Positions 1 to 64,000 of a DNA stretch of 64,000 bases are shown piece by piece. Both the position numbers and the translations under genes were made by a program. The notes under the pieces were generated by a model that worked only from the letters and a program-made list of their open reading frames with translations, ran no database searches and was not told the origin of the DNA. This stretch comes from an uncultured Thermoanaerobaculia bacterium (lineage in GTDB: Bacteria; Acidobacteriota; Thermoanaerobaculia; Gp7-AA8), in contig CAZLGP010000238.1 in assembly GCA_964558905.1 (NCBI GenBank), forward strand, positions 8,231-72,230, read 5' to 3'. Positions within the stretch are counted from its first letter, which is position 1. Each line of letters starts with the position of its first letter.

Positions 1-174
1 GGCGAGGAGCGGCGCGACGAGCTCCGGAAAGTACCGGTTCATCGGCTTCTCATCGCGACTCTGCAGCATCAGCTCATCGCCGTCGCGGAACACGAGCGTC
101 CGGAACCCATCCCACTTCGGCTCGAAGAGCCAGCCGTCGCCACTCGGCAGCGCATCCGCGGCGGCGGAGAGCAT
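1..174 (-). CDS. ATP-dependent DNA ligase, N-terminal fragment (gene runs off the window start)
   Basis: Hand translation of the minus strand from ATG at 174: MLSAAADALPSGDGWLFEPKWDGFRTLVFRDGDELMLQSRDEKPMNRYFPEL. EPKWDGFR fits the KxDG adenylation motif of ATP-dependent ligases. Too short to appear in the ORF track. Confidence 0.6.
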   Translation of the reverse strand, partial: MLSAAADALPSGDGWLFEPKWDGFRTLVFRDGDELMLQSRDEKPMNRYFPELVAPLLA

Positions 175-298
175 GGGGGCGAGGGGAGGAGGGAAGGGCA
201 GATGCATGGTGCCGCATCGTAATGCAGCTCCGCTCCCGCGAAGGTGCGCGATCCAATCTGGCTCTACCCGAAGATATTCGAAATTCGAGAGTCAAAAG

Positions 299-396
299 CC
301 GGGCGCGGGCGCGGGCTCGGGTTCGGGCCCGGGAAAAGCAGGCAAACCGCGGGTTTTCCGGGCCCGCGCCCGAGCCCGAGCCCGGCCTTTCGTCGC
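299..396. repeat. Imperfect palindrome built from tandem GC-rich hexamers
   Basis: Read directly: ccgggcgcgggcgcgggctcgggttcgggcccgggaaaa - 13 nt - ttttccgggcccgcgcccgagcccgagcccgg. Lies between the malic-enzyme stop (568) and the ligase start (174). Confidence 0.8.
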
Positions 397-567
397 ACTC
401 TGAGAGGCGAATCCTCAGAGCTCGGGTTCAAGAATCCAGCGCCCAGGGTTCCGCCCGGGGGACGCTCCCGCGCTCCGAACGCTCGAGCGGGTGCGGCGAA
501 GCGTTCCTCGGGCGACTGGCGTGCCCGAGGCTTGGCCAACCAGCGCAGCCGGCCGTGCCGGCCCGGC

Positions 568-2316
568 TCAGACCGTCGCGAACGCTCCTTCCCTCTCCAT
601 GGCGTGTGCCGATTCGTAGCGGATGGGCAGGTACTCCGGGAACCACATCGAGCGGCGGACGTTGTCTTCCAGGTTGATCAGCACGCTCGGGTCAGCGTGG
701 CCCTCGGCCACCGCGCGGCGGATGACCGCGCACGCAACGGCATGCGAGCAGTCGCGGATGCGCGACAGCCGCGGATACACGGCGCGTTGCTCGAGATCCT
801 CCGCCGTGACCGTCGACGCCAGCGCCTTGGCCGCGTCGAGGAACATCCCGTCGCTGATGTGCCGCGCCCGGGAGACGCACACGCCCAGCCCGACACCGGG
901 GAAGACGAAGGCGTTGTTGCACTGGCCGATGCGGTACGTGCGGCCGTCGAAGTCCACCGGATCGAACGGGCTGCCCGTCGCCACGATGGCGCGGCCGTCC
1001 GACCAGCGGATGGCGTCTTCCGCGGTGCACTCGCTCTTCGACGTCGGATTGGAAAGCGGGAAGATCAGAGGCCGCTCGTTGAAGCCGGCCATCATGCGCA
1101 CGACGTTCTCACTGAACGTTCCGGGAGTGGCGGAGACGCCGATGAGGATGGTCGGTTTCGCATTCGCGATCGTCTCTTCGAGGGTGATCCGGGAACGATC
1201 GCCGACTTTCCACGTCGCGGCCTCCTGCGGGTCGCGCGCGTACAGCGCCTTGAAATCCTCCAGGCCGCCCCGGTCGCTCGTGACCAGGCCCTTTGTGTCC
1301 ACCGTCCAGACGCGGCCGCGTGCTTCGTCGCGCGTCAGACCCTCTTCCATGAGCGCGGCCACGAAGAGGTCCGCGATCCCATGCGCAGATGCGCCCGCGC
1401 CGGCGAAGACGAGGCGCTGGTCCTTCATCGAATGCCCGGTCATGCGCATGGCCGAGTAGATGCCGGAGAGCACGACGGCGGCCGTGCCCTGGATGTCGTC
1501 GTTGAACGTCGGGAGGGAGTGACGGAAGCGCTCCAACTGCTTGATGGCGTTCCCCTTCAGGAAGTCTTCCCACTGCAGGAGGACGTGCGGGTAGACCTTG
1601 CGGACGGCGGCCACGAAGCGGTCGATGAAGTTCTGGTACTCCTCGCCGCGGATGCGTTTCTGCCGCAGTCCGAGATACAGCGGATCGTTCAGGCGCTCCT
1701 CGTTGTCCGTGCCGACGTCCAGGGTGATGGGCAGCGTGGAGTACGGCGCGATACCCGCGCAGAGCGTGTAGAGACAGAGCTTGCCGATGGGGATGCCCAT
1801 GCCGCCCGCGCCCTGATCGCCGAGGCCGAGGATGCGCTCGCCGTCGGTGACGACGATGACCGAGGGTGAGGTGTGGAAGTTCGCCAGGACTTTTTCGATG
1901 CGGTCGCGCTGATCGTAGCTGATGTAGAGGCCGCGACCCCGGCGGTAGATGTGCGAGTACTTCTGGCAGGCCTCGCCCACGACCGGCGTGTAGACGATGG
2001 GCATCATCTCGTCGATGCGCTCGTGGACCAGCCGGAAGAACAGCGTCTCGTTGCGATCCTGGAGGCTGATCAGGAAGACGAATTTCTCCAGATCGGTGGG
2101 CTTGGCCAGGAAGTTCTCGTAGAGGCGGTCGAGCTGCTGTTCGATCGTCGCTACGGCCGGCGGAAGGAGCCCGTGCAGATCGAGCTCGTCGCGCTCGCGG
2201 GCGGTGAACGAGGTTCCCTTGTTCGTGAACGGATCCAGGAGCAGGGCTTTGCCTTTGACGGGCGTGGCAATGTACCGCTGCCACGTGGCGGGATCGACTT
2301 TGATGGAGAAATTCAT
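568..2316 (-). CDS. maeA: NAD-dependent malic enzyme
   Basis: ORF 568..2556 trimmed to the ATG at 2316 (MNFSIKVDPATWQRY...). Full-length similarity to malic enzymes, e.g. FTNKGTSFTARERDELDLHGLLPP, DGERILGLGDQGAGGMGIPIGKL, FNDDIQGTAAV, VFAGAGASAHGIA. The 80 codons upstream of this ATG look non-coding. Confidence 0.92.
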   Translation of the reverse strand: MNFSIKVDPATWQRYIATPVKGKALLLDPFTNKGTSFTARERDELDLHGLLPPAVATIEQQLDRLYENFLAKPTDLEKFVFLISLQDRNETLFFRLVHERIDEMMPIVYTPVVGEACQKYSHIYRRGRGLYISYDQRDRIEKVLANFHTSPSVIVVTDGERILGLGDQGAGGMGIPIGKLCLYTLCAGIAPYSTLPITLDVGTDNEERLNDPLYLGLRQKRIRGEEYQNFIDRFVAAVRKVYPHVLLQWEDFLKGNAIKQLERFRHSLPTFNDDIQGTAAVVLSGIYSAMRMTGHSMKDQRLVFAGAGASAHGIADLFVAALMEEGLTRDEARGRVWTVDTKGLVTSDRGGLEDFKALYARDPQEAATWKVGDRSRITLEETIANAKPTILIGVSATPGTFSENVVRMMAGFNERPLIFPLSNPTSKSECTAEDAIRWSDGRAIVATGSPFDPVDFDGRTYRIGQCNNAFVFPGVGLGVCVSRARHISDGMFLDAAKALASTVTAEDLEQRAVYPRLSRIRDCSHAVACAVIRRAVAEGHADPSVLINLEDNVRRSMWFPEYLPIRYESAHAMEREGAFATV

Positions 2317-2556
2317 GACGCCTCCTCGGCAGGCCGGCACGGCCGGCAGCGCTGCCTGGCCAAGCCCTCGGGAAGGTCTGTCGCCCGAGGCGCGGTCTTC
2401 TGCCGCGCAGCAGCACGCACAGCTAACGACAGACGCCGCCCCGGGACGGGTGCGTGCCGGTTGAGCCGAGCGTGATGGACAGCACTGCGCGAAGGTGACG
2501 GGAGGCCGGCGCGCCTCCTCGTTCGTCCCCTCGGGCGCGTCCCGCGTGGCGGGCAA

Positions 2557-2740
2557 GAGGAAATAGCCCCCGGCTTCAGGCCGTGTTGCCCGAATGCCCG
2601 CGTAACGGGCGATAGGAGTAGCCCCCGGCTTCAGGGCGTGTTGTCCGAATGCCCGCGTAGCGGGCTATAGGGAGTAGCCCCCGGCTTCAGCCGGGGGACC
2701 CGGGCCTGGCATCCGATCAGCCCGCGTAGCGGGCGAAAGA
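2557..2740. repeat. Three tandem copies of a ~55-bp REP-like unit (CCCCCGGCTTCAG... hairpin plus GCCCGCGTAGCGGGC hairpin)
   Basis: Units start near 2557, 2613 and 2668. Each contains agcccccggcttcag and cccgcgta(a/g)cgggc. The same two hairpin modules recur at 25501-25550, 50055-50140 and 50625-50790. Confidence 0.85.
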
Positions 2741-2787
2741 GTTGTCGACGCGTCACACCGAAGGTGGGTGCCCGGTGTTGACTCCGG

Positions 2788-3207
2788 TCAAGCCTCAGTG
2801 ACGGCTTCCCGGTCGCGCCTCTTGCTTCGGACTCGGATGAAGTGCCGGCTGTAGGCATCTTCGAGTGGTGGCTCTCCCGATCTCGAAAACCGCAGCCGCG
2901 TCTTCGGTCCCTTTCCCCAACGATGGTAGACGGTGGTGGACGGCCGGAGGTTGAGATCATGGACGTGCATTCGCAGGATTCTCAGGACACGGTTGGCCGC
3001 CGAGAGATTGCACTGAATGACTCTCTCGAGACACGAGACGCGACCTCGCCGCCAGTCCTCGACGGCTTTCGTCGTGAGCAACTTCATCTCGATGAAGACC
3101 TCGATCGGAGCGACGACGTCGCCTCTCGAGAGGAGAGCGTCGACCGCACGGACGATCCTCGGATAGAACTTGTCGGTGCGGTAGTTTTCGAGAGTGACCT
3201 TCTTCAT
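2788..3207 (-). CDS. Hypothetical protein (139 aa), family not recognised
   Basis: Clean ORF starting MKKVTLENYRTDKFYPRIVRAVDALLSRGDVVAPIEV. A ~95-bp, ~88% identical, permuted fragment of its 5' end lies at 4205-4300 on the other strand, which argues that this is a real gene family. Confidence 0.5.
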   Translation of the reverse strand: MKKVTLENYRTDKFYPRIVRAVDALLSRGDVVAPIEVFIEMKLLTTKAVEDWRRGRVSCLERVIQCNLSAANRVLRILRMHVHDLNLRPSTTVYHRWGKGPKTRLRFSRSGEPPLEDAYSRHFIRVRSKRRDREAVTEA

Positions 3208-3214
3208 CTGAAAT

Positions 3215-3544
3215 TCACGTTGGTATGGTGACGTGGAGTACCTGACCAGGTGAGACGCTGCTAATCGCGTCCCTCAATGGCTTCAACGCGCGCTCGAGCA
3301 CTTGCAGTTGGAGGCGTGGAGTCACGATGACGACAACGCCGATTCCGAATGCGGTCAGCTTCTGCTGGTATTGCATCCGACGATCCGCGGTGAGCAACAC
3401 ATCAAAGTTGCCCTCGGCGCGTAGCAGCAGTTCGCCATTCTTGTAAGAGCCCCACCCTTCCTCTTGAACCGTTCGGACTTCGAATTCGGGAAGGTTACGC
3501 CGAAGCAAGCGCGGCAGGTTCTCGTCAAACAGGACTCGTCTCAC
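3215..3544 (-). CDS. DUF5615-type PIN-like toxin (Mut7-C-like RNase fold)
   Basis: MRRVLFDENLPRLLRRNLPEFEVRTV...DVLLTADRRMQYQQ is typical of DUF5615 proteins. GTG start overlaps the upstream DUF433 stop (GTGA). Confidence 0.75.
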   Translation of the reverse strand: MRRVLFDENLPRLLRRNLPEFEVRTVQEEGWGSYKNGELLLRAEGNFDVLLTADRRMQYQQKLTAFGIGVVVIVTPRLQLQVLERALKPLRDAISSVSPGQVLHVTIPT

Positions 3545-3756
3545 GCGATTTCTGCGAGCAGCGCTCGGCTGGCCTCTTCGAGAAATGCGAAGACCTGCTC
3601 CCGCGACACGCCCGGGTAGTTCTCCAGGAAGTCTTCGATCGTCTCACCGCCCTCGAGGAAATCGATGAGCGCATCCACCGGCACTCGTGTTCCTACGAAC
3701 ACCGGCGTGCCGCCGAGAATCTCCGGGTCGGAGTGTACGATCTGCTTCGGATCCAT
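3541..3756 (-). CDS. DUF433 antitoxin-like protein
   Basis: 71 aa. PEILGGTPVFVGTRVPVDALIDFLEGGETIEDFLENYPGVSREQV is the DUF433 signature. 4-nt overlap with the DUF5615 gene. Confidence 0.8.
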   Translation of the reverse strand: MDPKQIVHSDPEILGGTPVFVGTRVPVDALIDFLEGGETIEDFLENYPGVSREQVFAFLEEASRALLAEIA

Positions 3757-3893
3757 GACGATGAAGGATACCGCGCGGCCTGGTCGCAGCCAACGCCCGC
3801 CACGGCGAGAACCGAGGTGCCCTCGATGCCTTCTCCAAACTACCCGACCACAGCCTCATCACTTCTATGCGAAATGCCGCGTGATCTGCGACT

Positions 3894-4112
3894 TCACAGC
3901 TTGTCGAGATCAAGAGGCTCTGTCAACCCAGCGCGGTACTCTTGACGTGCTTCTTCAGCCATGCCAGCGAGCAAGTCCTGTGATCGCGCGAACAGTTCGC
4001 CCCACCGGCGTTCGGATTCGAGTTCGGCCAGCATGAAGCCGGCGAAGGCTTCCCGCTCCTCTTCAGGGAGTTTGGCCGTCTCAGCGATGACTTTCTCCAA
4101 AAACCTGCCCAT
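3894..4112 (-). CDS. Putative type II antitoxin / addiction-module component, orphan
   Basis: 72 aa, MGRFLEKVIAETAKLPEEEREAFAGFMLAELESERRWGELFARSQDLL. Resembles small antitoxins that pair with RelE/ParE-type toxins. No intact toxin ORF in the 138 bp downstream. Confidence 0.45.
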   Translation of the reverse strand: MGRFLEKVIAETAKLPEEEREAFAGFMLAELESERRWGELFARSQDLLAGMAEEARQEYRAGLTEPLDLDKL

Positions 4113-4204
4113 GAGGGTGCATTCTACTCGCGAGGGGGCTGGAGAAGAAACGGGAACCGAAACGTCCTGGCGATCTCGCGGGCTACACAGATGACTCGCC
4201 TCAC

Positions 4205-4300
4205 CGTGCGGTCGAGGCGCTCGTCTCGAAAGGCGACGTCGTCGCCCCGATCACTCTCGACAACTACCGCACCGACAAAGTTCTACCCGAGGATCGTCCC
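4205..4300 (+). pseudogene. Circularly permuted, frameshifted fragment of a paralogue of gene 2788..3207
   Basis: Plus-strand translation RAVEALVSKGDVVAPI|TLDNYRTDK(frameshift)FYPRIV. The intact gene reads TLENYRTDKFYPRIVRAVDALLSRGDVVAPI. One extra A causes the frameshift. Confidence 0.55.
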
Positions 4301-4312
4301 AGCCCGCGCGTC

Positions 4313-4900
4313 ACGAATCGGTGATGACCCTGGCGGCCGTGGCGGAAATCGGACCGCGACCTCGCGGAAATGGTCCACGACCGCGTCGAAATGGTCCGCG
4401 ACCTCGTCATTGCGATCAGTGACCTCACGGAAGAGGAGAGATTCTCGGACGCATGACGCCGCACGATCTCGAGAAAATGGTCGGGGATCCCACGTTTGTG
4501 ATTGGCGACCCCGAGCAATTGGTCTGTGACCCAACGGATTCGGTCGGCGACCGGATCCATTGGGTGGCACGACTGCCAGCGAGGGGTACCGCGATGGGAC
4601 ACGCCGGTGCTCGAAAGCAGGTGAAAATGGTCCACATACCTCGCGCGTGAGGTCGGGCAACCATTTCGATGCGGTCGCGAACCTTACGCGTGCGGTCGAC
4701 GACCATTTCGGCGCGGTGCCGGACCATTTTCGCGGAGCTCGAGCGAGGGCCCGCGCCGCGGCGCGGCAGCCACGCGCGCGGTGCGATCATCTCACGCGTG
4801 AGGTCGCAGACCGGATCGGTGCGGTCGGGGACCGGATCGCCGGCATGCTCGGACCGACCGCGTGCGATCGCCGTTCGGATCTCCGACGTCGGGGAAACGG
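4313..4900. repeat. Two inverted arrays of degenerate 21-bp repeats (about 10-11 units per arm)
   Basis: Left-arm units such as gaaatggtccacgaccgcgtc / gaaatggtccgcgacctcgtc start at 4345, 4367, 4388, 4409 ... 4557, keeping 21-bp phase. Right-arm units such as gaccatttcggcgcggtgccg start at 4659, 4680, 4701, 4722 ... 4852 and are the reverse complement. Near-palindromic centre at ~4625-4655. No long ORF spans the array. Confidence 0.8.
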
Positions 4901-4998
4901 AATGCCGGCGACGGACGACCGCGATCGTGTGGTCCCATGACCTCTTGACAGAACATCTGCCTTCGCGTTCAAAGGGCAACATACGAGGGGACACGAAA

Positions 4999-5259
4999 AT
5001 GAAGAAGATCGACGACTTTTCAAGCGGCACGCGCGGAGCGGTCGTTCCCGTCCCGCAAGGCAAGACGCGCATCACCATCCGGATCGATGACGACGTCCTC
5101 GATTGGTTTCGGGACCAGGTGAATGCCGCTGGTGGTGGAAACTATCAGACGATGATCAACAGCGCTCTCCGGGAGTTCATCGAGAATCGACGCGCGCCGC
5201 TCGAGAAGACGATTCGACGCGTGATTCGAGAGGAGCTTCGGAAGCGCGGCGCTGCGTGA
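4999..5259 (+). CDS. BrnA-type (ribbon-helix-helix) antitoxin, orphan
   Basis: 86 aa from the ATG at 4999. GKTRITIRIDDDVLDWFRDQVNAAGGGNYQTMINSALREFI is the BrnA antitoxin signature. A short upstream reading frame ends in ATGA overlap (...RVQRATYEGTRK*) and may be the last remnant of BrnT. Confidence 0.8.
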   Translation: MKKIDDFSSGTRGAVVPVPQGKTRITIRIDDDVLDWFRDQVNAAGGGNYQTMINSALREFIENRRAPLEKTIRRVIREELRKRGAA

Positions 5260-5329
5260 GACAGCTAGTCGCGACGGTCACCGCAGCTCTCTCCCTGGCG
5301 ACCATCTATCCGGATGCGCCGACGTTCTC

Positions 5330-5883
5330 GCTGTTCGACGCCGAATGATCTCGTGTGCGTCTGCGGGTCTCTTCGGTCAGCCCAACGCCTCGAACTGCGG
5401 TCGAAGGCGAAGACGGTGATGATCGCTGCGACGTGTCGCCACTCCGGTTGGACGCGTTCTGCGCTCGATTCCATTCCTCGGCGCCGTCCGTGTGGCGCAG
5501 ATGCTGGCCATCATGCGGACGCCACACCGCTTCCGAACGAAGCGGAATCTGTGGCCCTATGCCGGCCTGGCGGTGGTCAAGCACTCGAGCGCCGATCACG
5601 AATTCAAGGACGGCAAGTTGCAACGAACGAAGAAGCCACCGATGACACGGGCTTGAATCGGAACCACAACCCGATGCTGAAGGTGGTGTTCAAGGGAGCG
5701 GCGAATGCGGCCGCCTCGATGCCCGGGCCGTTGCGCGCCTTCTATGAGGCCTCGGTCGCACGAGGTGTCAAGGACGAACTGGCAAAGGTGACGCTGGCAC
5801 GCAAGATCGCGGCCGTGGCACTGCGCCTCTGGAAGCGTGGAGAGACGTTCGATGCGAAGAAACTGACGACGCAAGCGACATAG
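5330..5883 (+). pseudogene. IS110-family transposase, C-terminal remnant with several frameshifts
   Basis: Pieces in three frames: SIPFLGAVRVAQMLAIMRTPHRFRTKRNLWPYAGLAVVKHSSADHEFKDGK, then GLNRNHNPMLKVVFKGAANAAA...LRAFYEASVARGVKDELAKVTLARKIAAVALRLWKRGETF. The N-terminal DEDD catalytic domain is absent. Confidence 0.65.
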
Positions 5884-6339
5884 CGCTCGGGGAGACGACG
5901 ATCGGCGAGAGAGGGTAAGCCACTTCGCGGTCGACGTTGATCCGGGACGAAGGTTCGAGGGAGAGTCTCAGCAACGACGTTCCGCCCGACAGTCAGTAAA
6001 GTCGAGGCACACGCCTAACCACAGTCCCCCTCGGATGACCAGAAGAAGCGTCAGGCCACGCCCGGATGCAGAGAGCGCGAGTCTCGGATAGAACCATGCG
6101 ACACCACCAACGGTGATTGCCGGCGACGCTTGGAATCGTCTGTAGTGATGATCGACGGAGGCGATGGAGATGAGCTCGCGGCGCACGACTGTTCCGCCCA
6201 CCCTGGTGTCCTCACGATCGGCGCGAACCGGTTGCGGCGTGACGCCGTGACGCTGGCGACGATGCAGGCAGCTCGGCTGCCGGACCTGGGCCGGGCCGTG
6301 CCAGCTGCAGTCAAGAGTCAGGCCGCCCGTGCTCGCAGC

Positions 6340-6981
6340 TCATTGACCAGTTCCGCCAGACGGTCCTACGCGCGACCTTGGGTCTGGTGCCCAATTTTCC
6401 AGCTGAAGTTCGGTAATATCATCAGCGTTGAGAACATAAACCTTGGCATCGCGCGCGAATCGATCAACGAGGATATATCTTCCTTCGGTATAGGCGGCTA
6501 CCATTAGGCCTCGATACTGAGGAGCGAGCTGACCTGTTTCTAACTTGACACTAACAACGCGCGCACGTTGGGACGGGCCAATGAATGCTTGCGCCGTCCA
6601 ACTGACCAAAAGCACGGTTACGAACAACGTGAAAGCTATCGCGACAGCTAGCTGCCGACTCGTCAGCGTTCGTGCGAGATTGCGCCAAGCGAAGGGCTTT
6701 CCCCGCTGTCGCTCGATCGCGTGAGCAACCCAATCAAGCAAAAGCAATGGGAGTACAAACAGAAGAAGCCCCAAAGCCCCGCCGTCCATCAGGTATTCTT
6801 GTAACGGTAGCCGCGGGATCAACTCCTGCGGAACACCACGATAGAAGTATGTGGCCGAGTCGGCGGCAAATCTCCACGCGAACAGCAGCACCGACGCGAT
6901 CGCGAGGGCACCGGCCGAGTCGCTGACAATCTTGAACCGTGCAGGCGGTATCTCAGAGGCATTCGCGGGTGGCATCGCCAT
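6340..6981 (-). CDS. Hypothetical multi-pass membrane protein (start uncertain; ORF extends to 7245)
   Basis: Hydrophobic segments GALAIASVLLFAWRF, GGALGLLLFVLPLLLLDWV, LAVAIAFTLFVTVLLVSW. Visibly lower GC than the flanks. Start at MAMPPANASE (6981) chosen by eye. Confidence 0.5.
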   Translation of the reverse strand: MAMPPANASEIPPARFKIVSDSAGALAIASVLLFAWRFAADSATYFYRGVPQELIPRLPLQEYLMDGGALGLLLFVLPLLLLDWVAHAIERQRGKPFAWRNLARTLTSRQLAVAIAFTLFVTVLLVSWTAQAFIGPSQRARVVSVKLETGQLAPQYRGLMVAAYTEGRYILVDRFARDAKVYVLNADDITELQLENWAPDPRSRVGPSGGTGQ

Positions 6982-7472
6982 ACCGCAGGAGAGTCCGGAG
7001 CGCGCCCTTTCCCTACCCACCGTACCATTCTTTTCCGTCAGCAGCTTACGCACGCTTCGAAAACGTGTCACCTCCCTGGGAATCGATCTTGCCGACGTCT
7101 TCAGGCATTCTCTTACTATCGGTCGGCCCAAACTAACGTCTTTGGTGTAAGCTGCGGCGGGCTTCACGTGCCAGGAACGATGCGGCCGGCGTGACGCCGT
7201 GACGCTCGGTGATTCCGTAGCCGGCTCGGTCGGAGGGCCGGGCACCAGCCCGCCGACAGCTTCACACCTAAGTTAGGCGGCCACCTAGCCGCGCCGGCTA
7301 CAACAGGAAATAAACTGGTCGGTTATTTTGAGTTGTCGCGGCCAACTTTAGTGCGGGTGTTGCCGCCACTGCCTCGAAAGTGCCCTTCGTCTGTTTTCGG
7401 TAACTTACAGGAGCGGTCTCTTAGCAGCAGGCCGGGTGGAAGTACTTCACGCTGATTTCGGTTCCTCTCGGT

Positions 7473-8351
7473 ATGGCGAGGCCGAAGCTACAGCATCACC
7501 TCCCGAAAGCGTACCAGACGGGATTCTGCCACAAGGATCGGTTGTGGGTGTATGACCGCGTGACGGATCGTTTTCGACGCGACAGCCCTCGAAACGTAGG
7601 CGCCATCAAGGACGACTATACGTTTGATGTCGGGCAGGGTATCGATGCGCGGCTGGAGACAGGCCTGTCACGTGTTGATGGCGCCGCCGTGCCAGTGCTC
7701 GCAAAACTTCGAGCGCAGCGCTCAATCAGCGGCCAGGAACGACAAGCGTTCGCAGAGTACCTTGCGTACTTTGTGGTGAGGGTGCCCGGATTCACTAGGT
7801 GGCTGAACGAGGTTTATACGATCGAAGAGTGCGCCGACACCGACCCGGTTGCCGTCCAGGAGCTTGTTGACGCCACAAATGGTGACTTCTTCGATCCGCC
7901 CTGCGGCACCACTGCACGACTACAAACGTTCCTAACTGAGCATCGTGTCGGAAACGTACACCAAAACCATCGTCTCCACTTCCTCATCGAAACCGCGAAG
8001 ACGTTGCGTGTTGAATTTTACCGAATGGATTGGGTGATGGCTCGGCCACAGCCGTCGGCACAATTTGTCACATCCGATAACCCGTTGCTGTGGGGCTCGG
8101 AAGCGATCTCGTTCCCTGTCGCGCACGATGCTTGTTTACTAATGTTCCCGGGCGATGGCGCCACGGAGTGCTACTGGACGGCTCTGATGCGGCGTGATGT
8201 GGTCCACAGCACAAACGTGTCGACGGCTCGACACAGCGAACGGGTTGTAATCTCGCCCGACGAGAAGTACTTGCGGCGAATCGTTGAGGCGGCGGCAATC
8301 AAGGGCCGGCCTTCTCCTCCGTTGACTAGGATCGCGAATTCGTCCGCCTAA
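7473..8351 (+). CDS. DUF4238 domain protein
   Basis: 292 aa. The N-terminus HHLPKAYQTGFCHKDRLWVYDR matches the characteristic HH-x-P-x-x-Y-x-x-x-F start of DUF4238. Lower-GC islet. Confidence 0.7.
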   Translation: MARPKLQHHLPKAYQTGFCHKDRLWVYDRVTDRFRRDSPRNVGAIKDDYTFDVGQGIDARLETGLSRVDGAAVPVLAKLRAQRSISGQERQAFAEYLAYFVVRVPGFTRWLNEVYTIEECADTDPVAVQELVDATNGDFFDPPCGTTARLQTFLTEHRVGNVHQNHRLHFLIETAKTLRVEFYRMDWVMARPQPSAQFVTSDNPLLWGSEAISFPVAHDACLLMFPGDGATECYWTALMRRDVVHSTNVSTARHSERVVISPDEKYLRRIVEAAAIKGRPSPPLTRIANSSA

Positions 8352-8566
8352 CGTATCACGCCTTGAGGGGTTCCGCGGACGGTCATCCGTTGCTGGCACG
8401 CACGTGGATCGTGCAGGTACGCGGAGCCTCATAGAAACGTGCCACCGCGAAGATGTTAGTTCGTCGGCCTAATCCTTAGCGCTCAGCCGCCGAAACCGCA
8501 CGCGCTACTGTAGCACCCACGCTGCTGGTGAGGCGGTTTCGGTCGGCTGGAGCGCAGAGTTAGCCG

Positions 8567-10417
8567 TCACGCTTCGGCAAGGGCTGCTTGTTGACCTCTC
8601 GGTTTAAGTGATCCAAGTTTCGAGCCGAGCGATCGACGTATCGCAAAATCCAAGTGATACCGCGGCATGATGGCCGCCGTAAGCGCTTCCTCGGAAAGCG
8701 CCCGCCTGATGTCCTCTCCTGACCACTGGCTCGCCCCTTCGAGTGATTGAACACCCATCACTGCTTCGACGAGACTCTGTTCAAACCATTCCGTTACGAC
8801 CTCCTCAACCGTTGGGCGCGCTCCTGGCCCGTCGGAGTACAGCTTGCAGAAACGCTCAACCATGTCGTGGAAGACGCGAAAGTCTCCGTTGATCTGCAGA
8901 AGGTTCTGCTCTTTGAGATAGGTCGCGGCCCGATCGTCAAGAAATCCAGGCTGACGGGTGCCGTCTTGAACACGTACCCACATCACGGCGGGAAAGGGGT
9001 CAGCCTTTATTTTCAGAGCGGGATCGCCGGTTTGTGTTGCAAAAGCTGCGTAGACATTCCCAGCGCGACCACCGCTAGACCCGCCACCACCTTCACTGGG
9101 CTCGCGTGCTCCACTCCCATCTCGCGCCGTTCTTCCGCCCCGGCGGGGCACGTCATCGTCAACGAAGAACGATCCGGCTGGAGACGGCCGGTAGCGACTC
9201 AGTCGAAAGAGGTCTGCAATCTGCTTCAGACGCTCCCGAATGCTTTGGGCGTGGTCGCGGTTGACTCCTGCCGCTGCCGCTTCCTCGATGACGGCGCGCA
9301 CTTCGGGAGGAAGACTGTCGCGAAATTCAGAGGCCCAGTCCGCCCAAGGTAACGGATCGCTATTCAGCAGCAGCTGAGTGCGCGCGGTAGTGGGGCTCAG
9401 TTCGGTGCCGGTTCCAGGTTTCGGTTCGACGTAGATGACAACTCGGTTGTAGCCTAGGATTACCCCAAACTGCTGCAGGCGGGCAACTCCCGACCGGGAC
9501 GTCTCAATTTCATACAGTTCATCGCGATAAAGAGCAGCGACGTGGCCGCTCGAATTGATGAACCCTGAGTTTTGGCTTAGCGCGGATTCGTCTCTCAGCA
9601 CCCACCAGTGGGCTATGGCGTTTGAGAGGCTCACGTCCCCTTTCCCTGAGGCGTGATCGTCGAGATAGGCTTGCTGCCCAATAACGTTTCGGAGAAGGTT
9701 GCGGTCACCGTCGATACGGGGGTTCTCCCAACCTTCGCGTGCTTTAACTGTGACGCCGGCCGGGAATGTGAAGTAGCGCGTGTTCAGATACTTCGCGATC
9801 CACCTTGAAGGACTAGCCGTGCCAATCGGCGCCCGCATCGTGTGTTCATCGTCCGCGTTTCCAAGGAGAACCACCATCGTCCCGTGATCGCCAAGAATGT
9901 CGGGTTTCACTGAGTTTTCAATTGGGAGCCAATCGTTGAAAGTTCCGTCTGGAAGTTCGAACCGGCGGAGTCCGTACTGGCCGGTTCGAGGGTCGCGCCA
10001 GAGGTGGATCATGGCGCCTGCGCCACCGGTCCACGACAGGTACATGAGCCCCACATGGTTTCGCGTCGCCGCCGCAATCTTGGCGCCCACACCGAAGTTC
10101 CCGTCATGCGACTGAAGGGTGCTCGAGGAAGACAGTTGATTGATGTATTTCACCATCTCCGGCCCCGTCATCCCAATCCCGGTGTCAATGACGGCCAACT
10201 TGTAGATGCCGTCCCGTTCAAGGTCAAACTTCGTCCAGTCAACATCCCATCGGATCTCGCCGCGCGGGTCAGGCAGCTTGAGGATTGCTTCGATGCTGTT
10301 CTGCGTCAGCTCACGAACAAACTGAAGCGGAGCGCAATCCCGACCAAGGCGGTCGAGCATGAAGCCCATGTTGTCGATGGTGAGGGGAGATGTCTCGCGG
10401 GAAAGCTGTTTCGACAT
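8567..10417 (-). CDS. GHKL (Bergerat-fold) ATPase, MORC/HATPase_c_3-like, 616 aa
   Basis: ORF trimmed to the ATG at 10417, with AAGGAG 7-12 nt upstream. N-box FVRELTQNSIEA, G1 box AVIDTGIGM, G2 box GNFGVGAK. The long C-terminal region has no domain I recognise. Confidence 0.8.
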   Translation of the reverse strand: MSKQLSRETSPLTIDNMGFMLDRLGRDCAPLQFVRELTQNSIEAILKLPDPRGEIRWDVDWTKFDLERDGIYKLAVIDTGIGMTGPEMVKYINQLSSSSTLQSHDGNFGVGAKIAAATRNHVGLMYLSWTGGAGAMIHLWRDPRTGQYGLRRFELPDGTFNDWLPIENSVKPDILGDHGTMVVLLGNADDEHTMRAPIGTASPSRWIAKYLNTRYFTFPAGVTVKAREGWENPRIDGDRNLLRNVIGQQAYLDDHASGKGDVSLSNAIAHWWVLRDESALSQNSGFINSSGHVAALYRDELYEIETSRSGVARLQQFGVILGYNRVVIYVEPKPGTGTELSPTTARTQLLLNSDPLPWADWASEFRDSLPPEVRAVIEEAAAAGVNRDHAQSIRERLKQIADLFRLSRYRPSPAGSFFVDDDVPRRGGRTARDGSGAREPSEGGGGSSGGRAGNVYAAFATQTGDPALKIKADPFPAVMWVRVQDGTRQPGFLDDRAATYLKEQNLLQINGDFRVFHDMVERFCKLYSDGPGARPTVEEVVTEWFEQSLVEAVMGVQSLEGASQWSGEDIRRALSEEALTAAIMPRYHLDFAIRRSLGSKLGSLKPRGQQAALAEA

Positions 10418-11163
10418 GGTCAACTCCTTGTGAGAGGTAGGATTGCGACCTCTCGCTTGAAGGTGGAGCCGTGATGAAGCAGCAAAATGGGAGGCGACGC
10501 GCCTGCGACTAGCTGCAGCAACACTGCACCGGGTTGTGCGAATTGTACACCGGCTTCGCTTCGACACTCGCGACGCCCAACTTGATTTCGGTCGGCCCTG
10601 GACCGCGTTTCCGCAGCGTAGCACGGCCCAGGGCCATCAAGACGCCGGCGGTCATGCGACTCATGGCAGGTCCAGGGCTCGGTACGCCGCGGGCGCCGCA
10701 GGGTCATGGACGTGCGCCGAGACTCCATCGGTGGTCGTCGCCTCTACGCGTGGTGGAGCACCGCCGCGTGAGTTGTTAGATAAGGCGTTATGCGACGTTG
10801 CCAGGAGAGGTGCGGATAACGCGTGATGCAACGGCCTTCGGCGGCGGGCACTCCGGCGCTCGAGTGAGACTGGAATCCTCGCGTCGCGAGGACATTGGTC
10901 CGCGCGATGTGAGGTTCAGTGCCGGAGATCACCGGAGAGCACCGGAGATCATAAGGTCCCGCACCCCCTCCCTCCGCATCTGAGGCACTGCCCGGAGTCG
11001 TGGTCGCTTCTTCGGGGATCGGCGACTGCTTGTCAACCCCTCGTTTGACCGTGTCCTGAGGCGGACCAAGCCGGCGGTGCGGGCCAGGCGGCTGTGGCGG
11101 CGCCGGACTCGTAGGTCCGGCGCCGTGCATCTCAGCGGAAAGTAGTGGTCTCCTGGCGAGCCG

Positions 11164-11334
11164 TCATAGCGTCCCGAGGGCATGCAGCACTTCTTGAAAA
11201 CGCCTCCCGGAGCCGCAGGGGCAGGGGTCGTTGCGGCCGAGCTTTTCGAGCAGCTCTTTGTCGCCGTGGACGATCCGGATGCCGCGCTTCACGCGGGTTT
11301 CGGACGGATAGCCTTTCCGGCGTTTGCTGCTCAC
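11164..11334 (-). CDS. Small SEC-C motif protein, probably frameshifted at the motif
   Basis: (V)[56 protein letters not shown] 1-nt shift after GSGRR would read [13 protein letters not shown], completing the canonical CPCGSGxxFKKCC motif. Confidence 0.45.
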
Positions 11335-11448
11335 TTCAAAAGCAGAGATCCTCGTGGTTCTTACGCATGATGTGCCTCCTTGCCCATTGTGGGCGCGAGA
11401 GGATCGCACACATCGCCCCGCGCGCACCACCACCACCTCCATCGTGAT

Positions 11449-11535
11449 GCGGAAGGACGCAGGTCGGATGCAGGTCGGAATGATGAGTATGGGTGATGAG
11501 TGCGAGGGGGCGATCCCACTCATCACTCATCACTC
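11449..11535. repeat. Hairpin of tandem GATGAGT-type heptamers
   Basis: gaatgatgagtatgggtgatgagtgcgagggggcgatcccactcatcactcatcactctcat; the arms are reverse complements. Confidence 0.75.
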
Positions 11536-11628
11536 TCATGCCTTCCCGCTGGAGCGCGGCCGCCGGACAATCGTAAACGCGGCGCGGTGCTCCTCCCTCG
11601 TCCTCCAGGCGAGTGATAGCATCCGTTC

Positions 11629-11859
11629 ATGCCAGTCGCGGCAGACAGAGATGAGCTCCGAGCATGGATCGCGGGTCACGAGATCGCGAACGGGCGGCAA
11701 CGCGATCGGGTGGCGGCGATGAGTGCTGATGAGAAGCTTCGCCAGATCAGCCGGCTGATGGCCTCTGCGAGCCTGTTCGACATGTCGCGTCGCGCCGCGG
11801 GCGATCGTGCTGTGATCGAGCTGTGGCAACGGTTGCGGGCGCGCTGGCCGAGAGCCTAA
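11629..11859 (+). CDS. Hypothetical small protein, coupled to the downstream nucleotidyltransferase (possible antitoxin-like partner)
   Basis: 76-aa ORF. Its stop overlaps the next start (TAATG). Confidence 0.5.
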   Translation: MPVAADRDELRAWIAGHEIANGRQRDRVAAMSADEKLRQISRLMASASLFDMSRRAAGDRAVIELWQRLRARWPRA

Positions 11860-12428
11860 TGACGGCACAGGACGAACACCTGCGCGAGACTCTCGCCGAT
11901 CTCATGCGGTGGATCTCGGCGGAGCGACTCGAGGCAACGGTGATTGGGGGCATTGCCGCCGGCCTGCATGGACAACCACGGCTCACGGAGGACGTTGACG
12001 CCGTCGTTCTCGGCGCAGATGCGGAAGGGCTTGTCGCATCGGGGAAGCTGTATGGGTTCGAGCCACGCATTGCGGACGCTCTGGAGTTCTCGCGGCGCAC
12101 GCGCGTTCTACTGCTGCGACATCGATCCGGTGTGGATCTCGACGTGTCGTTGGGTGCCCTGCCCTTCGAGAAGGAAGTGATCGAGCGGGCCAGAGTGATC
12201 GATGCGGGAGGTCTCCAGATCAGCGTGGCTGCTCCGGAGGACATCATCATCATGAAGGCACTGGCGCGGCGTCCTCAGGATATCGCGGACATCGCCGGAA
12301 TCATCGAAGTTCAAACCGACCTCGATGTCGACCGGATTCGTCGCTGGGTGCGCGAGTTTTCCGCCATCCTCGAAATGCCGGAGATTCTCGACGATCTGGA
12401 GTTGTTGTTGCGCCGCAGAAGTCTCTGA
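11858..12428 (+). CDS. Nucleotidyltransferase-fold protein (MNT / DUF6036-like)
   Basis: ATG at 11858 (MTAQDEHLRE...). VIGGIAAGLHGQPRLTEDVDAVV is the GG-x(n)-D-x-D minimal nucleotidyltransferase motif. Confidence 0.7.
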
Positions 12429-12460
12429 CTGGTCGAGCGAATGGCCATCAACGTCGTCAC
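12299..12460 (+). repeat. Direct repeat copy 1 (functional 3' end of the nucleotidyltransferase gene)
   Basis: ~162 bp, roughly 90% identical by eye to 13289-13451. Confidence 0.85.
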
Positions 12461-12479
12461 GCGTACCTCCTCCCCCCAC

Positions 12480-12516
12480 GGAGCCCTACCCAGCACTCAG
12501 CACCCAGCACTCAGCA
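12480..12516. repeat. Tandem heptamer tract (CAGCACT/CAGCACC), same family as 25338-25398 and 51761-51849
   Basis: cccagcactcagcacccagcactcagcactcc, between convergent genes. Confidence 0.75.
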
Positions 12517-12522
12517 CTCCCG

Positions 12523-13305
12523 TCACCGCCCCTGCAGCTTGCGCAGCGCGGCCTGCTTGAGCTGCATGTTCGTCCCTCCGCGGGCGATGGCCCGCACCTC
12601 GGAGTCGGGGAGGGTGGGGAGGATGCGCAGGGCGAAGGCGGGCGGGGTCTTGGGGTTGTGGACGAGACCGGTGCGGACGTCAAGGCTCGACATCCACTGG
12701 GTCGCCTTCATGATCACCTCGGCGATCTGGTAGGTGAGGAACGACGACTTCGCCAGTCGCGCGACCTCGTCCACGGTGAGTCTGGGGTTGCGCAGCAGGG
12801 AGAGGAGCACGCGGGGGTCGTTGTCCTGGAGGAGGAGCGCGCGCTCGGCGCGGTCGGCTTTCACGGCCAGGAGGATCTTCTCCATTTGCGAGAGCGTGCG
12901 CATGCGATCCCAGGCGTTCCCGGGCTTCTCGTCGACGGCCGCCTCGTCGATGGCCACGGGCTTCGTCATGAGGCGCGCGAGCCGCTCGCCGGCGTCGCCG
13001 TCGATCGCGAGAGCGAGTCCGTCGGCGAGGGTGCCGACTACGGTCGCCTTGGTGTACGCCTCTCCTCCCCACGGTCCGCGCAGCGTCACGAGCAGCGTCG
13101 TGTGCAACGGGACGCTCTCCGTCGTCGGAAGGCGGAGTGCGCCGAGGGAGAGGTTGGCGGCGTGCTCGGCGCGGAGCTCGTCTTCGCTCTCGAGCTCCGC
13201 GGTGAAGGCGGCGGTTCCGGTGCGCTCGACCTTCACTCGGGCGTCACCCGATCGGCGATTCGCATCGGCGCATCGTAGCTGAAGGACGGAATCATCGACG
13301 TTCAA
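12523..13305 (-). CDS. PilZ-like N-terminal domain protein with C-terminal helical-repeat region (start uncertain; ORF open to 13440)
   Basis: Near-canonical PilZ motifs ANRRSGDAR and NLSLGA. C-terminal repeats LLLQDNDPRVLLSLLRNPRLTVDEVARLAK ... GLVHNPKTPPAFALRILPTL. The first in-frame canonical ATG (13440) lies inside the antisense of the duplicated NTase fragment; a TTG at 13305 is an alternative. Confidence 0.6.
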   Translation of the reverse strand: MNVDDSVLQLRCADANRRSGDARVKVERTGTAAFTAELESEDELRAEHAANLSLGALRLPTTESVPLHTTLLVTLRGPWGGEAYTKATVVGTLADGLALAIDGDAGERLARLMTKPVAIDEAAVDEKPGNAWDRMRTLSQMEKILLAVKADRAERALLLQDNDPRVLLSLLRNPRLTVDEVARLAKSSFLTYQIAEVIMKATQWMSSLDVRTGLVHNPKTPPAFALRILPTLPDSEVRAIARGGTNMQLKQAALRKLQGR

Positions 13306-13451
13306 ACCGATCTCGATATCGACCGGATTCGTCGCTGGGTGCGCGAGTTTTCCGCCATCCTCGAATGCCGGAGATTCTCGACGAACTGGAGTTGTTGTTA
13401 CGCCGCAGAAGACTCTCACTTTTCGGCGAACGGCCATCAACTCGTCGTCAC
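13289..13451 (+). pseudogene. Direct repeat copy 2: duplicated, frameshifted 3' end of the nucleotidyltransferase gene
   Basis: Aligns to 12299-12460. A 1-nt deletion (cctcgaaatgccgg becomes cctcgaatgccgg) breaks the frame. No upstream gene body. Confidence 0.8.
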
Positions 13452-13621
13452 ACCATCACTCATCACCGTAGGGCGAGTCCTACGGAAGGTTGCGGCAGAC
13501 GCCGACGGCGTCCATCTGTCCGCCGGAGTACCGTTCGATTTGCAGAGAATCTTAAGGAGTTAGGTCTAGTCCCATCGAAGGGGTGTGGCTTCGCCAGCCT
13601 TCATCGCCGGCCAGACCAATC

Positions 13622-14098
13622 ATGTCAGTCGCGGATCGAGACGCCATGTCGACGCTGGTCGTTTTCGAAGTGGAAGGGCTGCGCCTCGCGCTTCCGCTGG
13701 ATCAGGTGTTGCGGGTCGTGCGGAGCGTGGAGATCACGCCCTTGCCGGCCGGCCCCGAGATCGTGCGCGGTGTGATCAACCTGCATGGAGAGGTTGTTGC
13801 GGTGATCGACGCGCGGCTCCGTTTCCGCCTGCCACAACGGCCCCTGTCGATCCACGACCAATTCGTCATCGCCCGCGCCAGGGAGAGGATCCTGGCGCTC
13901 ATCGTCGATTCGGTCGACGGCATTCGTGAGTGCCCACCCGAGGATGGAGCGAAGGGGGATGCGATCGTGCCGGGTCTCGAATATGTCTCCGGCGTGGTCC
14001 GGCTCGGCGACGGGCTGGTCGTGATCCACGACCTCGACACCTTTCTATCACTGGCGGAGGGGCGCGATCTCGACCGCGCGCTGGCGCAGCATGGGTAG
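13622..14098 (+). CDS. cheW: CheW-like coupling protein
   Basis: LVVFEVEGLRLALPLDQVLRVV...GVINLHGEVVAVIDARLRF...LIVDSVDGI...VIHDLD is a typical CheW domain. Confidence 0.9.
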   Translation: MSVADRDAMSTLVVFEVEGLRLALPLDQVLRVVRSVEITPLPAGPEIVRGVINLHGEVVAVIDARLRFRLPQRPLSIHDQFVIARARERILALIVDSVDGIRECPPEDGAKGDAIVPGLEYVSGVVRLGDGLVVIHDLDTFLSLAEGRDLDRALAQHG

Positions 14099-15674
14099 GA
14101 CTGCGCCGCTGTCGCTCCCGAGCCAGTGCGTCTCCGCGGTCGGCAAGCTGGTGAGCGCGACGATGGGCCTGCACTTTCCAGCCGAGCGAGCGGCAGACCT
14201 GGAGCGTGCGCTCACTGGTGCCGCACGCGATGCCGGTTGCAGTACCGTCGTCTACGCGAACGCCTTGCTCCGCGAAGCCCGCATCGGTGGCGCAGAAGCG
14301 CGTCGGCTGCTCGAGGCGCTGGCCGGTCACATCACCGTCGGCGAGACCTACTTCTTTCGCGAGCCCTCCGCGCTTGCGGTCTTCGAAGGCGAGATTCTTC
14401 CCGAGCTGATTCGCGCGCGCAGCGCGGATCGGCGCATCCGCATCTGGAGCGCGGGCTGCTGCACCGGCGAGGAGCCGTATACGATCGCGATGATTCTCGA
14501 CCGGCTTCTCGGGGACGCCGACGACTGGAACATCAGCATTCTCGCCACTGACATCACCCCCCGGTTCCTTCACAAGGCCGTCGATGGCGTGTACGGAGAG
14601 TGGTCCTTTCGCGGGATGCCACCGGAAGCGCGCGCGCGGTGGTTCCGGAAGAGAGCGGACGGCCGCTGGCAACTGCGCGAGAGCATTCGCAGAAAGGTCA
14701 CCTTTTCCTGTTTGAATCTCGCCGCGGACTCCTACCCGTCACTGCTCAGCGGCACGAACGCGATGGACGTCGTGTTCTGCCGCAACGTCTTCATCTACCT
14801 CGCGCCGGCGCAATCGAAGGAAGTGGCGCGGAAGCTCCATGACTCGCTCGTCGACGGTGGCTGGTTGATCGTCGGCGTGGCCGAAGCGTCGCCGGAGATT
14901 TTCGCACCGTTCTGCGCGGTGCCGACGACGGGCGGAACGCTGTATCGGAAGGGCGAGCATCGCGGCGACCGTGCTTGCCAGGTGTCGGGGAGTCTGCGCG
15001 GTAGAACGTCAGGCGCGTTGCGCCGCCCGAAGCCGCGACCCTCGAGTGCATCCGTGAAGTCCCGTGAGGCGGAGCAACCAGCGCTGCCGGCCGTGCCGGC
15101 TGGCGTCCATCCCCCGACCGGCCCGAAGCCGGTCGCGGCGTCTCCAGGAACGCGCACCCCCGCTGGCCTGCTCCGACCTTCGCCCGGAAGGCGAAAACAG
15201 CGAGCTGCCGCGGCGCAACCGGCGGATCGTGCCGCGCGCAGTCACGAGTTGCTGGCGTCCGCCCGGCGCTCCGCGAGCGAGGGGAAGCTACGCGATGCGG
15301 CGGAGTGGTGTGGGCGCGCCGTCGAGGCCGACAAGATGAACCCAGCGACCTACTATCTTCTCTCCGCGATTCAGAGCGAGCTGGGGGAGCAGGATGCGGC
15401 CGGCCGTTCGCTGAGTCGCGCCCTCTACGTGGACGACGGATTCGTTCTCGCGCATTTCGGCCTGGCGAACCTCGATCTCGCGCGAGGACGAAGGACCTCG
15501 GCGAAACGCCACCTCACCAACGCGCTCGTCGCACTCCGCGGGCATGCGAACGAGGAGATCCTCCCGGAATCCGACGGACTGACCATGGGGCGCCTGAAGG
15601 AGATCGTCACCACGCTCCTCGCCGCCATCGCGTCTAACCATCCGCGGGCAATTGACGAGGGCGCAGGCGAATGA
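14091..15674 (+). CDS. cheR: CheR-type MCP methyltransferase with C-terminal TPR region (WspC-like)
   Basis: ETYFFREPSALAVF, IRIWSAGCCTGEEPYTIAMIL, VFCRNVFIYL. C-terminal helical repeats NPATYYLLSAIQSELGEQDAA. 8-nt overlap with cheW. Confidence 0.9.
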   Translation: MGRTAPLSLPSQCVSAVGKLVSATMGLHFPAERAADLERALTGAARDAGCSTVVYANALLREARIGGAEARRLLEALAGHITVGETYFFREPSALAVFEGEILPELIRARSADRRIRIWSAGCCTGEEPYTIAMILDRLLGDADDWNISILATDITPRFLHKAVDGVYGEWSFRGMPPEARARWFRKRADGRWQLRESIRRKVTFSCLNLAADSYPSLLSGTNAMDVVFCRNVFIYLAPAQSKEVARKLHDSLVDGGWLIVGVAEASPEIFAPFCAVPTTGGTLYRKGEHRGDRACQVSGSLRGRTSGALRRPKPRPSSASVKSREAEQPALPAVPAGVHPPTGPKPVAASPGTRTPAGLLRPSPGRRKQRAAAAQPADRAARSHELLASARRSASEGKLRDAAEWCGRAVEADKMNPATYYLLSAIQSELGEQDAAGRSLSRALYVDDGFVLAHFGLANLDLARGRRTSAKRHLTNALVALRGHANEEILPESDGLTMGRLKEIVTTLLAAIASNHPRAIDEGAGE

Positions 15675-16279
15675 CGGTGGAGCGCAAGGGGCCGATCGAC
15701 TGGCGCAGCGTCAGGGAAACCGTGGCGCGAATGGGCGCAGCGTCCGAGGCTACGTGGATACCGGCAGTCGCGGAGACGAAACGCATTCTGAGACGGCGCG
15801 CGGCCCTCCTGGCAGTGGCTGAGGAAGGGGAAGCTTCGGGCCCGACGATCGCGGTCGTCGCCTTCACCCTGGCCAGCGAGTGTTACTGCATCGAGGCGTC
15901 TTACGTCCGGGAGGTCCGGTCCCTGACCGAGTTGACGTCTCTACCGGGCACTCCTCCCTTCGTTCTCGGAATCGTGAACCTGCGAGGAGAAATCGTCTCG
16001 GTGGTCGACATCGGCAGTTTCTTCGACCTGCCTCGCTCCGGGTTGACCGACAGGACGAAGATTCTCGTGCTCAGCTCTGCGGAGATGGTGTTCGCCATCG
16101 CTGCAGATGCCTTGCCTGGGACGTGGCAACTGCGCACGTCGGAGATCCAACCCGTTCCTTCCACCTTCACCGGCGTGCGTGAGAAGTACCTGCTCGGCAT
16201 CACCGGCGAGCGCCTCATCGTCCTCGACGGCGCGCGCCTGCTTCATGACGAATCCATCGTCGTCCGGCAGGACCTCTAG
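15671..16279 (+). CDS. cheW: CheW-like coupling protein (second copy)
   Basis: ATGA overlap with cheR. VAFTLASECYCIEASYVREV...GIVNLRGEIVSVVDIGSFF. Confidence 0.88.
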   Translation: MTVERKGPIDWRSVRETVARMGAASEATWIPAVAETKRILRRRAALLAVAEEGEASGPTIAVVAFTLASECYCIEASYVREVRSLTELTSLPGTPPFVLGIVNLRGEIVSVVDIGSFFDLPRSGLTDRTKILVLSSAEMVFAIAADALPGTWQLRTSEIQPVPSTFTGVREKYLLGITGERLIVLDGARLLHDESIVVRQDL

Positions 16280-16292
16280 AAGGAGGCTATGA

Positions 16293-17744
16293 ATGACCAT
16301 TGGCAGAAAGATCATCGCGGGCTATGCGAGCGTGCTGGTGCTGCTCCTGGTCGTGGCGGCCGTCGGGGTCAACTCTCTTGGCACGATGCAGTCGGCCTAT
16401 ACCGAGTTTCTGGACGTCGACATCCGCGCGGTGATCAGCGCCCAGCGGCTCGCCAATGAAGTGGCGGAACAGGTTGGGTATTACCGGGGGTTGGTGGTCT
16501 ATGCCGACCAGCGCGAGCGGATGGAGAACGAGCTGCGGGCGAGCCACAGGCGGTTCGAGACCCTGCTCGAGGACGTGAGACAGACCTCCCGAACGGAGGA
16601 AGCCTCCCGTCTGATCGGAGAGATCGCGGATCTGCATTTGCGGCTGGAGGCGGGACAGGAAAAGGGAGCGCGCCTCGTTCAGCAGGGGAGACGCGAGGAG
16701 GCGGTTGCACTCGGGGAAGAGATGCTTCCACTCACGCGATCGGCGCGGCAGAAGGTCGATCAGTACATCGAGCGCCAGCAGCACCGTCTGCAAGGCGCTC
16801 GCGCGGACGTCACCAGCGGACTCGATCGCACGCTCCTCCAGCTCCTGGCGATCTCGTCGATCACGGTCGTGCTGAGCGTCGTGCTGGCGTGGATCCTCTC
16901 TCGTGCGATCACCCTTCAGCTGCGCGAGACGATCGCGCAGCTCTCCGCGTCCTCGGCGGAGATCCTCGCCACCACCAGTCAGCTGGCCGCGGGTGCCGCC
17001 CAAACCTCCGCGTCGGTCACTGAGACCACGGCCACGGTCGAAGAGGTCAAGCAGACCGCCCAGCTCTCGAGTCAGAAGGCGCGGTACGTCTCCGAGAGCG
17101 CACAGAAGGTCGCCGCCGTCTCCGACACCGGAAGAGACAGCGTCGAAGGGACGATCGACGGTATGCACCGCATTCAGGGACAGATGGAGACGATCGCCGA
17201 GACGATCGTTCGCCTGTCGGAGCAGAGCCAGTCGATCGGCGAGATCATCGCGACGGTGAGCGATCTCGCCGAACAGTCGAATCTTCTCGCCGTCAACGCC
17301 GCGATCGAGGCCGCGCGCGCCGGCGAGCAGGGACGCGGTTTCGCCGTGGTTGCTCGAGAAGTCCGCAGTCTCGCTGACCAGTCGAAGCAGGCCACGACGC
17401 AGGTGCGCTCGATCCTCGGCGAGATCCAGAAGGCCACGACTGCCGCGGTTCTCGCCACCGAGCAGGGACACAAAGCGGTCGAGACGGGCATGACGCAGTC
17501 GGCCTCCGCGGGTGACTCGATCCGCATGCTCGCCGACAGCATCAGCGAAGCCGCGCAGGCTGCGACGCAGATCGCCGCATCCAGCCAGGAGCAGATGGTG
17601 GGGATGGATCAGGTCGCGCTGGCGATGGAGAACATCAAGCGGGCCAGCCTCCAGAGCGTCGCCGGTACGCGTCAGGCGGAGTCGGCCGCGCAGAACCTTC
17701 ACGAGCTCGGTCGCCGCCTCAACGCGATGATCGAGCCGGCGTAG
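16293..17744 (+). CDS. Methyl-accepting chemotaxis protein (2 TM, four-helix-bundle sensor, no obvious HAMP)
   Basis: AGGAGG upstream. Signalling hairpin [46 protein letters not shown]. Confidence 0.92.
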
Positions 17745-17760
17745 CCGCCGGGGACGGGCG

Positions 17761-20040
17761 ATGGGCAGCGACAGAGAAGATTTTTCGAGGAAGCTCCTGG
17801 CCACCTTCCGCGGCGAAGCGAAAGAGCACATCGAGGCGATGTCGTCCGGCCTGCTCGCCCTCGAGCACCTCACCGGGAGGGAGCGAGCCCAGGTACTGGA
17901 GACGATCTTCCGCGAGGCGCACAGTCTCAAAGGGGCGGCCCGCGCGGTGAACCTGCTCGATCTCGAGGGACTCTGCCACTCTCTCGAGGATCTGTTCGCG
18001 GGGATGACGCGGGATCGATTCGCGGTGACAGCCGGTCTCTTCGACCTCTTTCACGAAGTGCTCGACGTCCTCCGCCAGCTCGCGCGCGCGGAGCCGAAGG
18101 CGCCCCCCGATCCCCGTGTACCTCTGCTGAACCGCCGGATGGCGGACACGCTGAGCGGGGCGAAACAGGAAGCACCCCCGGCGTCTTTGTCTCCGCCTCC
18201 GCGCGCGCATCCGGCTTCCGAACCGCAGCCCACCGATCCCCAGGACCCGAGGCCCGCGCGATTGCACGAAGAAGCGACCGTTCGAATCCGAACATCGAAG
18301 CTCGACTCGATCCTGCGCGAGACCGAGGAGCTCCTCGGCCCGCGTCTTGCGGCAGCTCAACGCGTGATCGAATTGCGAGAAACGCGAGCGACGCTCAGCG
18401 CCTGGCGGAAGCGCAGATCCGCGGTCGAACCCTTTCGAAAGGTCGTGGAGCGATCGATCGCGGACTCTTCAGCGGCCGGGGTACGACTGCTGCCACGACA
18501 GATTTCGAAAGTCCTCGAGTACGTCGAAGAGCAGGATCAGCTCCTGCGCACCGTCGAATCGCGCCTCGCCACGATCGAGTCCGTGGCCCAAGCGGACCAG
18601 AGGCTTCTCCTGCACATCACCGATTGTCTCTTCGGCGACGTGAAGGAAACCTGCATGTTGCCGTTCTCGACGCTGCTCCAGGGGCTGCCGCGCGTCGTGC
18701 GTGATCTCGCGCGCGAGCGGGGGAAGAACGTCGAGCTCGTGGTGCGCGGAGCGGAGATCGAGATCGATCGGCGGATTCTCGAGGAGATGAACGCGCCCAT
18801 GATCCACCTGGTGCGGAACAGCGTCGACCACGGCGTGGAGATCCCATCGGTACGCCAGGAAAAGGGCAAGACCGCGGTGGCGAGGCTCACGGTGGACGTC
18901 TCGCACAAGAATGGCGGGGTCGAGATCGTGGTCGCCGACGATGGTGCGGGTGTCGACACCGCGAAAGTCAAGAGCATGGCGGAGAAGCTCGGAATCTCTC
19001 CCCCTGACCGCGAGACGTGGAGTGATCAGGAGTCGATCTCGCTGATCTTTCACTCCGGCTTCTCGACGAATCCGATCATTACCGGTACGTCGGGACGCGG
19101 GCTGGGGCTCGCCATCGTGCGCGAGAAAGTCGACCGGCTTGCCGGCTCGGTCGAGATCGAGTCGGTTCCGGACAGGGGCACTCGGGTGATCATGCGCCTG
19201 CCGCTGACGTTGGCTACGTCTCGCGGCGTCGTCGTCTCGTCGGGAGGCCGCCCGTTCATCATCCCCTCGGGGGGAATCGAACGAGTGACCAGAGTCGCAA
19301 CCTCCGAGGTACGCACGGTGGAGAATCGCGAGACGATCAGCGTCGACGGCCGGCCCGTTCCGCTGGTGGCGCTGGCGGATGTTCTCGAACTCCCGCGCCG
19401 GGACGAGCCCGAGGGCGCCCGGATTCCGGTGATCGTGCTCGGAGCGGCCACCGGTGCGATTGCGTTCCATGTCGACGAGGTTCTTGCCGAGCAGGAAATC
19501 CTGATCAAAGGTCTGGGTCCGCAGCTTCAGCGCGTGCGGAACGTCGCCGGCGTCACGGTGGTCGGCAGCGGGGAGATCGTGCCGGTCCTGAGCGTGTCCG
19601 ACCTGATGCGCTCCGCGGTCCACGTCGGAACCCCGACGCCGCACCTTGCCCGTCCCGAGGGAGGGCGGAAGGAGCGCAAGTCGATTCTCCTCGCGGAGGA
19701 CTCGATCACTTCACGGATGCTGCTCAAGAACATCCTCGAGACGGCCGGTTACGCCGTCAGCGTCGCATCCGACGGGCTCGACGCATGGACCACTCTGAGG
19801 ACGGGAACGTTCGATCTGATCGTTTCGGACGTCGAGATGCCGCGCATGGATGGATTTTCCTTGACCGAGAAAGTGCGGGGGGACCCGTCGCGGTCCGATC
19901 TGCCGGTCGTGCTCGTCACGGCTCTCGAATCCCGCGAGCACCGCGAGCGGGGAGTGGATGCCGGTGCGAACGCCTACATCGTGAAGAGCAGTTTCGATCA
20001 GAGCGATCTTCTCGAAGCGGTACGGCGTCTGATTGGATAG
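17761..20040 (+). CDS. cheA: CheA histidine kinase fused to a C-terminal receiver domain
   Basis: Hpt (FREAHSLKGAARAV), HATPase (LVRNSVDHGVE, DDGAGVD, GRGLGLAIV), CheW-like domain, then REC (ILLAEDSITSRMLL...DLIVSDVEMPRMDG). Confidence 0.93.
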   Translation: MGSDREDFSRKLLATFRGEAKEHIEAMSSGLLALEHLTGRERAQVLETIFREAHSLKGAARAVNLLDLEGLCHSLEDLFAGMTRDRFAVTAGLFDLFHEVLDVLRQLARAEPKAPPDPRVPLLNRRMADTLSGAKQEAPPASLSPPPRAHPASEPQPTDPQDPRPARLHEEATVRIRTSKLDSILRETEELLGPRLAAAQRVIELRETRATLSAWRKRRSAVEPFRKVVERSIADSSAAGVRLLPRQISKVLEYVEEQDQLLRTVESRLATIESVAQADQRLLLHITDCLFGDVKETCMLPFSTLLQGLPRVVRDLARERGKNVELVVRGAEIEIDRRILEEMNAPMIHLVRNSVDHGVEIPSVRQEKGKTAVARLTVDVSHKNGGVEIVVADDGAGVDTAKVKSMAEKLGISPPDRETWSDQESISLIFHSGFSTNPIITGTSGRGLGLAIVREKVDRLAGSVEIESVPDRGTRVIMRLPLTLATSRGVVVSSGGRPFIIPSGGIERVTRVATSEVRTVENRETISVDGRPVPLVALADVLELPRRDEPEGARIPVIVLGAATGAIAFHVDEVLAEQEILIKGLGPQLQRVRNVAGVTVVGSGEIVPVLSVSDLMRSAVHVGTPTPHLARPEGGRKERKSILLAEDSITSRMLLKNILETAGYAVSVASDGLDAWTTLRTGTFDLIVSDVEMPRMDGFSLTEKVRGDPSRSDLPVVLVTALESREHRERGVDAGANAYIVKSSFDQSDLLEAVRRLIG

Positions 20041-20115
20041 GAAACATATGAGCGTGCGGCAGGAGAGCGCTTTTCGTCAGTTCCCGCGGTCCGGCAGTCG
20101 CGGGAGGCGCTTCGC

Positions 20116-21159
20116 TTGATCCGTGTGCTCATCGTCGAAGACTCCCCGGTCGTGCGGGAATTCCTCGTCCACGTATTGACCGCGGATCCCTCGATCGAGA
20201 TCGCCGGCGTGGCGACGAATGGTGAGGAGGCGCTCGAGGCGGTCGCGCGTCTGCGGCCCGACGTGATCACGATGGACGTGCACATGCCCAGGCTCGATGG
20301 ACTCGAGGCCACGCGTCGCATCATGGAGACCACTCCGACGCCGGTGGTCATCGTGAGCGGAACCGCGAATCCACGCGAGGTCAGCGAGACGTTTGCGGCG
20401 ATCGAAGCCGGGGCCCTTGCCGTTCTCTCCCGACCCGCCGGGATCGGTCATCCCGATCACGATGCGAATGCGCGCGAGCTCGTTCAGACCGTCAAGTTGA
20501 TGGCGGAAGTTCGTGTCGTGCGGCGCTGGCCGAAGGTCGCGCGCGACGCGCCGGCGAGGGCGCCGGAACTGACGGTGGAGACGGTCGTGAAGCGGGAGGT
20601 CGTGGTCCTCGGAGCTTCGACGGGTGGCCCGCCCGTTTTGCAGACGATTCTCTCGGCGCTGCCCGCTCCTTTTCCGCTGCCGGTTCTGATCGTCCAGCAC
20701 ATGGCGGCCGGATTCACGGAAGGATTTGCCGGCTGGCTCGCGCAGTCGTCCGGGATGCCGGTTCATGTCGCCGTTCATGGGGAGAAGGTCGCCGGCGGCC
20801 ATGCCTACGTCGCGCCCGACGCGCGACAGATGAAAGTCGATCCCAGCGGCCGGATCGTTCTGACGGACGACCCCATGGAGAACGGGGTCAGGCCTTCGGT
20901 CTCCTATCTCTTCCGCGCCGTCGCCGGCATCTACGGCGCGAGTGCCGTTGCCGGACTGCTGACCGGAATGGGACGCGACGGAGCGGAGGAATTGAAGCTG
21001 CTCAGGGACAAGGGCGCCCTGACCTTCGCTCAGGACCAGAAGACCTGTGTCGTCCATGGCATGCCGGGAGAGGCGGTGAAGCTCGACGCTGCCCGCTACG
21101 TGTTGACGCCCGACCAGGTTGCGTCGTTGTTGACGAGCATTTCCAACACAGGAAGGTGA
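20116..21159 (+). CDS. cheB: CheB protein-glutamate methylesterase (REC + esterase)
   Basis: TTG start. IRVLIVEDSPVVREFL...DVITMDVHMPRLDG; esterase VVVLGASTGGP, LIVQHM, GMGRDGA. Confidence 0.92.
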   Translation: MIRVLIVEDSPVVREFLVHVLTADPSIEIAGVATNGEEALEAVARLRPDVITMDVHMPRLDGLEATRRIMETTPTPVVIVSGTANPREVSETFAAIEAGALAVLSRPAGIGHPDHDANARELVQTVKLMAEVRVVRRWPKVARDAPARAPELTVETVVKREVVVLGASTGGPPVLQTILSALPAPFPLPVLIVQHMAAGFTEGFAGWLAQSSGMPVHVAVHGEKVAGGHAYVAPDARQMKVDPSGRIVLTDDPMENGVRPSVSYLFRAVAGIYGASAVAGLLTGMGRDGAEELKLLRDKGALTFAQDQKTCVVHGMPGEAVKLDAARYVLTPDQVASLLTSISNTGR

Positions 21160-21163
21160 GATC

Positions 21164-24100
21164 TTGGCCTCCGACCCCGTGAACGTTCTCATCGCTGAAG
21201 ACAGCCCGACGCAGGCGGCACGGCTCTCGTTCCTCCTGGAGCAGAACGGCTACTCGGTGACGCAAGCGGGCAACGGACGCGAGGCCCTCGAATTGCTCGA
21301 GAAGTCGACGCCGGCTCTGGTCATCTCCGACGTGATGATGCCGGAGCTCGACGGCTTCGGCCTCTGCCGCGCGATCCGGGACGACCCCCGCTGGCGGTTG
21401 ATCCCGTTCATGCTCGTGACCACTCTCACCGATACGATGGACGTCATCCGCGGACTCGAGTGCGGCGCGGACAACTTCATCCGCAAACCGTACGAGGAGA
21501 AGTACCTTCTCTCGCGGATCCACTACCTTCTGATGAACCGGAGCCTCCGCGGGGAGCAGCGGATGCAGATGGGAGTGGAGATCACTCTCGGCGACCAGCG
21601 ACACTTCATCACCTCCGAGCGTCAGCAGATCCTCGACCTTCTCATCTCTACCTATGAGCAGGCGGTTCAGATCAACGAGGACCTCAAGCACCGCGAGCAG
21701 GACATCGGCCACGCCAACCGCGTCCTGAATGGGCTGTATGGAATCGCGGAAGGTCTGAATCACGCCCGGACCGAAAAGGATGTGCTGGAGACGGCCCTGG
21801 AGCGCGCGCTGATGCTGCCCGGTGTGCGTGCAGGATGGATTTATCTTCGCGACGGCGATTCGTTCCGGCTGGCGGCGGCCCGCGGTCTCCCCGCCGCGCT
21901 CCGGAATGAGGGGGCAATGGAAGGCGACTGTCACTGCAGGCGGATCTGCGCCACCGGCGAGCTGCAGTTCGTGCTCAACATCCACACCTGTGAACGGCTG
22001 AGCGGCGTCTCCGGCGACACGGAGGGCCTCTGCTGTCACGCGAGCATTCCGCTCTGGCTCGACCAGCAGACGTTCGGCGTGATGAACCTCGTCGGTGCTT
22101 CGGATGGACTCTTCGACGAGGAACAGCTCGCGGTCCTCCACAACGTAGGCAACCAGGTCGCCGTGGCGATCGACCGGACGCGGCTTCGCGAAGGTCTCGA
22201 GGATCTGGTCGAGAAGCGGACCGTCCAGCTGGAGACAGAGATCGGGCAGCGGAGACGGAGCGAGGAGTCGCTGCATCGAAGCGAGGCTCTGCTCCAGATC
22301 GCGAGCCGCGTCGGTCGCCTCGGCGCGTGGGCCGTCGACCTCCCTGACCTCGCGGTCACATGGTCGAAGGAAATGCGCGCAATCCACGAGATTCCGGACG
22401 AGTCCGGGCCGACCTTCGAGGAGATCTTCCGGTTCTACGATCCGGAAGATCTGCCGAGAGTCGAGGGCGTGTTCCGCACCGCCATGCGCGACGGCGAACC
22501 CTTCGACATCGAGGCTGAGATCACGACCAGGAAAGGCCGCCGGATCTGGGTACACGCCATGGGCGAAGGGGAGAGGGATGCCACCGGAGCCGTCACGCGC
22601 GTACACGGCGCCCTTCAGGACATCTCCGATCGGATCGAGGAGATCACCGACCGAAAGAACGCCGAGCGACGGATGCTCGAGAGCGAGGAGCGATATCGCC
22701 TGCTGTTCGATCGGAATCCGCATCCGACCTGGGTTTACGACGCGGAGACGCTCGCCTTCCTGGCGGTGAACGAGTCGGCTGTGCAGCAATACGGCTTTTC
22801 GCGGGAAGAGTTCCTCTCGATGACGCTGCTCGACATCCGGCCGCCCGACGAGATCCCGAGGCTCCTCCAGAACCTGAACGAAGAGCCGGAGACCGCTCAG
22901 CCCCGGACCTTTGGCGTATTCCATCACCGGAAGAAGGACGGAGCCGTCATCGAGGTGGAGGTCTCGAGCAGCGAGATCACGTTTTCGGGCCGCAAGGCCG
23001 GACTGGTGCTGGCGATGGATGTCACGGAGCGGCGTCAGCTCGAACAGCAGTTTCTCCGCGCACAGCGGATGGAGAGCATCGGTACGCTCGCGGGAGGCAT
23101 CGCCCACGATCTGAACAACCTCCTGATGCCGATCATGATGGGGGTGTCGCTCCTCCAGCGATACGCGCCCGACCCGAGGAGCGACCGCACGATCGAGAAC
23201 ATCGAGCGGAGCGCCCGCCGTGCAACGGAGCTCGTGAAACAGGTTCTCTCGTTCGCGCGAGGGATCCAGGGCTCGCGCGTCTCGGTCCACATGCTCGACG
23301 TCGTCCGGGAAGTGGAGGCGATCTGCGAGGGTACCTTTCCCAAGAACCTGCGCATGGAGGTCGACGTGCCCGCCGATCTCTGGTCGATCGAAGCCGACCC
23401 GACCCAGCTGAATCAGGTCCTGCTGAATTTCCTCGTGAATGCGCGCGACGCGATGCCCGACGGAGGATGCATCAACGTAACGGTACGCAACACCGAGATC
23501 GACGAGCACTATGCACGCATGCACAGCGGAGCCGCGGCCGGCCAATACGTCATGCTGGAGATCGCCGACGAGGGAACGGGCATGCCCCAGGAGATCGTCG
23601 ATCGCATCTTCGAGCCGTTCTTCACCACCAAAGAGGTCGGACGCGGCACGGGCCTCGGCTTATCGACGGTTGCGGCGATCGTCCGGAGTCACGGGGGCTT
23701 CGTGAACGTCTACAGCGAGGTTGGGAAGGGGAGTGTCTTCAGGATCCATTTCCCGTCGCGTGAAAAGCGCGAGACCCGGGAGGTCGAGCCGGCCGTGGAG
23801 GAGTTGGTGCGCGGTCACGGCGAGACCATTCTGGTCGTCGACGACGAGAGGGCGGTCGTGGCCATCACGCAAGCGACGCTCGAAGCCTTCGGGTACAACG
23901 TCCTCGTTGCCGAGGACGGCGCTCAGGCCATTGGCCTCTTCGCGCTTCATCGATCGACCATCGCTGTCGTCGTCACCGACATGATGATGCCGGTGATGGA
24001 TGGTCCTGTGCTGATCGCGGCCCTGCGCCGGATCGAGCCGAACGTCCGGATCATCGCTTCGAGCGGCCTCCACGACGAAGGGAAGACCGCTCGCGCACGC

Positions 24101-24190
24101 CAGAGCGGCGTTCGGCACTTCCTCGAGAAACCGTATTCGGCCGCGGTTCTGCTGCGGACGCTGTCGAAGATCCTGTGCGGAGAGGAGTGA
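21164..24190 (+). CDS. Hybrid sensor histidine kinase: REC-GAF-PAS-PAS-HisKA-HATPase-REC
   Basis: N-terminal REC ([14 protein letters not shown]...[10 protein letters not shown]). H-box [17 protein letters not shown]-box [11 protein letters not shown]-boxes DEGTGM / GTGLGLS. C-terminal REC ([11 protein letters not shown]...[10 protein letters not shown]). Starts 5 nt after cheB. Confidence 0.9.
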
Positions 24191-24220
24191 GGGCCCGGAG
24201 AACCCATCACTCATCGCCGC

Positions 24221-24388
24221 TCACGACTTCTTTCGCGGCGGCGGTAGCCGGCGGGCGTCGAGCAGCGCCCGCCGCAGGAGGAACTCGATCTGGCCGTTGA
24301 GGCTCCGCAGCTCGTCGTCGGCCCATCGCTGCAGAGCCTCGTGTACGGCAGGGTCGAGGCGGAGAAGAAACGCTTTCCGGTCGGACAT
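24221..24388 (-). CDS. Arc/MetJ-type ribbon-helix-helix protein (55 aa), not in the ORF track
   Basis: Hand translation: MSDRKAFLLRLDPAVHEALQRWADDELRSLNGQIEFLLRRALLDARRLPPPRKKS*. GGAAGG upstream. 19 nt downstream of the SPFH gene. Confidence 0.7.
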   Translation of the reverse strand: MSDRKAFLLRLDPAVHEALQRWADDELRSLNGQIEFLLRRALLDARRLPPPRKKS

Positions 24389-24406
24389 GGGAAACCTTCC
24401 GGAGGG

Positions 24407-25276
24407 CTAGTGATACAGCGATCCCGTGTTCACGACCGGTTGCGTGTGACGGTCGCTGCAGAGCACGACCAGGAGGTTGCTGACCATGGCCGCGCGCCGC
24501 TCGTCGTCGAGCGTCACCACGGCTTTGGCGGACAGCATGTCCAGCGCCATCTCCACCATGCCCACCGCCCCCTCGACGATCTTCTGCCGCGCCGCGACGA
24601 CGGCCGAGGCCTGCTGGCGCTGGAGCATGGCCGCGGCGATCTCGGGCGAATAGGCGAGGTGGCTGATGCGGGCCTCGATCACCTCCACGCCCGCCTCGGC
24701 CAGGCGGTCCTGGATCTCGACCTTGAGCTTCTCCGAAATTTCCGCCGTGTGCCCGACCAGGCAGCGCTCGTCGTCCTGATAGCTGTCGTACGCATATCCG
24801 GTGGCGAGATTGCGGAGGGCGGACTCGCTCTGCACGTGGACGAAATTTTCATAGTTGTCGACGCGGAACACCGCCTCGGCCGTGTCGACGACCGCCCAGA
24901 CCACGATCGAGCCGATCTCGATCGGATTCCCGCGGATGTCGTTGACCTTCAGCTTCCCGGTCTCGAAGTTCCGGACGCGGACGGAGACTTTCCGTTTCGT
25001 ATAGAAGGGATTGGCCCACCGCAGCCCCGCGTCGCGGGCCGTACCGACGTACGCGCCGAACAGCTGCAGCACGCGGGCCTCGTTCGGATCGACCATGAAG
25101 AACCCGAACAGCGACACGACCAGGCAGAGAGCCACCAGGCCGGCCGCGACGGCAGGCCAGGGCATCCTGTTGGCCACCAGCCAGATGGTCGCCGCGACGG
25201 CGCCCAGCAACAGCAGGGGCAGGAGCACGAGGAGCGGAATCCCGTTCATGGGGTGCCGGGGAAGTTCTTTGAGCAT
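24407..25276 (-). CDS. SPFH/band-7 family membrane protein
   Basis: ATG at 25276 preceded by GGAGG. TM segment then [18 protein letters not shown]...[15 protein letters not shown]...ALRNLA...[12 protein letters not shown]. Confidence 0.88.
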
Positions 25277-25337
25277 GATCGCCTCCAATGCGTTGAGTGA
25301 GATCAATATGATATCACTTTGCGATCATGTCAAGGGG

Positions 25338-25398
25338 GGGGCGTGGGTGCTGGGTGCTGGGTGCTGAGTGCCTTGAGTCCTGAGTCCTGAGTCCTGAG
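25338..25398. repeat. Tandem heptamers GTGCTGG/GTGCTGA/GTCCTGA
   Basis: gggtgctgggtgctgggtgctgagtgccttgagtcctgagtcctgagtcctgagc. Confidence 0.8.
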
Positions 25399-25500
25399 CG
25401 ACGCCGCCTAGGAGCCTCTCCGGAGGTTGGGCTAGCCCCGCGCTCTGCGGAAAGAAGAATAGTCGCGGCCGCAGTTCCTGTGCGCCTCGCGAGCCCCGGG

Positions 25501-25550
25501 GTTACGCCCGTAGCGGGTAAGAGGAAATAGCCCCCGGCTTCAGCCGCCTG
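25501..25550. repeat. REP-like unit (family of 2557-2740)
   Basis: gttacgcccgtagcgggtaagaggaaatagcccccggcttcagccg. Confidence 0.8.
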
Positions 25551-25761
25551 TCGATGGACGGATACCTGAGAGAGAAAGGCGACTCGCCCGACAAGCAGCT
25601 TCGGTTCCTCGCCGGCAAGGCGATGGAGGCTCTGAAAGGACGAGCGTCCGCAAAAGACGTGGCCGAGGCGTTGCGCGAGAAGCTGAGCACGGGAGTGTCC
25701 GCATGAGAGCCGCCGTCCTGTTCAATCGATGTTCAATCTTCGATTCCGAGGAGCGGGCCCG

Positions 25762-27192
25762 ATGACCTCGATCCCGATCAGTGAAAGGACGGACCGTTTT
25801 CAGGGTTACCGCGGCAGCGCGAAGGGCGCCTTCGAGAGGTACGGCTTCGGCGTCTGGAGCGAGGTCGAGATCGTGAACGACCGCGGCTCGTCATTCGTCG
25901 GCGTCGTGCTCCCGCGAAGCGAGAACGCCGACGACCAGCACATCGTCGTGAAGCTCTTCAACGGCTACAACGTCGGCATCCGTGCGGATCGCATCGCCTC
26001 CGCGCGCGAGCTCGGCTACCGCAAGGCCGTCTATAAGATCCCCGAGAAGGAGTTCCCGTACGATCCGAAGAAAAAGAACGTCACCCTCCTCGGCACCGGC
26101 GGCACGATCGCAAGCCGCCTCGACTACCGGACCGGCGCGGTCATCCCCGCCTTCACCCCGGGGGAGCTCTACGGCGCCGTTCCCGAGCTGGCCGACATCG
26201 CGAACCTGACGACGAAGAAACTCTTCGGCGTCTTCAGCGAGAACATGGGGCCCGAGGAGTACAAGACGCTCGCCGTCGCGATCGGCGAGGAGATCGAGAA
26301 GGGATGCGACGGCATCGTCGTCGGCCACGGCACCGACACGATGGCGCACACGGCCGCGATCCTCAGCTTCATGGTCCAGAACAGCCCCGTGCCGATCGTC
26401 GTCGTCGGAAGCCAGCGCTCCTCCGATCGCCCGTCGTCGGATGCCGCGCTCAACCTGATGAATGCCGTCCGGACGGCCGCCGAGTGCGACATCGCCGAGG
26501 TGATGATCTGCATGTTCGGGCCGACGTCGGACAACTACGACCTGCTGCATCGCGGCACGCGCTGCCGGAAGATGCACTCGAGCTACCGGAGCACCTTCCG
26601 TACGATCGGCGCGACGCCGCTCGCGACGGTCAGCCGCTACCCGAGCTCCGAGGACGGCAGCCACTTCAAGTACCTGACGAGCGACATCGTCCGCCGCGAC
26701 AAGAGCCGCAAGCCGGTCATCACCCCGGTCTTCGAAGAGAAGGTGACGATCCAGTACTACTACCCGAACTTCAATCCCGACATCATCGACGGCCTCTCGG
26801 CGCTCGGATATCGGGGGATGGTGATCGCCGGCACGGGACTGGGCCACGTCAACAAGCCCCTTTACCCCGCGATCCGGCGCGCGATCGAGAAAGGGATGAC
26901 GGTGGTGATGACCGTGCAGACGCTCTGGGGCTTCGTTCAGATGTACGTCTACGACACCGGCCGCGACCTCCTCGACCTCGGCATCATCCCGATGGACAAC
27001 ATGCTCCCCGAGACCGCCTACGTGAAGCTCGGCTGGGTCCTCGGGCAGACCGACGATCCGAAGAAGATCCGCGAGATGATGACCACCCCGATCAACCACG
27101 AGATCACCCCCCGCGAGCCGCACAACGGCTACCTCATCCTCCAGGGCGGGTTGCCCGAGGTCGAGGCCTTCGTGCAGAAGCACTGGAAGTAG
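25762..27192 (+). CDS. gatD: GatD-like protein (archaeal-type Glu-tRNA(Gln) amidotransferase subunit D / asparaginase family)
   Basis: N-terminal GatD-specific domain (VEIVNDRGSSFVGVVLPRSENADDQHIVVKLFNGYNVGIRADRI) followed by the asparaginase core (VTLLGTGGTIAS, VVGHGTDTMAHTA, VVVGSQRS). GAGGAG upstream of the ATG at 25762. Confidence 0.8.
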   Translation: MTSIPISERTDRFQGYRGSAKGAFERYGFGVWSEVEIVNDRGSSFVGVVLPRSENADDQHIVVKLFNGYNVGIRADRIASARELGYRKAVYKIPEKEFPYDPKKKNVTLLGTGGTIASRLDYRTGAVIPAFTPGELYGAVPELADIANLTTKKLFGVFSENMGPEEYKTLAVAIGEEIEKGCDGIVVGHGTDTMAHTAAILSFMVQNSPVPIVVVGSQRSSDRPSSDAALNLMNAVRTAAECDIAEVMICMFGPTSDNYDLLHRGTRCRKMHSSYRSTFRTIGATPLATVSRYPSSEDGSHFKYLTSDIVRRDKSRKPVITPVFEEKVTIQYYYPNFNPDIIDGLSALGYRGMVIAGTGLGHVNKPLYPAIRRAIEKGMTVVMTVQTLWGFVQMYVYDTGRDLLDLGIIPMDNMLPETAYVKLGWVLGQTDDPKKIREMMTTPINHEITPREPHNGYLILQGGLPEVEAFVQKHWK

Positions 27193-27223
27193 GAGGGGAG
27201 GGGGTGCATCATCGGAGTCCACC

Positions 27224-27415
27224 ATGAGAACCACGATCAATCTCGATGAGGAGCTCATCGAAAAGGCGCGGCGGCTGACGGGGACGCGAGGGCGAACGAC
27301 GTTGATCCACGAGGGGCTGCGTGCGCTGATCGCGCGCGAAAGCGCGAGGCGCCTGGCGCGTCTCGGCGGTAGCGATCCGAAAGCGGCAGCGCCGCGCCGG
27401 CGCCGACCCGCGTGA
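27224..27415 (+). CDS. VapB-type antitoxin (DUF2191-like), orphan
   Basis: MRTTINLDEELIEKARRLTGTRGRTTLIHEGLRALIARESARRLARLGG. No intact PIN-domain ORF follows. Confidence 0.7.
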   Translation: MRTTINLDEELIEKARRLTGTRGRTTLIHEGLRALIARESARRLARLGGSDPKAAAPRRRRPA

Positions 27416-27489
27416 TCCTGGAGATCCATCACGGGCGCTGCTCCGCAGAAGGCGCGACCCGGTCTTTCTGGCTGAACGTTTGACGGGGG

Positions 27490-27745
27490 ACCCCGGGCGT
27501 GGATTCGACGAGCGCAATCTCCGGTACATGCGGGCGTTCACCTCGCATTCCCGATTCGGAACGCGCTGCGTGCCGAATCGCCAGGCCTTGGAAAACGGAA
27601 CGCAGCGCGTTCCGTTTTCGAAATCGTCACGCGGCGCGCGACGAATCGGCCGGCCTGCGGGCGGAGCTTTCGTGGACCGATCTGTCGCTTGAGGGCACCC
27701 TCGCTCTTCTGAAGGCCGAAAATTATACGCAGAGTCGAAATACTC
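27490..27745 (+). pseudogene. Possible relic of a DUF1016/YhcG-like nuclease N-terminus
   Basis: GRGFDERNLRYMRAF... and, after a frameshift, ELSWTDLSLEGTLALLKAE resemble the conserved GFSxRNLxxMRxF and LSWSHYxxLL blocks. Weak, recalled from memory only. Confidence 0.3.
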
Positions 27746-27754
27746 TGCGTATAA
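27723..27754 (-). terminator. Perfect 13-bp stem hairpin downstream of the DUF1501 gene
   Basis: ttatacgcagagt-cgaaat-actctgcgtataa. On the minus strand it is followed by ATTTTC. 30 nt after the stop at 27785. Confidence 0.4.
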
Positions 27755-27784
27755 CACCAGGTCACGGCGAGAGGCCGCGGGACC

Positions 27785-29044
27785 TCACCCCACCGCCCTT
27801 CGCCTCCTCTTCGCCGCCGTTTCGAGGAAACCGAGGTTTTCGTAATGGCCGCCGAGGACGGGCATGGGGTCGTTGCCGTACCAGTCGCGGATCAGGGTCG
27901 CGTAGACGGCGCGGAAGTCGACGGTCGTCGGGAGATCGCCGTCTTCGAGGTTCGCGAGGTCCCACGGTCCTCCGTAGACTTCGCCTCCTTTGACGGCGTT
28001 GCCGAGGAGGAGGACCGTTCCGGCTTTGCCGTGGTCGGTGCCGAGGCTGGCGTTTTCCTGGACGCGGCGGCCGAACTCGGACCAGGCCATGACGACGACG
28101 CGGTCGGAAAGGCCGCGCGCATCGAGGTCGGCCTGGAATGCGGCGAGGGACCCGGCGACGTCGGTGAGGAGCTGGGTATGCTCGCCCGACTGCGCGCTGT
28201 GCGTGTCGAAGCCGCCGTGGTTGATCCACACCGCGTGCGTGCCGATGTCGCCGGCGATCACCTGCGCCGCGAGGCGGAACGCGGCGCCCAACGCTCCCTC
28301 GGGGTAGCCGGCCGTGACCGACGGGGGAGGGATGGTCTTGACGAGATCGATCGCGGCGAACGTCTCGGAGCCCTGCTCGCGAATCATCTCCAGCTCCTCC
28401 GTGGAGCGCTCTCCGCTCCAGATCGCGCGCATCGCCGCAGTCCAGGCGTCGCGATCGGCGCGCGCGTCGGTCTGGATGTCGAACGTGCCGTTCGCAGGAA
28501 TCGTCGCCGCCAGGACGCTCTCCGCCTCGAGGGCGAGGGAGCTCGTGTTGCCGACGGCGATCGTCGTCAAAGGCGAGTCGATGTGCGGCAGATAGAGGTC
28601 GGCGTAGCGGCCGAGCCAACCTCGTCCTCCGCCGGTCATGCCCCCGCCGTGATGGTCGTCGGCGGCGGATGCAGTCATCCAGACGTCGCGGCAGTGAAAG
28701 TGCGAACGGTCGAGCGTCGGGAATCCGACGCCGTTGAGCAGCGCGAGCTTGCGCGAGGCGTAGAACGGCTCCAGCGGCGCGAGCGCCGGATGCAGCGCGT
28801 TGCGGTCGTCGAGGTGCACGAGGCTCGCGTCCGGAATGGCCAGGGTCGGACGCAGCGTGCGGTAACGGCTGTCCGCGTACGGCACGACGGTGTTGATGGC
28901 ATCGTTGCCACCGTTGAGAAAGAGGACGACCAACACCTTGTCTCCCGACCCGCTCCCGGGTGTCGCGAAGACCGTGGGCGAGAAAAACGACAGGGTCGTG
29001 CCCGCGGCGGTCAGGCGGAGGAAATCGCGTCTCGTGGTCTTCAT
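27785..29044 (-). CDS. DUF1501 (sulfatase-like) protein with Tat signal
   Basis: Trimmed to MKTTRRDFLRLTAAGTTL (twin-arginine signal). Family blocks LNGGNDAINTVVPY, GFDTHS, EFGRR, DHG. Confidence 0.88.
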   Translation of the reverse strand: MKTTRRDFLRLTAAGTTLSFFSPTVFATPGSGSGDKVLVVLFLNGGNDAINTVVPYADSRYRTLRPTLAIPDASLVHLDDRNALHPALAPLEPFYASRKLALLNGVGFPTLDRSHFHCRDVWMTASAADDHHGGGMTGGGRGWLGRYADLYLPHIDSPLTTIAVGNTSSLALEAESVLAATIPANGTFDIQTDARADRDAWTAAMRAIWSGERSTEELEMIREQGSETFAAIDLVKTIPPPSVTAGYPEGALGAAFRLAAQVIAGDIGTHAVWINHGGFDTHSAQSGEHTQLLTDVAGSLAAFQADLDARGLSDRVVVMAWSEFGRRVQENASLGTDHGKAGTVLLLGNAVKGGEVYGGPWDLANLEDGDLPTTVDFRAVYATLIRDWYGNDPMPVLGGHYENLGFLETAAKRRRRAVG

Positions 29045-29054
29045 CGCTTTGTCC

Positions 29055-30359
29055 TCAATACTTCTGCCACTCGGGCAGGGAGATGACCATCTGCGCGAGT
29101 CCGCGCATGCGCCAGGTGAGGGTGGATCCGGACGGCAGCGCACCGCCGGGGGCAACGTAGCCCTCGAGCGCCAAACGCGTCGCCGCGGGCACGTCGAGCG
29201 GGCCGAGGCGGTCGAGGTAGACGTCCACGAGCTCCGCGGCCGTCGACCACGACGATCCTTCGAGGAATCGCGCGGGATCGAACCAGTTCAGGAGCGGCGC
29301 TCCGAAGTTCATTCGGGTCAGCAACGACGCGGAGTTGATCCACTGCATCCCGCCGTCCCAACCCGCGACGTCCGGCGGATTGAACAGCGTCTGTCCCTCG
29401 GCCGCCATCGCCGTGCCGGCGACGCGCGCGGCGCGGTCGTCGTCGATGGCGAGCTGCCGCAGCGCGGTGATCGCATGGTCGGCCGGCGACTTCACCTTCG
29501 ACCACATCACGTGCTCCGTGTACATCTCCTCGGAAGTGAGGATCGCTCTCACGAGCGGCCTCAGCTCGGTGCCGGCATCGCGGTACACGTTCGCGAACTG
29601 TTCCAGGACGCTCTCCTCGGCGTGCTCGTGGACGAAGAAGAAGTAGAGCTTCTCCGCGAGGAAGCGCGCGTGCGCCACTTCGCTGCAGGCCATGCGCACG
29701 ATGTCGTCGCCGTCCCAGTCTCCGGTGCTGCCGAGGAAGGTCTTCTGGGAATGGTCGTGAAGGCGGTCGACGAAAATGAAGCGGCGGGTGTTGCGGGAGA
29801 TCGTCCAGCCGGTGAAGGCCTTCGCGGCGGAGGCGACGTCCTCCTCGCTGTAGTTGCCGTGGCCGAGGAGGAAGAGCTCGAGGAGCTCGCGGCCGAAGTT
29901 CTCGTTGGGATGGTCCTTGACGTTGGTGAAGTTGTCGAGCCAGATGAGCATCGCCGTGTCGCGGGCGATGTCGGTGGTGAGAGTGGTGAAGTTGCCGAGG
30001 GCGTGGCTGCGGAGGAGCTGGTTCTGCTCGAGCATGGGCTCGGGCTGGCCGACCTTGCTGATCGCGGTGGCGAAGTGGTCGTGGAGAAAGAGCGTCATCC
30101 GCTCCTCGAGGGGACGCGCGCTCCAGGCGAGCCGGATCGCCCACCAGCGCAGAATCCCGCCGACCTTCGTGAGGTCGAGATCGGTCTGACGGGAGAGGCG
30201 CGCGTCGAGGGCATCGTTGGGGACAGTGAGGTCGAGAAGTCGGTCGACCGTTGCCTCGAGTCCTTCATCGAGCGCCCGTTCGATGTCGAACGGTGTCGCG
30301 CCGAACGCCGCCCGGCGATAGAGGTGTGCTGCACGCGCCCGATCCCATGTGATCGCCAT
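29055..30359 (-). CDS. DUF1800 protein
   Basis: MAITWDRARAAHLYRRAAFGATP...MTLFLHDHFATA...NENFGRELLELFLLG. Classic DUF1800-DUF1501 gene pair. Confidence 0.88.
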   Translation of the reverse strand: MAITWDRARAAHLYRRAAFGATPFDIERALDEGLEATVDRLLDLTVPNDALDARLSRQTDLDLTKVGGILRWWAIRLAWSARPLEERMTLFLHDHFATAISKVGQPEPMLEQNQLLRSHALGNFTTLTTDIARDTAMLIWLDNFTNVKDHPNENFGRELLELFLLGHGNYSEEDVASAAKAFTGWTISRNTRRFIFVDRLHDHSQKTFLGSTGDWDGDDIVRMACSEVAHARFLAEKLYFFFVHEHAEESVLEQFANVYRDAGTELRPLVRAILTSEEMYTEHVMWSKVKSPADHAITALRQLAIDDDRAARVAGTAMAAEGQTLFNPPDVAGWDGGMQWINSASLLTRMNFGAPLLNWFDPARFLEGSSWSTAAELVDVYLDRLGPLDVPAATRLALEGYVAPGGALPSGSTLTWRMRGLAQMVISLPEWQKY

Positions 30360-30458
30360 GTGTCACTCCGTTTCGTTTGCGATTGGACGGGGGTAGTCGC
30401 TGAACGTTTACGCCGGGCCTGTGGAGTGCGGCAACGGCCTAGCCGTTGCTTCCATGAG

Positions 30459-30549
30459 GGTGTCATCCTGAGCCGCGAAGACGGCGAAGGACCTTCTCCG
30501 TTGCGTGCTGGAAGGTCCTTCGCTGTCTACGCACCTCAGGATGACACCT
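30459..30549. repeat. Inverted pair of the GTCATCCTGAGCCGCGAAGACGGCGAAGGA repeat family
   Basis: ggtgtcatcctgagccgcgaagacggcgaaggacc ... ggtccttcgctgtctacgcacctcaggatgacacc. Single copies at 48141-48178 and 58029-58070. Confidence 0.85.
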
Positions 30550-30568
30550 CTTTTTGCCGCGCGGATTC

Positions 30569-31006
30569 CTAGTGCCGGTGGAAGGTCTTCGCGACGAGCT
30601 TCCAGCCGTCGTCGAAGCGGTACAGCGAGATGTAGTCGGTGAAGATGTGCTTACCGTCGCGGAAGAGATCGACTTTGGCGACGGCGGCGTTGCCGGAGCG
30701 GTCGAGGACCGTGATGTCGCCTCGGATCTCCGGCTTCGCAGCGTTGGCGGCGCGTGCCTTCGAGGCCGTGAGGCGCTCGATCCACGCGTCCCTCGTCGTC
30801 TGCGTGACGCCTTTGTCCGACCGCACGAACATGACGAAGGAGTCGTGCATCCCGGCGCGCATCTTGTCGACATCGCCTTCGATGTGCACGCCGTGGACGT
30901 AGGCCTGGTCCACCACCGCGACGATGGCGGCATGTTCAGAGTCATCCGCCAGCGCCACGGCGGAGACTGTGCAGACGAGCAGCACGAGCAACAGGGTTTT
31001 CTTCAT
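30569..31006 (-). CDS. Secreted NTF2-fold (SnoaL / lumazine-binding-like) protein
   Basis: Trimmed to MKKTLLLVLLVCTVSAVALA (signal peptide). IVAVVDQAYVHGVHIEGD...ISLYRFDDGWKLVAK is typical of the NTF2-like fold. Confidence 0.7.
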   Translation of the reverse strand: MKKTLLLVLLVCTVSAVALADDSEHAAIVAVVDQAYVHGVHIEGDVDKMRAGMHDSFVMFVRSDKGVTQTTRDAWIERLTASKARAANAAKPEIRGDITVLDRSGNAAVAKVDLFRDGKHIFTDYISLYRFDDGWKLVAKTFHRH

Positions 31007-31276
31007 CGGTTTCCTCCGGGACAAGCATACGAGACTGAGTGCGTCAGGTTCATGTGAGGTGGCCCTGGCATCGACGAGCTGCGCCAACTCCGCGTCGAGA
31101 CGGCGGAGCTCTCCTTTCAGACGCCGCAACGTCGAAGGTCGGTTCTTGGGAGATACGATCCTGGGCGATGCGGCAAGCGGCCGCTCCCCTTCGCCATTCC
31201 GTCACTGGAATGCATGCGTTCTATCGTGGCGTCGAGATGGAAGGGGGGCTACACTCCCTCGCCGAAAAGAGAAACG

Positions 31277-31519
31277 ATGAAAAACCTGAGCCTCGTTGGC
31301 GTACTCCTTCTGGGTCTCGCCCTGGCTCCGAGTGCTGGCAGTCAGTATTACTATGGCTGTCAGGGTTACTCGAACTCGCGTGTTGTCCATTGGAGCAGCT
31401 GTGGTTGCTACACCTGCGGGTACACCGGGTCGGGCTGCACCGTTTGTTTCGATGAGAGCAGCGGTGAGACTTGCTACACGGACGCCCAGTATTGCGGGCC
31501 GCTCCGTGACACGCCGTGA
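31277..31519 (+). CDS. Small secreted Cys/Tyr-rich peptide (80 aa precursor, 8 Cys)
   Basis: MKNLSLVGVLLLGLALAPSAGS | QYYYGCQGYSNSRVVHWSSCGCYTCGYTGSGCTVCFDESSGETCYTDAQYCGPLRDTP. Stop overlaps the next start (GTGA). Confidence 0.6.
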   Translation: MKNLSLVGVLLLGLALAPSAGSQYYYGCQGYSNSRVVHWSSCGCYTCGYTGSGCTVCFDESSGETCYTDAQYCGPLRDTP

Positions 31520-32544
31520 AACCGCTGGTTTTCCTCATCGCCGTTCTCCTTGCGGGAACCGCCGGCGCGCAACATCAAGTCCGCGTCATTTCGGACCGGG
31601 TGCTGCAGGGTGATGCCGCCAGGGCGCTGGACGTCCGTTGGGCGTCCGACGACTCGGTCTACATTTCCTCCTTTTTCGCGGGCGTTCTTCAGGTGAATAC
31701 GGCCTCGGGAAAGGTCGCACCGGCCGCGTTTGTCCAGCCGGGAAAGAAGTGTCCGAGTTGTTCGCGCCTCGGCGTGTCTGAGCGCTACGTGGTGACAGCG
31801 TTTCCGGTCTACCAGATGACGTGGAAGGAGTGGCACCGGCCCCAGATCCACAACTACGTCTTCGACGCGGTGGTCGATCTCGACGTCAAGGGCGATCGTC
31901 TATTGATGCTTGGATCGCGGACCGAAGGAGGCCGGTGGGCTCCGGACGGCGCAATCGCCTGGACCGGTTCTCTCGACAAACAACTGAAAGATCTCCGGCC
32001 GATCCTCTTCTCCAGACAGGGGCCGAAAGCGGAAACGATCTCGCGCTGTGGATTCCTCGAGCCGGGTGCGGTTCGATTCTCGAGCGACGGATCGTTCGTC
32101 GTCGTCCCCGGAGTGGAGCCGGACGTCTATCTTTACGATCGAACCGGCAAGCTCGTGCACACATGGCAGACATCGAGCCTCGGCTTCGTCGATCGTTGCG
32201 ATCTCACCGAGGCGCAGGTGCACGCGTTGTCCGCGGACCCGGAGCAGCGCGCGCGGTGGCGTGCGGCCCGGGTCATGGTCGACGACGTCCTCCCCACCGC
32301 GGCCGGCCCGGCTCTCCTGCTGCACGAGTTTCGCTCCGGCGTCGCGCGCTGGACGATGGTCGTCCTGCAACGAAACGGGCCTCCACGAAGAATCGTGTTG
32401 CCGTTCTCGATCCAGTCCGACGTTGCATCGCTGCGGGCGGACATTCGCGGAAACCGGATCGCATTTCTGATTCGAACCTTCGGGCAATGGCGTCCGAAGG
32501 CAACCCCGGCGGCGGCGCGCCTGATCGTCGCGGATCTCCGGTGA
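31516..32544 (+). CDS. Secreted hypothetical protein (342 aa)
   Basis: Signal peptide MKPLVFLIAVLLAGTAGAQ. Beta-rich sequence. CPSC motif. GTGA overlaps at both ends. Confidence 0.65.
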   Translation: MKPLVFLIAVLLAGTAGAQHQVRVISDRVLQGDAARALDVRWASDDSVYISSFFAGVLQVNTASGKVAPAAFVQPGKKCPSCSRLGVSERYVVTAFPVYQMTWKEWHRPQIHNYVFDAVVDLDVKGDRLLMLGSRTEGGRWAPDGAIAWTGSLDKQLKDLRPILFSRQGPKAETISRCGFLEPGAVRFSSDGSFVVVPGVEPDVYLYDRTGKLVHTWQTSSLGFVDRCDLTEAQVHALSADPEQRARWRAARVMVDDVLPTAAGPALLLHEFRSGVARWTMVVLQRNGPPRRIVLPFSIQSDVASLRADIRGNRIAFLIRTFGQWRPKATPAAARLIVADLR

Positions 32545-35500
32545 TCCCGCGCGGCCCGTGGTGGGCAGTCGTGGTGTTTGCCCTCGCCGCCGGCCGCGTA
32601 TTCTCTTCCGACAGCCCCGTGAGCGTCGTCGCCTGCCGCGATGACAACGGTTGTGTCGCATCGGCTGAAGCGGTGGAGCACGCGGACTTCGTCTGGATCT
32701 GGTCGGACGCCGCTCCGCCGACTCGTGTCCTTGCTGCCGAGGCGAAGACGATCCTCGCGAAGGGACCGGTATCGGACATCGTTGGCACCATCAACGTCCT
32801 GCGGCGAGGCGATGCAGCCATCAAGATCATCGCCGCGCCCGTTCGGATGTGGGCGGAAGTGCCGGAACCCCTTCTGCCGCGGTTCGACGTCCCGAAGAGC
32901 GGCATCGTCAGGATTCCTCGGGCGCGTAGCGTGCCGTGGCGTGCGCGTATCGCTGGTCGGGAATCGGGGAGCTGGTGGACGCCACTCGAGAACGGTGCAA
33001 CGTCGATCGTGCTCGTGCCGGGGATGACGCGTCGAATCCGCGTCACCGACGAGAAGAGAGCTCCGCTCGGCTCGGCCGGCGTGACCGTGATGGTCGCGCG
33101 CTCCGGAGCGTCGCGGTTGCTGGCCGCGCAATACCGCACCGATGGCGGCGGATGGTTCGAGATCGAGGGGCTGCCGGATCAAGACCTTCTGACGATGATC
33201 GTCACGGGAAAGGATCGTGCGCCGGCTGCACTCACGGATCGCTTTCCACAGTTTCCCGAGGCGATCGAGTTGCGTCGCGGCCTGAATGTGACGGCGCGAT
33301 TCGTCGACGACCGAGACGAGCCGATCGGCGGCGTGCGCGTGCGGGCGGAGGCGTGGCTTGGCTCGAGCGGAGCGGTCGTGGCACGCGAAACGGCGAGCGC
33401 TCCGGACGGTTCATGGACGATCGAAAGGCTGCCCGCCGACGTGCGTGCCGTCATCGTCGCAACACGCGAAGGCCTCGCGCCAATGCGTACGGATCTCGTC
33501 GTCGAGAAATCCATCGACCTCGGCAGGATCGTTCTCGAATCCGGGGTCGTCCTGCCCGTACGGGTCATCGATGCCGCGGACCGGCGCCCGGTCGAAGGCG
33601 CGCGGGTCGTCGCGAAGCCGGACCGTGAGACGGAGACGGATGCGAAAGGTGGGGCACGGCTGATCGACGTCTCCCCATCGTCGGGACTCGAGATCTCCGC
33701 GACGGCAGACGGGTACCTGCCCACGTCGCTGCAGATGTCACCGCCGTTTGGCGCGCTGGTGGAGCTCGAGCTGACTCGCGCATTCATCGTCGAAGGTCGT
33801 TTCGAGGACGCGACAGGCCAGGCAATCTCTGGTGCGATGGCGCGCATCATCGAGAACAATTCCTTTCGAGAAATGCCGCTTGATGAGGCGGCGTTCCGCA
33901 TCCCCCTTCCACCCGAGCGGCGCGTGTCGTTGGAGCTCTCATCCCCCACGTCACGCATTGTCCGGTTCGACGTCGAGGGGATGCCTGGTGAGACGCGTGA
34001 CCTCGGGGTGATTCATCCCGATGAGGGCTTTGTCGTTCGCGGCAGAGTCGCGACGGCCGAGGGGACGGCGGTTGCCGCCGCATCCGTGTGGATTCCGCGC
34101 GTCTCCGCCGCGGGACCGCTTGTCGAATGGGCCACGGGCAACGTCTTGCGTACGCAGACGGATGCCGCGGGAGTCTTCGCCCTCCGTGGTGTCGGACCGG
34201 AGCCGGTGCTGTTGCGCATCGATGCACCCAGTTTTGCCCGAGCGTTCCGTCCGCTCTCGTTTGACGAAGCCGGCATCGACCTCGAGCTCGGCGACATCAT
34301 CGTCATGCGTGGGGCGACCGTGTCGGTCACCGGCAGGACCGAATGGACCGACGCGATTGCGCGGGTCATCTTCCGGCCGGAGACCGGCGAGGTCGACATG
34401 CTGAGTGCGCCGATGCGGGATGGCGCCGCTACGATTCGCAACGTGCCGGAGGGCCGCGCGGTGATCTCCGTACTGCGCGGCCATTCGACAGTCTGCCGGA
34501 AGGATGTGGATCTCTCCGAACGAGAGGAGCCGTTCACCGTCGACTGTTCCGCGGGCTCGGTGCACGTCCGCGGAACCGTCCTCGTCGGAGAGCGGCCCGC
34601 GGCTGGTGGCACGCTGCTGTGGACTTCACCATCCGATGGAGTTGCTGGAGGCCTTATTCTGAACCGCACATCGCGGCTTGGAGCGTCGTCCCAGCGGCCG
34701 TTTGGAGCGACTTCGGATGTGGTGGTGAACGTCTCCGCAAGGGGAGAGTTCGAGTCTGACGATCTCTGGCCGGGGAAATGGATCGTTCGCTGGACGTCCG
34801 CGGCCGGGGGAGTGAGTGAGCCGCGCGAGATCGGCATCGCCGAGCGACCGGCCGAGACGATCGTCCTCCGCTATGAGGAAGCGATCGTACGTGGCATCGT
34901 CGTCGACGAGCGGTCGCAGCCCGTCCGGCATGCGTCGGTCCGCCAGTTGAACGGAAGCGCTTCGGCGCTCACCGCGGACGATGGCACGTTCGCGATCGTT
35001 GGTCTTCCACCCGGAACACACCGCTTCCGCGCTGAGGAAAAAGCGCTCAGAAGCGACACGGCGGTCGTGGAGGTCGAGGCCGGACGGCACCCGGATAAGT
35101 TGCGGCTGATCGTTCGCAGGGACGGCGCCGACAGCGTGATCGTGAACGTCCATTCCAGAGCCGGAGTCCCGGCAACTGGTGCGCTGGTGTTCGTGGAGAC
35201 GAGCACGGGCGAATTACGGATCGTGACCACCACCGTGGATGGGCGTGTCGCCGTATCGTTCGACGACGGCCTGCCGGCGGCGATGCGGTGCGCCGCCATT
35301 CACGACGGCGCATGGGTCTTCGACGAGTGGCATTCGTCGGAATTCATGCGCGACGGACTCATGCTCGCTGTCGGTGAAACGGGATCGCTGGCAGTCCTGA
35401 GCGAAGAGCACGAAGGGATGCTCGACATTCGCGCACCGAACGGCTGGAACCTGACCATGCTGCTGATGCGAATCGGATCGGTGCCCGTGCTCAGGCGCGA

Positions 35501-35618
35501 TGCACCGCTGCAACTCGCCGGCCTGCCGCCGGGCGACTACGACGTGAGCATCAGCTCCGTCACTCGACGCGCCGCGATACGCCGCGGCGAGACGACGACC
35601 GTGACGATGCGTCGCTGA
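32541..35618 (+). CDS. Large carboxypeptidase-regulatory-like (CarboxypepD_reg) repeat protein, ~1025 aa
   Basis: The GTG at 32541 overlaps the previous stop. N-terminal hydrophobic WWAVVVFALAAG. Many repeats of the type G(R/T)V..(D/E)..G.P(I/V).GA.V. The 240 codons the ORF track adds upstream overlap gene 31516..32544 in another frame and were rejected. Confidence 0.7.
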   Translation: MIPRGPWWAVVVFALAAGRVFSSDSPVSVVACRDDNGCVASAEAVEHADFVWIWSDAAPPTRVLAAEAKTILAKGPVSDIVGTINVLRRGDAAIKIIAAPVRMWAEVPEPLLPRFDVPKSGIVRIPRARSVPWRARIAGRESGSWWTPLENGATSIVLVPGMTRRIRVTDEKRAPLGSAGVTVMVARSGASRLLAAQYRTDGGGWFEIEGLPDQDLLTMIVTGKDRAPAALTDRFPQFPEAIELRRGLNVTARFVDDRDEPIGGVRVRAEAWLGSSGAVVARETASAPDGSWTIERLPADVRAVIVATREGLAPMRTDLVVEKSIDLGRIVLESGVVLPVRVIDAADRRPVEGARVVAKPDRETETDAKGGARLIDVSPSSGLEISATADGYLPTSLQMSPPFGALVELELTRAFIVEGRFEDATGQAISGAMARIIENNSFREMPLDEAAFRIPLPPERRVSLELSSPTSRIVRFDVEGMPGETRDLGVIHPDEGFVVRGRVATAEGTAVAAASVWIPRVSAAGPLVEWATGNVLRTQTDAAGVFALRGVGPEPVLLRIDAPSFARAFRPLSFDEAGIDLELGDIIVMRGATVSVTGRTEWTDAIARVIFRPETGEVDMLSAPMRDGAATIRNVPEGRAVISVLRGHSTVCRKDVDLSEREEPFTVDCSAGSVHVRGTVLVGERPAAGGTLLWTSPSDGVAGGLILNRTSRLGASSQRPFGATSDVVVNVSARGEFESDDLWPGKWIVRWTSAAGGVSEPREIGIAERPAETIVLRYEEAIVRGIVVDERSQPVRHASVRQLNGSASALTADDGTFAIVGLPPGTHRFRAEEKALRSDTAVVEVEAGRHPDKLRLIVRRDGADSVIVNVHSRAGVPATGALVFVETSTGELRIVTTTVDGRVAVSFDDGLPAAMRCAAIHDGAWVFDEWHSSEFMRDGLMLAVGETGSLAVLSEEHEGMLDIRAPNGWNLTMLLMRIGSVPVLRRDAPLQLAGLPPGDYDVSISSVTRRAAIRRGETTTVTMRR

Positions 35619-35643
35619 CCGGCCGCCGTGACAACGCGCCCCC

Positions 35644-37362
35644 TCACCCCCGCCGCTTCCGTGCCCTTGCCCGCGCCGGATGGAACACTTCCAGGAACTT
35701 GTCCTCCGCTTCCAGCGTGCCGACGAGGAACATTTTCCCTCCGTCCGGCATCACGAAGTCGAGTCCGGGATTCATCTCGCGCAGTCCGCCATGGTCGACG
35801 GAGATGACGGTACAGCCGGTGCGCGTGCGTATCCTCGATTCGCCGAGGCTGCGGCCGGCGATCGAGGAGGGGATCGGCGCGGGGAAGACGCTGAGTCCTT
35901 CGGCTAGCAGCAGATACTCGCCGCCGCGCAGGAGGTTGAAGACGGTGTTGGCGCCCATCGACGCGTAGGAGAGCACGAGGTCCGCACCCGCGCGGGAGAG
36001 CGTCTTCACGTTGCGGTCGAGGTTACTGCGGGCCAGGATCTGCCAGGCCTTGTGCAGCTTGCGGAAGAAGATGGTCAGGGCGACGTTCGTGTCGTCGTCG
36101 TGCGTGGTGACCATCACGGTGGTCGCCTCGCGCACGCCCGCCTTCTTCAGAACATCCAGCTGCGTTGCGTCGCCGATGACGGCCTCGGGGTGCCCGGCCA
36201 CGCGCTCGGCGATCTTCTCGATGATCGTGGTCTGGATCCCGAGCTCCTTGAGCGCGTCGCTGGCGGCACGTCCGACCCGGCCGCCGCCGATGATGAGCAC
36301 GCGTGGGGTCGGCCCTTCGACGTTGGAGAATGCGGCGTTGTAGAGGTCGATCTGCTCGCGCGTTCCGGCCAGCACGAAGATCGTGTCGGGCTCGATCATC
36401 GTGTCGCGATCGACGATCTCGAGCTGGCCGTGATTCCAGACGCCGATGACGCCGACGCCTGTGCGGTTGCGCAGTCCGCTCTGGCCGATGGTCTGTCCCG
36501 GCAGCGACGTGCCGTACGCGGAGGCCTCGGCGATGAGCAGGCCGTCGAGATTGCCGATGACGCGCGCGTCGGAATCGCGAATGCTGACGCGGCGCGCCAG
36601 CGCAGTGCCCATCATCTCCTCCTGGCGCAGCACCATCGTGGCGCCGGCCAGCTCGAGGACGTCGCGCGTGGAGTCCGATGAGGCGGTGGCGACGATGGGG
36701 ACGGTCTCGGACAACTCGCGCGCGGTGAACGTTGCGTTGGTGTTGATGACGTCCGTGCGCGTGGTCACCAGCATCGTGGCCTGGTCGAGACGCATCCGGC
36801 GGTAGGTCTCCGGATCATCGAGATCTCCCACCGCGACGAGCACGCCCCGCTCCTCGAAGTCGAGGGCTTCCACGAGCGTGGGACAGAGGACGACGTACGG
36901 GTGGCCGTACTTTTCCAGCATCGGAATCAGCGCCGTGGCCAGCGGGCCGTAGTTCGTGAGGATCACGTGGCCGCGCGTGGACTTCGGCAGAGACCGAGGC
37001 GCCTTGGCCGCGGTCTGCGCGCGCATCCAGGGAGCATAGAAGAACTCGATGAAGGTGAACGGGAGCAGCACGAGCATGAACGCCACGCCGGATGTGAGCA
37101 CGACCACGGAGAAGAAGCGGCCGAGGTCGTCTTTGAAGGTGATGTCGCCGAAGCCGAGCGTCGTCATCACGGTGAGGGTCCAGTACAACCCGGTCATCCA
37201 CGAGTGATGCTGCCCCTCGCGCTCCATGATCACGTGAAAGAGCAGGCTGTAGACGACGATGAGGCCGAGGAGGACGAGCAGGAGCGTGCCCAGCGAGCGG
37301 AGGTTCTTGCGACTGGTCCGGCTCTCCAGCACAGTGGTCATGACCGCGATCAGCGATTTCAT
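35644..37362 (-). CDS. Potassium channel with two RCK/TrkA domains
   Basis: Trimmed to MKSLIAV. Selectivity filter TTLGFGD. RCK Rossmann motifs VILTNYGP and LIIGGGRVGRA. Confidence 0.88.
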   Translation of the reverse strand: MKSLIAVMTTVLESRTSRKNLRSLGTLLLVLLGLIVVYSLLFHVIMEREGQHHSWMTGLYWTLTVMTTLGFGDITFKDDLGRFFSVVVLTSGVAFMLVLLPFTFIEFFYAPWMRAQTAAKAPRSLPKSTRGHVILTNYGPLATALIPMLEKYGHPYVVLCPTLVEALDFEERGVLVAVGDLDDPETYRRMRLDQATMLVTTRTDVINTNATFTARELSETVPIVATASSDSTRDVLELAGATMVLRQEEMMGTALARRVSIRDSDARVIGNLDGLLIAEASAYGTSLPGQTIGQSGLRNRTGVGVIGVWNHGQLEIVDRDTMIEPDTIFVLAGTREQIDLYNAAFSNVEGPTPRVLIIGGGRVGRAASDALKELGIQTTIIEKIAERVAGHPEAVIGDATQLDVLKKAGVREATTVMVTTHDDDTNVALTIFFRKLHKAWQILARSNLDRNVKTLSRAGADLVLSYASMGANTVFNLLRGGEYLLLAEGLSVFPAPIPSSIAGRSLGESRIRTRTGCTVISVDHGGLREMNPGLDFVMPDGGKMFLVGTLEAEDKFLEVFHPARARARKRRG

Positions 37363-37550
37363 CGCGCGCGATTCTGCCGCGTTTTTGCGTTCTGTGCGAC
37401 TCACGATCATCCAGGGGCAGCCGGCAGCGCCCGATCGATCCGCGACTTCGGTGATTGTGGCGAGCTGCCGTCCGGCGGCGTGGAGCTGCCGCGTCATCGG
37501 CGCCGAGGGACCAGTGGGTGTCTTCGAGCACAGATCGCGAGTCGCTACGT

Positions 37551-37597
37551 CTTCGAGGGAAGGAGTCTCAAAGTCTCAAAGTCTCAAAGTCTCAAAG
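37551..37597. repeat. Tandem octamer (AGTCTCAA) x4
   Basis: ggagtctcaaagtctcaaagtctcaaagtctcaaaggg. Confidence 0.85.
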
Positions 37598-37846
37598 GGT
37601 GCCGCACGCTCGTCGCGACGACCTGACGACTTCACGACTCGACGAGCCCGGCGGCAGTTCGGGGTGATTTGCGGCGGCGGGACCCTCCGCCATGATACCG
37701 GACCGCCGGCGTCCCGCCTTCGCCGCGCTCGCGCTGCACACTCTTCGCGAGCTCCGCGGCGGCGAGACGCCGCCGCATCAGCCGCCGAGACGGCGGCAGT
37801 CCGAAAGAGTCTGCCGCCCTGCTGGGTTCTATGGCGGCGCGGACGC

Positions 37847-38422
37847 TCACCACACGGCTTTCTCGTGGCACGAGAAGCACGACGGTGCGGCTTTGCCTCC
37901 CTTGAGATCCTTGCCGTGGCACGCGCCGCAGCGCTGTGTGGGGTTCTCCGTGTTGGCCGGGTGCAGCGCGCCTTCGCGGTTCACCGAGTGCGTCTTCGGC
38001 ACTTTTGTCGACGAAGTCCGCGTCGCCGTTTTCGTTGCCGGTGCCGCGGCGGGAGCGGTGGTAGCCGTCGCCGGGGCCGTGACGGGGCTCTTGGCCGGCT
38101 CGGCTGCGGGCGGTGCCTGCGTCGTCGTGGCGGGGGGCGTCGTGGTCGGTTTCGCCGCGGGCTGCGTGGCGGGCTTCGTTTGCGGCGCCGCCGTCACCGG
38201 TGGCTGAGTCGTCACCGTCGCGGTCGTGGCGGTGGTCTGCGTCACCACGGTTGACGTGATTTGCGTTTCGGGAACGGGCTCGATGGTGCCCTCCGTCGTC
38301 GCCGGCGCGAACGTCGCGACCGTCTCCGCGGCCACGGTCGATTGGTCGACTTTCGACTCCGAACCGCACCCGGCGAACAGAGCGACCAGAAGAATTCCAA
38401 GGACTACCAGGGATGAGCGCAT
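37847..38422 (-). CDS. Lipoprotein with T/P/A-rich linker and two C-terminal CXXCH motifs (putative di-haem c-type cytochrome)
   Basis: AGGAGG 7 nt before the ATG at 38422. Lipobox LFAGC. ~110 aa of low-complexity T/P/A. C-terminus RCGACHGKDLKGGKAAPSCFSCHEKAVW. Confidence 0.7.
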   Translation of the reverse strand: MRSSLVVLGILLVALFAGCGSESKVDQSTVAAETVATFAPATTEGTIEPVPETQITSTVVTQTTATTATVTTQPPVTAAPQTKPATQPAAKPTTTPPATTTQAPPAAEPAKSPVTAPATATTAPAAAPATKTATRTSSTKVPKTHSVNREGALHPANTENPTQRCGACHGKDLKGGKAAPSCFSCHEKAVW

Positions 38423-38521
38423 ATGCACCTCCTGAGAACAAACAGTCTGCAATAACGCACAGCCCGACGCATGAGCGGCGATCACACGACGCTGTTTGTC
38501 TCCGTGTGATTAAGATGGGCC

Positions 38522-39607
38522 ATGCAACTGGGTATCGTGGGACTCCCATTCTCCGGCAAGTCGACACTCTTTCAGGCAGTGACGAAGACACACCTCGACC
38601 GCGCCGCGGCCGGGAAGACCGATGCGCACCTCGGCATCGCCAAGGTCCCGGACGAGCGGCTCGATCGCTGCGCCGCCCTCTTCAAGCCGAAGAGCACCGT
38701 CCATGCCACCATCGAGTTCGTCGACGTCGCGGGACTGCAGAAGGGCGCCAGCGGAACGACTCAGTTCACCACCGGCTTCCTCTCGGCGGTGAAGACGAAC
38801 GACGCTCTCATCCAGGTCGTGCGGATGTTCGAGGACGACGCCGTGCCGCATCCCGACGGCAGCATCGACCCCCTGCGCGACGTGGCCACGTTCGAGACGG
38901 AGTTCATCCTCGCGGACATGACCATCCTCGAGTCGCGCATCGAGAAGATCCACAAACAGCTCGGCCGCATGCAGGACGATCAGATGAAGCGGGAGCTGCC
39001 CGTCCTCGAGAAATGCCTCGCCCTGTTGCACGAGGAGAAGCCGCTGCGCAACGAGGATCTCTCGAAAGACGAGCTGCACATCCTCAAAACGTATCAGCTG
39101 CTCTCGCTCAAGCCGATGCTGATCGCCTTGTCCTTCGACGAGTCGCAGCAGTCGATCGTCGAGGAGACGGTCACCGGCGTCTCTTCGGCGAAGGCCGCGC
39201 TGCGCACGCGTGTGGTGGCGTTCTTCGGCAAGATCGACATGGAGATGTCGGAGCTCTCCGGCGACGACGCGCGCATGTTCATGGAGGAGTACGGCATCCG
39301 CGAATCGGCGCTCGACACGCTGATCCGCGAGGCCTACGCGCTCCTGGGGCTGCAGTCGTTCCTCACCGTCGGCGAAGACGAATGCCGGGCCTGGACGATC
39401 AGGACGGGGATGACCGCGCAGGAAGCCGCGGGTGTGGTCCACTCGGACTTCGTGCAGAAGTTCATCCGCGCCGAGGTCGTGCACTACGACGACTTCATCG
39501 CCGCGGGCGGCTCGTTCGCGAAGGCGAAGGAGTCAGGGCACTGGAGGCTGGAAGGGAAGGCATATGTGGTGCGGGACGGGGACATTCTGAACATCCGGCA
39601 TGGGTGA
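38522..39607 (+). CDS. ychF: Redox-regulated ATPase YchF (Obg-like)
   Basis: MQLGIVGLPFSGKSTLFQAVT, FVDVAGL. C-terminal TGS-like RAWTIRTGMTAQEAAGVVHSDF...VVRDGDILNIRH. Confidence 0.9.
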   Translation: MQLGIVGLPFSGKSTLFQAVTKTHLDRAAAGKTDAHLGIAKVPDERLDRCAALFKPKSTVHATIEFVDVAGLQKGASGTTQFTTGFLSAVKTNDALIQVVRMFEDDAVPHPDGSIDPLRDVATFETEFILADMTILESRIEKIHKQLGRMQDDQMKRELPVLEKCLALLHEEKPLRNEDLSKDELHILKTYQLLSLKPMLIALSFDESQQSIVEETVTGVSSAKAALRTRVVAFFGKIDMEMSELSGDDARMFMEEYGIRESALDTLIREAYALLGLQSFLTVGEDECRAWTIRTGMTAQEAAGVVHSDFVQKFIRAEVVHYDDFIAAGGSFAKAKESGHWRLEGKAYVVRDGDILNIRHG

Positions 39608-39613
39608 AGGGGG

Positions 39614-39856
39614 AGGATAGGACCGATAGGACGGATAGGACCGATAGGACGGATAGGACGGATAGGACGGATAGGGAGGACGGGGCCCTACTGCGCTCCT
39701 GGTCATTGCAGGGCGCGGTCGTCAGTGCGATTTCAGTAATCTACCCACCGTCCCATTCGTCCCATCCGTCCCATCCGTCCCATCCGTCCCATTCGTCCCA
39801 TCCGTCCCATTCGTCCCATCCGTCCCATTCCTTCCATCCGTCCCATCCGTCCTATC
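39614..39856. repeat. Large imperfect hairpin made of tandem 9-mers: (GGATAGGAC)x7 ... 66-nt spacer ... (GTCCCATCC)x12
   Basis: Read directly. The arms are complementary at 8 of 9 positions per unit. Fills the whole gap between the convergent ychF and the XRE-cupin gene. Confidence 0.9.
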
Positions 39857-39863
39857 GCCCCCC

Positions 39864-40448
39864 TCACACCGTCACCACCACCGCCGTGCACTTGTTCCTG
39901 CCCGCTCTTCGATACGAGTGCGGCACCGAGGCGTCGAAGTAGATCGAGTCGCCTTCCTCGAGCTCGTGCTCGTGGCGGCCGATGGTCATCGCCAGGCGCC
40001 CGGTGAGAACGTGGAGGAGCTCCACGCCCTCGTGGACGTGAGGGGCGGACTCGCCGGCGGGAACGGGTTGGAAATCGGCGAGGTACGCGTTGAGCTTGCG
40101 CTCGCTGGCGGTGAAGTCGAGGCTCTCGAAGTAGTAGGAGACGGCTCCGCCATCCGGCTGGTTGGGGAAGCGCTGCCTCTCCCCGCGGCGGACGATCGAC
40201 GCCACCTGCCGCTTCGACTCGTCCCGGAAGAAGTAGTCGAGACCCACGCCGAAGACCATCGCGATGCGGAGCAGGGTGGGGAGCGGCGGGTAGATGTTGG
40301 ACCGCTCGATCTTCGACAGCAGCGCCGCCGAGAGGCCGGTGTGCCGCCCCAGCTCCACGAGGGCCATCTTCTTCCTGAGACGCAGCGCCCGGACCTTGTC
40401 CCCGATCTCGTAGCTGCGCAGTCCCTCTTCGAGCGTCGACGAAAGCAT
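39864..40448 (-). CDS. XRE-family transcriptional regulator with C-terminal cupin domain
   Basis: HTH: IGDKVRALRLRKKMALVELGRHTGLSAALLSKIER. Cupin: HVHEGVELLHVLTGRL...GDSIYFDASVPHSY. Confidence 0.88.
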   Translation of the reverse strand: MLSSTLEEGLRSYEIGDKVRALRLRKKMALVELGRHTGLSAALLSKIERSNIYPPLPTLLRIAMVFGVGLDYFFRDESKRQVASIVRRGERQRFPNQPDGGAVSYYFESLDFTASERKLNAYLADFQPVPAGESAPHVHEGVELLHVLTGRLAMTIGRHEHELEEGDSIYFDASVPHSYRRAGRNKCTAVVVTV

Positions 40449-40612
40449 CGGTTTCTCCCTGAAGCGTCATCTCGTTTTCCTCCCATGAAACGGCCGCGGT
40501 GCGGGATGTTCACCAGAGGAAAACGACTTTGAGAAGTGTAATGATATTCAAATGCATTGTCACTATCTTCAACACATCGTCAGCAGCAAGGGACGAAAAA
40601 AGGAGATTCAAG

Positions 40613-40840
40613 ATGAACACGAACATGAGAATCATGGATGTCGTCGCCGCGATTCTGCTCGTCGTCGGGGGTCTCAACTGGGGGCTGGTCGGCTTCGCGA
40701 ATTTCGATCTGGTCGCCGCGGTCTGTGGGGCGGGCACGGTCTATGCCCGCATCATCTACGCGCTGGTGGGGCTGTCGGCGGTGTATCAGGTCGTTACGCT
40801 CAACGCGATCCAGCGCCGCTGGGGCGTGGCGAGCGCTTGA
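40613..40840 (+). CDS. DUF378 small membrane protein
   Basis: AGGAG 8 nt upstream of the ATG at 40613. VAAILLVVGGLNWGLVGFANFDLVAA...IIYALVGLSAVY is the DUF378 signature. Confidence 0.85.
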   Translation: MNTNMRIMDVVAAILLVVGGLNWGLVGFANFDLVAAVCGAGTVYARIIYALVGLSAVYQVVTLNAIQRRWGVASA

Positions 40841-40845
40841 ACGGA

Positions 40846-42261
40846 ATGCGCATTCTCGTCACAGGGGCAACCGGGTACGTCGGCGGACGGCTGATTCCGC
40901 GGCTTCTCGCCGCGGGACACGAGGTCCGCGTGCTCGTCCGCGACGCGTCGCGCGTCGCCGGCCGCCCCTGGTTGCCGCAGGTCGAAGTGGCCGTCGGGGA
41001 TCTGCTCGAGCGCGACTCGCTCGCCCGCGCACTCGAGGGAATGGATCAGGCTTATTACCTCGTGCACTCGATGCTGGAGGCGGGGTTCGAGGAGATGGAT
41101 CGCCGCGCCGCCGCCACCTTCGTCGACGCCGCACCCGCCACGCTCCGCAAGGTGATCTACCTCGGCGGCCTGCTGCCTCGGGGAGAGCAGCGCTCGATGC
41201 ATCTGCGCAGCCGCGCCGAGGTCGGAGCGATCCTCGCGCGATCACTCCCGGTGCTCGAGCTCCGCGCGGGGCCGATCATCGGCTCCGGGTCGGCGTCGTT
41301 CGAGATGGTGCGCTATCTCACCGAGCGTCTTCCGGCGATGGTCGCGCCGCGATGGATCGACAATCAGGTGCAGCCGATCGGAATCGAGGACGTGCTCGGA
41401 TATCTCGTCGCCGCCGTATCCCTCGATGCGACCGGTGTCCTCGAGATCGGCGGGGACGCGCTCACGTTTCGCCAGATGATGCAGACCTACGCGAGCATCC
41501 GCGGTCTGCGCCGCATCATCGTTCCGGTGCCCGTGCTGGCCCCGCGCGTGGCCGGACTGTGGGTGGGCCTGGTGACGCCGATCCCGAACCGTCTCGCCGT
41601 GCCGCTGATCGAAGGGATCGTGGAACCGGTCCTCGCCGACACGACGCGCGCGCGCGAACTGCTCCCGGAGATCGAGCCCGCGCCGTATCGCGACTCGGTC
41701 ACGGCGGCGCTGGAACGGGCGGGGGAGGCGGAGACGCGGTGGAGCGGCGCGCTGCACCGGTCGAAGGACGTGGAGCTCATCGACCGCGAGGGCGCGATCC
41801 ACGAGGTGCGCACGGTGGCCATCGACGCTCCGCCTCATCGCGTCTTCGAGGCCTTCACTTCCCTCGGCGGATTGCGCGGCTGGCGCGTCTGGAACGCCGC
41901 GTGGTGGCTGCGCGGACTCGTCGATCGCATGGCGGGTGGCCCGGGGTTGCGCCGTGGCCGCAGGCATCCCCAACAGTTGTTGGCCGGCGAGGCGCTCGAC
42001 TTCTGGCGCGTGGAGTCGATCGAGCACGACCGCATGCTCCGTCTTCGCGCGGAGATGAGAGTGCCCGGCGCCGCATGGCTGCAGTGGGAAGTCGAAGCGG
42101 AAGGAGCCGGATCGCGGCTCGTGCAGACGGCCGTGTTCGTTCCGAAGGGCTTGTGGGGCGCTCTCTACTGGTACGCGCTCTATCCTCTCCACGCGCGGAT
42201 CTTCAGCGACCTCGCGCGCGCCATCGCCCGCGATGCGGGCCGGCACGGCCGGCAGCGCTGA
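40846..42261 (+). CDS. NAD(P)-binding SDR-family protein with C-terminal DUF2867-like domain
   Basis: MRILVTGATGYVGGRLIPRLLAAGHEVRVLVRD (Rossmann motif). The ORF-track start at 40552 overlaps DUF378 and was rejected. Confidence 0.85.
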   Translation: MRILVTGATGYVGGRLIPRLLAAGHEVRVLVRDASRVAGRPWLPQVEVAVGDLLERDSLARALEGMDQAYYLVHSMLEAGFEEMDRRAAATFVDAAPATLRKVIYLGGLLPRGEQRSMHLRSRAEVGAILARSLPVLELRAGPIIGSGSASFEMVRYLTERLPAMVAPRWIDNQVQPIGIEDVLGYLVAAVSLDATGVLEIGGDALTFRQMMQTYASIRGLRRIIVPVPVLAPRVAGLWVGLVTPIPNRLAVPLIEGIVEPVLADTTRARELLPEIEPAPYRDSVTAALERAGEAETRWSGALHRSKDVELIDREGAIHEVRTVAIDAPPHRVFEAFTSLGGLRGWRVWNAAWWLRGLVDRMAGGPGLRRGRRHPQQLLAGEALDFWRVESIEHDRMLRLRAEMRVPGAAWLQWEVEAEGAGSRLVQTAVFVPKGLWGALYWYALYPLHARIFSDLARAIARDAGRHGRQR

Positions 42262-42445
42262 TTGCTCCGCCTTGCGGCACGCCACCGAACCCACCCGCGA
42301 AGAGCGCGGGGCGAAATTGTGCGGCGCGCCGCGCCACGTGCCGTGCCCTACGCATGCCCTTCTCGCGACTGCGGCGATGGAGATCCTCGAAGCCTTTTCC
42401 GAACGTGCGGATGTCGATGTAGAAGACCGTCGTGTACGGCACGAC
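42203..42445 (-). pseudogene. Possible relic of an HdrA-like FAD oxidoreductase
   Basis: VVPYTTVFYIDIRTFGKGFEDLHRRSREKGM resembles the HdrA block V-x-V-F-Y-M-D-I-R-x-F-G-K-G-Y-E-E-F. Only ~60 aa; the tail overlaps the SDR gene end. The upstream frame is interrupted by TGA and lacks the expected Cys motifs. Confidence 0.3.
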
Positions 42446-42828
42446 TCGTGCTCACGTGATCGTGTGTCGCGCCACACGGACGTGGCGGACGGCGAAGCCG
42501 AGGGTAATTGCATGTTGATCGTTCGAACGCCTGTCACTACCGCCGACCGCATGGGTGCCACGGACACGAACTGCACCCGTATCGCCAGCATCGACCTGCT
42601 CGACTGCCTCGGTTACCGCGGCTGCGGCCGCGAAGAGCACAGCGGCGAGAATGCGCCCGTCGAACCCGAGGATCTGCGCTGGGAGCTGGCGGACAACCGC
42701 GCGGGTCAACCGTCGCGGGACCACTGAAGCCTGAATCCTCTTCCCTGCGCTCCGCGCGCTCCCGCGCGCACGAACCTACGTGATGCCCGCCATTTCCCGG
42801 CGTGCATTGCCCGCCCTACGTTGAGAGC

Positions 42829-43170
42829 ATGATCGAACGTGAGATTTCCGCTGTAGACCGCGATCGATTTCTGGCGACGTTCAGCAGGCTTCACGGAGGG
42901 GCGTTCGTGACGGTCCGCATCGATGCGCGCGAAGAAGTTCATGACGTCCCGCTTCGTGGCATCTGCTGCGACGGCGACGATCTGGTTGTTTCTTTTACGG
43001 GGCACACCGATCACGCCCACCGCGTGCTGCATGTCATCGACGTCCGGCTCGAGCAGACGGACGAGGGGGCCGACGCGGCGCTCGAGCTCACCTCCGAGAA
43101 TCGGACGCATACGGAGGTACGCCTGCGTTGGCCGATGCAGGCAGACCTGCTGGACCCCGCGGTGGAGTAG
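42829..43170 (+). CDS. Hypothetical protein, possibly DUF5335-like
   Basis: MIEREISAVDRDRFLATFSRLHGGAFVTVRIDAREEVHDVPLRGICCDGDDLVVSF...HVIDVRLEQTDEG. ORF also open from 42802. Confidence 0.5.
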   Translation: MIEREISAVDRDRFLATFSRLHGGAFVTVRIDAREEVHDVPLRGICCDGDDLVVSFTGHTDHAHRVLHVIDVRLEQTDEGADAALELTSENRTHTEVRLRWPMQADLLDPAVE

Positions 43171-43237
43171 GGACATCGTCGATCTCCACGTCACGTGACC
43201 GGCATCGGACTGCCGATCGCCGGCCGTGCCGGCCCGG

Positions 43238-44221
43238 CTACGCGTCGCGGTAGCCGACCATGCGGCCGGTCGCGTCGTCCCACAGGTTTGCGCGGAAGCA
43301 CGCCACGACGTCGCGCGGCTTCAGCGTCGTCACGCCGGGATGCTGGAGCTCGGGGATGGCGGCCATCGCCTGCGGAAGCCGGTAAAAGGGGATGAGCGAG
43401 TTGAGATGGTGGACGTGGTGGAAGCCGATGTTCCCGGTGAACCACCGGAGCACGGGCCCGAGCCGCAGGTAGCTGGACGAGACCAGCGCCGCGCGCCAGC
43501 TCGTCCACTCGGCCTCCGGAAGGATGCGCATTCCGGGGAAGCTGTGTTGCGCGTAAAACAGATACCCGCCCAGGGCGGCGGCCAACGTCATCGGCAGCAG
43601 GAGTCCGAAAAAGGCCGCGTCCAATCCCGCGAAGATCCATAGCGCCGCCACCGCCGAGCCGTGTGCCAGGAGCGACAGCGCCGAATCCCAGTAGCGCGAC
43701 GGGCGTCGCAGCAGGGACAGCAGCGTGACGCTGAAGAAGAAGATGGTCAGGTACGCGAAGAGGATCGTTGCAGGGTGGCGAGTCACGCGATAGGCCAACC
43801 GTTGGGTGCGCGAGCTGCTCCGCCACATCTCCGTCGTCATGAGCGGAAACGCCCCGACGTTCGCGCCGTCGATGAGTCCGACGTTCGCGTGGTGAAAGTT
43901 GTGGCTGTCGCGCCAGGAGCGCGGGGGTGTGAGATTCACCGCGGCGTAGCTGTAGAAGATCGCGCGCGCCAGTCGTGAGCCGGGCAGGATCGCCCCATGC
44001 ATGAAGTCGTGATAGAGAATGAACGTACGCACGAGCAACAGCGCGCCGAGAATCGAGGCCGCGAGACGCACCGGCCACCACGGAGCCAGCACCGCTCCCG
44101 CGAGAACGCACAGGAGCATCCCGAATGTCGAAGCGACGTGCCCCCAGCTCCGCGCCGCCGACTGCACCGCGAAAGGCCGTGTCGCCTGATGCAGATCCCG
44201 ATCCGCGCGCTCGACCATCAT
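43238..44221 (-). CDS. Membrane fatty-acid desaturase family protein
   Basis: Trimmed to MMVERADRD. Histidine boxes HDFMH, HNFHH, HHVHH. Confidence 0.88.
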   Translation of the reverse strand: MMVERADRDLHQATRPFAVQSAARSWGHVASTFGMLLCVLAGAVLAPWWPVRLAASILGALLLVRTFILYHDFMHGAILPGSRLARAIFYSYAAVNLTPPRSWRDSHNFHHANVGLIDGANVGAFPLMTTEMWRSSSRTQRLAYRVTRHPATILFAYLTIFFFSVTLLSLLRRPSRYWDSALSLLAHGSAVAALWIFAGLDAAFFGLLLPMTLAAALGGYLFYAQHSFPGMRILPEAEWTSWRAALVSSSYLRLGPVLRWFTGNIGFHHVHHLNSLIPFYRLPQAMAAIPELQHPGVTTLKPRDVVACFRANLWDDATGRMVGYRDA

Positions 44222-44414
44222 GTCTGCTCCCCGCCGCGATCCTAAGACCGGCTCGGGACCGTTCCTGTGACGAACGATTCCGTCGATTGTGTGGCCCTGT
44301 CGCGCTGTGCAAAAGGCGGCCCAGCAGCGCGTCTCACCCCCGGGACGCCGGTGGTCCGGGGGAAAGCGGAGGCCGCCGGGTCCTTCTCGAATGCGCGCCA
44401 CGGTTTCGCGTTCG

Positions 44415-46925
44415 TCAACGCGCCAGCGGGCTTTCAGACGCTCTGCCTTGCCGCCGCGCTGCAAATTTCTGCACCTCCACGATGGCGATCGGGAGCAGCG
44501 TGCAGAGCGCCATCAGGATCAGATCGCGCGGCGCCAGTGACGTGACGCCGAGGAGTCGCGCGAGAGGCTGGAACAGGAGCGCGAACCCGTGCAGCAGGAT
44601 CACTGTTCCGACCGCGGCCCAGACGTGCAGGTTCGAGAACAGCCCTGTGAACGCCGAGGCGACGCGCGAGCGGCAGTTGAACGTATGGCCGAGCTGGACC
44701 GCGACGAGCGCGGTGAGCGCGATCGTCCGCGCATGCGCGCCCGGACCGTAAGCACGGAGAGCCCACACGTATGCGCCGAGCGCGATCGCCGCGAGCATCG
44801 CGCCCTGCCACGCGACGCGGATGAGGAACGAGCGCGACAGGATGTCGCCGCCCCGCGGCTGTTCGTGCATCCGTCGCGGATCCGACGGCTCCAGAGCGAG
44901 ACCGAACGCCGGGAAGATATCGGTGGCCACGTTCAGCCAGAGGATCTGCAGCGGCAGCAGCGGCAGCGGCAGGCCGGCCACGATCGCGGTGAAGACGAGG
45001 AGCACCTCCCCGATGTTGTGGGAGAACAGGAGGTGCACGAACTTCGTGATGTTCGCGTAGATCGTCCGCCCTTCCTCGATCGCCGCGACGATCGTGCCGA
45101 GGTTGTCATCGGTGAGGATCAAATCGGCGGTCTGCTTTGCCGCGTCCGTGCCGGTCCTGCCCATGGCCACGCCGATGTCCGCGCGACGGAGCGCGGGGGC
45201 GTCGTTCACGCCGTCGCCGGTCACGGCCACGACTTCGCCGGCGTCGCGCAGCTCTTCGACGATGCGCAGCTTGTCCTCGGCCGTGACGCGCGCATAGACG
45301 TCGCGCCCGATGACCGGCGGCTCATCGCCCGTCAGCCGCAGCTCGCGCGCGATCGCACGAGCCGTCTCCACCTGATCGCCGGTCAGCATCACCACGCGGA
45401 TGCCGGCCTCCCGCGCCCGGGCGATGGCCTCCGCGGCCGCCGGACGCGGAGGATCGGCCAGCGCGGCGAAGCCGAGAAACGTGTAGCCGTTCGACAGGTC
45501 GGCGTCGTCGCTGGCGCGCGCGAACGCGAGGACGCGCAGGCCGCGCGACGCGAGTCTCTCGTTGCGGCGGATGAGCTCCGCCTTCCGGGTCTCACTCACA
45601 TCGCTGCACATCTCCAGGACGACCGACGGCGCGCCTTTGAGCGCGACGAGCTTCCCGCCCTCGGGCGCTTCGTGCACGGTGATCATGTGCCTGCGCGCCG
45701 GATCAAACGGGACCTCGAAGACTTTGCGATGGCTCTGCCTGAGCTGCGCGACGTCGATGCCCGCGTCCATCGCGGCGACGACGAGCGCGACCTCGGTCGG
45801 ATCTCCGACGGGCGAGCCCTGATCGATCACCGCGTCGTTGCACAGCGCGCCGATGCGGAGCAGCTCGAGCGAATCCTCCGCGTCGATGTCCCGGACGGTG
45901 AGCTTGTTCATCGTCAGCGTGCCGGTCTTGTCGGTGCAGATCACGGTCGTGCTGCCGAGAGCCTCGACCGCGGGGAGCTTGCGCACGATGGCGTTACGCC
46001 TCGCCATGCGCAGCACGCCGACCGAGAGGATGAGCGTCGTCACCGCCGGCAGTCCCTCGGGCACGGCCGCGACGGCGAGACTGATCCCGACTTTCACCAT
46101 GTCCCACAGCGGATCGCCGCGTAGGATGCCGGCGGCCGTGACGACGGCACCAATCGCGAGGACGACGCGGACGAGCGTTCGTCCGAGAGCGGCGAGTTTC
46201 TGCTCCAGCGGCGTCGCCTCGATCACGACGTCGCGCACGAGCCGTCCGATCTTTCCCAGCTCCGTCGCGTCGGCGGTCGCCGTGACGATCGCGGTCGCGC
46301 GTCCGGACGCCGCGATCGTGCCGAGGAAGAGCATCGACGTTCGTTCCGCGAGAGCCGTGTCCTGGGGCACGCTCTCCGCGGACTTGGAGACCGGCACGCT
46401 CTCGCCGGTGAGCGCCGCCTCCTCGGCCTGCAGCGCCATCGACTCGAGTACGCGTGCGTCCGCGGGGACGTGTGCACCGGGATCGAGGAGGATCACGTCG
46501 CCCGGCACGAGCTCCTCGGCGTCGAGGATCGACTGTACGCCCTCGCGCAGCACGCGCGCGGTCGTCCGCACCTGAATGCGGAGGCTCTCCAGCGCGCGCT
46601 CGGACCGCCACTCGATCGCGAAGCCGACCGCGGCGTTGATGAGCAGCACACCGAGGATGGCCATCCCCTCGGCGGCGTCGCGCGTGGCGAACGAGATCGC
46701 GGCCGCGACCGCGAGCAGCACCACGATGATGCTGCGGAACTGGCGGACGGCGATCGACCAGAGCGAGCGCCCCGCCTCGCGGACGACGATGTTCGGCCCG
46801 AACGTTTCGCGGCGCGCGCTCGCCTCTTCGTGCGAGAGGCCGCGGGTGACGTCGACATCGAGCTCGCGCGCGATGTCCTCGGCCGGACGCGCATGCGGTG
46901 CATCGGGGATGCGTGCGACGGTCAT
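44415..46925 (-). CDS. Cation-transporting P-type ATPase (type II, Ca2+/Mg2+-like)
   Basis: TGES, ICTDKTGTLT, MLTGD, VTGDGVNDAPAL. 836 aa. Confidence 0.93.
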   Translation of the reverse strand: MTVARIPDAPHARPAEDIARELDVDVTRGLSHEEASARRETFGPNIVVREAGRSLWSIAVRQFRSIIVVLLAVAAAISFATRDAAEGMAILGVLLINAAVGFAIEWRSERALESLRIQVRTTARVLREGVQSILDAEELVPGDVILLDPGAHVPADARVLESMALQAEEAALTGESVPVSKSAESVPQDTALAERTSMLFLGTIAASGRATAIVTATADATELGKIGRLVRDVVIEATPLEQKLAALGRTLVRVVLAIGAVVTAAGILRGDPLWDMVKVGISLAVAAVPEGLPAVTTLILSVGVLRMARRNAIVRKLPAVEALGSTTVICTDKTGTLTMNKLTVRDIDAEDSLELLRIGALCNDAVIDQGSPVGDPTEVALVVAAMDAGIDVAQLRQSHRKVFEVPFDPARRHMITVHEAPEGGKLVALKGAPSVVLEMCSDVSETRKAELIRRNERLASRGLRVLAFARASDDADLSNGYTFLGFAALADPPRPAAAEAIARAREAGIRVVMLTGDQVETARAIARELRLTGDEPPVIGRDVYARVTAEDKLRIVEELRDAGEVVAVTGDGVNDAPALRRADIGVAMGRTGTDAAKQTADLILTDDNLGTIVAAIEEGRTIYANITKFVHLLFSHNIGEVLLVFTAIVAGLPLPLLPLQILWLNVATDIFPAFGLALEPSDPRRMHEQPRGGDILSRSFLIRVAWQGAMLAAIALGAYVWALRAYGPGAHARTIALTALVAVQLGHTFNCRSRVASAFTGLFSNLHVWAAVGTVILLHGFALLFQPLARLLGVTSLAPRDLILMALCTLLPIAIVEVQKFAARRQGRASESPLAR

Positions 46926-47003
46926 GTTTACAACTTAGCGCCGGAGCAGATTGGCGTCGCGCGCGTCGTCACCTTCCGACGTGATCTCACGATTCGTTTC
47001 CCT

Positions 47004-47933
47004 TTAGTACTGCTCGACCTTGTCGACGACGTTCTGGAGCGACTCGCCGGCGCGGAAGCGCTTCAGGTTCTCGGTGAAGAACTGCATCGCACGGACGTGG
47101 CCGTCCGTCGTGTGATCGGCGGTATGGGGAGAGATCAGGACGTTGTCGAGCTCCCAGAGCGGGTGTGCGGCGGGGAGCGGCTCGACCTCGAAGACATCGA
47201 GCGCGGCGCCGCGAATGCGACGGCTCCGGAGCGCGTCGACGAGCGCTTCCTCGTCGACCGTCGCGCCGCGGCCGAGGTTGATCAGCACCGCGGTTGGCTT
47301 CATCGCCGCGATCCTTTCGCGCGACAGGAGCCGGTACGTGCCGGGGGTGAGCGGCGTGCAGAGGAGCACGAAGTCGGACTGGGCGATCACCTCGTCGATC
47401 GTCGACTCGCCGAGCTCCTGGCGGCGGCGGACGGGCAGGACGCGCATGCCCAGGGCGGCGGCGCGCCGCCCGGCGGCCTCGCCGACGCCGCCATAGCCGA
47501 TGATCCCGACGGTCCGCTCTTCCAGCCGCTCGACCGTGAACGGCTCCCATCGCCGCTGGTCCTGGTTCCGGATCATCCGGCGCAGGTCTTTCGCGAACCA
47601 GAGCATCGCCGCGATCGCGAACTCTCCGAGCGCGTCGGCATAGAGGCCGCGGGAGTTCGTGACGACGACGTCCGTGCGCCGCAGCAGATCGAATGGAAGA
47701 AAATCCACGCCCGCGGCGAGCGTGTGGATCCAGCGGACGCCGCCGAACTCGCGCCAGAGATCCGTGAGGAGCGAGCCGTAGCGCGGCGCGATCAGGACGG
47801 CGTCTGCACGCGCGGCGTCGGCGCGGAGCGACTCGGCATCCGTGCCGATCGACACCGCGACGTCGGGCGCGTCCCGCCGCAGGAGCTCCAGCGGTGCAAA
47901 GTCGGACGGTGCGATGACGAGGAGGCGCGTCAT
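47004..47933 (-). CDS. D-isomer-specific 2-hydroxyacid dehydrogenase
   Basis: Trimmed to MTRLLVIAP. VGIIGYGGVGEAAGRRAAALGMRV, LINLGRG, SPHTA. Confidence 0.88.
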   Translation of the reverse strand: MTRLLVIAPSDFAPLELLRRDAPDVAVSIGTDAESLRADAARADAVLIAPRYGSLLTDLWREFGGVRWIHTLAAGVDFLPFDLLRRTDVVVTNSRGLYADALGEFAIAAMLWFAKDLRRMIRNQDQRRWEPFTVERLEERTVGIIGYGGVGEAAGRRAAALGMRVLPVRRRQELGESTIDEVIAQSDFVLLCTPLTPGTYRLLSRERIAAMKPTAVLINLGRGATVDEEALVDALRSRRIRGAALDVFEVEPLPAAHPLWELDNVLISPHTADHTTDGHVRAMQFFTENLKRFRAGESLQNVVDKVEQY

Positions 47934-48140
47934 GACCGCCCGCCGAACACCGTGCGTCGAGGACGAAGATCCGGCCCGCGACCAGCGCGAACCCGACGAA
48001 TCGCGAAGTAGATGGACGTCGAGCTCCGTCTCCACCGAGAGTCGCGCTCGAATCGAACGATTTCCCAGGTCTTCCTCATCGAGCCACCATTGCGAAAGAA
48101 AGGCGTTTCGCGTGGAGCGACGCTAGCCGTTTTCGAGGAA

Positions 48141-48178
48141 CGTGTCATCCTGAGCCGCGGAGACGGCGAAGGATGACA
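48141..48178. repeat. Single copy of the GTCATCCTGAGCCGCG(A/G)AGACGGCGAAGGA repeat, self-folding
   Basis: gtgtcatcctgagccgcggagacggcgaaggatgacac (9-bp terminal stem). Confidence 0.85.
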
Positions 48179-48192
48179 CCGGTCGCAGACTC

Positions 48193-48450
48193 CTAATTGG
48201 TGGCGTAGAACGCTTCGTTGATGGCGATGAACTGATGCTTGTCGGCCGGGACCTCATCGAGAGGGAAGATCGCGTCGGACGTGCAGACCGGAATGCACGC
48301 GCCGCAGTCGATGCACTCGACCGGATCGACGTAGATCTGCGTGGCGGCGTCGAACGTCGCCTCGTCGCTCCGGGGATGAATCGCGTCGGTCGGACAGGCG
48401 TCGACGCACAACGCGTCCTTGATGCAGTTGTCGGTGATTGCGTAGGCCAC
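48193..48450 (-). CDS. Ferredoxin (3Fe-4S/4Fe-4S, 7Fe-type)
   Basis: CIKDALCVDACP and CIDCGACIPVCTSDA cluster motifs. 85 aa. Confidence 0.88.
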   Translation of the reverse strand: MAYAITDNCIKDALCVDACPTDAIHPRSDEATFDAATQIYVDPVECIDCGACIPVCTSDAIFPLDEVPADKHQFIAINEAFYATN

Positions 48451-48585
48451 GATGACTCCTCGTCGGTAGATTTCGGAGTGGATGCTAGCGGCCGATCGGA
48501 GCGCGCCGTGTCGAAGGAATCACGGATGGATATGACGCACGTCACGCGCCGCGTGGAGAAGGTCCCCGTCGCACCCCGCTGCTGC

Positions 48586-48640
48586 CGGCTGAGGAGAAGG
48601 GAAAAAGAGAAAAGGGAAAAGAAGAGAGTCTGCGAAGGCT
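48586..48640. repeat. Purine-rich simple repeat (AGAGAAAAGG-type), family of 60317-60420
   Basis: ggagaagggaaaaagagaaaagggaaaagaagagag. Confidence 0.7.
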
Positions 48641-48645
48641 TACCT

Positions 48646-49941
48646 TCAACTCTTCCCCTTTGACCGCATCCCCAGTCCAAACCAGAACGGCACGCCCGCC
48701 GCGAGGATGGCCAGGCCGATGAGGCTGTTCTTCGGCTCCTTCACGAACGTGCCGATGACCACGAGCCAGCAGGCGGCGACGAAGATCGCGGTCGAGACCG
48801 GATGCAGCGGAGTGCGGAATCCGGCTGACGGCAATCGCCGGCGGAACACGAAGAGCGAAAGGCCGGTCAGACCGAAGAAGATGAAGTCGACCGAGACGAC
48901 GTAGCTGAGGATCTGCTCGTACGTCCCCGACAGGGCGATGACGATGGCGACGGCGCCCTGCAGCACGATCGCCAGGACCGGCACGCGCGTCCTCGGATGC
49001 ACCTTCCCCACGGCTTTGAAGAACACGCCGTCCTCGGCCATCGCGTAGTAGACGCGCGGCGCGGTGAGCATTCCCTGGCTGAGGAACCCGAGGGTGGAGA
49101 CGGCAATGCCGGCCGCGATCAACGTCGCTCCGCGCTCGCCCATCACCGCGCGCATCAACGTCGAAGCAGGCGTGGTCGTCTCCGCGAGGCCGTCAGGTCC
49201 GAGGACGCGAAGGCAGACGAAGTTGACGGCGAGGTAGACGGCGATCACTCCGGCGACGCCGGCGAGCAGTCCGACGGCGAGATCGCGGCGTGGCTGTTTC
49301 AGCTCGCCGGACATGAAGCTCGCGGTCTGCCATCCGCCGTACGCGAACATGACCGGCGTCATCGCCGCGAGAATCGCCATCAGCGGAGCCGGACTCACCG
49401 CCGCGCGCGCGGCCGGTGCGCTGCCGCCCAGCGCTGCGCCGGCGACGATCAGCATCGCGATGGCCGCGAGCTTCAGCAGCATCAGCAGCGTCTGCGTGTT
49501 CGTCCCGCTCCGGACGCCGAAGCAGTTGATGATCGTGAGGATCGCCAGCGTGCCGGCGGCGAGAAACCACTCCGGCATCGCGACGCCGGTGAGCTCGAGC
49601 GTGTAGCGCGCGAACGTGACCGCGACGGCCGCCATCCCGCCGCTCTGCACGACGAGCAGCAGGGCCCAGCCGTAGAGAAACGCCACCGAGGGATGCCACG
49701 CGTCGCGCAGATACGCGTACTGTCCGCCGACCTCGGGGCGCAACGCGGCGAGCTCGGAATAGATGAACGCACCGATGAGGGCGATCGCGCCGCCTGCCGC
49801 CCAGACGCCGAGGATCAGCGCGGGCGTGTGCACCTGCCGCGCGACGACGTATGGGTTGATGAAGATCCCCGATCCGATGATGCCGCCCATGACGAGCATC
49901 GTCGCGTCGAACGCGTTGAGCCGGCGTGCGAGGGTGGCCAC
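48646..49941 (-). CDS. APC-family amino-acid permease
   Basis: GTG start. MLVMGGIIGSGIF, 12 predicted hydrophobic spans, 431 aa. Confidence 0.9.
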   Translation of the reverse strand: MATLARRLNAFDATMLVMGGIIGSGIFINPYVVARQVHTPALILGVWAAGGAIALIGAFIYSELAALRPEVGGQYAYLRDAWHPSVAFLYGWALLLVVQSGGMAAVAVTFARYTLELTGVAMPEWFLAAGTLAILTIINCFGVRSGTNTQTLLMLLKLAAIAMLIVAGAALGGSAPAARAAVSPAPLMAILAAMTPVMFAYGGWQTASFMSGELKQPRRDLAVGLLAGVAGVIAVYLAVNFVCLRVLGPDGLAETTTPASTLMRAVMGERGATLIAAGIAVSTLGFLSQGMLTAPRVYYAMAEDGVFFKAVGKVHPRTRVPVLAIVLQGAVAIVIALSGTYEQILSYVVSVDFIFFGLTGLSLFVFRRRLPSAGFRTPLHPVSTAIFVAACWLVVIGTFVKEPKNSLIGLAILAAGVPFWFGLGMRSKGKS

Positions 49942-49974
49942 GTTGGGACAGGATACGCGCGGCGGCGAGCGAGC

Positions 49975-50140
49975 GGAGCGCCGGCTTCCAGCCGGCCGCT
50001 ACGCCGGCATCCTGCCGGCCGGACTGGGGACGCTGGGGCCGGCTGGAAGCCGGCGCCCGCGTAGCGGGCATGAGGAAATAGCCCCCGGCTTTCAGCCGGG
50101 GGTGGCGCGCGGTATCCTTGGTCAGCCCGCGTAGCGGGCG
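49975..50140. repeat. Cluster of REP-like palindromic units
   Basis: gccggcttccagccggc, ccggctggaagccggc, cccgcgtagcgggc (x2), agcccccggctttcagccggggg. Confidence 0.8.
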
Positions 50141-50278
50141 CTGGAGTTTGGCCCTTTGCAAGCCTCTGAATTCCGAAGAGAAGGCGTCGAATCCGCCTGA
50201 CGGTGAATTTCAAGCACATCGTGTTGCGATCCATTCGTTCCGCGAAGTGGGAAAAATTGTCGGCCATGTGCGGCCGGA

Positions 50279-50568
50279 CCTTGTGCCGCGGAGCGGCAGC
50301 CAGACGGTAGCCGGGGGTGCGAGCGCACAGCGCGCAACCCCCGGTAGGGCAGGATGGATCCTGTGCCGCGTCAGCGGCACCGGAGTGCGAGCTCAACCTA
50401 CGCGATGCGGGGCCCGCAACCTTAATACCGAGAGTGCGTTTCGACGTGATCCCGACATCCGGTGCCGCTGACGCGGCACCCTCCCTTGCATTCCTTTCCG
50501 GGGGTCGCTCGCTGAGCGCTCGCACCCCCGGCTACGGTCTGGCTGCCGCTCCGCGGCACAGGATAAGG
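50279..50568. repeat. Inverted pair of a ~105-bp element separated by ~77 bp (MITE-like or structured element)
   Basis: Left arm ccttgtgccgcggagcggcagccagacggtagccgggggtgcgagcgc...gtgccgcgtcagcggcaccgg. The reverse complement of the right arm aligns along its whole length, with a divergent middle third. Confidence 0.8.
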
Positions 50569-50624
50569 CCGCTTCAAGTCGGCGTAGACCGTACGGCGCA
50601 GAGCTCAGCAGGGCCAAACTCCAG

Positions 50625-50870
50625 AGCCCGCGTAGCGGGCGAAAGAGTCGTTCTGTCGCCCGCTACGCGGGCTGGACTCTAACGGTCGCAATTCCCCCGG
50701 CTGAAGCCGGGGGCTAGTCCCAGCCCGCTACGCGGGCATTGGGCAACAGGCCCTTCAGCCGGGGCTATTTCCTTTTGCCCACTACGCGGCTCCGAATCAC
50801 GCGCTGCGTGCGAATGTCCAAACTCCAGGCCGGCTGGAAGCCGGCGTAGCGGCCGCCAGGATGGCGGCGC
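50625..50870. repeat. Cluster of REP-like palindromic units in both orientations
   Basis: cccgcgtagcgggc, gcccgctacgcggg (x2), cccccggctgaagccggggg, ccggctggaagccggc. Confidence 0.8.
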
Positions 50871-50880
50871 TCCGCGCGTT

Positions 50881-51744
50881 TCATGTGAGCCTCGTCCACA
50901 CGATCAGCGCGTTCACGCCGATCGCGATGCCCGGCACGATCAGCGCGCGCAACGCCGCCAGCGGGCGTCCTTCGAGCTCGCCGTGGAGATCGAACCTTGG
51001 GCGCGACGGGGCCTCGTCGATCACGTAGGCCTTCGACGGATCATCCGGATCGTAGAGCAGCGCCTCGGTGGGCTCGTCCTCGAGGCGCGTGGTGTCGACG
51101 GCGCGCGCGCAGCATTCGCGCCGCTGTCCGTGGCGATCGTGGAACTCGAAGACGACTTCCCACACGGGCTGATCGTTGATGGTGATGTTCGTCGGCCTCC
51201 GGTCGATCGCTCTCCCTTTCGCCAGGATGCCCTCGCGCAGGAGGTGATTGCGCTTCCGCCCGGCGAGCGTGGACGGGATGAGGAAGCCCAGACCGACCGC
51301 CGGGAAGATGGCGACGAGGAGCGCGGCCGGCCCGAACGTCGCCCTGCGCATCCCGGCGATGCGCGAGCGATGGGGGCTGTTCTCGTCGTACTCGATCGTG
51401 ACTCTCTCACCCTGCGCCGGCGATGCGCCGGTCGTATACGACTTGCCCTGGAACCACTCCCCGGCGACCGAGTACTCGTAGTGATTCGCGGTCACCGCCT
51501 GGTCGTTCTCCGAGGCGCCGGTGCTCTCGACACGGGTGACGTGGCCGGTCGCGCGGCCGGTGACGTCGCGGAACGTCACGAAGGAATAGTCCGCGTTCAT
51601 CCCGAAGACCAGGAAGAAGATCATGCCGAAGCCGAATACGCCCCAGCCGATCTGCGCCCAACCGTTGAAGAAGTTGACCATGCGCAGCGAGATCGGGACG
51701 CGGCGCGGCGGCGCCGAGAAACGCAATGGGTTGTGCATGGGCAC
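50881..51744 (-). CDS. DUF3592-like membrane protein
   Basis: Two N-terminal region TM spans plus one central and one C-terminal TM span flanking beta-rich domains (GHVTRVESTGASENDQAVTANHYEYSVAGEWFQGKSY). 287 aa. Confidence 0.6.
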   Translation of the reverse strand: MPMHNPLRFSAPPRRVPISLRMVNFFNGWAQIGWGVFGFGMIFFLVFGMNADYSFVTFRDVTGRATGHVTRVESTGASENDQAVTANHYEYSVAGEWFQGKSYTTGASPAQGERVTIEYDENSPHRSRIAGMRRATFGPAALLVAIFPAVGLGFLIPSTLAGRKRNHLLREGILAKGRAIDRRPTNITINDQPVWEVVFEFHDRHGQRRECCARAVDTTRLEDEPTEALLYDPDDPSKAYVIDEAPSRPRFDLHGELEGRPLAALRALIVPGIAIGVNALIVWTRLT

Positions 51745-51760
51745 TAGGATAACGGGAGTT

Positions 51761-51849
51761 CTGAGTGTTGAGTCCTGAGTCCTGAGTGCTGAGTGCTGAG
51801 TGCTGAGTGCTGGGTGCTGAGGACTCAGGACTCAGAACTCAGGACTCGG
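51761..51849. repeat. Hairpin of tandem heptamers (CTGAGTG/CTGAGTC vs GACTCAG)
   Basis: ctgagtgttgagtcctgagtcctgagtgctgagtgctgagtgctgagtgctgggtgctgag|gactcaggactcagaactcaggactcgg, in a divergent promoter region. Confidence 0.85.
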
Positions 51850-51884
51850 CCCGGCGCTCATCGTACAATACGGCCCGATCCGCA

Positions 51885-52520
51885 ATGTGGAAGAAGCTAC
51901 TACTCGCTCTCGCGGCGCTGCTCGTGGTCGGCGCCGGCGTGATGGTCGCGAAGATCGGGCCGCGCAACGTCATCGGCATGATCCTCTACGACCAGCGGCG
52001 TGAAGGCGACCTGAAGGTCGGCGATCGCGCGCCGGACGCGCTGCTCGTCTCGTTGGACGGGAAGACGCGGCCACCGCTCCTCGAGGCGGACGCGAACAAG
52101 CCGACCGTGTTGATCTTCGGCAGCTTCACGTGACCTCCGTTCCGGCGGTCGGTCGACCGTCTCCGGAAAATGCACGAGCAGTACGGGGACCGCGTCCGCT
52201 TCCAAACCGTCTACATCCGGGAGGCGCATCCGCTCGACGAGTGGCAGATGGACTCGAACGAGAAAGAGGACGTGTGCTACCGCCAACCGAAGACGATGGC
52301 GGAGCGCCTCGTGATCGCGAATGATTTCGTGAAGCGCTTCCAGTACCCGATCCCGCTCGCGGTCGACGCGATGGACGATCCGGTGGAGAAGGTCTACGCC
52401 GGCTGGCCGGAGCGCTTCTACATCATCGATCCGGGCGGCACGATCGTCTACAAGGGTGAGCCCGGGCCGTTCGGCTTCCACCCCGAGGAGGTGGAGGCGT
52501 GGCTGAGGACGAACGTGTGA
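51885..52520 (+). CDS. Iodothyronine-deiodinase-like thioredoxin-fold selenoprotein (in-frame TGA = Sec at 52131..52133)
   Basis: Track ORFs 51807..52133 and 52170..52520 are in the same frame. Read-through gives VLIFGSFT-U-PPFRRSVDRLRKMHEQYGDRVRFQTVYIREAHPLDEW, matching the deiodinase active site FGS-x-T-U-P-(S/P)-F ... VYI-x-EAH-x-x-D-x-W. N-terminal TM/signal MWKKLLLALAALLVVGAGV. Confidence 0.8.
52140..52168 (+). promoter_or_regulatory. Candidate bacterial SECIS hairpin
   Basis: Starts 7 nt after the UGA: uuccgg-cgguc-GGUC-gaccg-ucu-ccggaa (6-bp + 5-bp stems, G/U-containing apical loop). Confidence 0.55.
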
Positions 52521-52563
52521 TGCATGGTTGCTTTTTTGCTCGTGTCCTCGTCCTATACGCGAC

Positions 52564-55500
52564 ATGCGCAAGATCCTCGTGCTCCTGCTGCTCTCCCTCA
52601 CCGCCGCGGCACCGCAGGATTCCTACCAGCGTCTGAAGGCCGATGCCGAGCGCGAGTACTCCGAGAAATCGTTCCGCCGCGCTCACCAGCTCTACGAACA
52701 GGCCGCGAAGCTGACCCTTCCTGAAGACGAGCGGCGGTGGGTCGACCTTCGTCTGGCGGACACGGCGTGGCGCGCCGATGCGGCATCGCCGAATGAAGAT
52801 CCCACCGAGAGGAACGCTGCTCGCGAGGCGCTGCTGCAGTTCGTCGGGAAGTGGACGCACGACCGGCTCTGGGCCGAGGCCAACGAATCGCTCGGCGACC
52901 TCTACGCACAGCATCCTTGGGAGCGGAACGCCGGCGCCGCGCAGCCCTACTACCTTGCCGCGCTCGACTGGTGGGCCGGCAGCAGCGATCTCGCCGTCGC
53001 GCGCCGCCGCTATCTCGACATCGTCTGGAAGCTGACGGCCGAGGGCGTCCGCTGGAACGTGCCGCGGGAAGTGCTCGTGAACGCCGTCGCCATCGCGGAG
53101 ACCCCAAAGGATCGCGTGCGCGCGCGGTGGTTCCTTGCGCAGAGGATTGCGATGGAACGGACGGACGCGAGCGATGAGCGCGCCTTCGAGCTCCTCGATG
53201 AGATCCTCGCCATCGGAAAGACGAGCGATCTGTACGACGACGCGCTCCACTTCTACGCTTCGACGCTCGCCCAGCGCGGCGACTTCGCGAAGGCGCTCGA
53301 GATCTATCGTCGCATCGTCGCGGAGCTCCCCGCCGGCACCTCGCGCTTCGCCGAACAGGCCCGGCGTGCGATCGCCGAGATCCTCGAGCCCTCGGTGGGC
53401 GTACACGTGGGCGGCACGTTCCTCCCCGAGTCCGAGCAGGAAGTCTTCCTCACCTGGCGCAACGTGAAGAGCGTCCGCCTGGCGCTCGTCAGCGTCGACC
53501 TCACGAAGGACGCCCGCTACGACGAGCGCGGGCAGTGGACGAACCTCATTGCCACCGAGGGGCGGCCGGTGGTGCGGCAGTGGACGTTCGACACGAACGA
53601 CACCGGCGAGCACAAGCCGGGCAGCGACCGCCTCCGTCTGGAGCCGCGCCTCCCGCTCGGCGCGTACGTTCTGACCGCATCCGCCGAGGGGAAGAGCGCG
53701 CGCACGCTGGTCCTCGTGACCGACGCGCACATCCTGGTGCACGCGGGCGCGTCGCAGACGAACATCTTCGTCTCGGACGTGATCACCGGCGAGCCGATCG
53801 CGAACGCTCGTGTGCACGTCTGGCGGCGCGTCGGGAACGACCGCTTCGTCGAGCGCAACGCGCAGACGAACGCGGAAGGACTGGCGCGCGTCGAGGACGG
53901 ACAGAGGAGCGGAATGACGCTCGTCACCGTCGCGAGCGGCTCGCGTCAGGCGTATCACCAGTTCCACGACTACTCCTACGGCCGGCGCACGGAGGATCAG
54001 GCATCGTGGCGCATCTACGCGTTCACCGATCGTCCCGCGTACCGTCCGGGCGAGACCGTGCAGTGGAAGATGCTGGCGCGAATCCGCCAGAACGATGACT
54101 GGGTGACGCCGCACGGCGAGTCGCTCGACTACGAGATCGTCGACCCGCGCGGACAGAAAGTCGCCTCGGGTGTCGCGAAGCTGAGTGCCTTCGGCAGTTT
54201 CTGGTCCGAGCTCGCTCTCACCGATGCCATGCCCCTCGGCGTCTATCACGTCAATTTCAAATCGAAAGACCAGCATCGCGGCGCGGCGCAGCTCTTCCGC
54301 CTCGAGGAGTACAAGCTCCCCGAATTTCTGGTGAAGGTGTCGACGCCGGAAGGAACGCTGTACCGCACCGGCGACACCATCGAGGCGACCATCGACGCGA
54401 CGTACTACTTCGGCGGGCCGGTCGCGAACGCGACGGTCGAGGTGGTCGTCCACCAGTCGCCCTTCTATCGCTACTGGACACCGTGGCGCGAGTACTCCTG
54501 GTACTACGACCCTCACCCGACGTCGTATGGCGGAACGATCGTCAAACGCGAGACCCTGCAGACCGACGGCAACGGGCGCGCGGTCGTGCGCATCGATACG
54601 CCGCAGGATTCGGGCGACATGAGCTATCGCATCGAGGCGCGCGTGGTCGACGCGTCGCGCCGCGAGGTGCGGGGTGAAGGAAGCGTGCGCGTGATGCGGC
54701 AGCGGTATTCGGTGATCGCGCATCCCGAGCACCGTGTGCATCGCCCGGGCGACAGCGTTTCGGTCGACTTCAAGGCGATGGACGCGAACGACAAGCCGGT
54801 GCAGGCGACGGGGACGGTAACCGTGTTGCGGCGGCGCAACGATCGCGAGATCAGGCCCGTCTCCGGGCGGATCGGAACGCCGCGCCCGCGCGTGGATGAC
54901 GAGGGAATCCTCACTACGAAGGTCACGACCGACGCCGAGGGGGAGGCGACATTCACGTTCACGCCGAAGTCGGTTGGCTATTACGTGATCCGTTGGACGA
55001 GCACGGACGGGCCGCGCGCGCGCGACGTCATCACCGCGGAAACGGCGGTATGGGTCAGCGAGCGTGCGACGACGGAGCTCGGTTACCGCGCCGGCAGCCT
55101 GGACATCGTCGTCGACAAGGAGACGATGCGGACCGGCGAGACGGCGAACGTGATGATCGTCGCCCCGAACAGCGGCCGCTGGGTGCTCTTCAGCTCGAGC
55201 GGCGACGACCTCTTCGACACGCGGGTGCTGCGGATGGACGGCACGGTGAAGCTCGTGCAGATCCCTCTGACGGAGAAGCACATCCCGAACTTCTTCGTCA
55301 CCGCGTCGTCGGTGTTCGACGTCAGCGTCTCCACCGATACGGAACAGATCGTCGTGCCGCCGGTCGAGCGCTTCATCGACGTCGAAGTAGAGACCGATCG
55401 CGAGGCCTACGAGCCACGGCAGGAGGGGACGGTCACGATCACGACCCGCGATGTGGATGGCAAGCCGGTCGCGGCGGAGGTCGGGTTGTCGGTCTCCGAC

Positions 55501-58026
55501 GAAGCGGTGACGGCGATCCAGAGCGACATGGCGGGCGACCCGCGACAGTTTTTCTATGGCGACAAGCGCGGCAACGTCGTTCGCGTCAGCGCGGGGCTGC
55601 AGACGCAGCGCTATCTGAAGGTCGAGGAGCAGGAGGAAGAGAGGAAGAAGGAGCGCGACGAGATGGCTGTCGCGAAGCAGAGCGGCGTGGCGGGCGGTGT
55701 GGTCCGCGCGCGCGCGGAAGGCTTCGCAATGGACGCGGCGCAGATGGCGCCTCCGCCGCCTCCCGCCCCGGTTTCGGCGCCGGCTGCGGTCGCGGAGTCC
55801 ATCACCGTCACGGGCGGCGAGGCCGCGAACGCGATCGAAGTCCAGGTGCGCAGCGACTTCCGCTCGACCGCCCTGTGGGTGCCGGACGTCGTCACCGATG
55901 CGAGCGGCACGGCGACGGTGAAGGTGAAGTACCCCGAGGCGCTGACGACGTGGCGGGCAACCGCGCGCGCGGCGAGCGCGGGGGCGCAGTTCGGCATGTC
56001 CTCTTCGACCACCCGGACGTCGATGCCGCTGCTCGTGCGGCTCCAGGGGCCGCGGTTCTTCGTCGCCGGCGACCGTGTCGTGATCTCGGCAGTGATGAAC
56101 AACAACACCGACGAGGCTCTGACGGTGACGCCGTCACTCGAGGTCGAAGGACTCTCCCTGCAGACGCGCACGCACGCGGCGGTGACTGTGCCCGCGCGTG
56201 GCGAAGCGCGAGCGGACTGGACGGTCATCGCCGAGAAGGCGGGTCCCGCGAAACTGCGTGTGACCGCGCGCTCGTCGCAGTACGGCGACGCGATGGAGAA
56301 GACCTTCGCCGTCTACGAGCACGGCATCGACAAGCTGATCGCGCGCTCCGGCAAGATGCGTGGCAACGAAGCGCTGATCCGCCTCGAGCTCCCCCGCGAG
56401 CGCCGCGCCACCGATCTCACCGTGCAGATCGCGCCGACGCTCGCCACGACCATGCTCGACGCGCTGCCGTATCTCATCGAGTTCCCGTACGGCTGCACCG
56501 AGCAGACGATGTCCCGCTTCCTCCCCGCGGTCGTCGTGGCCCGCACGATCGAGAAGCTCGGCCTCGGCCGGGCCCGCATCGCCGGGAAGGACCTCGACGC
56601 GGTGACGAAGGCCGGCATTGCGCGGCTGTACGACATGCAGCACGGCGACGGCGGCTGGGGCTGGTGGAAGGACGGCGACAGCGACCCGTTCATGACCGCG
56701 TACGTCGTGTGGGGCTTCGCCATCGCTCGCGACGCGGGGCTGAACATCGACGCCGGGCGCGTCGACCGCGCGGCGGAATGGCTCGAACGCAATCTCGTAC
56801 AGCGCGAAGGTGCCCATCACGATCAGACGTGGATCCTCCACGCGCTGTCCGCGTGGCGGAAGGCGCCGGGCGCGAATGCGCGCAAGGCATTCGACGACGT
56901 CTGGAAGAATCGCGAGAAGCTGAGCGCGTACTCGCGCGCGCTGCTCGCCCTGACCGCGCATCGCTGGGGCGACGCGGAGCGCGCGCGCGTCCTGATCCGC
57001 AATCTTGAGGACGGCGTGCGCATCGACAGGACGCCCGATCAGTCGGTATTGCTGAAGGGCGAAACGACGGCCTCGTCCAGGGGCCAGACAACGTCGGAGA
57101 CCATGCAGACCGCGTACTGGGGCGCGCGCGGCTTCTGGTGGCGCTGGCACGAGGGGCCGGTCGAGACGACGGCCTTCGCCCTGCAGGCGCTCGTCACCAT
57201 CGATCCCGAGAATCGCCTCGTCGAGCCGGTGATGAACTGGCTGGTGAAGAATCGCCGCGGGCGGCAGTGGAACAACACGCGCGACACGGCCATCGCGCTC
57301 TTGGCGATCAACGACTACCTCGAGCGCAGCGGCGAGCTCGCGGGTGACATCGCGTATGAGTTGTCGGTGAACGGGCGAGTCATCGCCACGAAGGCGTTGA
57401 CCGCGAAGGAAGTGCTCGACGCGCCGAGCCGCTTCGCCGTCGATCCTGGTGTGCTCACGGACACCACGCAGGAGATTCTCATCCGTCGCACGCGCGGAAA
57501 GGGGCCGATCTACTTTTCGGCCGAGGCGCGGTTCGTGTCGCTCGAGGAGCCGGTGAAGGCCGCCGGCAACGAGATCTTCGTCCGCCGCGAGTACTTCCGC
57601 CTGGCGCCGCGCCCGACGCTGCTCAAGGGCGTGCAGTACGACCGCCTCCCGCTGCGCGACCAGGAGTCGGTGAAGAGCGGCGAGCGGGTGGAGGTGGTCG
57701 TCACGATCGACTCGAAGAACGACTACAGCTATCTCGTGTTCGAGGATCTGAAGCCCGCCGGCTTCGAAGCCATAGAGCTGCAGAGCGGACTGCCGCTCTA
57801 TGCCCAGTCGCCGACGAAGGGCTCGGTCTGGGTCTATCAGGAGCTGCGCGATCGCAAGGTGGCGATGTTCGTCGATCAACTGCCGCAGGGCATCTGGGAG
57901 ATCCGCTACACGCTGCGCGCGGAAGTGCCCGGATCGTTCCACGCGCTGCCGCTGCTCGGCCAGGCGATGTACGTGCCGGACGTGCGGGCCAACGGGGACG
58001 AGGTGAGGGTACGGGTGGAGGACTGA
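52564..58026 (+). CDS. Bacterial alpha-2-macroglobulin family protein with intact thioester motif
   Basis: ATG at 52564 with signal peptide MRKILVLLLLSLTAAAP. N-terminal TPR-like region, MG domains, thioester FPYGCTEQTMSRF. ~1820 aa. Confidence 0.9.
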   Translation: MRKILVLLLLSLTAAAPQDSYQRLKADAEREYSEKSFRRAHQLYEQAAKLTLPEDERRWVDLRLADTAWRADAASPNEDPTERNAAREALLQFVGKWTHDRLWAEANESLGDLYAQHPWERNAGAAQPYYLAALDWWAGSSDLAVARRRYLDIVWKLTAEGVRWNVPREVLVNAVAIAETPKDRVRARWFLAQRIAMERTDASDERAFELLDEILAIGKTSDLYDDALHFYASTLAQRGDFAKALEIYRRIVAELPAGTSRFAEQARRAIAEILEPSVGVHVGGTFLPESEQEVFLTWRNVKSVRLALVSVDLTKDARYDERGQWTNLIATEGRPVVRQWTFDTNDTGEHKPGSDRLRLEPRLPLGAYVLTASAEGKSARTLVLVTDAHILVHAGASQTNIFVSDVITGEPIANARVHVWRRVGNDRFVERNAQTNAEGLARVEDGQRSGMTLVTVASGSRQAYHQFHDYSYGRRTEDQASWRIYAFTDRPAYRPGETVQWKMLARIRQNDDWVTPHGESLDYEIVDPRGQKVASGVAKLSAFGSFWSELALTDAMPLGVYHVNFKSKDQHRGAAQLFRLEEYKLPEFLVKVSTPEGTLYRTGDTIEATIDATYYFGGPVANATVEVVVHQSPFYRYWTPWREYSWYYDPHPTSYGGTIVKRETLQTDGNGRAVVRIDTPQDSGDMSYRIEARVVDASRREVRGEGSVRVMRQRYSVIAHPEHRVHRPGDSVSVDFKAMDANDKPVQATGTVTVLRRRNDREIRPVSGRIGTPRPRVDDEGILTTKVTTDAEGEATFTFTPKSVGYYVIRWTSTDGPRARDVITAETAVWVSERATTELGYRAGSLDIVVDKETMRTGETANVMIVAPNSGRWVLFSSSGDDLFDTRVLRMDGTVKLVQIPLTEKHIPNFFVTASSVFDVSVSTDTEQIVVPPVERFIDVEVETDREAYEPRQEGTVTITTRDVDGKPVAAEVGLSVSDEAVTAIQSDMAGDPRQFFYGDKRGNVVRVSAGLQTQRYLKVEEQEEERKKERDEMAVAKQSGVAGGVVRARAEGFAMDAAQMAPPPPPAPVSAPAAVAESITVTGGEAANAIEVQVRSDFRSTALWVPDVVTDASGTATVKVKYPEALTTWRATARAASAGAQFGMSSSTTRTSMPLLVRLQGPRFFVAGDRVVISAVMNNNTDEALTVTPSLEVEGLSLQTRTHAAVTVPARGEARADWTVIAEKAGPAKLRVTARSSQYGDAMEKTFAVYEHGIDKLIARSGKMRGNEALIRLELPRERRATDLTVQIAPTLATTMLDALPYLIEFPYGCTEQTMSRFLPAVVVARTIEKLGLGRARIAGKDLDAVTKAGIARLYDMQHGDGGWGWWKDGDSDPFMTAYVVWGFAIARDAGLNIDAGRVDRAAEWLERNLVQREGAHHDQTWILHALSAWRKAPGANARKAFDDVWKNREKLSAYSRALLALTAHRWGDAERARVLIRNLEDGVRIDRTPDQSVLLKGETTASSRGQTTSETMQTAYWGARGFWWRWHEGPVETTAFALQALVTIDPENRLVEPVMNWLVKNRRGRQWNNTRDTAIALLAINDYLERSGELAGDIAYELSVNGRVIATKALTAKEVLDAPSRFAVDPGVLTDTTQEILIRRTRGKGPIYFSAEARFVSLEEPVKAAGNEIFVRREYFRLAPRPTLLKGVQYDRLPLRDQESVKSGERVEVVVTIDSKNDYSYLVFEDLKPAGFEAIELQSGLPLYAQSPTKGSVWVYQELRDRKVAMFVDQLPQGIWEIRYTLRAEVPGSFHALPLLGQAMYVPDVRANGDEVRVRVED

Positions 58027-58028
58027 CG

Positions 58029-58070
58029 GTCACCAATCCTGAGCCGCGAAGACGGCGAAGGATCAACGGA
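58029..58070. repeat. Single copy of the ...CCTGAGCCGCGAAGACGGCGAAGGA... repeat
   Basis: gtcaccaatcctgagccgcgaagacggcgaaggatcaacgg. Confidence 0.8.
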
Positions 58071-58166
58071 GCCCTCACGATGAACCCGCTTGTGGGTAGG
58101 GTCGTGGCGGGGGCGCCATTGACCCTTCGTCGCTTCACTCCTCAGGGTTGACGGTTGGGTTGACGG

Positions 58167-58829
58167 TCAGGATGACAGGTCCGCGCGCCGCTCGAGGACG
58201 ACCATCGTTATGTCGTCGGTCGTCTCCAGCGCGTCCACGAGCTTGCGCGCCGAGGTCGTGTTCGCGAGCAGCTTCTTCAATCCCGCCACCCCCAGCTCCC
58301 CGTCCCCCACCACGGCCTCGGTCACGCCGTCGCTGTACAGCACGAGCGCGTCTCCTTCCGAAAGCCAGGTCGTCGACGTGCTCCATGAAGCCGAGGGCAG
58401 CACGCCGAGGATCGGGCCGGTGGACGCGACCTCTTCGATGGCGCCGGAGCGGCGAACGATCAGAGGCGGCGGATGTCCCGCGTTGGTCAGGGTGAGTTTG
58501 CCGTCGTCGCGCAGCCAGCCGATCACCGCGGTGGCGAAGCGATTGCTCGGGAGAAGCGGCGCAAGGAACTCGTGCAGGCGCTGAGTCGTGCGCGCGGGGT
58601 CGCATTCCGTCGACGCGCAGGACGCGATGCGGTGCTCGAGCTCCTCCTGGATCATGGCCATGACGATCGCGGCGGGCAGACCCTTGCCGGCGACGTCGCC
58701 GAGGGCGATCCAGAGTCGGTCGTCGTGGCGATGCGCGAAGTAGAAGTCGCCGGTGAAGGTGCGCGCGGCGCGGGAGACCGCCTGGATGTCAATCGTGGAG
58801 CTCACGACGCGATCGCGAACGGCTGGCAT
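58167..58829 (-). CDS. PP2C/SpoIIE-family serine phosphatase (stand-alone catalytic domain)
   Basis: ATG at 58829 (MPAVRDRVV). GDFYFAHRHDDRLWIALGDVAGKGLPAAIVMA ... TLTNAGHPPPLI ... LVLYSDGVTE. The ORF-track extension to 59567 overlaps the anti-sigma gene in another frame. Confidence 0.85.
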   Translation of the reverse strand: MPAVRDRVVSSTIDIQAVSRAARTFTGDFYFAHRHDDRLWIALGDVAGKGLPAAIVMAMIQEELEHRIASCASTECDPARTTQRLHEFLAPLLPSNRFATAVIGWLRDDGKLTLTNAGHPPPLIVRRSGAIEEVASTGPILGVLPSASWSTSTTWLSEGDALVLYSDGVTEAVVGDGELGVAGLKKLLANTTSARKLVDALETTDDITMVVLERRADLSS

Positions 58830-59671
58830 CGACGACAGGGCCGGTATCCTTTCTGCACCGCTTCCTCGGCCGCGCGAAAAGGGACACGATTTTCTTCGCG
58901 GATCCTCCTCGCGTCGCGGCAGGTGGGGAAGCAGACGATCTTCGTGGTCTTCGATCCGATGTAGCGGACGCCCTTCCGCCCGAGGTTCTCCAGAGCCTCG
59001 ACGTCGACGCCTTCGCGGCGGAGCATCTCCCGCTTCAGTGCCGGCCCGAAGGCGTATTGGCCGACGCCTCCGGTCGAGGGGACGACGCGGTGGCAGGGGA
59101 CGACGAACGGGATGGTGTTCTTCGCGCAGACGCTCCCGACCGCGCGCACGGCCCTGGGCCGGCCGACCTGGCGGGCGACCCATTCGTACGTGCGCACCTC
59201 GCCGCGCGGGATGCGCGTGAGCATGCCGAGGACGTCCCGCTCGAGGTCGGAGATCTCGTCGGTCCAGTCGACGCGCGGCTTGTCCACGCCCTCTCCTTGC
59301 AGCGCGGCGTGTACCTGTTTGCGGAGCGCCTCGGGAAGCGTTCCCGCCTTCAGCGTGCAGCCGCAACGCGCGGTGTACGCGGCATGGAATTCCTCGAACG
59401 TGCCCCGATGGATCATCCGGATGCCGCGTCCGGAGAAGGCGACCCATACGTCGTCGACCTGTTCGTAAGAATCGGCGAGGACGTCCCTGCACGAGCGCGG
59501 CGGCGCGGTCGCCAGCGACTTGATGCTGCGCGCGAGGTCGTCGACGTCGGCGACGGAGGCATCGCACGAGGGGCAGCTGCGGAGGTGCTCCTTGACCGCA
59601 CCGCGCTCCTCGGCCTGCAACTCGCCGGTGCGCAGGGCGTCGACACGGGTCAGCACGGATCTACACTGCAT
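58802..59671 (-). CDS. Fusion protein: zf-HC2 anti-sigma N-terminus + O6-alkylguanine-DNA alkyltransferase (MGMT) + Ada-type zinc finger
   Basis: MQCRSVLTRVDALRTGELQAEERGAVKEHLRSCPSC (HxxxCxxC). MGMT core IPRGEVRTYEWVARQVGRPRAVRAVGSVCAKNTIPFVVPCHRVV. C-terminus YIGSKTTKIVCFPTCRDARRIREENRVPFRAAEEAVQKGYRPCRRCQP. No TM segment. A TTG at 59677 is an alternative start. Confidence 0.8.
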   Translation of the reverse strand: MQCRSVLTRVDALRTGELQAEERGAVKEHLRSCPSCDASVADVDDLARSIKSLATAPPRSCRDVLADSYEQVDDVWVAFSGRGIRMIHRGTFEEFHAAYTARCGCTLKAGTLPEALRKQVHAALQGEGVDKPRVDWTDEISDLERDVLGMLTRIPRGEVRTYEWVARQVGRPRAVRAVGSVCAKNTIPFVVPCHRVVPSTGGVGQYAFGPALKREMLRREGVDVEALENLGRKGVRYIGSKTTKIVCFPTCRDARRIREENRVPFRAAEEAVQKGYRPCRRCQPFAIAS

Positions 59672-60281
59672 GGGCAACCCCCTTCTTTTCGAGAGCGTCC
59701 CGCAGCATCTTGAGGCTGCGGAACACTTTTCCGCGGAGCGACGACTCGGTCGCGCCGACGGTTCTCGCGATGTCCGCGTACGACATGTCCTCCATGAATC
59801 TGAGAACGATCAGTTCGCGCGCCTCGACAGGCAGCCCGGCCATGGCGTCGCGTAGGAGTTGGGCATCCTGCTGGCGCTCGAGGTCGGTCGAGCCTTGCTC
59901 GCGCACGAACGGCCCGAGGCGCCCGTCGTCGAAGGTGTCGAGCGGCTGCTCGAGCGCACGGGTCTTCGAGCGGCGCTTGTTGAGACAGAGGTTGCGCACC
60001 ATTTTGAAGAGCCACGGCCGCAGTGCGAGCGCGGCGCAGCGCGCCTCGTCGTACTGCCGGGTCAGCGCGCGGTGGGCGCGCAGCATCGCGTCCTGCACGA
60101 CTTCCTGCGCGTCGAACGCGTTCTGCAGGATGCCGTGAGCGTAGCCGTAGAGCGCGGGCTCGAAGCGGTCGATGAGCCGCTCGAGCGCACCCGGCTCGCC
60201 GCGATGGACCGAAACCGCGAGGTTCTCCTCGGAGACGTCCCGGAGAGCGACGGCGCTGCCGCCGGTCCATGAGTTCTTCAT
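59661..60281 (-). CDS. ECF (group IV) RNA polymerase sigma factor
   Basis: Trimmed to MKNSWTGG (ATG 60281). Region 2 FEPALYGYAHGILQNAFDAQEVVQDAMLRAHRAL. Region 4 ARELIVLRFMEDMSYADIARTVGATESSLRGKVFRSL. Confidence 0.9.
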   Translation of the reverse strand: MKNSWTGGSAVALRDVSEENLAVSVHRGEPGALERLIDRFEPALYGYAHGILQNAFDAQEVVQDAMLRAHRALTRQYDEARCAALALRPWLFKMVRNLCLNKRRSKTRALEQPLDTFDDGRLGPFVREQGSTDLERQQDAQLLRDAMAGLPVEARELIVLRFMEDMSYADIARTVGATESSLRGKVFRSLKMLRDALEKKGVAHAV

Positions 60282-60316
60282 GCTCACTCCAACACGGGCT
60301 ATCGCACTTTCGTTCG

Positions 60317-60420
60317 GGAGAAAGAGAAAAGGTAAAAGGTAAAAGAGAAAGGAGGCCGCCGTCTCGTTGCGCTGCGCTCGGTCCACTTTTCTCTTTTCTC
60401 TTTGACCTTTTCTCCTTTCG
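60317..60420. repeat. Hairpin of purine-rich simple repeats (GAGAAAAGG / CCTTTTCTC)
   Basis: ggagaaagagaaaaggtaaaaggtaaaagagaaaggagg ... cacttttctcttttctctttgaccttttctcctttcg, in the divergent sigma / ABC-F promoter region. Confidence 0.85.
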
Positions 60421-60448
60421 CCTGAATCGCTTATCGTTCAGGGCTTCG

Positions 60449-62317
60449 ATGCCCGAAGTCTTGCTCACTGCAGAATCGCTCACAAAATCCTACGGTTCCC
60501 GCCCGCTGTTCGAGAACCTCTCCTTCACCGTCTCCGACGGCGATCACATCGGGCTCGTCGGTCCGAACGGGTCGGGGAAGTCGACGCTGCTGAAGATCCT
60601 GGCGGGGACGGAGGATCCCGACTCGGGGACGCGCGCGCTGCGGAAGGGTCTGAGGATCGGTTATGTGCCTCAGGATGCGGTGTTTGCGCCGGGCAAGTCC
60701 GTCGAGGAGGTCCTCCTCGAGGCGCTGCACGACGCGGTCGCGCTCGACGACCACGAGAAGCATGGCCGCGTGGCGGTGGCCCTCGGTAAGGCCGGGTTTC
60801 CGGATCGCGAGCAGCAGACCGACGTGCTGTCGGGCGGCTGGCGTAAGCGTCTCGCGATCGCACGCGAGCTCGTGCGCGAGCCGGACGTTCTGCTCCTCGA
60901 TGAGCCGACGAATCACCTCGACGTCGAGGGCATCGTCTGGCTCGAGGGACTGCTGCGCAGCGAGCCTGAGGCATTCATCGTCGTCAGCCACGACCGCTAT
61001 TTCCTCGAGAATGTCACGAAGCGGATGCTCGAGCTGAACCGCGCCTACCCCGGCGGCCTGCTCCAGAGCGACGGGACGTACAGCGACCTCCTGGAACGGC
61101 GCGACGAGGTGCTGCGTAACGAGGCCGCGTATCAGGAGACCCTGGCGAATCTCGTCCGCCGCGAGATGGAGTGGCTCCGCCGCGGTCCGAAGGCGCGCAC
61201 GACGAAGGCGAAGGCGCGCATCCAGAACGCGGAGCGCCTGATCGACGACCTCGCCGACAGCCGCGATCGGGCGCAGTCGTTCAGCGCGGAGATCGAGTTC
61301 AACGCGTCGCAAAGGAAGACGAAACGACTCTGGTTCGGGCGCGGTCTCGCGAAGTCAGTTGGCGGTTGGCAGTTGGCGGTTGACGGGGAGCCGCCGCCCG
61401 CCCCCGATCTCTCCCGCCAACCGCCAACCGCCAACCGCCAACTCTTCAAAGACCTCGACATCCTCCTCACCCCCGGCTCCCGCCTCGGCGTTCTCGGGCC
61501 GAACGGCTCGGGCAAGACGACGCTGTTGCGCGTCATCGTGGGCGAGCTCGAGCCGGACGCGGGGACGATCGAGAAAGCCGACGGGCTGCGCATCGTCTAC
61601 TTCGAACAGAACCGCCAGTCGCTCGATCCGAGTGTGACGCTCAAGCGCGCGCTTGCGCCCGAGGGGGACAGCGTCGTGTACGGCGGCCGCGCGATTCACG
61701 TCGCGGGATGGGCGAAGCGCTTTCTGTTCCGGCCCGAGCAACTCGAGACCTCGGTGTCGCGACTGTCGGGAGGGGAGAAGGCGCGCATCGTCCTCGCGCG
61801 GCTCATGCTCCAGCCCGCGGACCTGCTGGTGATGGACGAGCCGACGAACGACCTCGACATCCCGACGCTCGACGTCCTCGAGGAATCCCTCATGGAGTTC
61901 CCGGGGGCACTCGTCCTCGTCACGCACGACCGCTATCTGCTCGACCGTGTCTCGACGCGCGTGCTCGCGTTGGACGGAAAGGGCGGCGCGGAGTATTTCG
62001 CCGATTTCTCGCAGGCGCTTCAGAGGTCAGAAGGCAGAGGGCAGAGGGCAGAAGCTCCTCCGCCCACGGGCGGTAGCCTGCCGGCAACGCAGAAGCCGAA
62101 ACGGCTCGGCTACCTGGAGCAGCGCGAGCTCGATGCGATGGAGGCCAACGTTCTCGCGGCAGAGGAGCGGCTGGAGGAGGCGAAGAGACGTGCGGAAGAT
62201 CCCGCCATCTCCTCCGACGCGAACGCATTACAGCAGCGCTACGCGGAGCTCAGTGGGGCGCAGGCGGAGGTGGATCGCCTTTACGCGCGGTGGGCGGAGT
62301 TGGAGGCGAAGGTGTAA
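60449..62317 (+). CDS. ABC-F family ATPase (Uup-like, C-terminal coiled coil)
   Basis: ATG at 60449. Two NBDs (GLVGPNGSGKSTLLKIL / LSGGWRKRLAIA; GVLGPNGSGKTTLLRV / LSGGEKARIVLA). C-terminal coiled coil. Confidence 0.9.
   Translation: MPEVLLTAESLTKSYGSRPLFENLSFTVSDGDHIGLVGPNGSGKSTLLKILAGTEDPDSGTRALRKGLRIGYVPQDAVFAPGKSVEEVLLEALHDAVALDDHEKHGRVAVALGKAGFPDREQQTDVLSGGWRKRLAIARELVREPDVLLLDEPTNHLDVEGIVWLEGLLRSEPEAFIVVSHDRYFLENVTKRMLELNRAYPGGLLQSDGTYSDLLERRDEVLRNEAAYQETLANLVRREMEWLRRGPKARTTKAKARIQNAERLIDDLADSRDRAQSFSAEIEFNASQRKTKRLWFGRGLAKSVGGWQLAVDGEPPPAPDLSRQPPTANRQLFKDLDILLTPGSRLGVLGPNGSGKTTLLRVIVGELEPDAGTIEKADGLRIVYFEQNRQSLDPSVTLKRALAPEGDSVVYGGRAIHVAGWAKRFLFRPEQLETSVSRLSGGEKARIVLARLMLQPADLLVMDEPTNDLDIPTLDVLEESLMEFPGALVLVTHDRYLLDRVSTRVLALDGKGGAEYFADFSQALQRSEGRGQRAEAPPPTGGSLPATQKPKRLGYLEQRELDAMEANVLAAEERLEEAKRRAEDPAISSDANALQQRYAELSGAQAEVDRLYARWAELEAKV
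61355..61443. repeat. Hairpin of tandem GGCGGTT / AACCGCC heptamers embedded in-frame in the ABC-F gene
   Basis: cagttggcggttggcagttggcggttgacgg ... cgccaaccgccaaccgccaaccgccaactc. Encodes VGGWQLAVDGEPPPAPDLSRQPPTAN between LAKS and RQLFKDL. Confidence 0.85.
62021..62054. repeat. Simple tandem repeat (GGCAGAG) inside the ABC-F coding sequence
   Basis: cagaggtcagaaggcagagggcagagggcagaag, encoding QRSEGRGQRAEA. Confidence 0.7.
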
Positions 62318-62594
62318 GTGCTACCCGGATGTCGCCTAAATGCATTCTGCCCCCTAAAGATGTATACCGTACGATACACCTGACGTTTCTCCTCGGCCAG
62401 GCGGAACGCGTCAAATGGGGGATCTGACCACGGACGGGCCATGCTCTCGCGGGCTCGGCGTAGCGCTTTTTCTTTCTCGGCCCGGCCCGCTCGAGACGGC
62501 GCAGGCGGAGGTGAATCGCCACTACGCGTGGGGCGCGGAGTTGCAGGAAAAGCTGTAGTCAGGAGCTCCTCGGCGCCGCGTACAATGCGCCGCC

Positions 62595-62963
62595 ATGACC
62601 AACAACCGTGTCAAATTCATTCGGCATGGAAATACCGAGATCCTGCGCATCGACTGGACCGACGCGATGGCCGAGGACATCCTCGCGGCCATGGAAGTAG
62701 CGAAGCGATCGATCGCCTCACGCCCACCGCGGTCCGTGAGGACGTTGACCCTCGTGTCGGGTGCGCGACTGGATCGGAGGGTAACGCAAGTCCTCAAGGA
62801 CTATGTCGCGCACAATAAGCCGTATGTGCTGGCCGGAGCGGTGGTGGGATTGAACGACCTGAAGACCGTGGTGTTCAACTTCGTCAATCGGGCCACCGGC
62901 CGCTCGCTGCGGGCCATGGGATCGGCAGAGGAGGCCATGGCCTGGCTGGCCGCGGCGGAATGA
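62595..62963 (+). CDS. STAS/SpoIIAA-like small protein (DUF3478-like)
   Basis: 122-aa ORF MTNNRVKFIRHGNTEILRIDWTDAM...VLAGAVVGLNDLKTVVFNFVNRATGRSLRAMGSAEEAMAWL. Family assignment from memory of similar stand-alone STAS-like proteins. Confidence 0.5.
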   Translation: MTNNRVKFIRHGNTEILRIDWTDAMAEDILAAMEVAKRSIASRPPRSVRTLTLVSGARLDRRVTQVLKDYVAHNKPYVLAGAVVGLNDLKTVVFNFVNRATGRSLRAMGSAEEAMAWLAAAE

Positions 62964-63170
62964 ACCTTCGTGGGTGCTTCTACGGAAGCTGGGAGAGGCC
63001 GAGCTTCTGTGCCATCAGCGAGTGGGTGCGACCCCGCACGGACGTCCCCTCCAGCGGCACGGTCGAGGGGAACGGCCTCGGGGGCTCTGCGCCGCCCGAA
63101 GCCGTGAACCCTCGAGATCATCCCTGAACGTGCCGTAAGGCGGAGCGACCAGCGCCGCCGGCCGTGCCGG

Positions 63171-64000
63171 CTATGGGCGGCGGCGCGCGGCGACGCGCTG
63201 CTGCTGCGGTGGCGCGTGCGCGGGCCGCGGCTGACGTGCCGGCCGCGAATGAAAAGCTGGTGCGTGGCTCTCGGAGTAGTCGAAGCCTTCCACGCGCTTC
63301 CGCGCGATGGTCTTCTTCGTCATTCTCTCCAGGTCCCGCACGTACGGCTCGTCGTCGGGCGTGACGAAGCTGATGGCGTCGCCGATCGCGTCCGCGCGGC
63401 CGGTGCGGCCGATGCGGTGTACGTAGTCCTCGGCGTGCATCGGGAAGTCGAAGTTGACGACGTGGGAGATGCCTTCGACGTCGATGCCGCGGGAGGCGAT
63501 GTCGGTGGCGACGAGCACGCGGGCGCGGCCGCTCTTGAAGGCGTCCAGCGCGGCGACGCGCTGGCTCTGGGAACGGTTCGAGTGCAGCGCCGCGGCGTTG
63601 ACGTTGTGGGCCTTGAGCTTGCGCACGATCTTGTCCGCGCCGTGCTTCGTGCGCGAGAAGATGAGCACGGAGTCGAGCGACTCGTCGCGCAGCAGGTGCG
63701 CGAGGAGATCGATCTTGCGGCTCTTCGGCACGGGATAGAGGAACTGGGTGACGGAGTCGGCGGGATTGGCGCGCCGGCCGATCTCCACGGTCTCGGGCGC
63801 GCGCAGAAACTCACTGGTGATCTTCTCGATGTCGCTCGAGAGCGTCGCGGAGAAGAGCAGCGTTTGGCGCTGTTTCGGCAGCGCGCTCACGACGCGGCGG
63901 ATCTGCGGGAGGAAGCCCATATCGAGCATGCGGTCGGCCTCGTCGAGGACGGCGATCTCGACGTCCTTCAGCGAAACGTGACCGGAGCTCATGAGGTCGA
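63171..64000 (-). CDS. DEAD-box ATP-dependent RNA helicase (RhlE-like), C-terminal two-thirds; 5' end beyond the window
   Basis: VLDEADRMLDMGF (DEAD box), LFSAT, ALHSNRSQSQR, VATDIASRGIDV, HRIGRTGRA. Basic C-terminal tail. Confidence 0.9.
   Translation of the reverse strand, partial: DLMSSGHVSLKDVEIAVLDEADRMLDMGFLPQIRRVVSALPKQRQTLLFSATLSSDIEKITSEFLRAPETVEIGRRANPADSVTQFLYPVPKSRKIDLLAHLLRDESLDSVLIFSRTKHGADKIVRKLKAHNVNAAALHSNRSQSQRVAALDAFKSGRARVLVATDIASRGIDVEGISHVVNFDFPMHAEDYVHRIGRTGRADAIGDAISFVTPDDEPYVRDLERMTKKTIARKRVEGFDYSESHAPAFHSRPARQPRPAHAPPQQQRVAARRRP

Follow-up and report, generated by a model that had tools for sequence, protein, structure and literature searches.

An ECF sigma factor operon encoding a putative anti-sigma factor fused to MGMT and Ada-type alkyl-acceptor domains

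A three-gene operon combines an ECF sigma factor, a soluble protein in which a zinc-binding class I anti-sigma domain (ZAS) is fused to two suicide alkyl-acceptor domains, and a PP2C phosphatase. The two acceptor domains are an O6-alkylguanine-DNA alkyltransferase (MGMT) and an Ada N-terminal-type zinc domain (Ada-Zn). The evidence leans, although only slightly, toward a self-contained and autoregulated alkylation-damage circuit, in which a self-consuming anti-sigma factor frees its sigma factor once alkylated. This function is inferred from sequence and has not been demonstrated.

Organization of the operon

The operon, which comes from a soil acidobacterium, lies on the minus strand of the window, i.e., the whole 64-kb stretch of DNA that was analyzed. 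The first gene (59661..60281, with ATG at 60281 and TAG at 59663-59661) encodes the sigma factor of 206 aa. It is followed by the gene of the fusion protein of 289 aa (58802..59671, with ATG at 59671 opening the sequence MQCRSV... and TGA at 58804-58802) and by that of a stand-alone PP2C phosphatase of the SpoIIE/RsbU type of approximately 212-220 aa (58167..58829, with ATG at 58829 and a stop codon ending at 58167). The first-pass annotation had described three overlapping minus-strand genes, and this description is confirmed. The sigma and fusion genes overlap by 11 nt, or by 17 nt if an alternative TTG start of the fusion gene at 59677 is used, and the fusion and PP2C genes by 28 nt, which an in-frame GTG at 58805 would turn into a 4-nt GTGA overlap. 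The fusion and PP2C genes are translationally coupled. In most relatives, the start/stop overlap between the sigma and fusion genes is 4 nt, as against 11 nt in the window.

The three-gene unit is retained in relatives' loci at identities as low as 52%, with unrelated flanks. In the window, it is surrounded by genes for an ABC-F ATPase, a DEAD helicase, an alpha-2-macroglobulin, a permease, and the like, which differ from the flanking genes of the relatives and among which no repair or partner-switching gene was found. The rest of the 64-kb window yielded no alkylation-repair gene, and an Rfam search of the whole window returned no matches.

The sigma factor matches the Pfam families Sigma70_r2 and Sigma70_r4_2 and the TIGR02937 model (sigma70-ECF, 84 bits for a cut-off of 42.9). 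It consists of regions 2 and 4 only, within about 200 aa, which meets the criterion for an ECF (group 4) sigma factor, and its matches among PDB sequences are SigL, SigE, SigH, and SigW.

An ECF-type promoter (GAACGAAAGTGCGATAGCCCGTGTT, 60291..60315, minus strand), with GAAC as the -35 and GTGTT as the -10 element, stops 9 nt short of the sigma ATG. The motif GAAC-N16-GTGT(T) recurs with unchanged spacing to the start codon in the related loci L001-L004, L081, L083, and L085-L088, the conserved GAAC-N16-GTGTT promoter ending 9-10 nt upstream of the sigma start codon. Of these loci, L081 lies on contig DATAJY010000013.1 of GCA_036261885.1. A related motif, TGCAAC-N15/16-G(T/G)GTT, precedes operons whose fusion protein has no ZAS domain (ZAS-less operons). 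Altogether, the promoter motif occurs in 36 of 45 loci, for a background of 0.005 per 200 nt. A conserved ECF-type promoter in front of the sigma start implies autoregulation, and the operon is thus probably controlled by its own sigma factor. Its mRNA is probably leaderless or near-leaderless, leaderless transcription being itself an inference. Within the 64-kb window, the only exact match to GAAC-N16-GTGTT is the operon's own site (0.3 expected); five matches with one mismatch (7.7 expected) include none that is convincing, and no further regulon target was found there by the promoter motif. A reading of the promoter GCAA as an Ada box was rejected because the AraC helix-turn-helix that reads this box in E. 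coli is missing from the fusion protein.

Domain architecture of the fusion protein

Residues 1-66 (59474..59671, minus strand) constitute the ZAS domain, identified by Pfam zf-HC2 with 26.2 bits for a gathering cut-off of 22.2. Its ligands are C3 (codon 59665-59663), H29 (59587-59585), C33 (59575-59573), and C36 (59566-59564). The class I anti-sigma opening previously read from the stretch EHLRSCPSC is further supported by a profile of 21 N-termini, which matches solved anti-sigma domains among PDB sequences across 69 positions. These include RsiW (5wuq_C, E=3e-8), DdvA (3e-5), ChrR (5e-5), and RslA (7e-5), with RsrA matched weakly. A failure to match anti-sigma profiles, which would have spoken against the idea, is not observed, although NCBIfam anti-sigma models match the fusion protein only below their cut-offs. 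The four ligands are invariant in the 21 diverse N-termini, and in 136 aligned closer relatives H29, C33, and C36 are invariant with C3 conserved in at least 90%. In these 136 sequences, the N-terminal motif RVDALRTGEL...H29xxxC33xxC36 is conserved as strongly as the catalytic cores.

In the confident AF2 model of the fusion protein (pLDDT 88), N-terminal helices are predicted at residues 3-7, 10-15, 20-32, 34-53, and 59-65. By their positions alone, they appear compatible with the four-helix topology of ZAS domains, in which the His ends helix 2 and the CxxC opens helix 3, the first helix (3-15) being broken; the Foldseek match is only weak (RskA, 4nqw_B, E 0.8). The maximum Kyte-Doolittle hydropathy over 19 residues is 1.05; therefore, no transmembrane segment is predicted, and the absence of a hydrophobic segment noted in the first-pass annotation is borne out.

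The MGMT part covers residues 67-224 (59000..59473, minus strand) and carries its acceptor Cys193 in the PCHR motif (codon 59095-59093). Its core had been claimed to be complete with an intact PCHR, which agrees with the Pfam DNA_binding_1 match (96.3 bits, cut-off 27), the two-domain fold, and the invariance of the catalytic residues. By Foldseek, the model aligns over approximately 160-170 columns to 1sfe, 1yfh, 4wxd, and 4zyd, with E-values down to 2e-10 and target-normalized TM-scores of 0.70-0.79. The active site of MGMT enzymes comprises the acceptor Cys of PCHR, a Glu-His-water-Cys network, an Arg finger, a Tyr, and an Asn. In 39 diverse relatives, Y162, R176, N185, C193, H194, R195, Y206, and E220 are invariant; by motif comparison, they are taken to correspond to human Y114, R128, N137, C145, H146, R147, Y158, and E172.

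Residues 230-286 (58814..58984, minus strand) form a Cys4 zinc domain of the methylphosphotriester-accepting type found at the N-terminus of Ada, with the cysteines C247 (codon 58933-58931), C251, C279, and C282. The proposal of an Ada-type zinc finger (VCFPTC...PCRRC) holds, the domain exceeding the Pfam Ada_Zn_binding cut-off (45.9 bits for 23). By phmmer, it matches 1adn, 1u8b, and 1zgw at about 1e-6, and by Foldseek 1u8b, with 42% identity over about 54 columns. In E. coli Ada, the Cys4 site is made of C38, C42, C69, and C72 in the pattern CxxxC...CxxC. A lack of conservation of the catalytic or zinc cysteines among relatives, which would have spoken against the idea, is not observed: C193 and the four Ada-type cysteines are invariant in both the 39 diverse and the 136 closer relatives. 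An AraC-family helix-turn-helix (HTH_18/AraC) was not found in the fusion protein by Pfam or NCBIfam, and the NCBIfam Ada equivalog reaches only 99 bits for a cut-off of 345, on the MGMT part alone. Without an AraC-type helix-turn-helix, the fusion protein cannot be a DNA-bound activator of the Ada type.

Relatives and linkage to ECF sigma factors

More than 190 distinct clusters at 90% identity, with proteins of 284-317 aa sharing 47-95% identity, display the same MGMT and Ada-Zn architecture, which rules out an assembly artefact. A zf-HC2 domain is annotated in about half of them, and H-x3-C-x2-C is still invariant in the 136 sequences aligned. Databases call the fusion protein a plain Ogt. 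That it might be nothing more, with an unrelated leader and no linkage to sigma genes elsewhere, had been envisaged from the outset, and the genomic context contradicts it. In species-representative genomes, an ECF sigma gene stands directly upstream of 39 of 40 genes encoding MGMT and Ada-Zn but of only 5 of 27 genes for a plain Ogt. The same holds for 6/6 loci combining ZAS, MGMT, and Ada and for 6/6 loci combining ZAS and MGMT. The sigma-linked MGMT and Ada-Zn lineages include Acidobacteriota, Chloroflexota, Actinomycetota, Dormibacterota, and Eremiobacterota, and related pairs of a sigma factor and a repair protein, none of them characterized in the literature searched, are known from seven or more named bacterial lineages. 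In a rough neighbor-joining tree, the adjacent sigma factors split from six non-adjacent ECF sigma factors of the same loci, except those of L007, L019, and L046. The window sigma factor clusters in this tree with those of actinobacterial ZAS-less sigma-MGMT operons.

Most of these relatives are ZAS-less. Indeed, anti-sigma helices 1-3 and the zinc ligands are absent from 33 of the 39 sigma-linked MGMT and Ada-Zn loci, and the ligands are missing in the 19 ZAS-less members among the 39 diverse relatives. Such proteins, encoded in Nonomuraea, Streptosporangium, Actinomadura, and Thermobifida among others, retain only a leader that aligns with the tail of the anti-sigma domain (hhalign 88.8%), and a profile of this leader gave no match to PDB sequences. 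Either a much-reduced element suffices in the ZAS-less majority or regulation runs another way. No conserved third core gene follows the ZAS-less fusions; the downstream gene changes by locus, an EamA-like transporter and a transketolase being among those identified by eye.

Proposed mechanism and alternatives

In the proposed circuit, the conserved ECF-type promoter would drive a translationally coupled operon encoding the sigma factor, the anti-sigma/repair fusion, and the PP2C phosphatase. In the undamaged cell, the N-terminal zinc domain would keep the ECF sigma factor inactive, its binding to and inhibition of the sigma factor being inferred from its likeness to anti-sigma domains. The fusion protein would scan DNA and irreversibly accept the alkyl group of O6-alkylguanine onto Cys193 and the methyl group of methylphosphotriesters onto the Ada-type site Cys247, a transfer likewise inferred. 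Alkylation may then alter or destabilize the fusion protein, with release of the sigma factor as the presumed outcome. There are precedents for such effects, as alkylated MGMT becomes destabilized and N-Ada, once methylated, gains DNA affinity through an electrostatic switch. The freed sigma factor would transcribe its own operon, supplying new repair protein and sigma factor, and once the damage is gone, fresh unalkylated fusion protein would recapture it. Sensor, effector, and negative regulator would thus be one consumable protein. Against this scheme stands the lack, here, of any experiment or structure showing that the N-terminus binds the sigma factor or that the latter is freed upon alkylation.

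Since a ZAS domain is capable of sensing thiol-reactive stress by itself, the MGMT and Ada cysteines need not be the sensor. Electrophiles could oxidize or alkylate the ZAS zinc-thiolate and free the sigma factor as in RsrA/SigR, with MGMT and Ada-Zn as mere effector cargo, whereby repair capacity would be produced along with the sigma factor. The conservation of all four ligands is compatible with this, as are the profile matches to ChrR/RslA-type domains and, weakly, to the redox-sensing RsrA, and the promoter, written as GAAC-N18-GTT, presumably resembles the SigR/SigH-type consensus. However, since most sigma-linked relatives lack the ZAS ligands but retain the MGMT and Ada cysteines without exception, along with a promoter of the same type, it is the alkyl acceptor and not the ZAS site that is common to the family. 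Moreover, many ZAS sites are purely structural, as PMC7406223 also points out, and RsiW is the best match here. Sensing by the ZAS site is therefore considered unlikely.

Improbable to a similar degree is that the middle protein is simply a co-transcribed repair enzyme, the main product of the regulon, with a zinc finger serving DNA binding or stability and a sigma factor controlled elsewhere, i.e., by transcription, the PP2C phosphatase, or an unlinked regulator. This would suit the database name Ogt and the ZAS-less majority, which has no recognizable full anti-sigma domain. It would also suit the ECF122 group, for which a review records 6-O-methylguanine DNA methyltransferase as a conserved neighbor, an "unknown mechanism", and no cognate anti-sigma factor (PMC8999054). 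Nevertheless, the N-terminus in the window scores higher than the zf-HC2 cut-off and resembles solved anti-sigma domains along 69 positions, a start/stop overlap right after an ECF sigma gene is the canonical sigma/anti-sigma arrangement, with the position kept in 39/40 loci, and so strongly conserved an N-terminal domain needs some function.

The third gene product (Pfam SpoIIE, 135 bits) has as its closest solved PP2C homologue the phosphatase domain of the M. tuberculosis protein Rv1364c (3ke6, E=6e-14). It shares the catalytic domain of RsbU/RsbP/SpoIIE-type phosphatases, with the motifs GDFY, DVAGKG, NAGHPPP, YSDGVTE, and DDIT visible, but is a bare catalytic domain without a sensor domain. 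Its gene follows the fusion gene in L001, L002, L081, L083, and L085-L088, is missing from L003 and L004 as well as from all ZAS-less and other sigma-MGMT loci, and is confined to one Thermoanaerobaculia clade. No gene for a STAS protein, a kinase, or an RsbW-like/HATPase anti-sigma factor was found in the operon, the examined window flanks, or the loci of six relatives, although an unlinked partner is not excluded. The additional reset or partner-switching layer that the first-pass annotation had seen hinted at is therefore unsupported, the phosphatase being outside the conserved core and without a kinase or STAS partner nearby. That phosphorylation is the primary switch, with PP2C dephosphorylating the fusion protein, the sigma factor, or an unlinked STAS protein and the repair domains being secondary, is very unlikely on these grounds and in view of the usual acidic motif DAQEVVQDA in sigma region 2.2, presumably unlike phosphorylation-dependent ECFs, despite the translational coupling of the PP2C gene to the fusion gene, their joint conservation to 52% identity, and the RsbU-like nature of the homologous domain in the partner-switching protein Rv1364c. 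The phosphatase is a clade-specific addition and may act as an output or modulator.

Comparison with known systems

E. coli Ada and B. subtilis AdaA/AdaB employ the same two suicide acceptors, the N-Ada Cys4 zinc domain and an MGMT with PCHR. The proposed logic is also that of Ada, where irreversible acceptance of an alkyl group is linked to induction of the acceptor's own gene. Unlike Ada, the fusion protein has no AraC-type helix-turn-helix, its domain order is reversed, MGMT preceding the C-terminal zinc domain, and its output would run via a dedicated ECF sigma factor that is sequestered and then released.

With SigR-RsrA, SigH-RshA, SigW-RsiW, and SigE-ChrR, the operon shares the Cys-x26-H-x3-C-x2-C zinc anti-sigma domain, an anti-sigma gene directly downstream of and overlapping the sigma gene, and an ECF-type, probably autoregulatory promoter. 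The fusion protein is soluble, like RsrA. Whereas RsrA ends after the anti-sigma domain, ChrR carries a cupin, and RsiW spans the membrane, this domain is fused in the window to two alkyl acceptors, and the proposed signal is DNA alkylation instead of thiol oxidation, singlet oxygen, or envelope stress.

The closest description on record concerns ECF122, a group of the Casas-Pastor et al. 2021 classification exemplified by WP_057211282.1 of Cellulomonas sp. Root930; neither ECF122 nor methyltransferases are mentioned in the main text of that article. The ZAS-less operons of the four actinobacterial genera named above fit the description of ECF122 and share their promoter type with the window operon, whose MGMT protein differs by its explicit ZAS domain and by the accompanying PP2C. 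Promoter type and tree clustering suggest that the window sigma factor is related to those of the actinobacterial sigma-MGMT operons. Of the criteria for ECF122, which also include assignment by the ECF Hub group models, only the MGMT neighborhood speaks for membership of the window sigma factor. The bare association of a sigma factor with MGMT is already on record for ECF122, whereas the fusion of ZAS to MGMT and Ada-Zn was not found described in the literature searched. Consistent with the earlier statement that no characterized example was known, a full-text literature search found no characterized anti-sigma factor containing MGMT or Ada domains, the ECF122-MGMT neighborhood alone being on record.

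Significance

As the textbook example, the Ada response shows how a repair protein becomes a transcription factor when it is itself irreversibly alkylated. This response, described mostly in Proteobacteria and Firmicutes, is linked to a DNA-binding domain of the AraC type. The locus suggests that the same chemistry has been connected to an entirely different output, the sequestration of an ECF sigma factor. The idea lends itself to direct testing, since the genera with ZAS-less relatives include the cultivable Nonomuraea, Actinomadura, Streptosporangium, and Thermobifida, the last with T. halotolerans. The compactness of the system, made of a sigma factor, a promoter, and a self-labelling SNAP-tag-like inhibitor, may also interest synthetic biologists.

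A wider proposal is that of a widespread Ada-independent adaptive response, in which an ECF sigma lineage including the window's, ECF122-like, and related sigma factors is controlled by a consumable suicide-repair anti-sigma factor. This extension remains tentative, doubt slightly outweighing belief. Sigma-MGMT pairs are frequent in Actinomycetota, Chloroflexota, and Acidobacteriota, groups in which little is known about how alkylation repair is regulated. Under the wider proposal, each repair event would destroy one sigma inhibitor, so that transcription would scale with damage; the proposed circuit would also make covalent transfer of DNA damage a new class of input for anti-sigma factors. 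The ZAS form of Thermoanaerobaculia would then be a "Rosetta stone", indicating that the MGMT partner of the ZAS-less majority is also a sigma regulator and providing a mechanism for an ECF group for which none is currently listed.

Operon organization

The minus-strand span 60281-58167 of the window holds three genes. The first (ATG 60281, TAG 59663-59661) encodes an ECF sigma factor of 206 aa that matches the Pfam families Sigma70_r2 and Sigma70_r4_2 as well as TIGR02937 (84 bits). The second (ATG 59671, TGA 58804-58802) encodes the fusion protein of 289 aa; its start codon falls within the 3' end of the sigma gene, giving an 11-nt overlap, and is preceded 6 nt upstream by a Shine-Dalgarno-like run, GAAGGGGG. 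The third, ending at 58167, encodes a bare PP2C domain (Pfam SpoIIE, 135 bits) and starts either at ATG 58829, with a 28-nt overlap with the fusion gene, or at the in-frame GTG 58805, with a GTGA overlap. The top database matches are proteins with 95% identity, encoded in metagenome-assembled genomes of Thermoanaerobaculia (Acidobacteriota).

Domains of the fusion protein

The three-gene operon with an anti-sigma/MGMT/Ada-zinc fusion, as proposed in the first-pass annotation, is confirmed, the three domains of the protein scoring above the Pfam curated cut-offs: zf-HC2 (26.2 bits against a cut-off of 22.2), DNA_binding_1/MGMT (96 bits) and Ada_Zn_binding (46 bits). Besides the zf-HC2 match, a profile built from 21 diverse N-termini supports the anti-sigma reading by matching solved class I anti-sigma domains: those of RsiW (5wuq_C, E=3e-8 over 69 positions), DdvA, ChrR and RslA (about 5e-5) and, weakly, RsrA. 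The absence of a hydrophobic segment was borne out by 19-residue hydropathy, with a maximum of 1.05. The zinc ligands C3 and H29-x3-C33-x2-C36 (numbering of the 289-aa protein) have an RsrA-like spacing and are invariant in the 21 N-termini. Thiol sensing by this zinc-binding class I anti-sigma (ZAS) domain, with the repair domains carried as cargo, is a rival explanation that we consider unlikely.

In 39 sequences with identities down to 30%, C193, H194, R195, R176, Y162, N185, Y206 and E220 are invariant, as are the Ada cysteines C247, C251, C279 and C282. Since these residues are retained, the MGMT and Ada-type zinc (Ada-Zn) acceptor domains both look catalytically competent, alkyl transfer itself being inferred from sequence. 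Neither resembles an ATL-type pseudo-enzyme, the catalytic residues being invariant. An identity as an Ada-type activator was also ruled out because no AraC helix-turn-helix was found by Pfam or by a second domain-model search.

An AlphaFold2 model based on an alignment of 136 sequences is confident (pLDDT 88, pTM 0.74). Its N-terminal domain is helical, with His29 ending one helix and C33/C36 starting the next. Foldseek aligns the model over about 165 columns with the full-length MGMTs 1sfe (E. coli Ada-C), 1yfh (human) and 4wxd (Mtb Ogt), and places its C-terminus on methylated N-Ada (1u8b, 42% identity).

Linkage to ECF sigma factors

A survey of one genome per GTDB species yielded 80 loci, in which ORFs were called and then searched with the sigma and PP2C of the window; linkage was counted only in loci with sufficient upstream DNA. 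The expected association with ECF sigma genes elsewhere was recovered: such a gene lies directly upstream on the same strand in 39/40 loci encoding MGMT with a C-terminal Ada-Zn domain (6/6 with a ZAS head, 33/34 without), versus 5/27 for other MGMTs, including canonical Ada. The usual sigma/MGMT gene overlap is 4 nt. The five sigma-linked plain MGMTs (three from Actinomycetota, one from an Acidimicrobiia MAG, one from a Chloroflexi MAG) are relatives in which the zinc domain has been lost, and at least three of them display the promoter type of the sigma-MGMT operons. Carrier lineages include Thermoanaerobaculia, Chloroflexota, Actinomycetota (among them Nonomuraea, Streptosporangium, Acidimicrobiia and Rubrobacteraceae), Dormibacterota, Eremiobacterota, Rokubacteria and Binatia.

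A further search found relatives without the zinc head (ZAS-less) in many cultured members of Nonomuraea, Actinomadura, Streptosporangium and Thermobifida, all bearing the plain name 'methylated-DNA--protein-cysteine S-methyltransferase'. That the fusion protein is a co-transcribed repair enzyme, and not an anti-sigma factor, seems to us just as doubtful as thiol sensing. The ZAS-less proteins have a leader of about 40-55 aa (consensus ...AP..L...VL...GL.D.Y) that aligns with the tail of the N-terminal profile of the ZAS form (hhalign probability 88.8%, E=2.5e-6) and has no match among PDB sequences.

In Eremiobacterota (loci L045, L047, L048, L056, L057 and L072), a ZAS domain is fused to MGMT without the Ada zinc domain, directly downstream of an ECF sigma gene (6/6 loci), an architecture parallel to that of the window. 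P0176, a 287-aa protein from the representative search, carries an N-terminus resembling ECF sigma region 2 (...AEVFLRAYSALRGY) and a C-terminal MGMT+Ada-Zn; either a natural fusion of sigma and MGMT or a frameshift in the gene call could account for it.

Promoter and sigma lineage

Immediately upstream of the sigma start (60315-60291, minus strand) lies GAAC-N16-GTGT(T), also found in ten ZAS-type relatives. In the window and these relatives, 9-10 nt separate the end of the motif from the start codon, with no consistent Shine-Dalgarno in between, a geometry that suggests a leaderless mRNA. At this same spacing, ZAS-less operons have TGCAAC-N15/16-G(T/G)GTT, and the Eremiobacterota ZAS-MGMT set, read by eye, has GAAACC-N15/16-G(G/T)GTC about 10 nt ahead of the start codon. 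The common pattern is present within 200 nt around the sigma start in 36/45 loci, against a background of 0.005 per 200 nt elsewhere in those loci, and is the signature of a putative autoregulated ECF promoter.

In a rough neighbour-joining tree, the six non-adjacent ECF sigmas present in the surveyed loci separate from almost all MGMT-adjacent ones, and the exceptions (loci L007, L019 and L046) likewise lack the promoter motif; on this basis, the MGMT-linked sigma partners appear to form one related lineage. Downstream of the MGMT+Ada-Zn gene, at about 570 nt, three loci of Dormibacterota/Candidatus Acidoferrum (L038, L039 and L040) have a second, convergent ECF sigma gene, whose product is placed outside the MGMT-linked sigmas by the tree.

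PP2C gene

The additional PP2C layer suggested initially is peripheral: the sigma-fusion-PP2C unit is retained in Thermoanaerobaculia relatives (L081, L083, L085-L088), with fusion identity down to 52% and differing flanking contexts, but PP2C is absent from L003 (44% identity), L004 and all other lineages surveyed, and the neighbouring genes examined include neither a kinase nor a STAS gene. Among proteins of solved structure, the RsbU-like domain of Mtb Rv1364c is the nearest homologue of this PP2C. PP2C is a clade-specific add-on with no assignable role, and phospho-switching centred on it is very improbable.

Other features of the window

Long hairpins with arms of tandem 7-9-nt repeats occur at 60321-60417, 306-384, 39606-39864, 51756-51847 and 61357-61443, each with its own unit (AAAAGGT/AAAGAGA, CGGGCYCGGG, GGATAGGACSG with 79-nt arms, GAGTCCT and TTGGCGG), and match no Rfam family. 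One copy, with a folding energy of -61 kcal/mol (z = -3.0), separates the divergent ABC-F and sigma genes; L081, L083, L085 and L088 have a hairpin at the equivalent intergenic position upstream of sigma, with unrelated units. The hairpin at 61357-61443 (31-nt arms, 94% complementary) lies within the ABC-F ORF 60452-62317 (plus strand), keeps the frame and encodes ...GGWQLAVDGEPPPAPDLSRQPPTANRQ..., apparently inserted in frame into the region between the domains.

A deiodinase-like ORF (T4_deiodinase family, 51807-52520, plus strand) contains an in-frame TGA at 52131-52133 within the selenocysteine active-site motif FGSFT-TGA-PPF. It probably encodes a bacterial selenoprotein, which ORF-calling programs would break into two genes. 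The stretch at about 3700-12400 (G+C 0.59 against about 0.66, weak third-position GC bias) encodes a DUF4238 protein, a 685-aa protein with a weak HATPase_c match, an AbiEii/DUF6036-type nucleotidyltransferase and several ORFs without family, possibly representing a mobile or defence island.

Prior records and proposed mechanism

Full-text literature searches found no characterised anti-sigma factor with MGMT or Ada domains. In a 2022 review, the sigma group ECF122, exemplified by Cellulomonas sp. Root930, is classed under 'unknown mechanism' and as 'without cognate anti-sigma factors', with 6-O-methylguanine DNA methyltransferases as conserved neighbour (PMC8999054, citing Casas-Pastor et al. 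2021). The bare sigma-MGMT association is therefore already on record, whereas no description of the ZAS-MGMT-Ada-Zn fusion, its breadth or the shared promoter was found in the literature searched. Together, these three features argue that the MGMT partner is the sigma regulator; membership of the window's sigma in ECF122 is not established.

The initial interpretation passes the three tests that could have refuted it (anti-sigma match, conserved cysteines, linkage to ECF sigmas); its mechanism is still inference. A self-consuming anti-sigma loop fits the facts and is, in our judgement, the likeliest reading, somewhat more probable than not, with sigma binding, alkyl transfer and release all inferred. 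The ECF promoter would drive coupled synthesis of the sigma factor and its inhibitor, whose anti-sigma domain would hold sigma while its MGMT and Ada-Zn domains would take alkyl groups irreversibly from DNA. The alkylated inhibitor would release sigma, which would raise production of both proteins, and new inhibitor would switch the loop off after lesions disappear. Precedents for the release step are the structural destabilisation of MGMT once alkylated and the methylation of N-Ada Cys38, which neutralises the zinc-thiolate and increases its affinity for DNA (structures 1u8b and 1zgw). The main complication is that the zinc head is missing in most family members: either these proteins bind sigma through the short leader or through the MGMT body, or the family is controlled in another way. 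Under the self-consuming loop, the system would consist of an ECF sigma factor and a class I anti-sigma factor bearing a new, self-consuming sensor.
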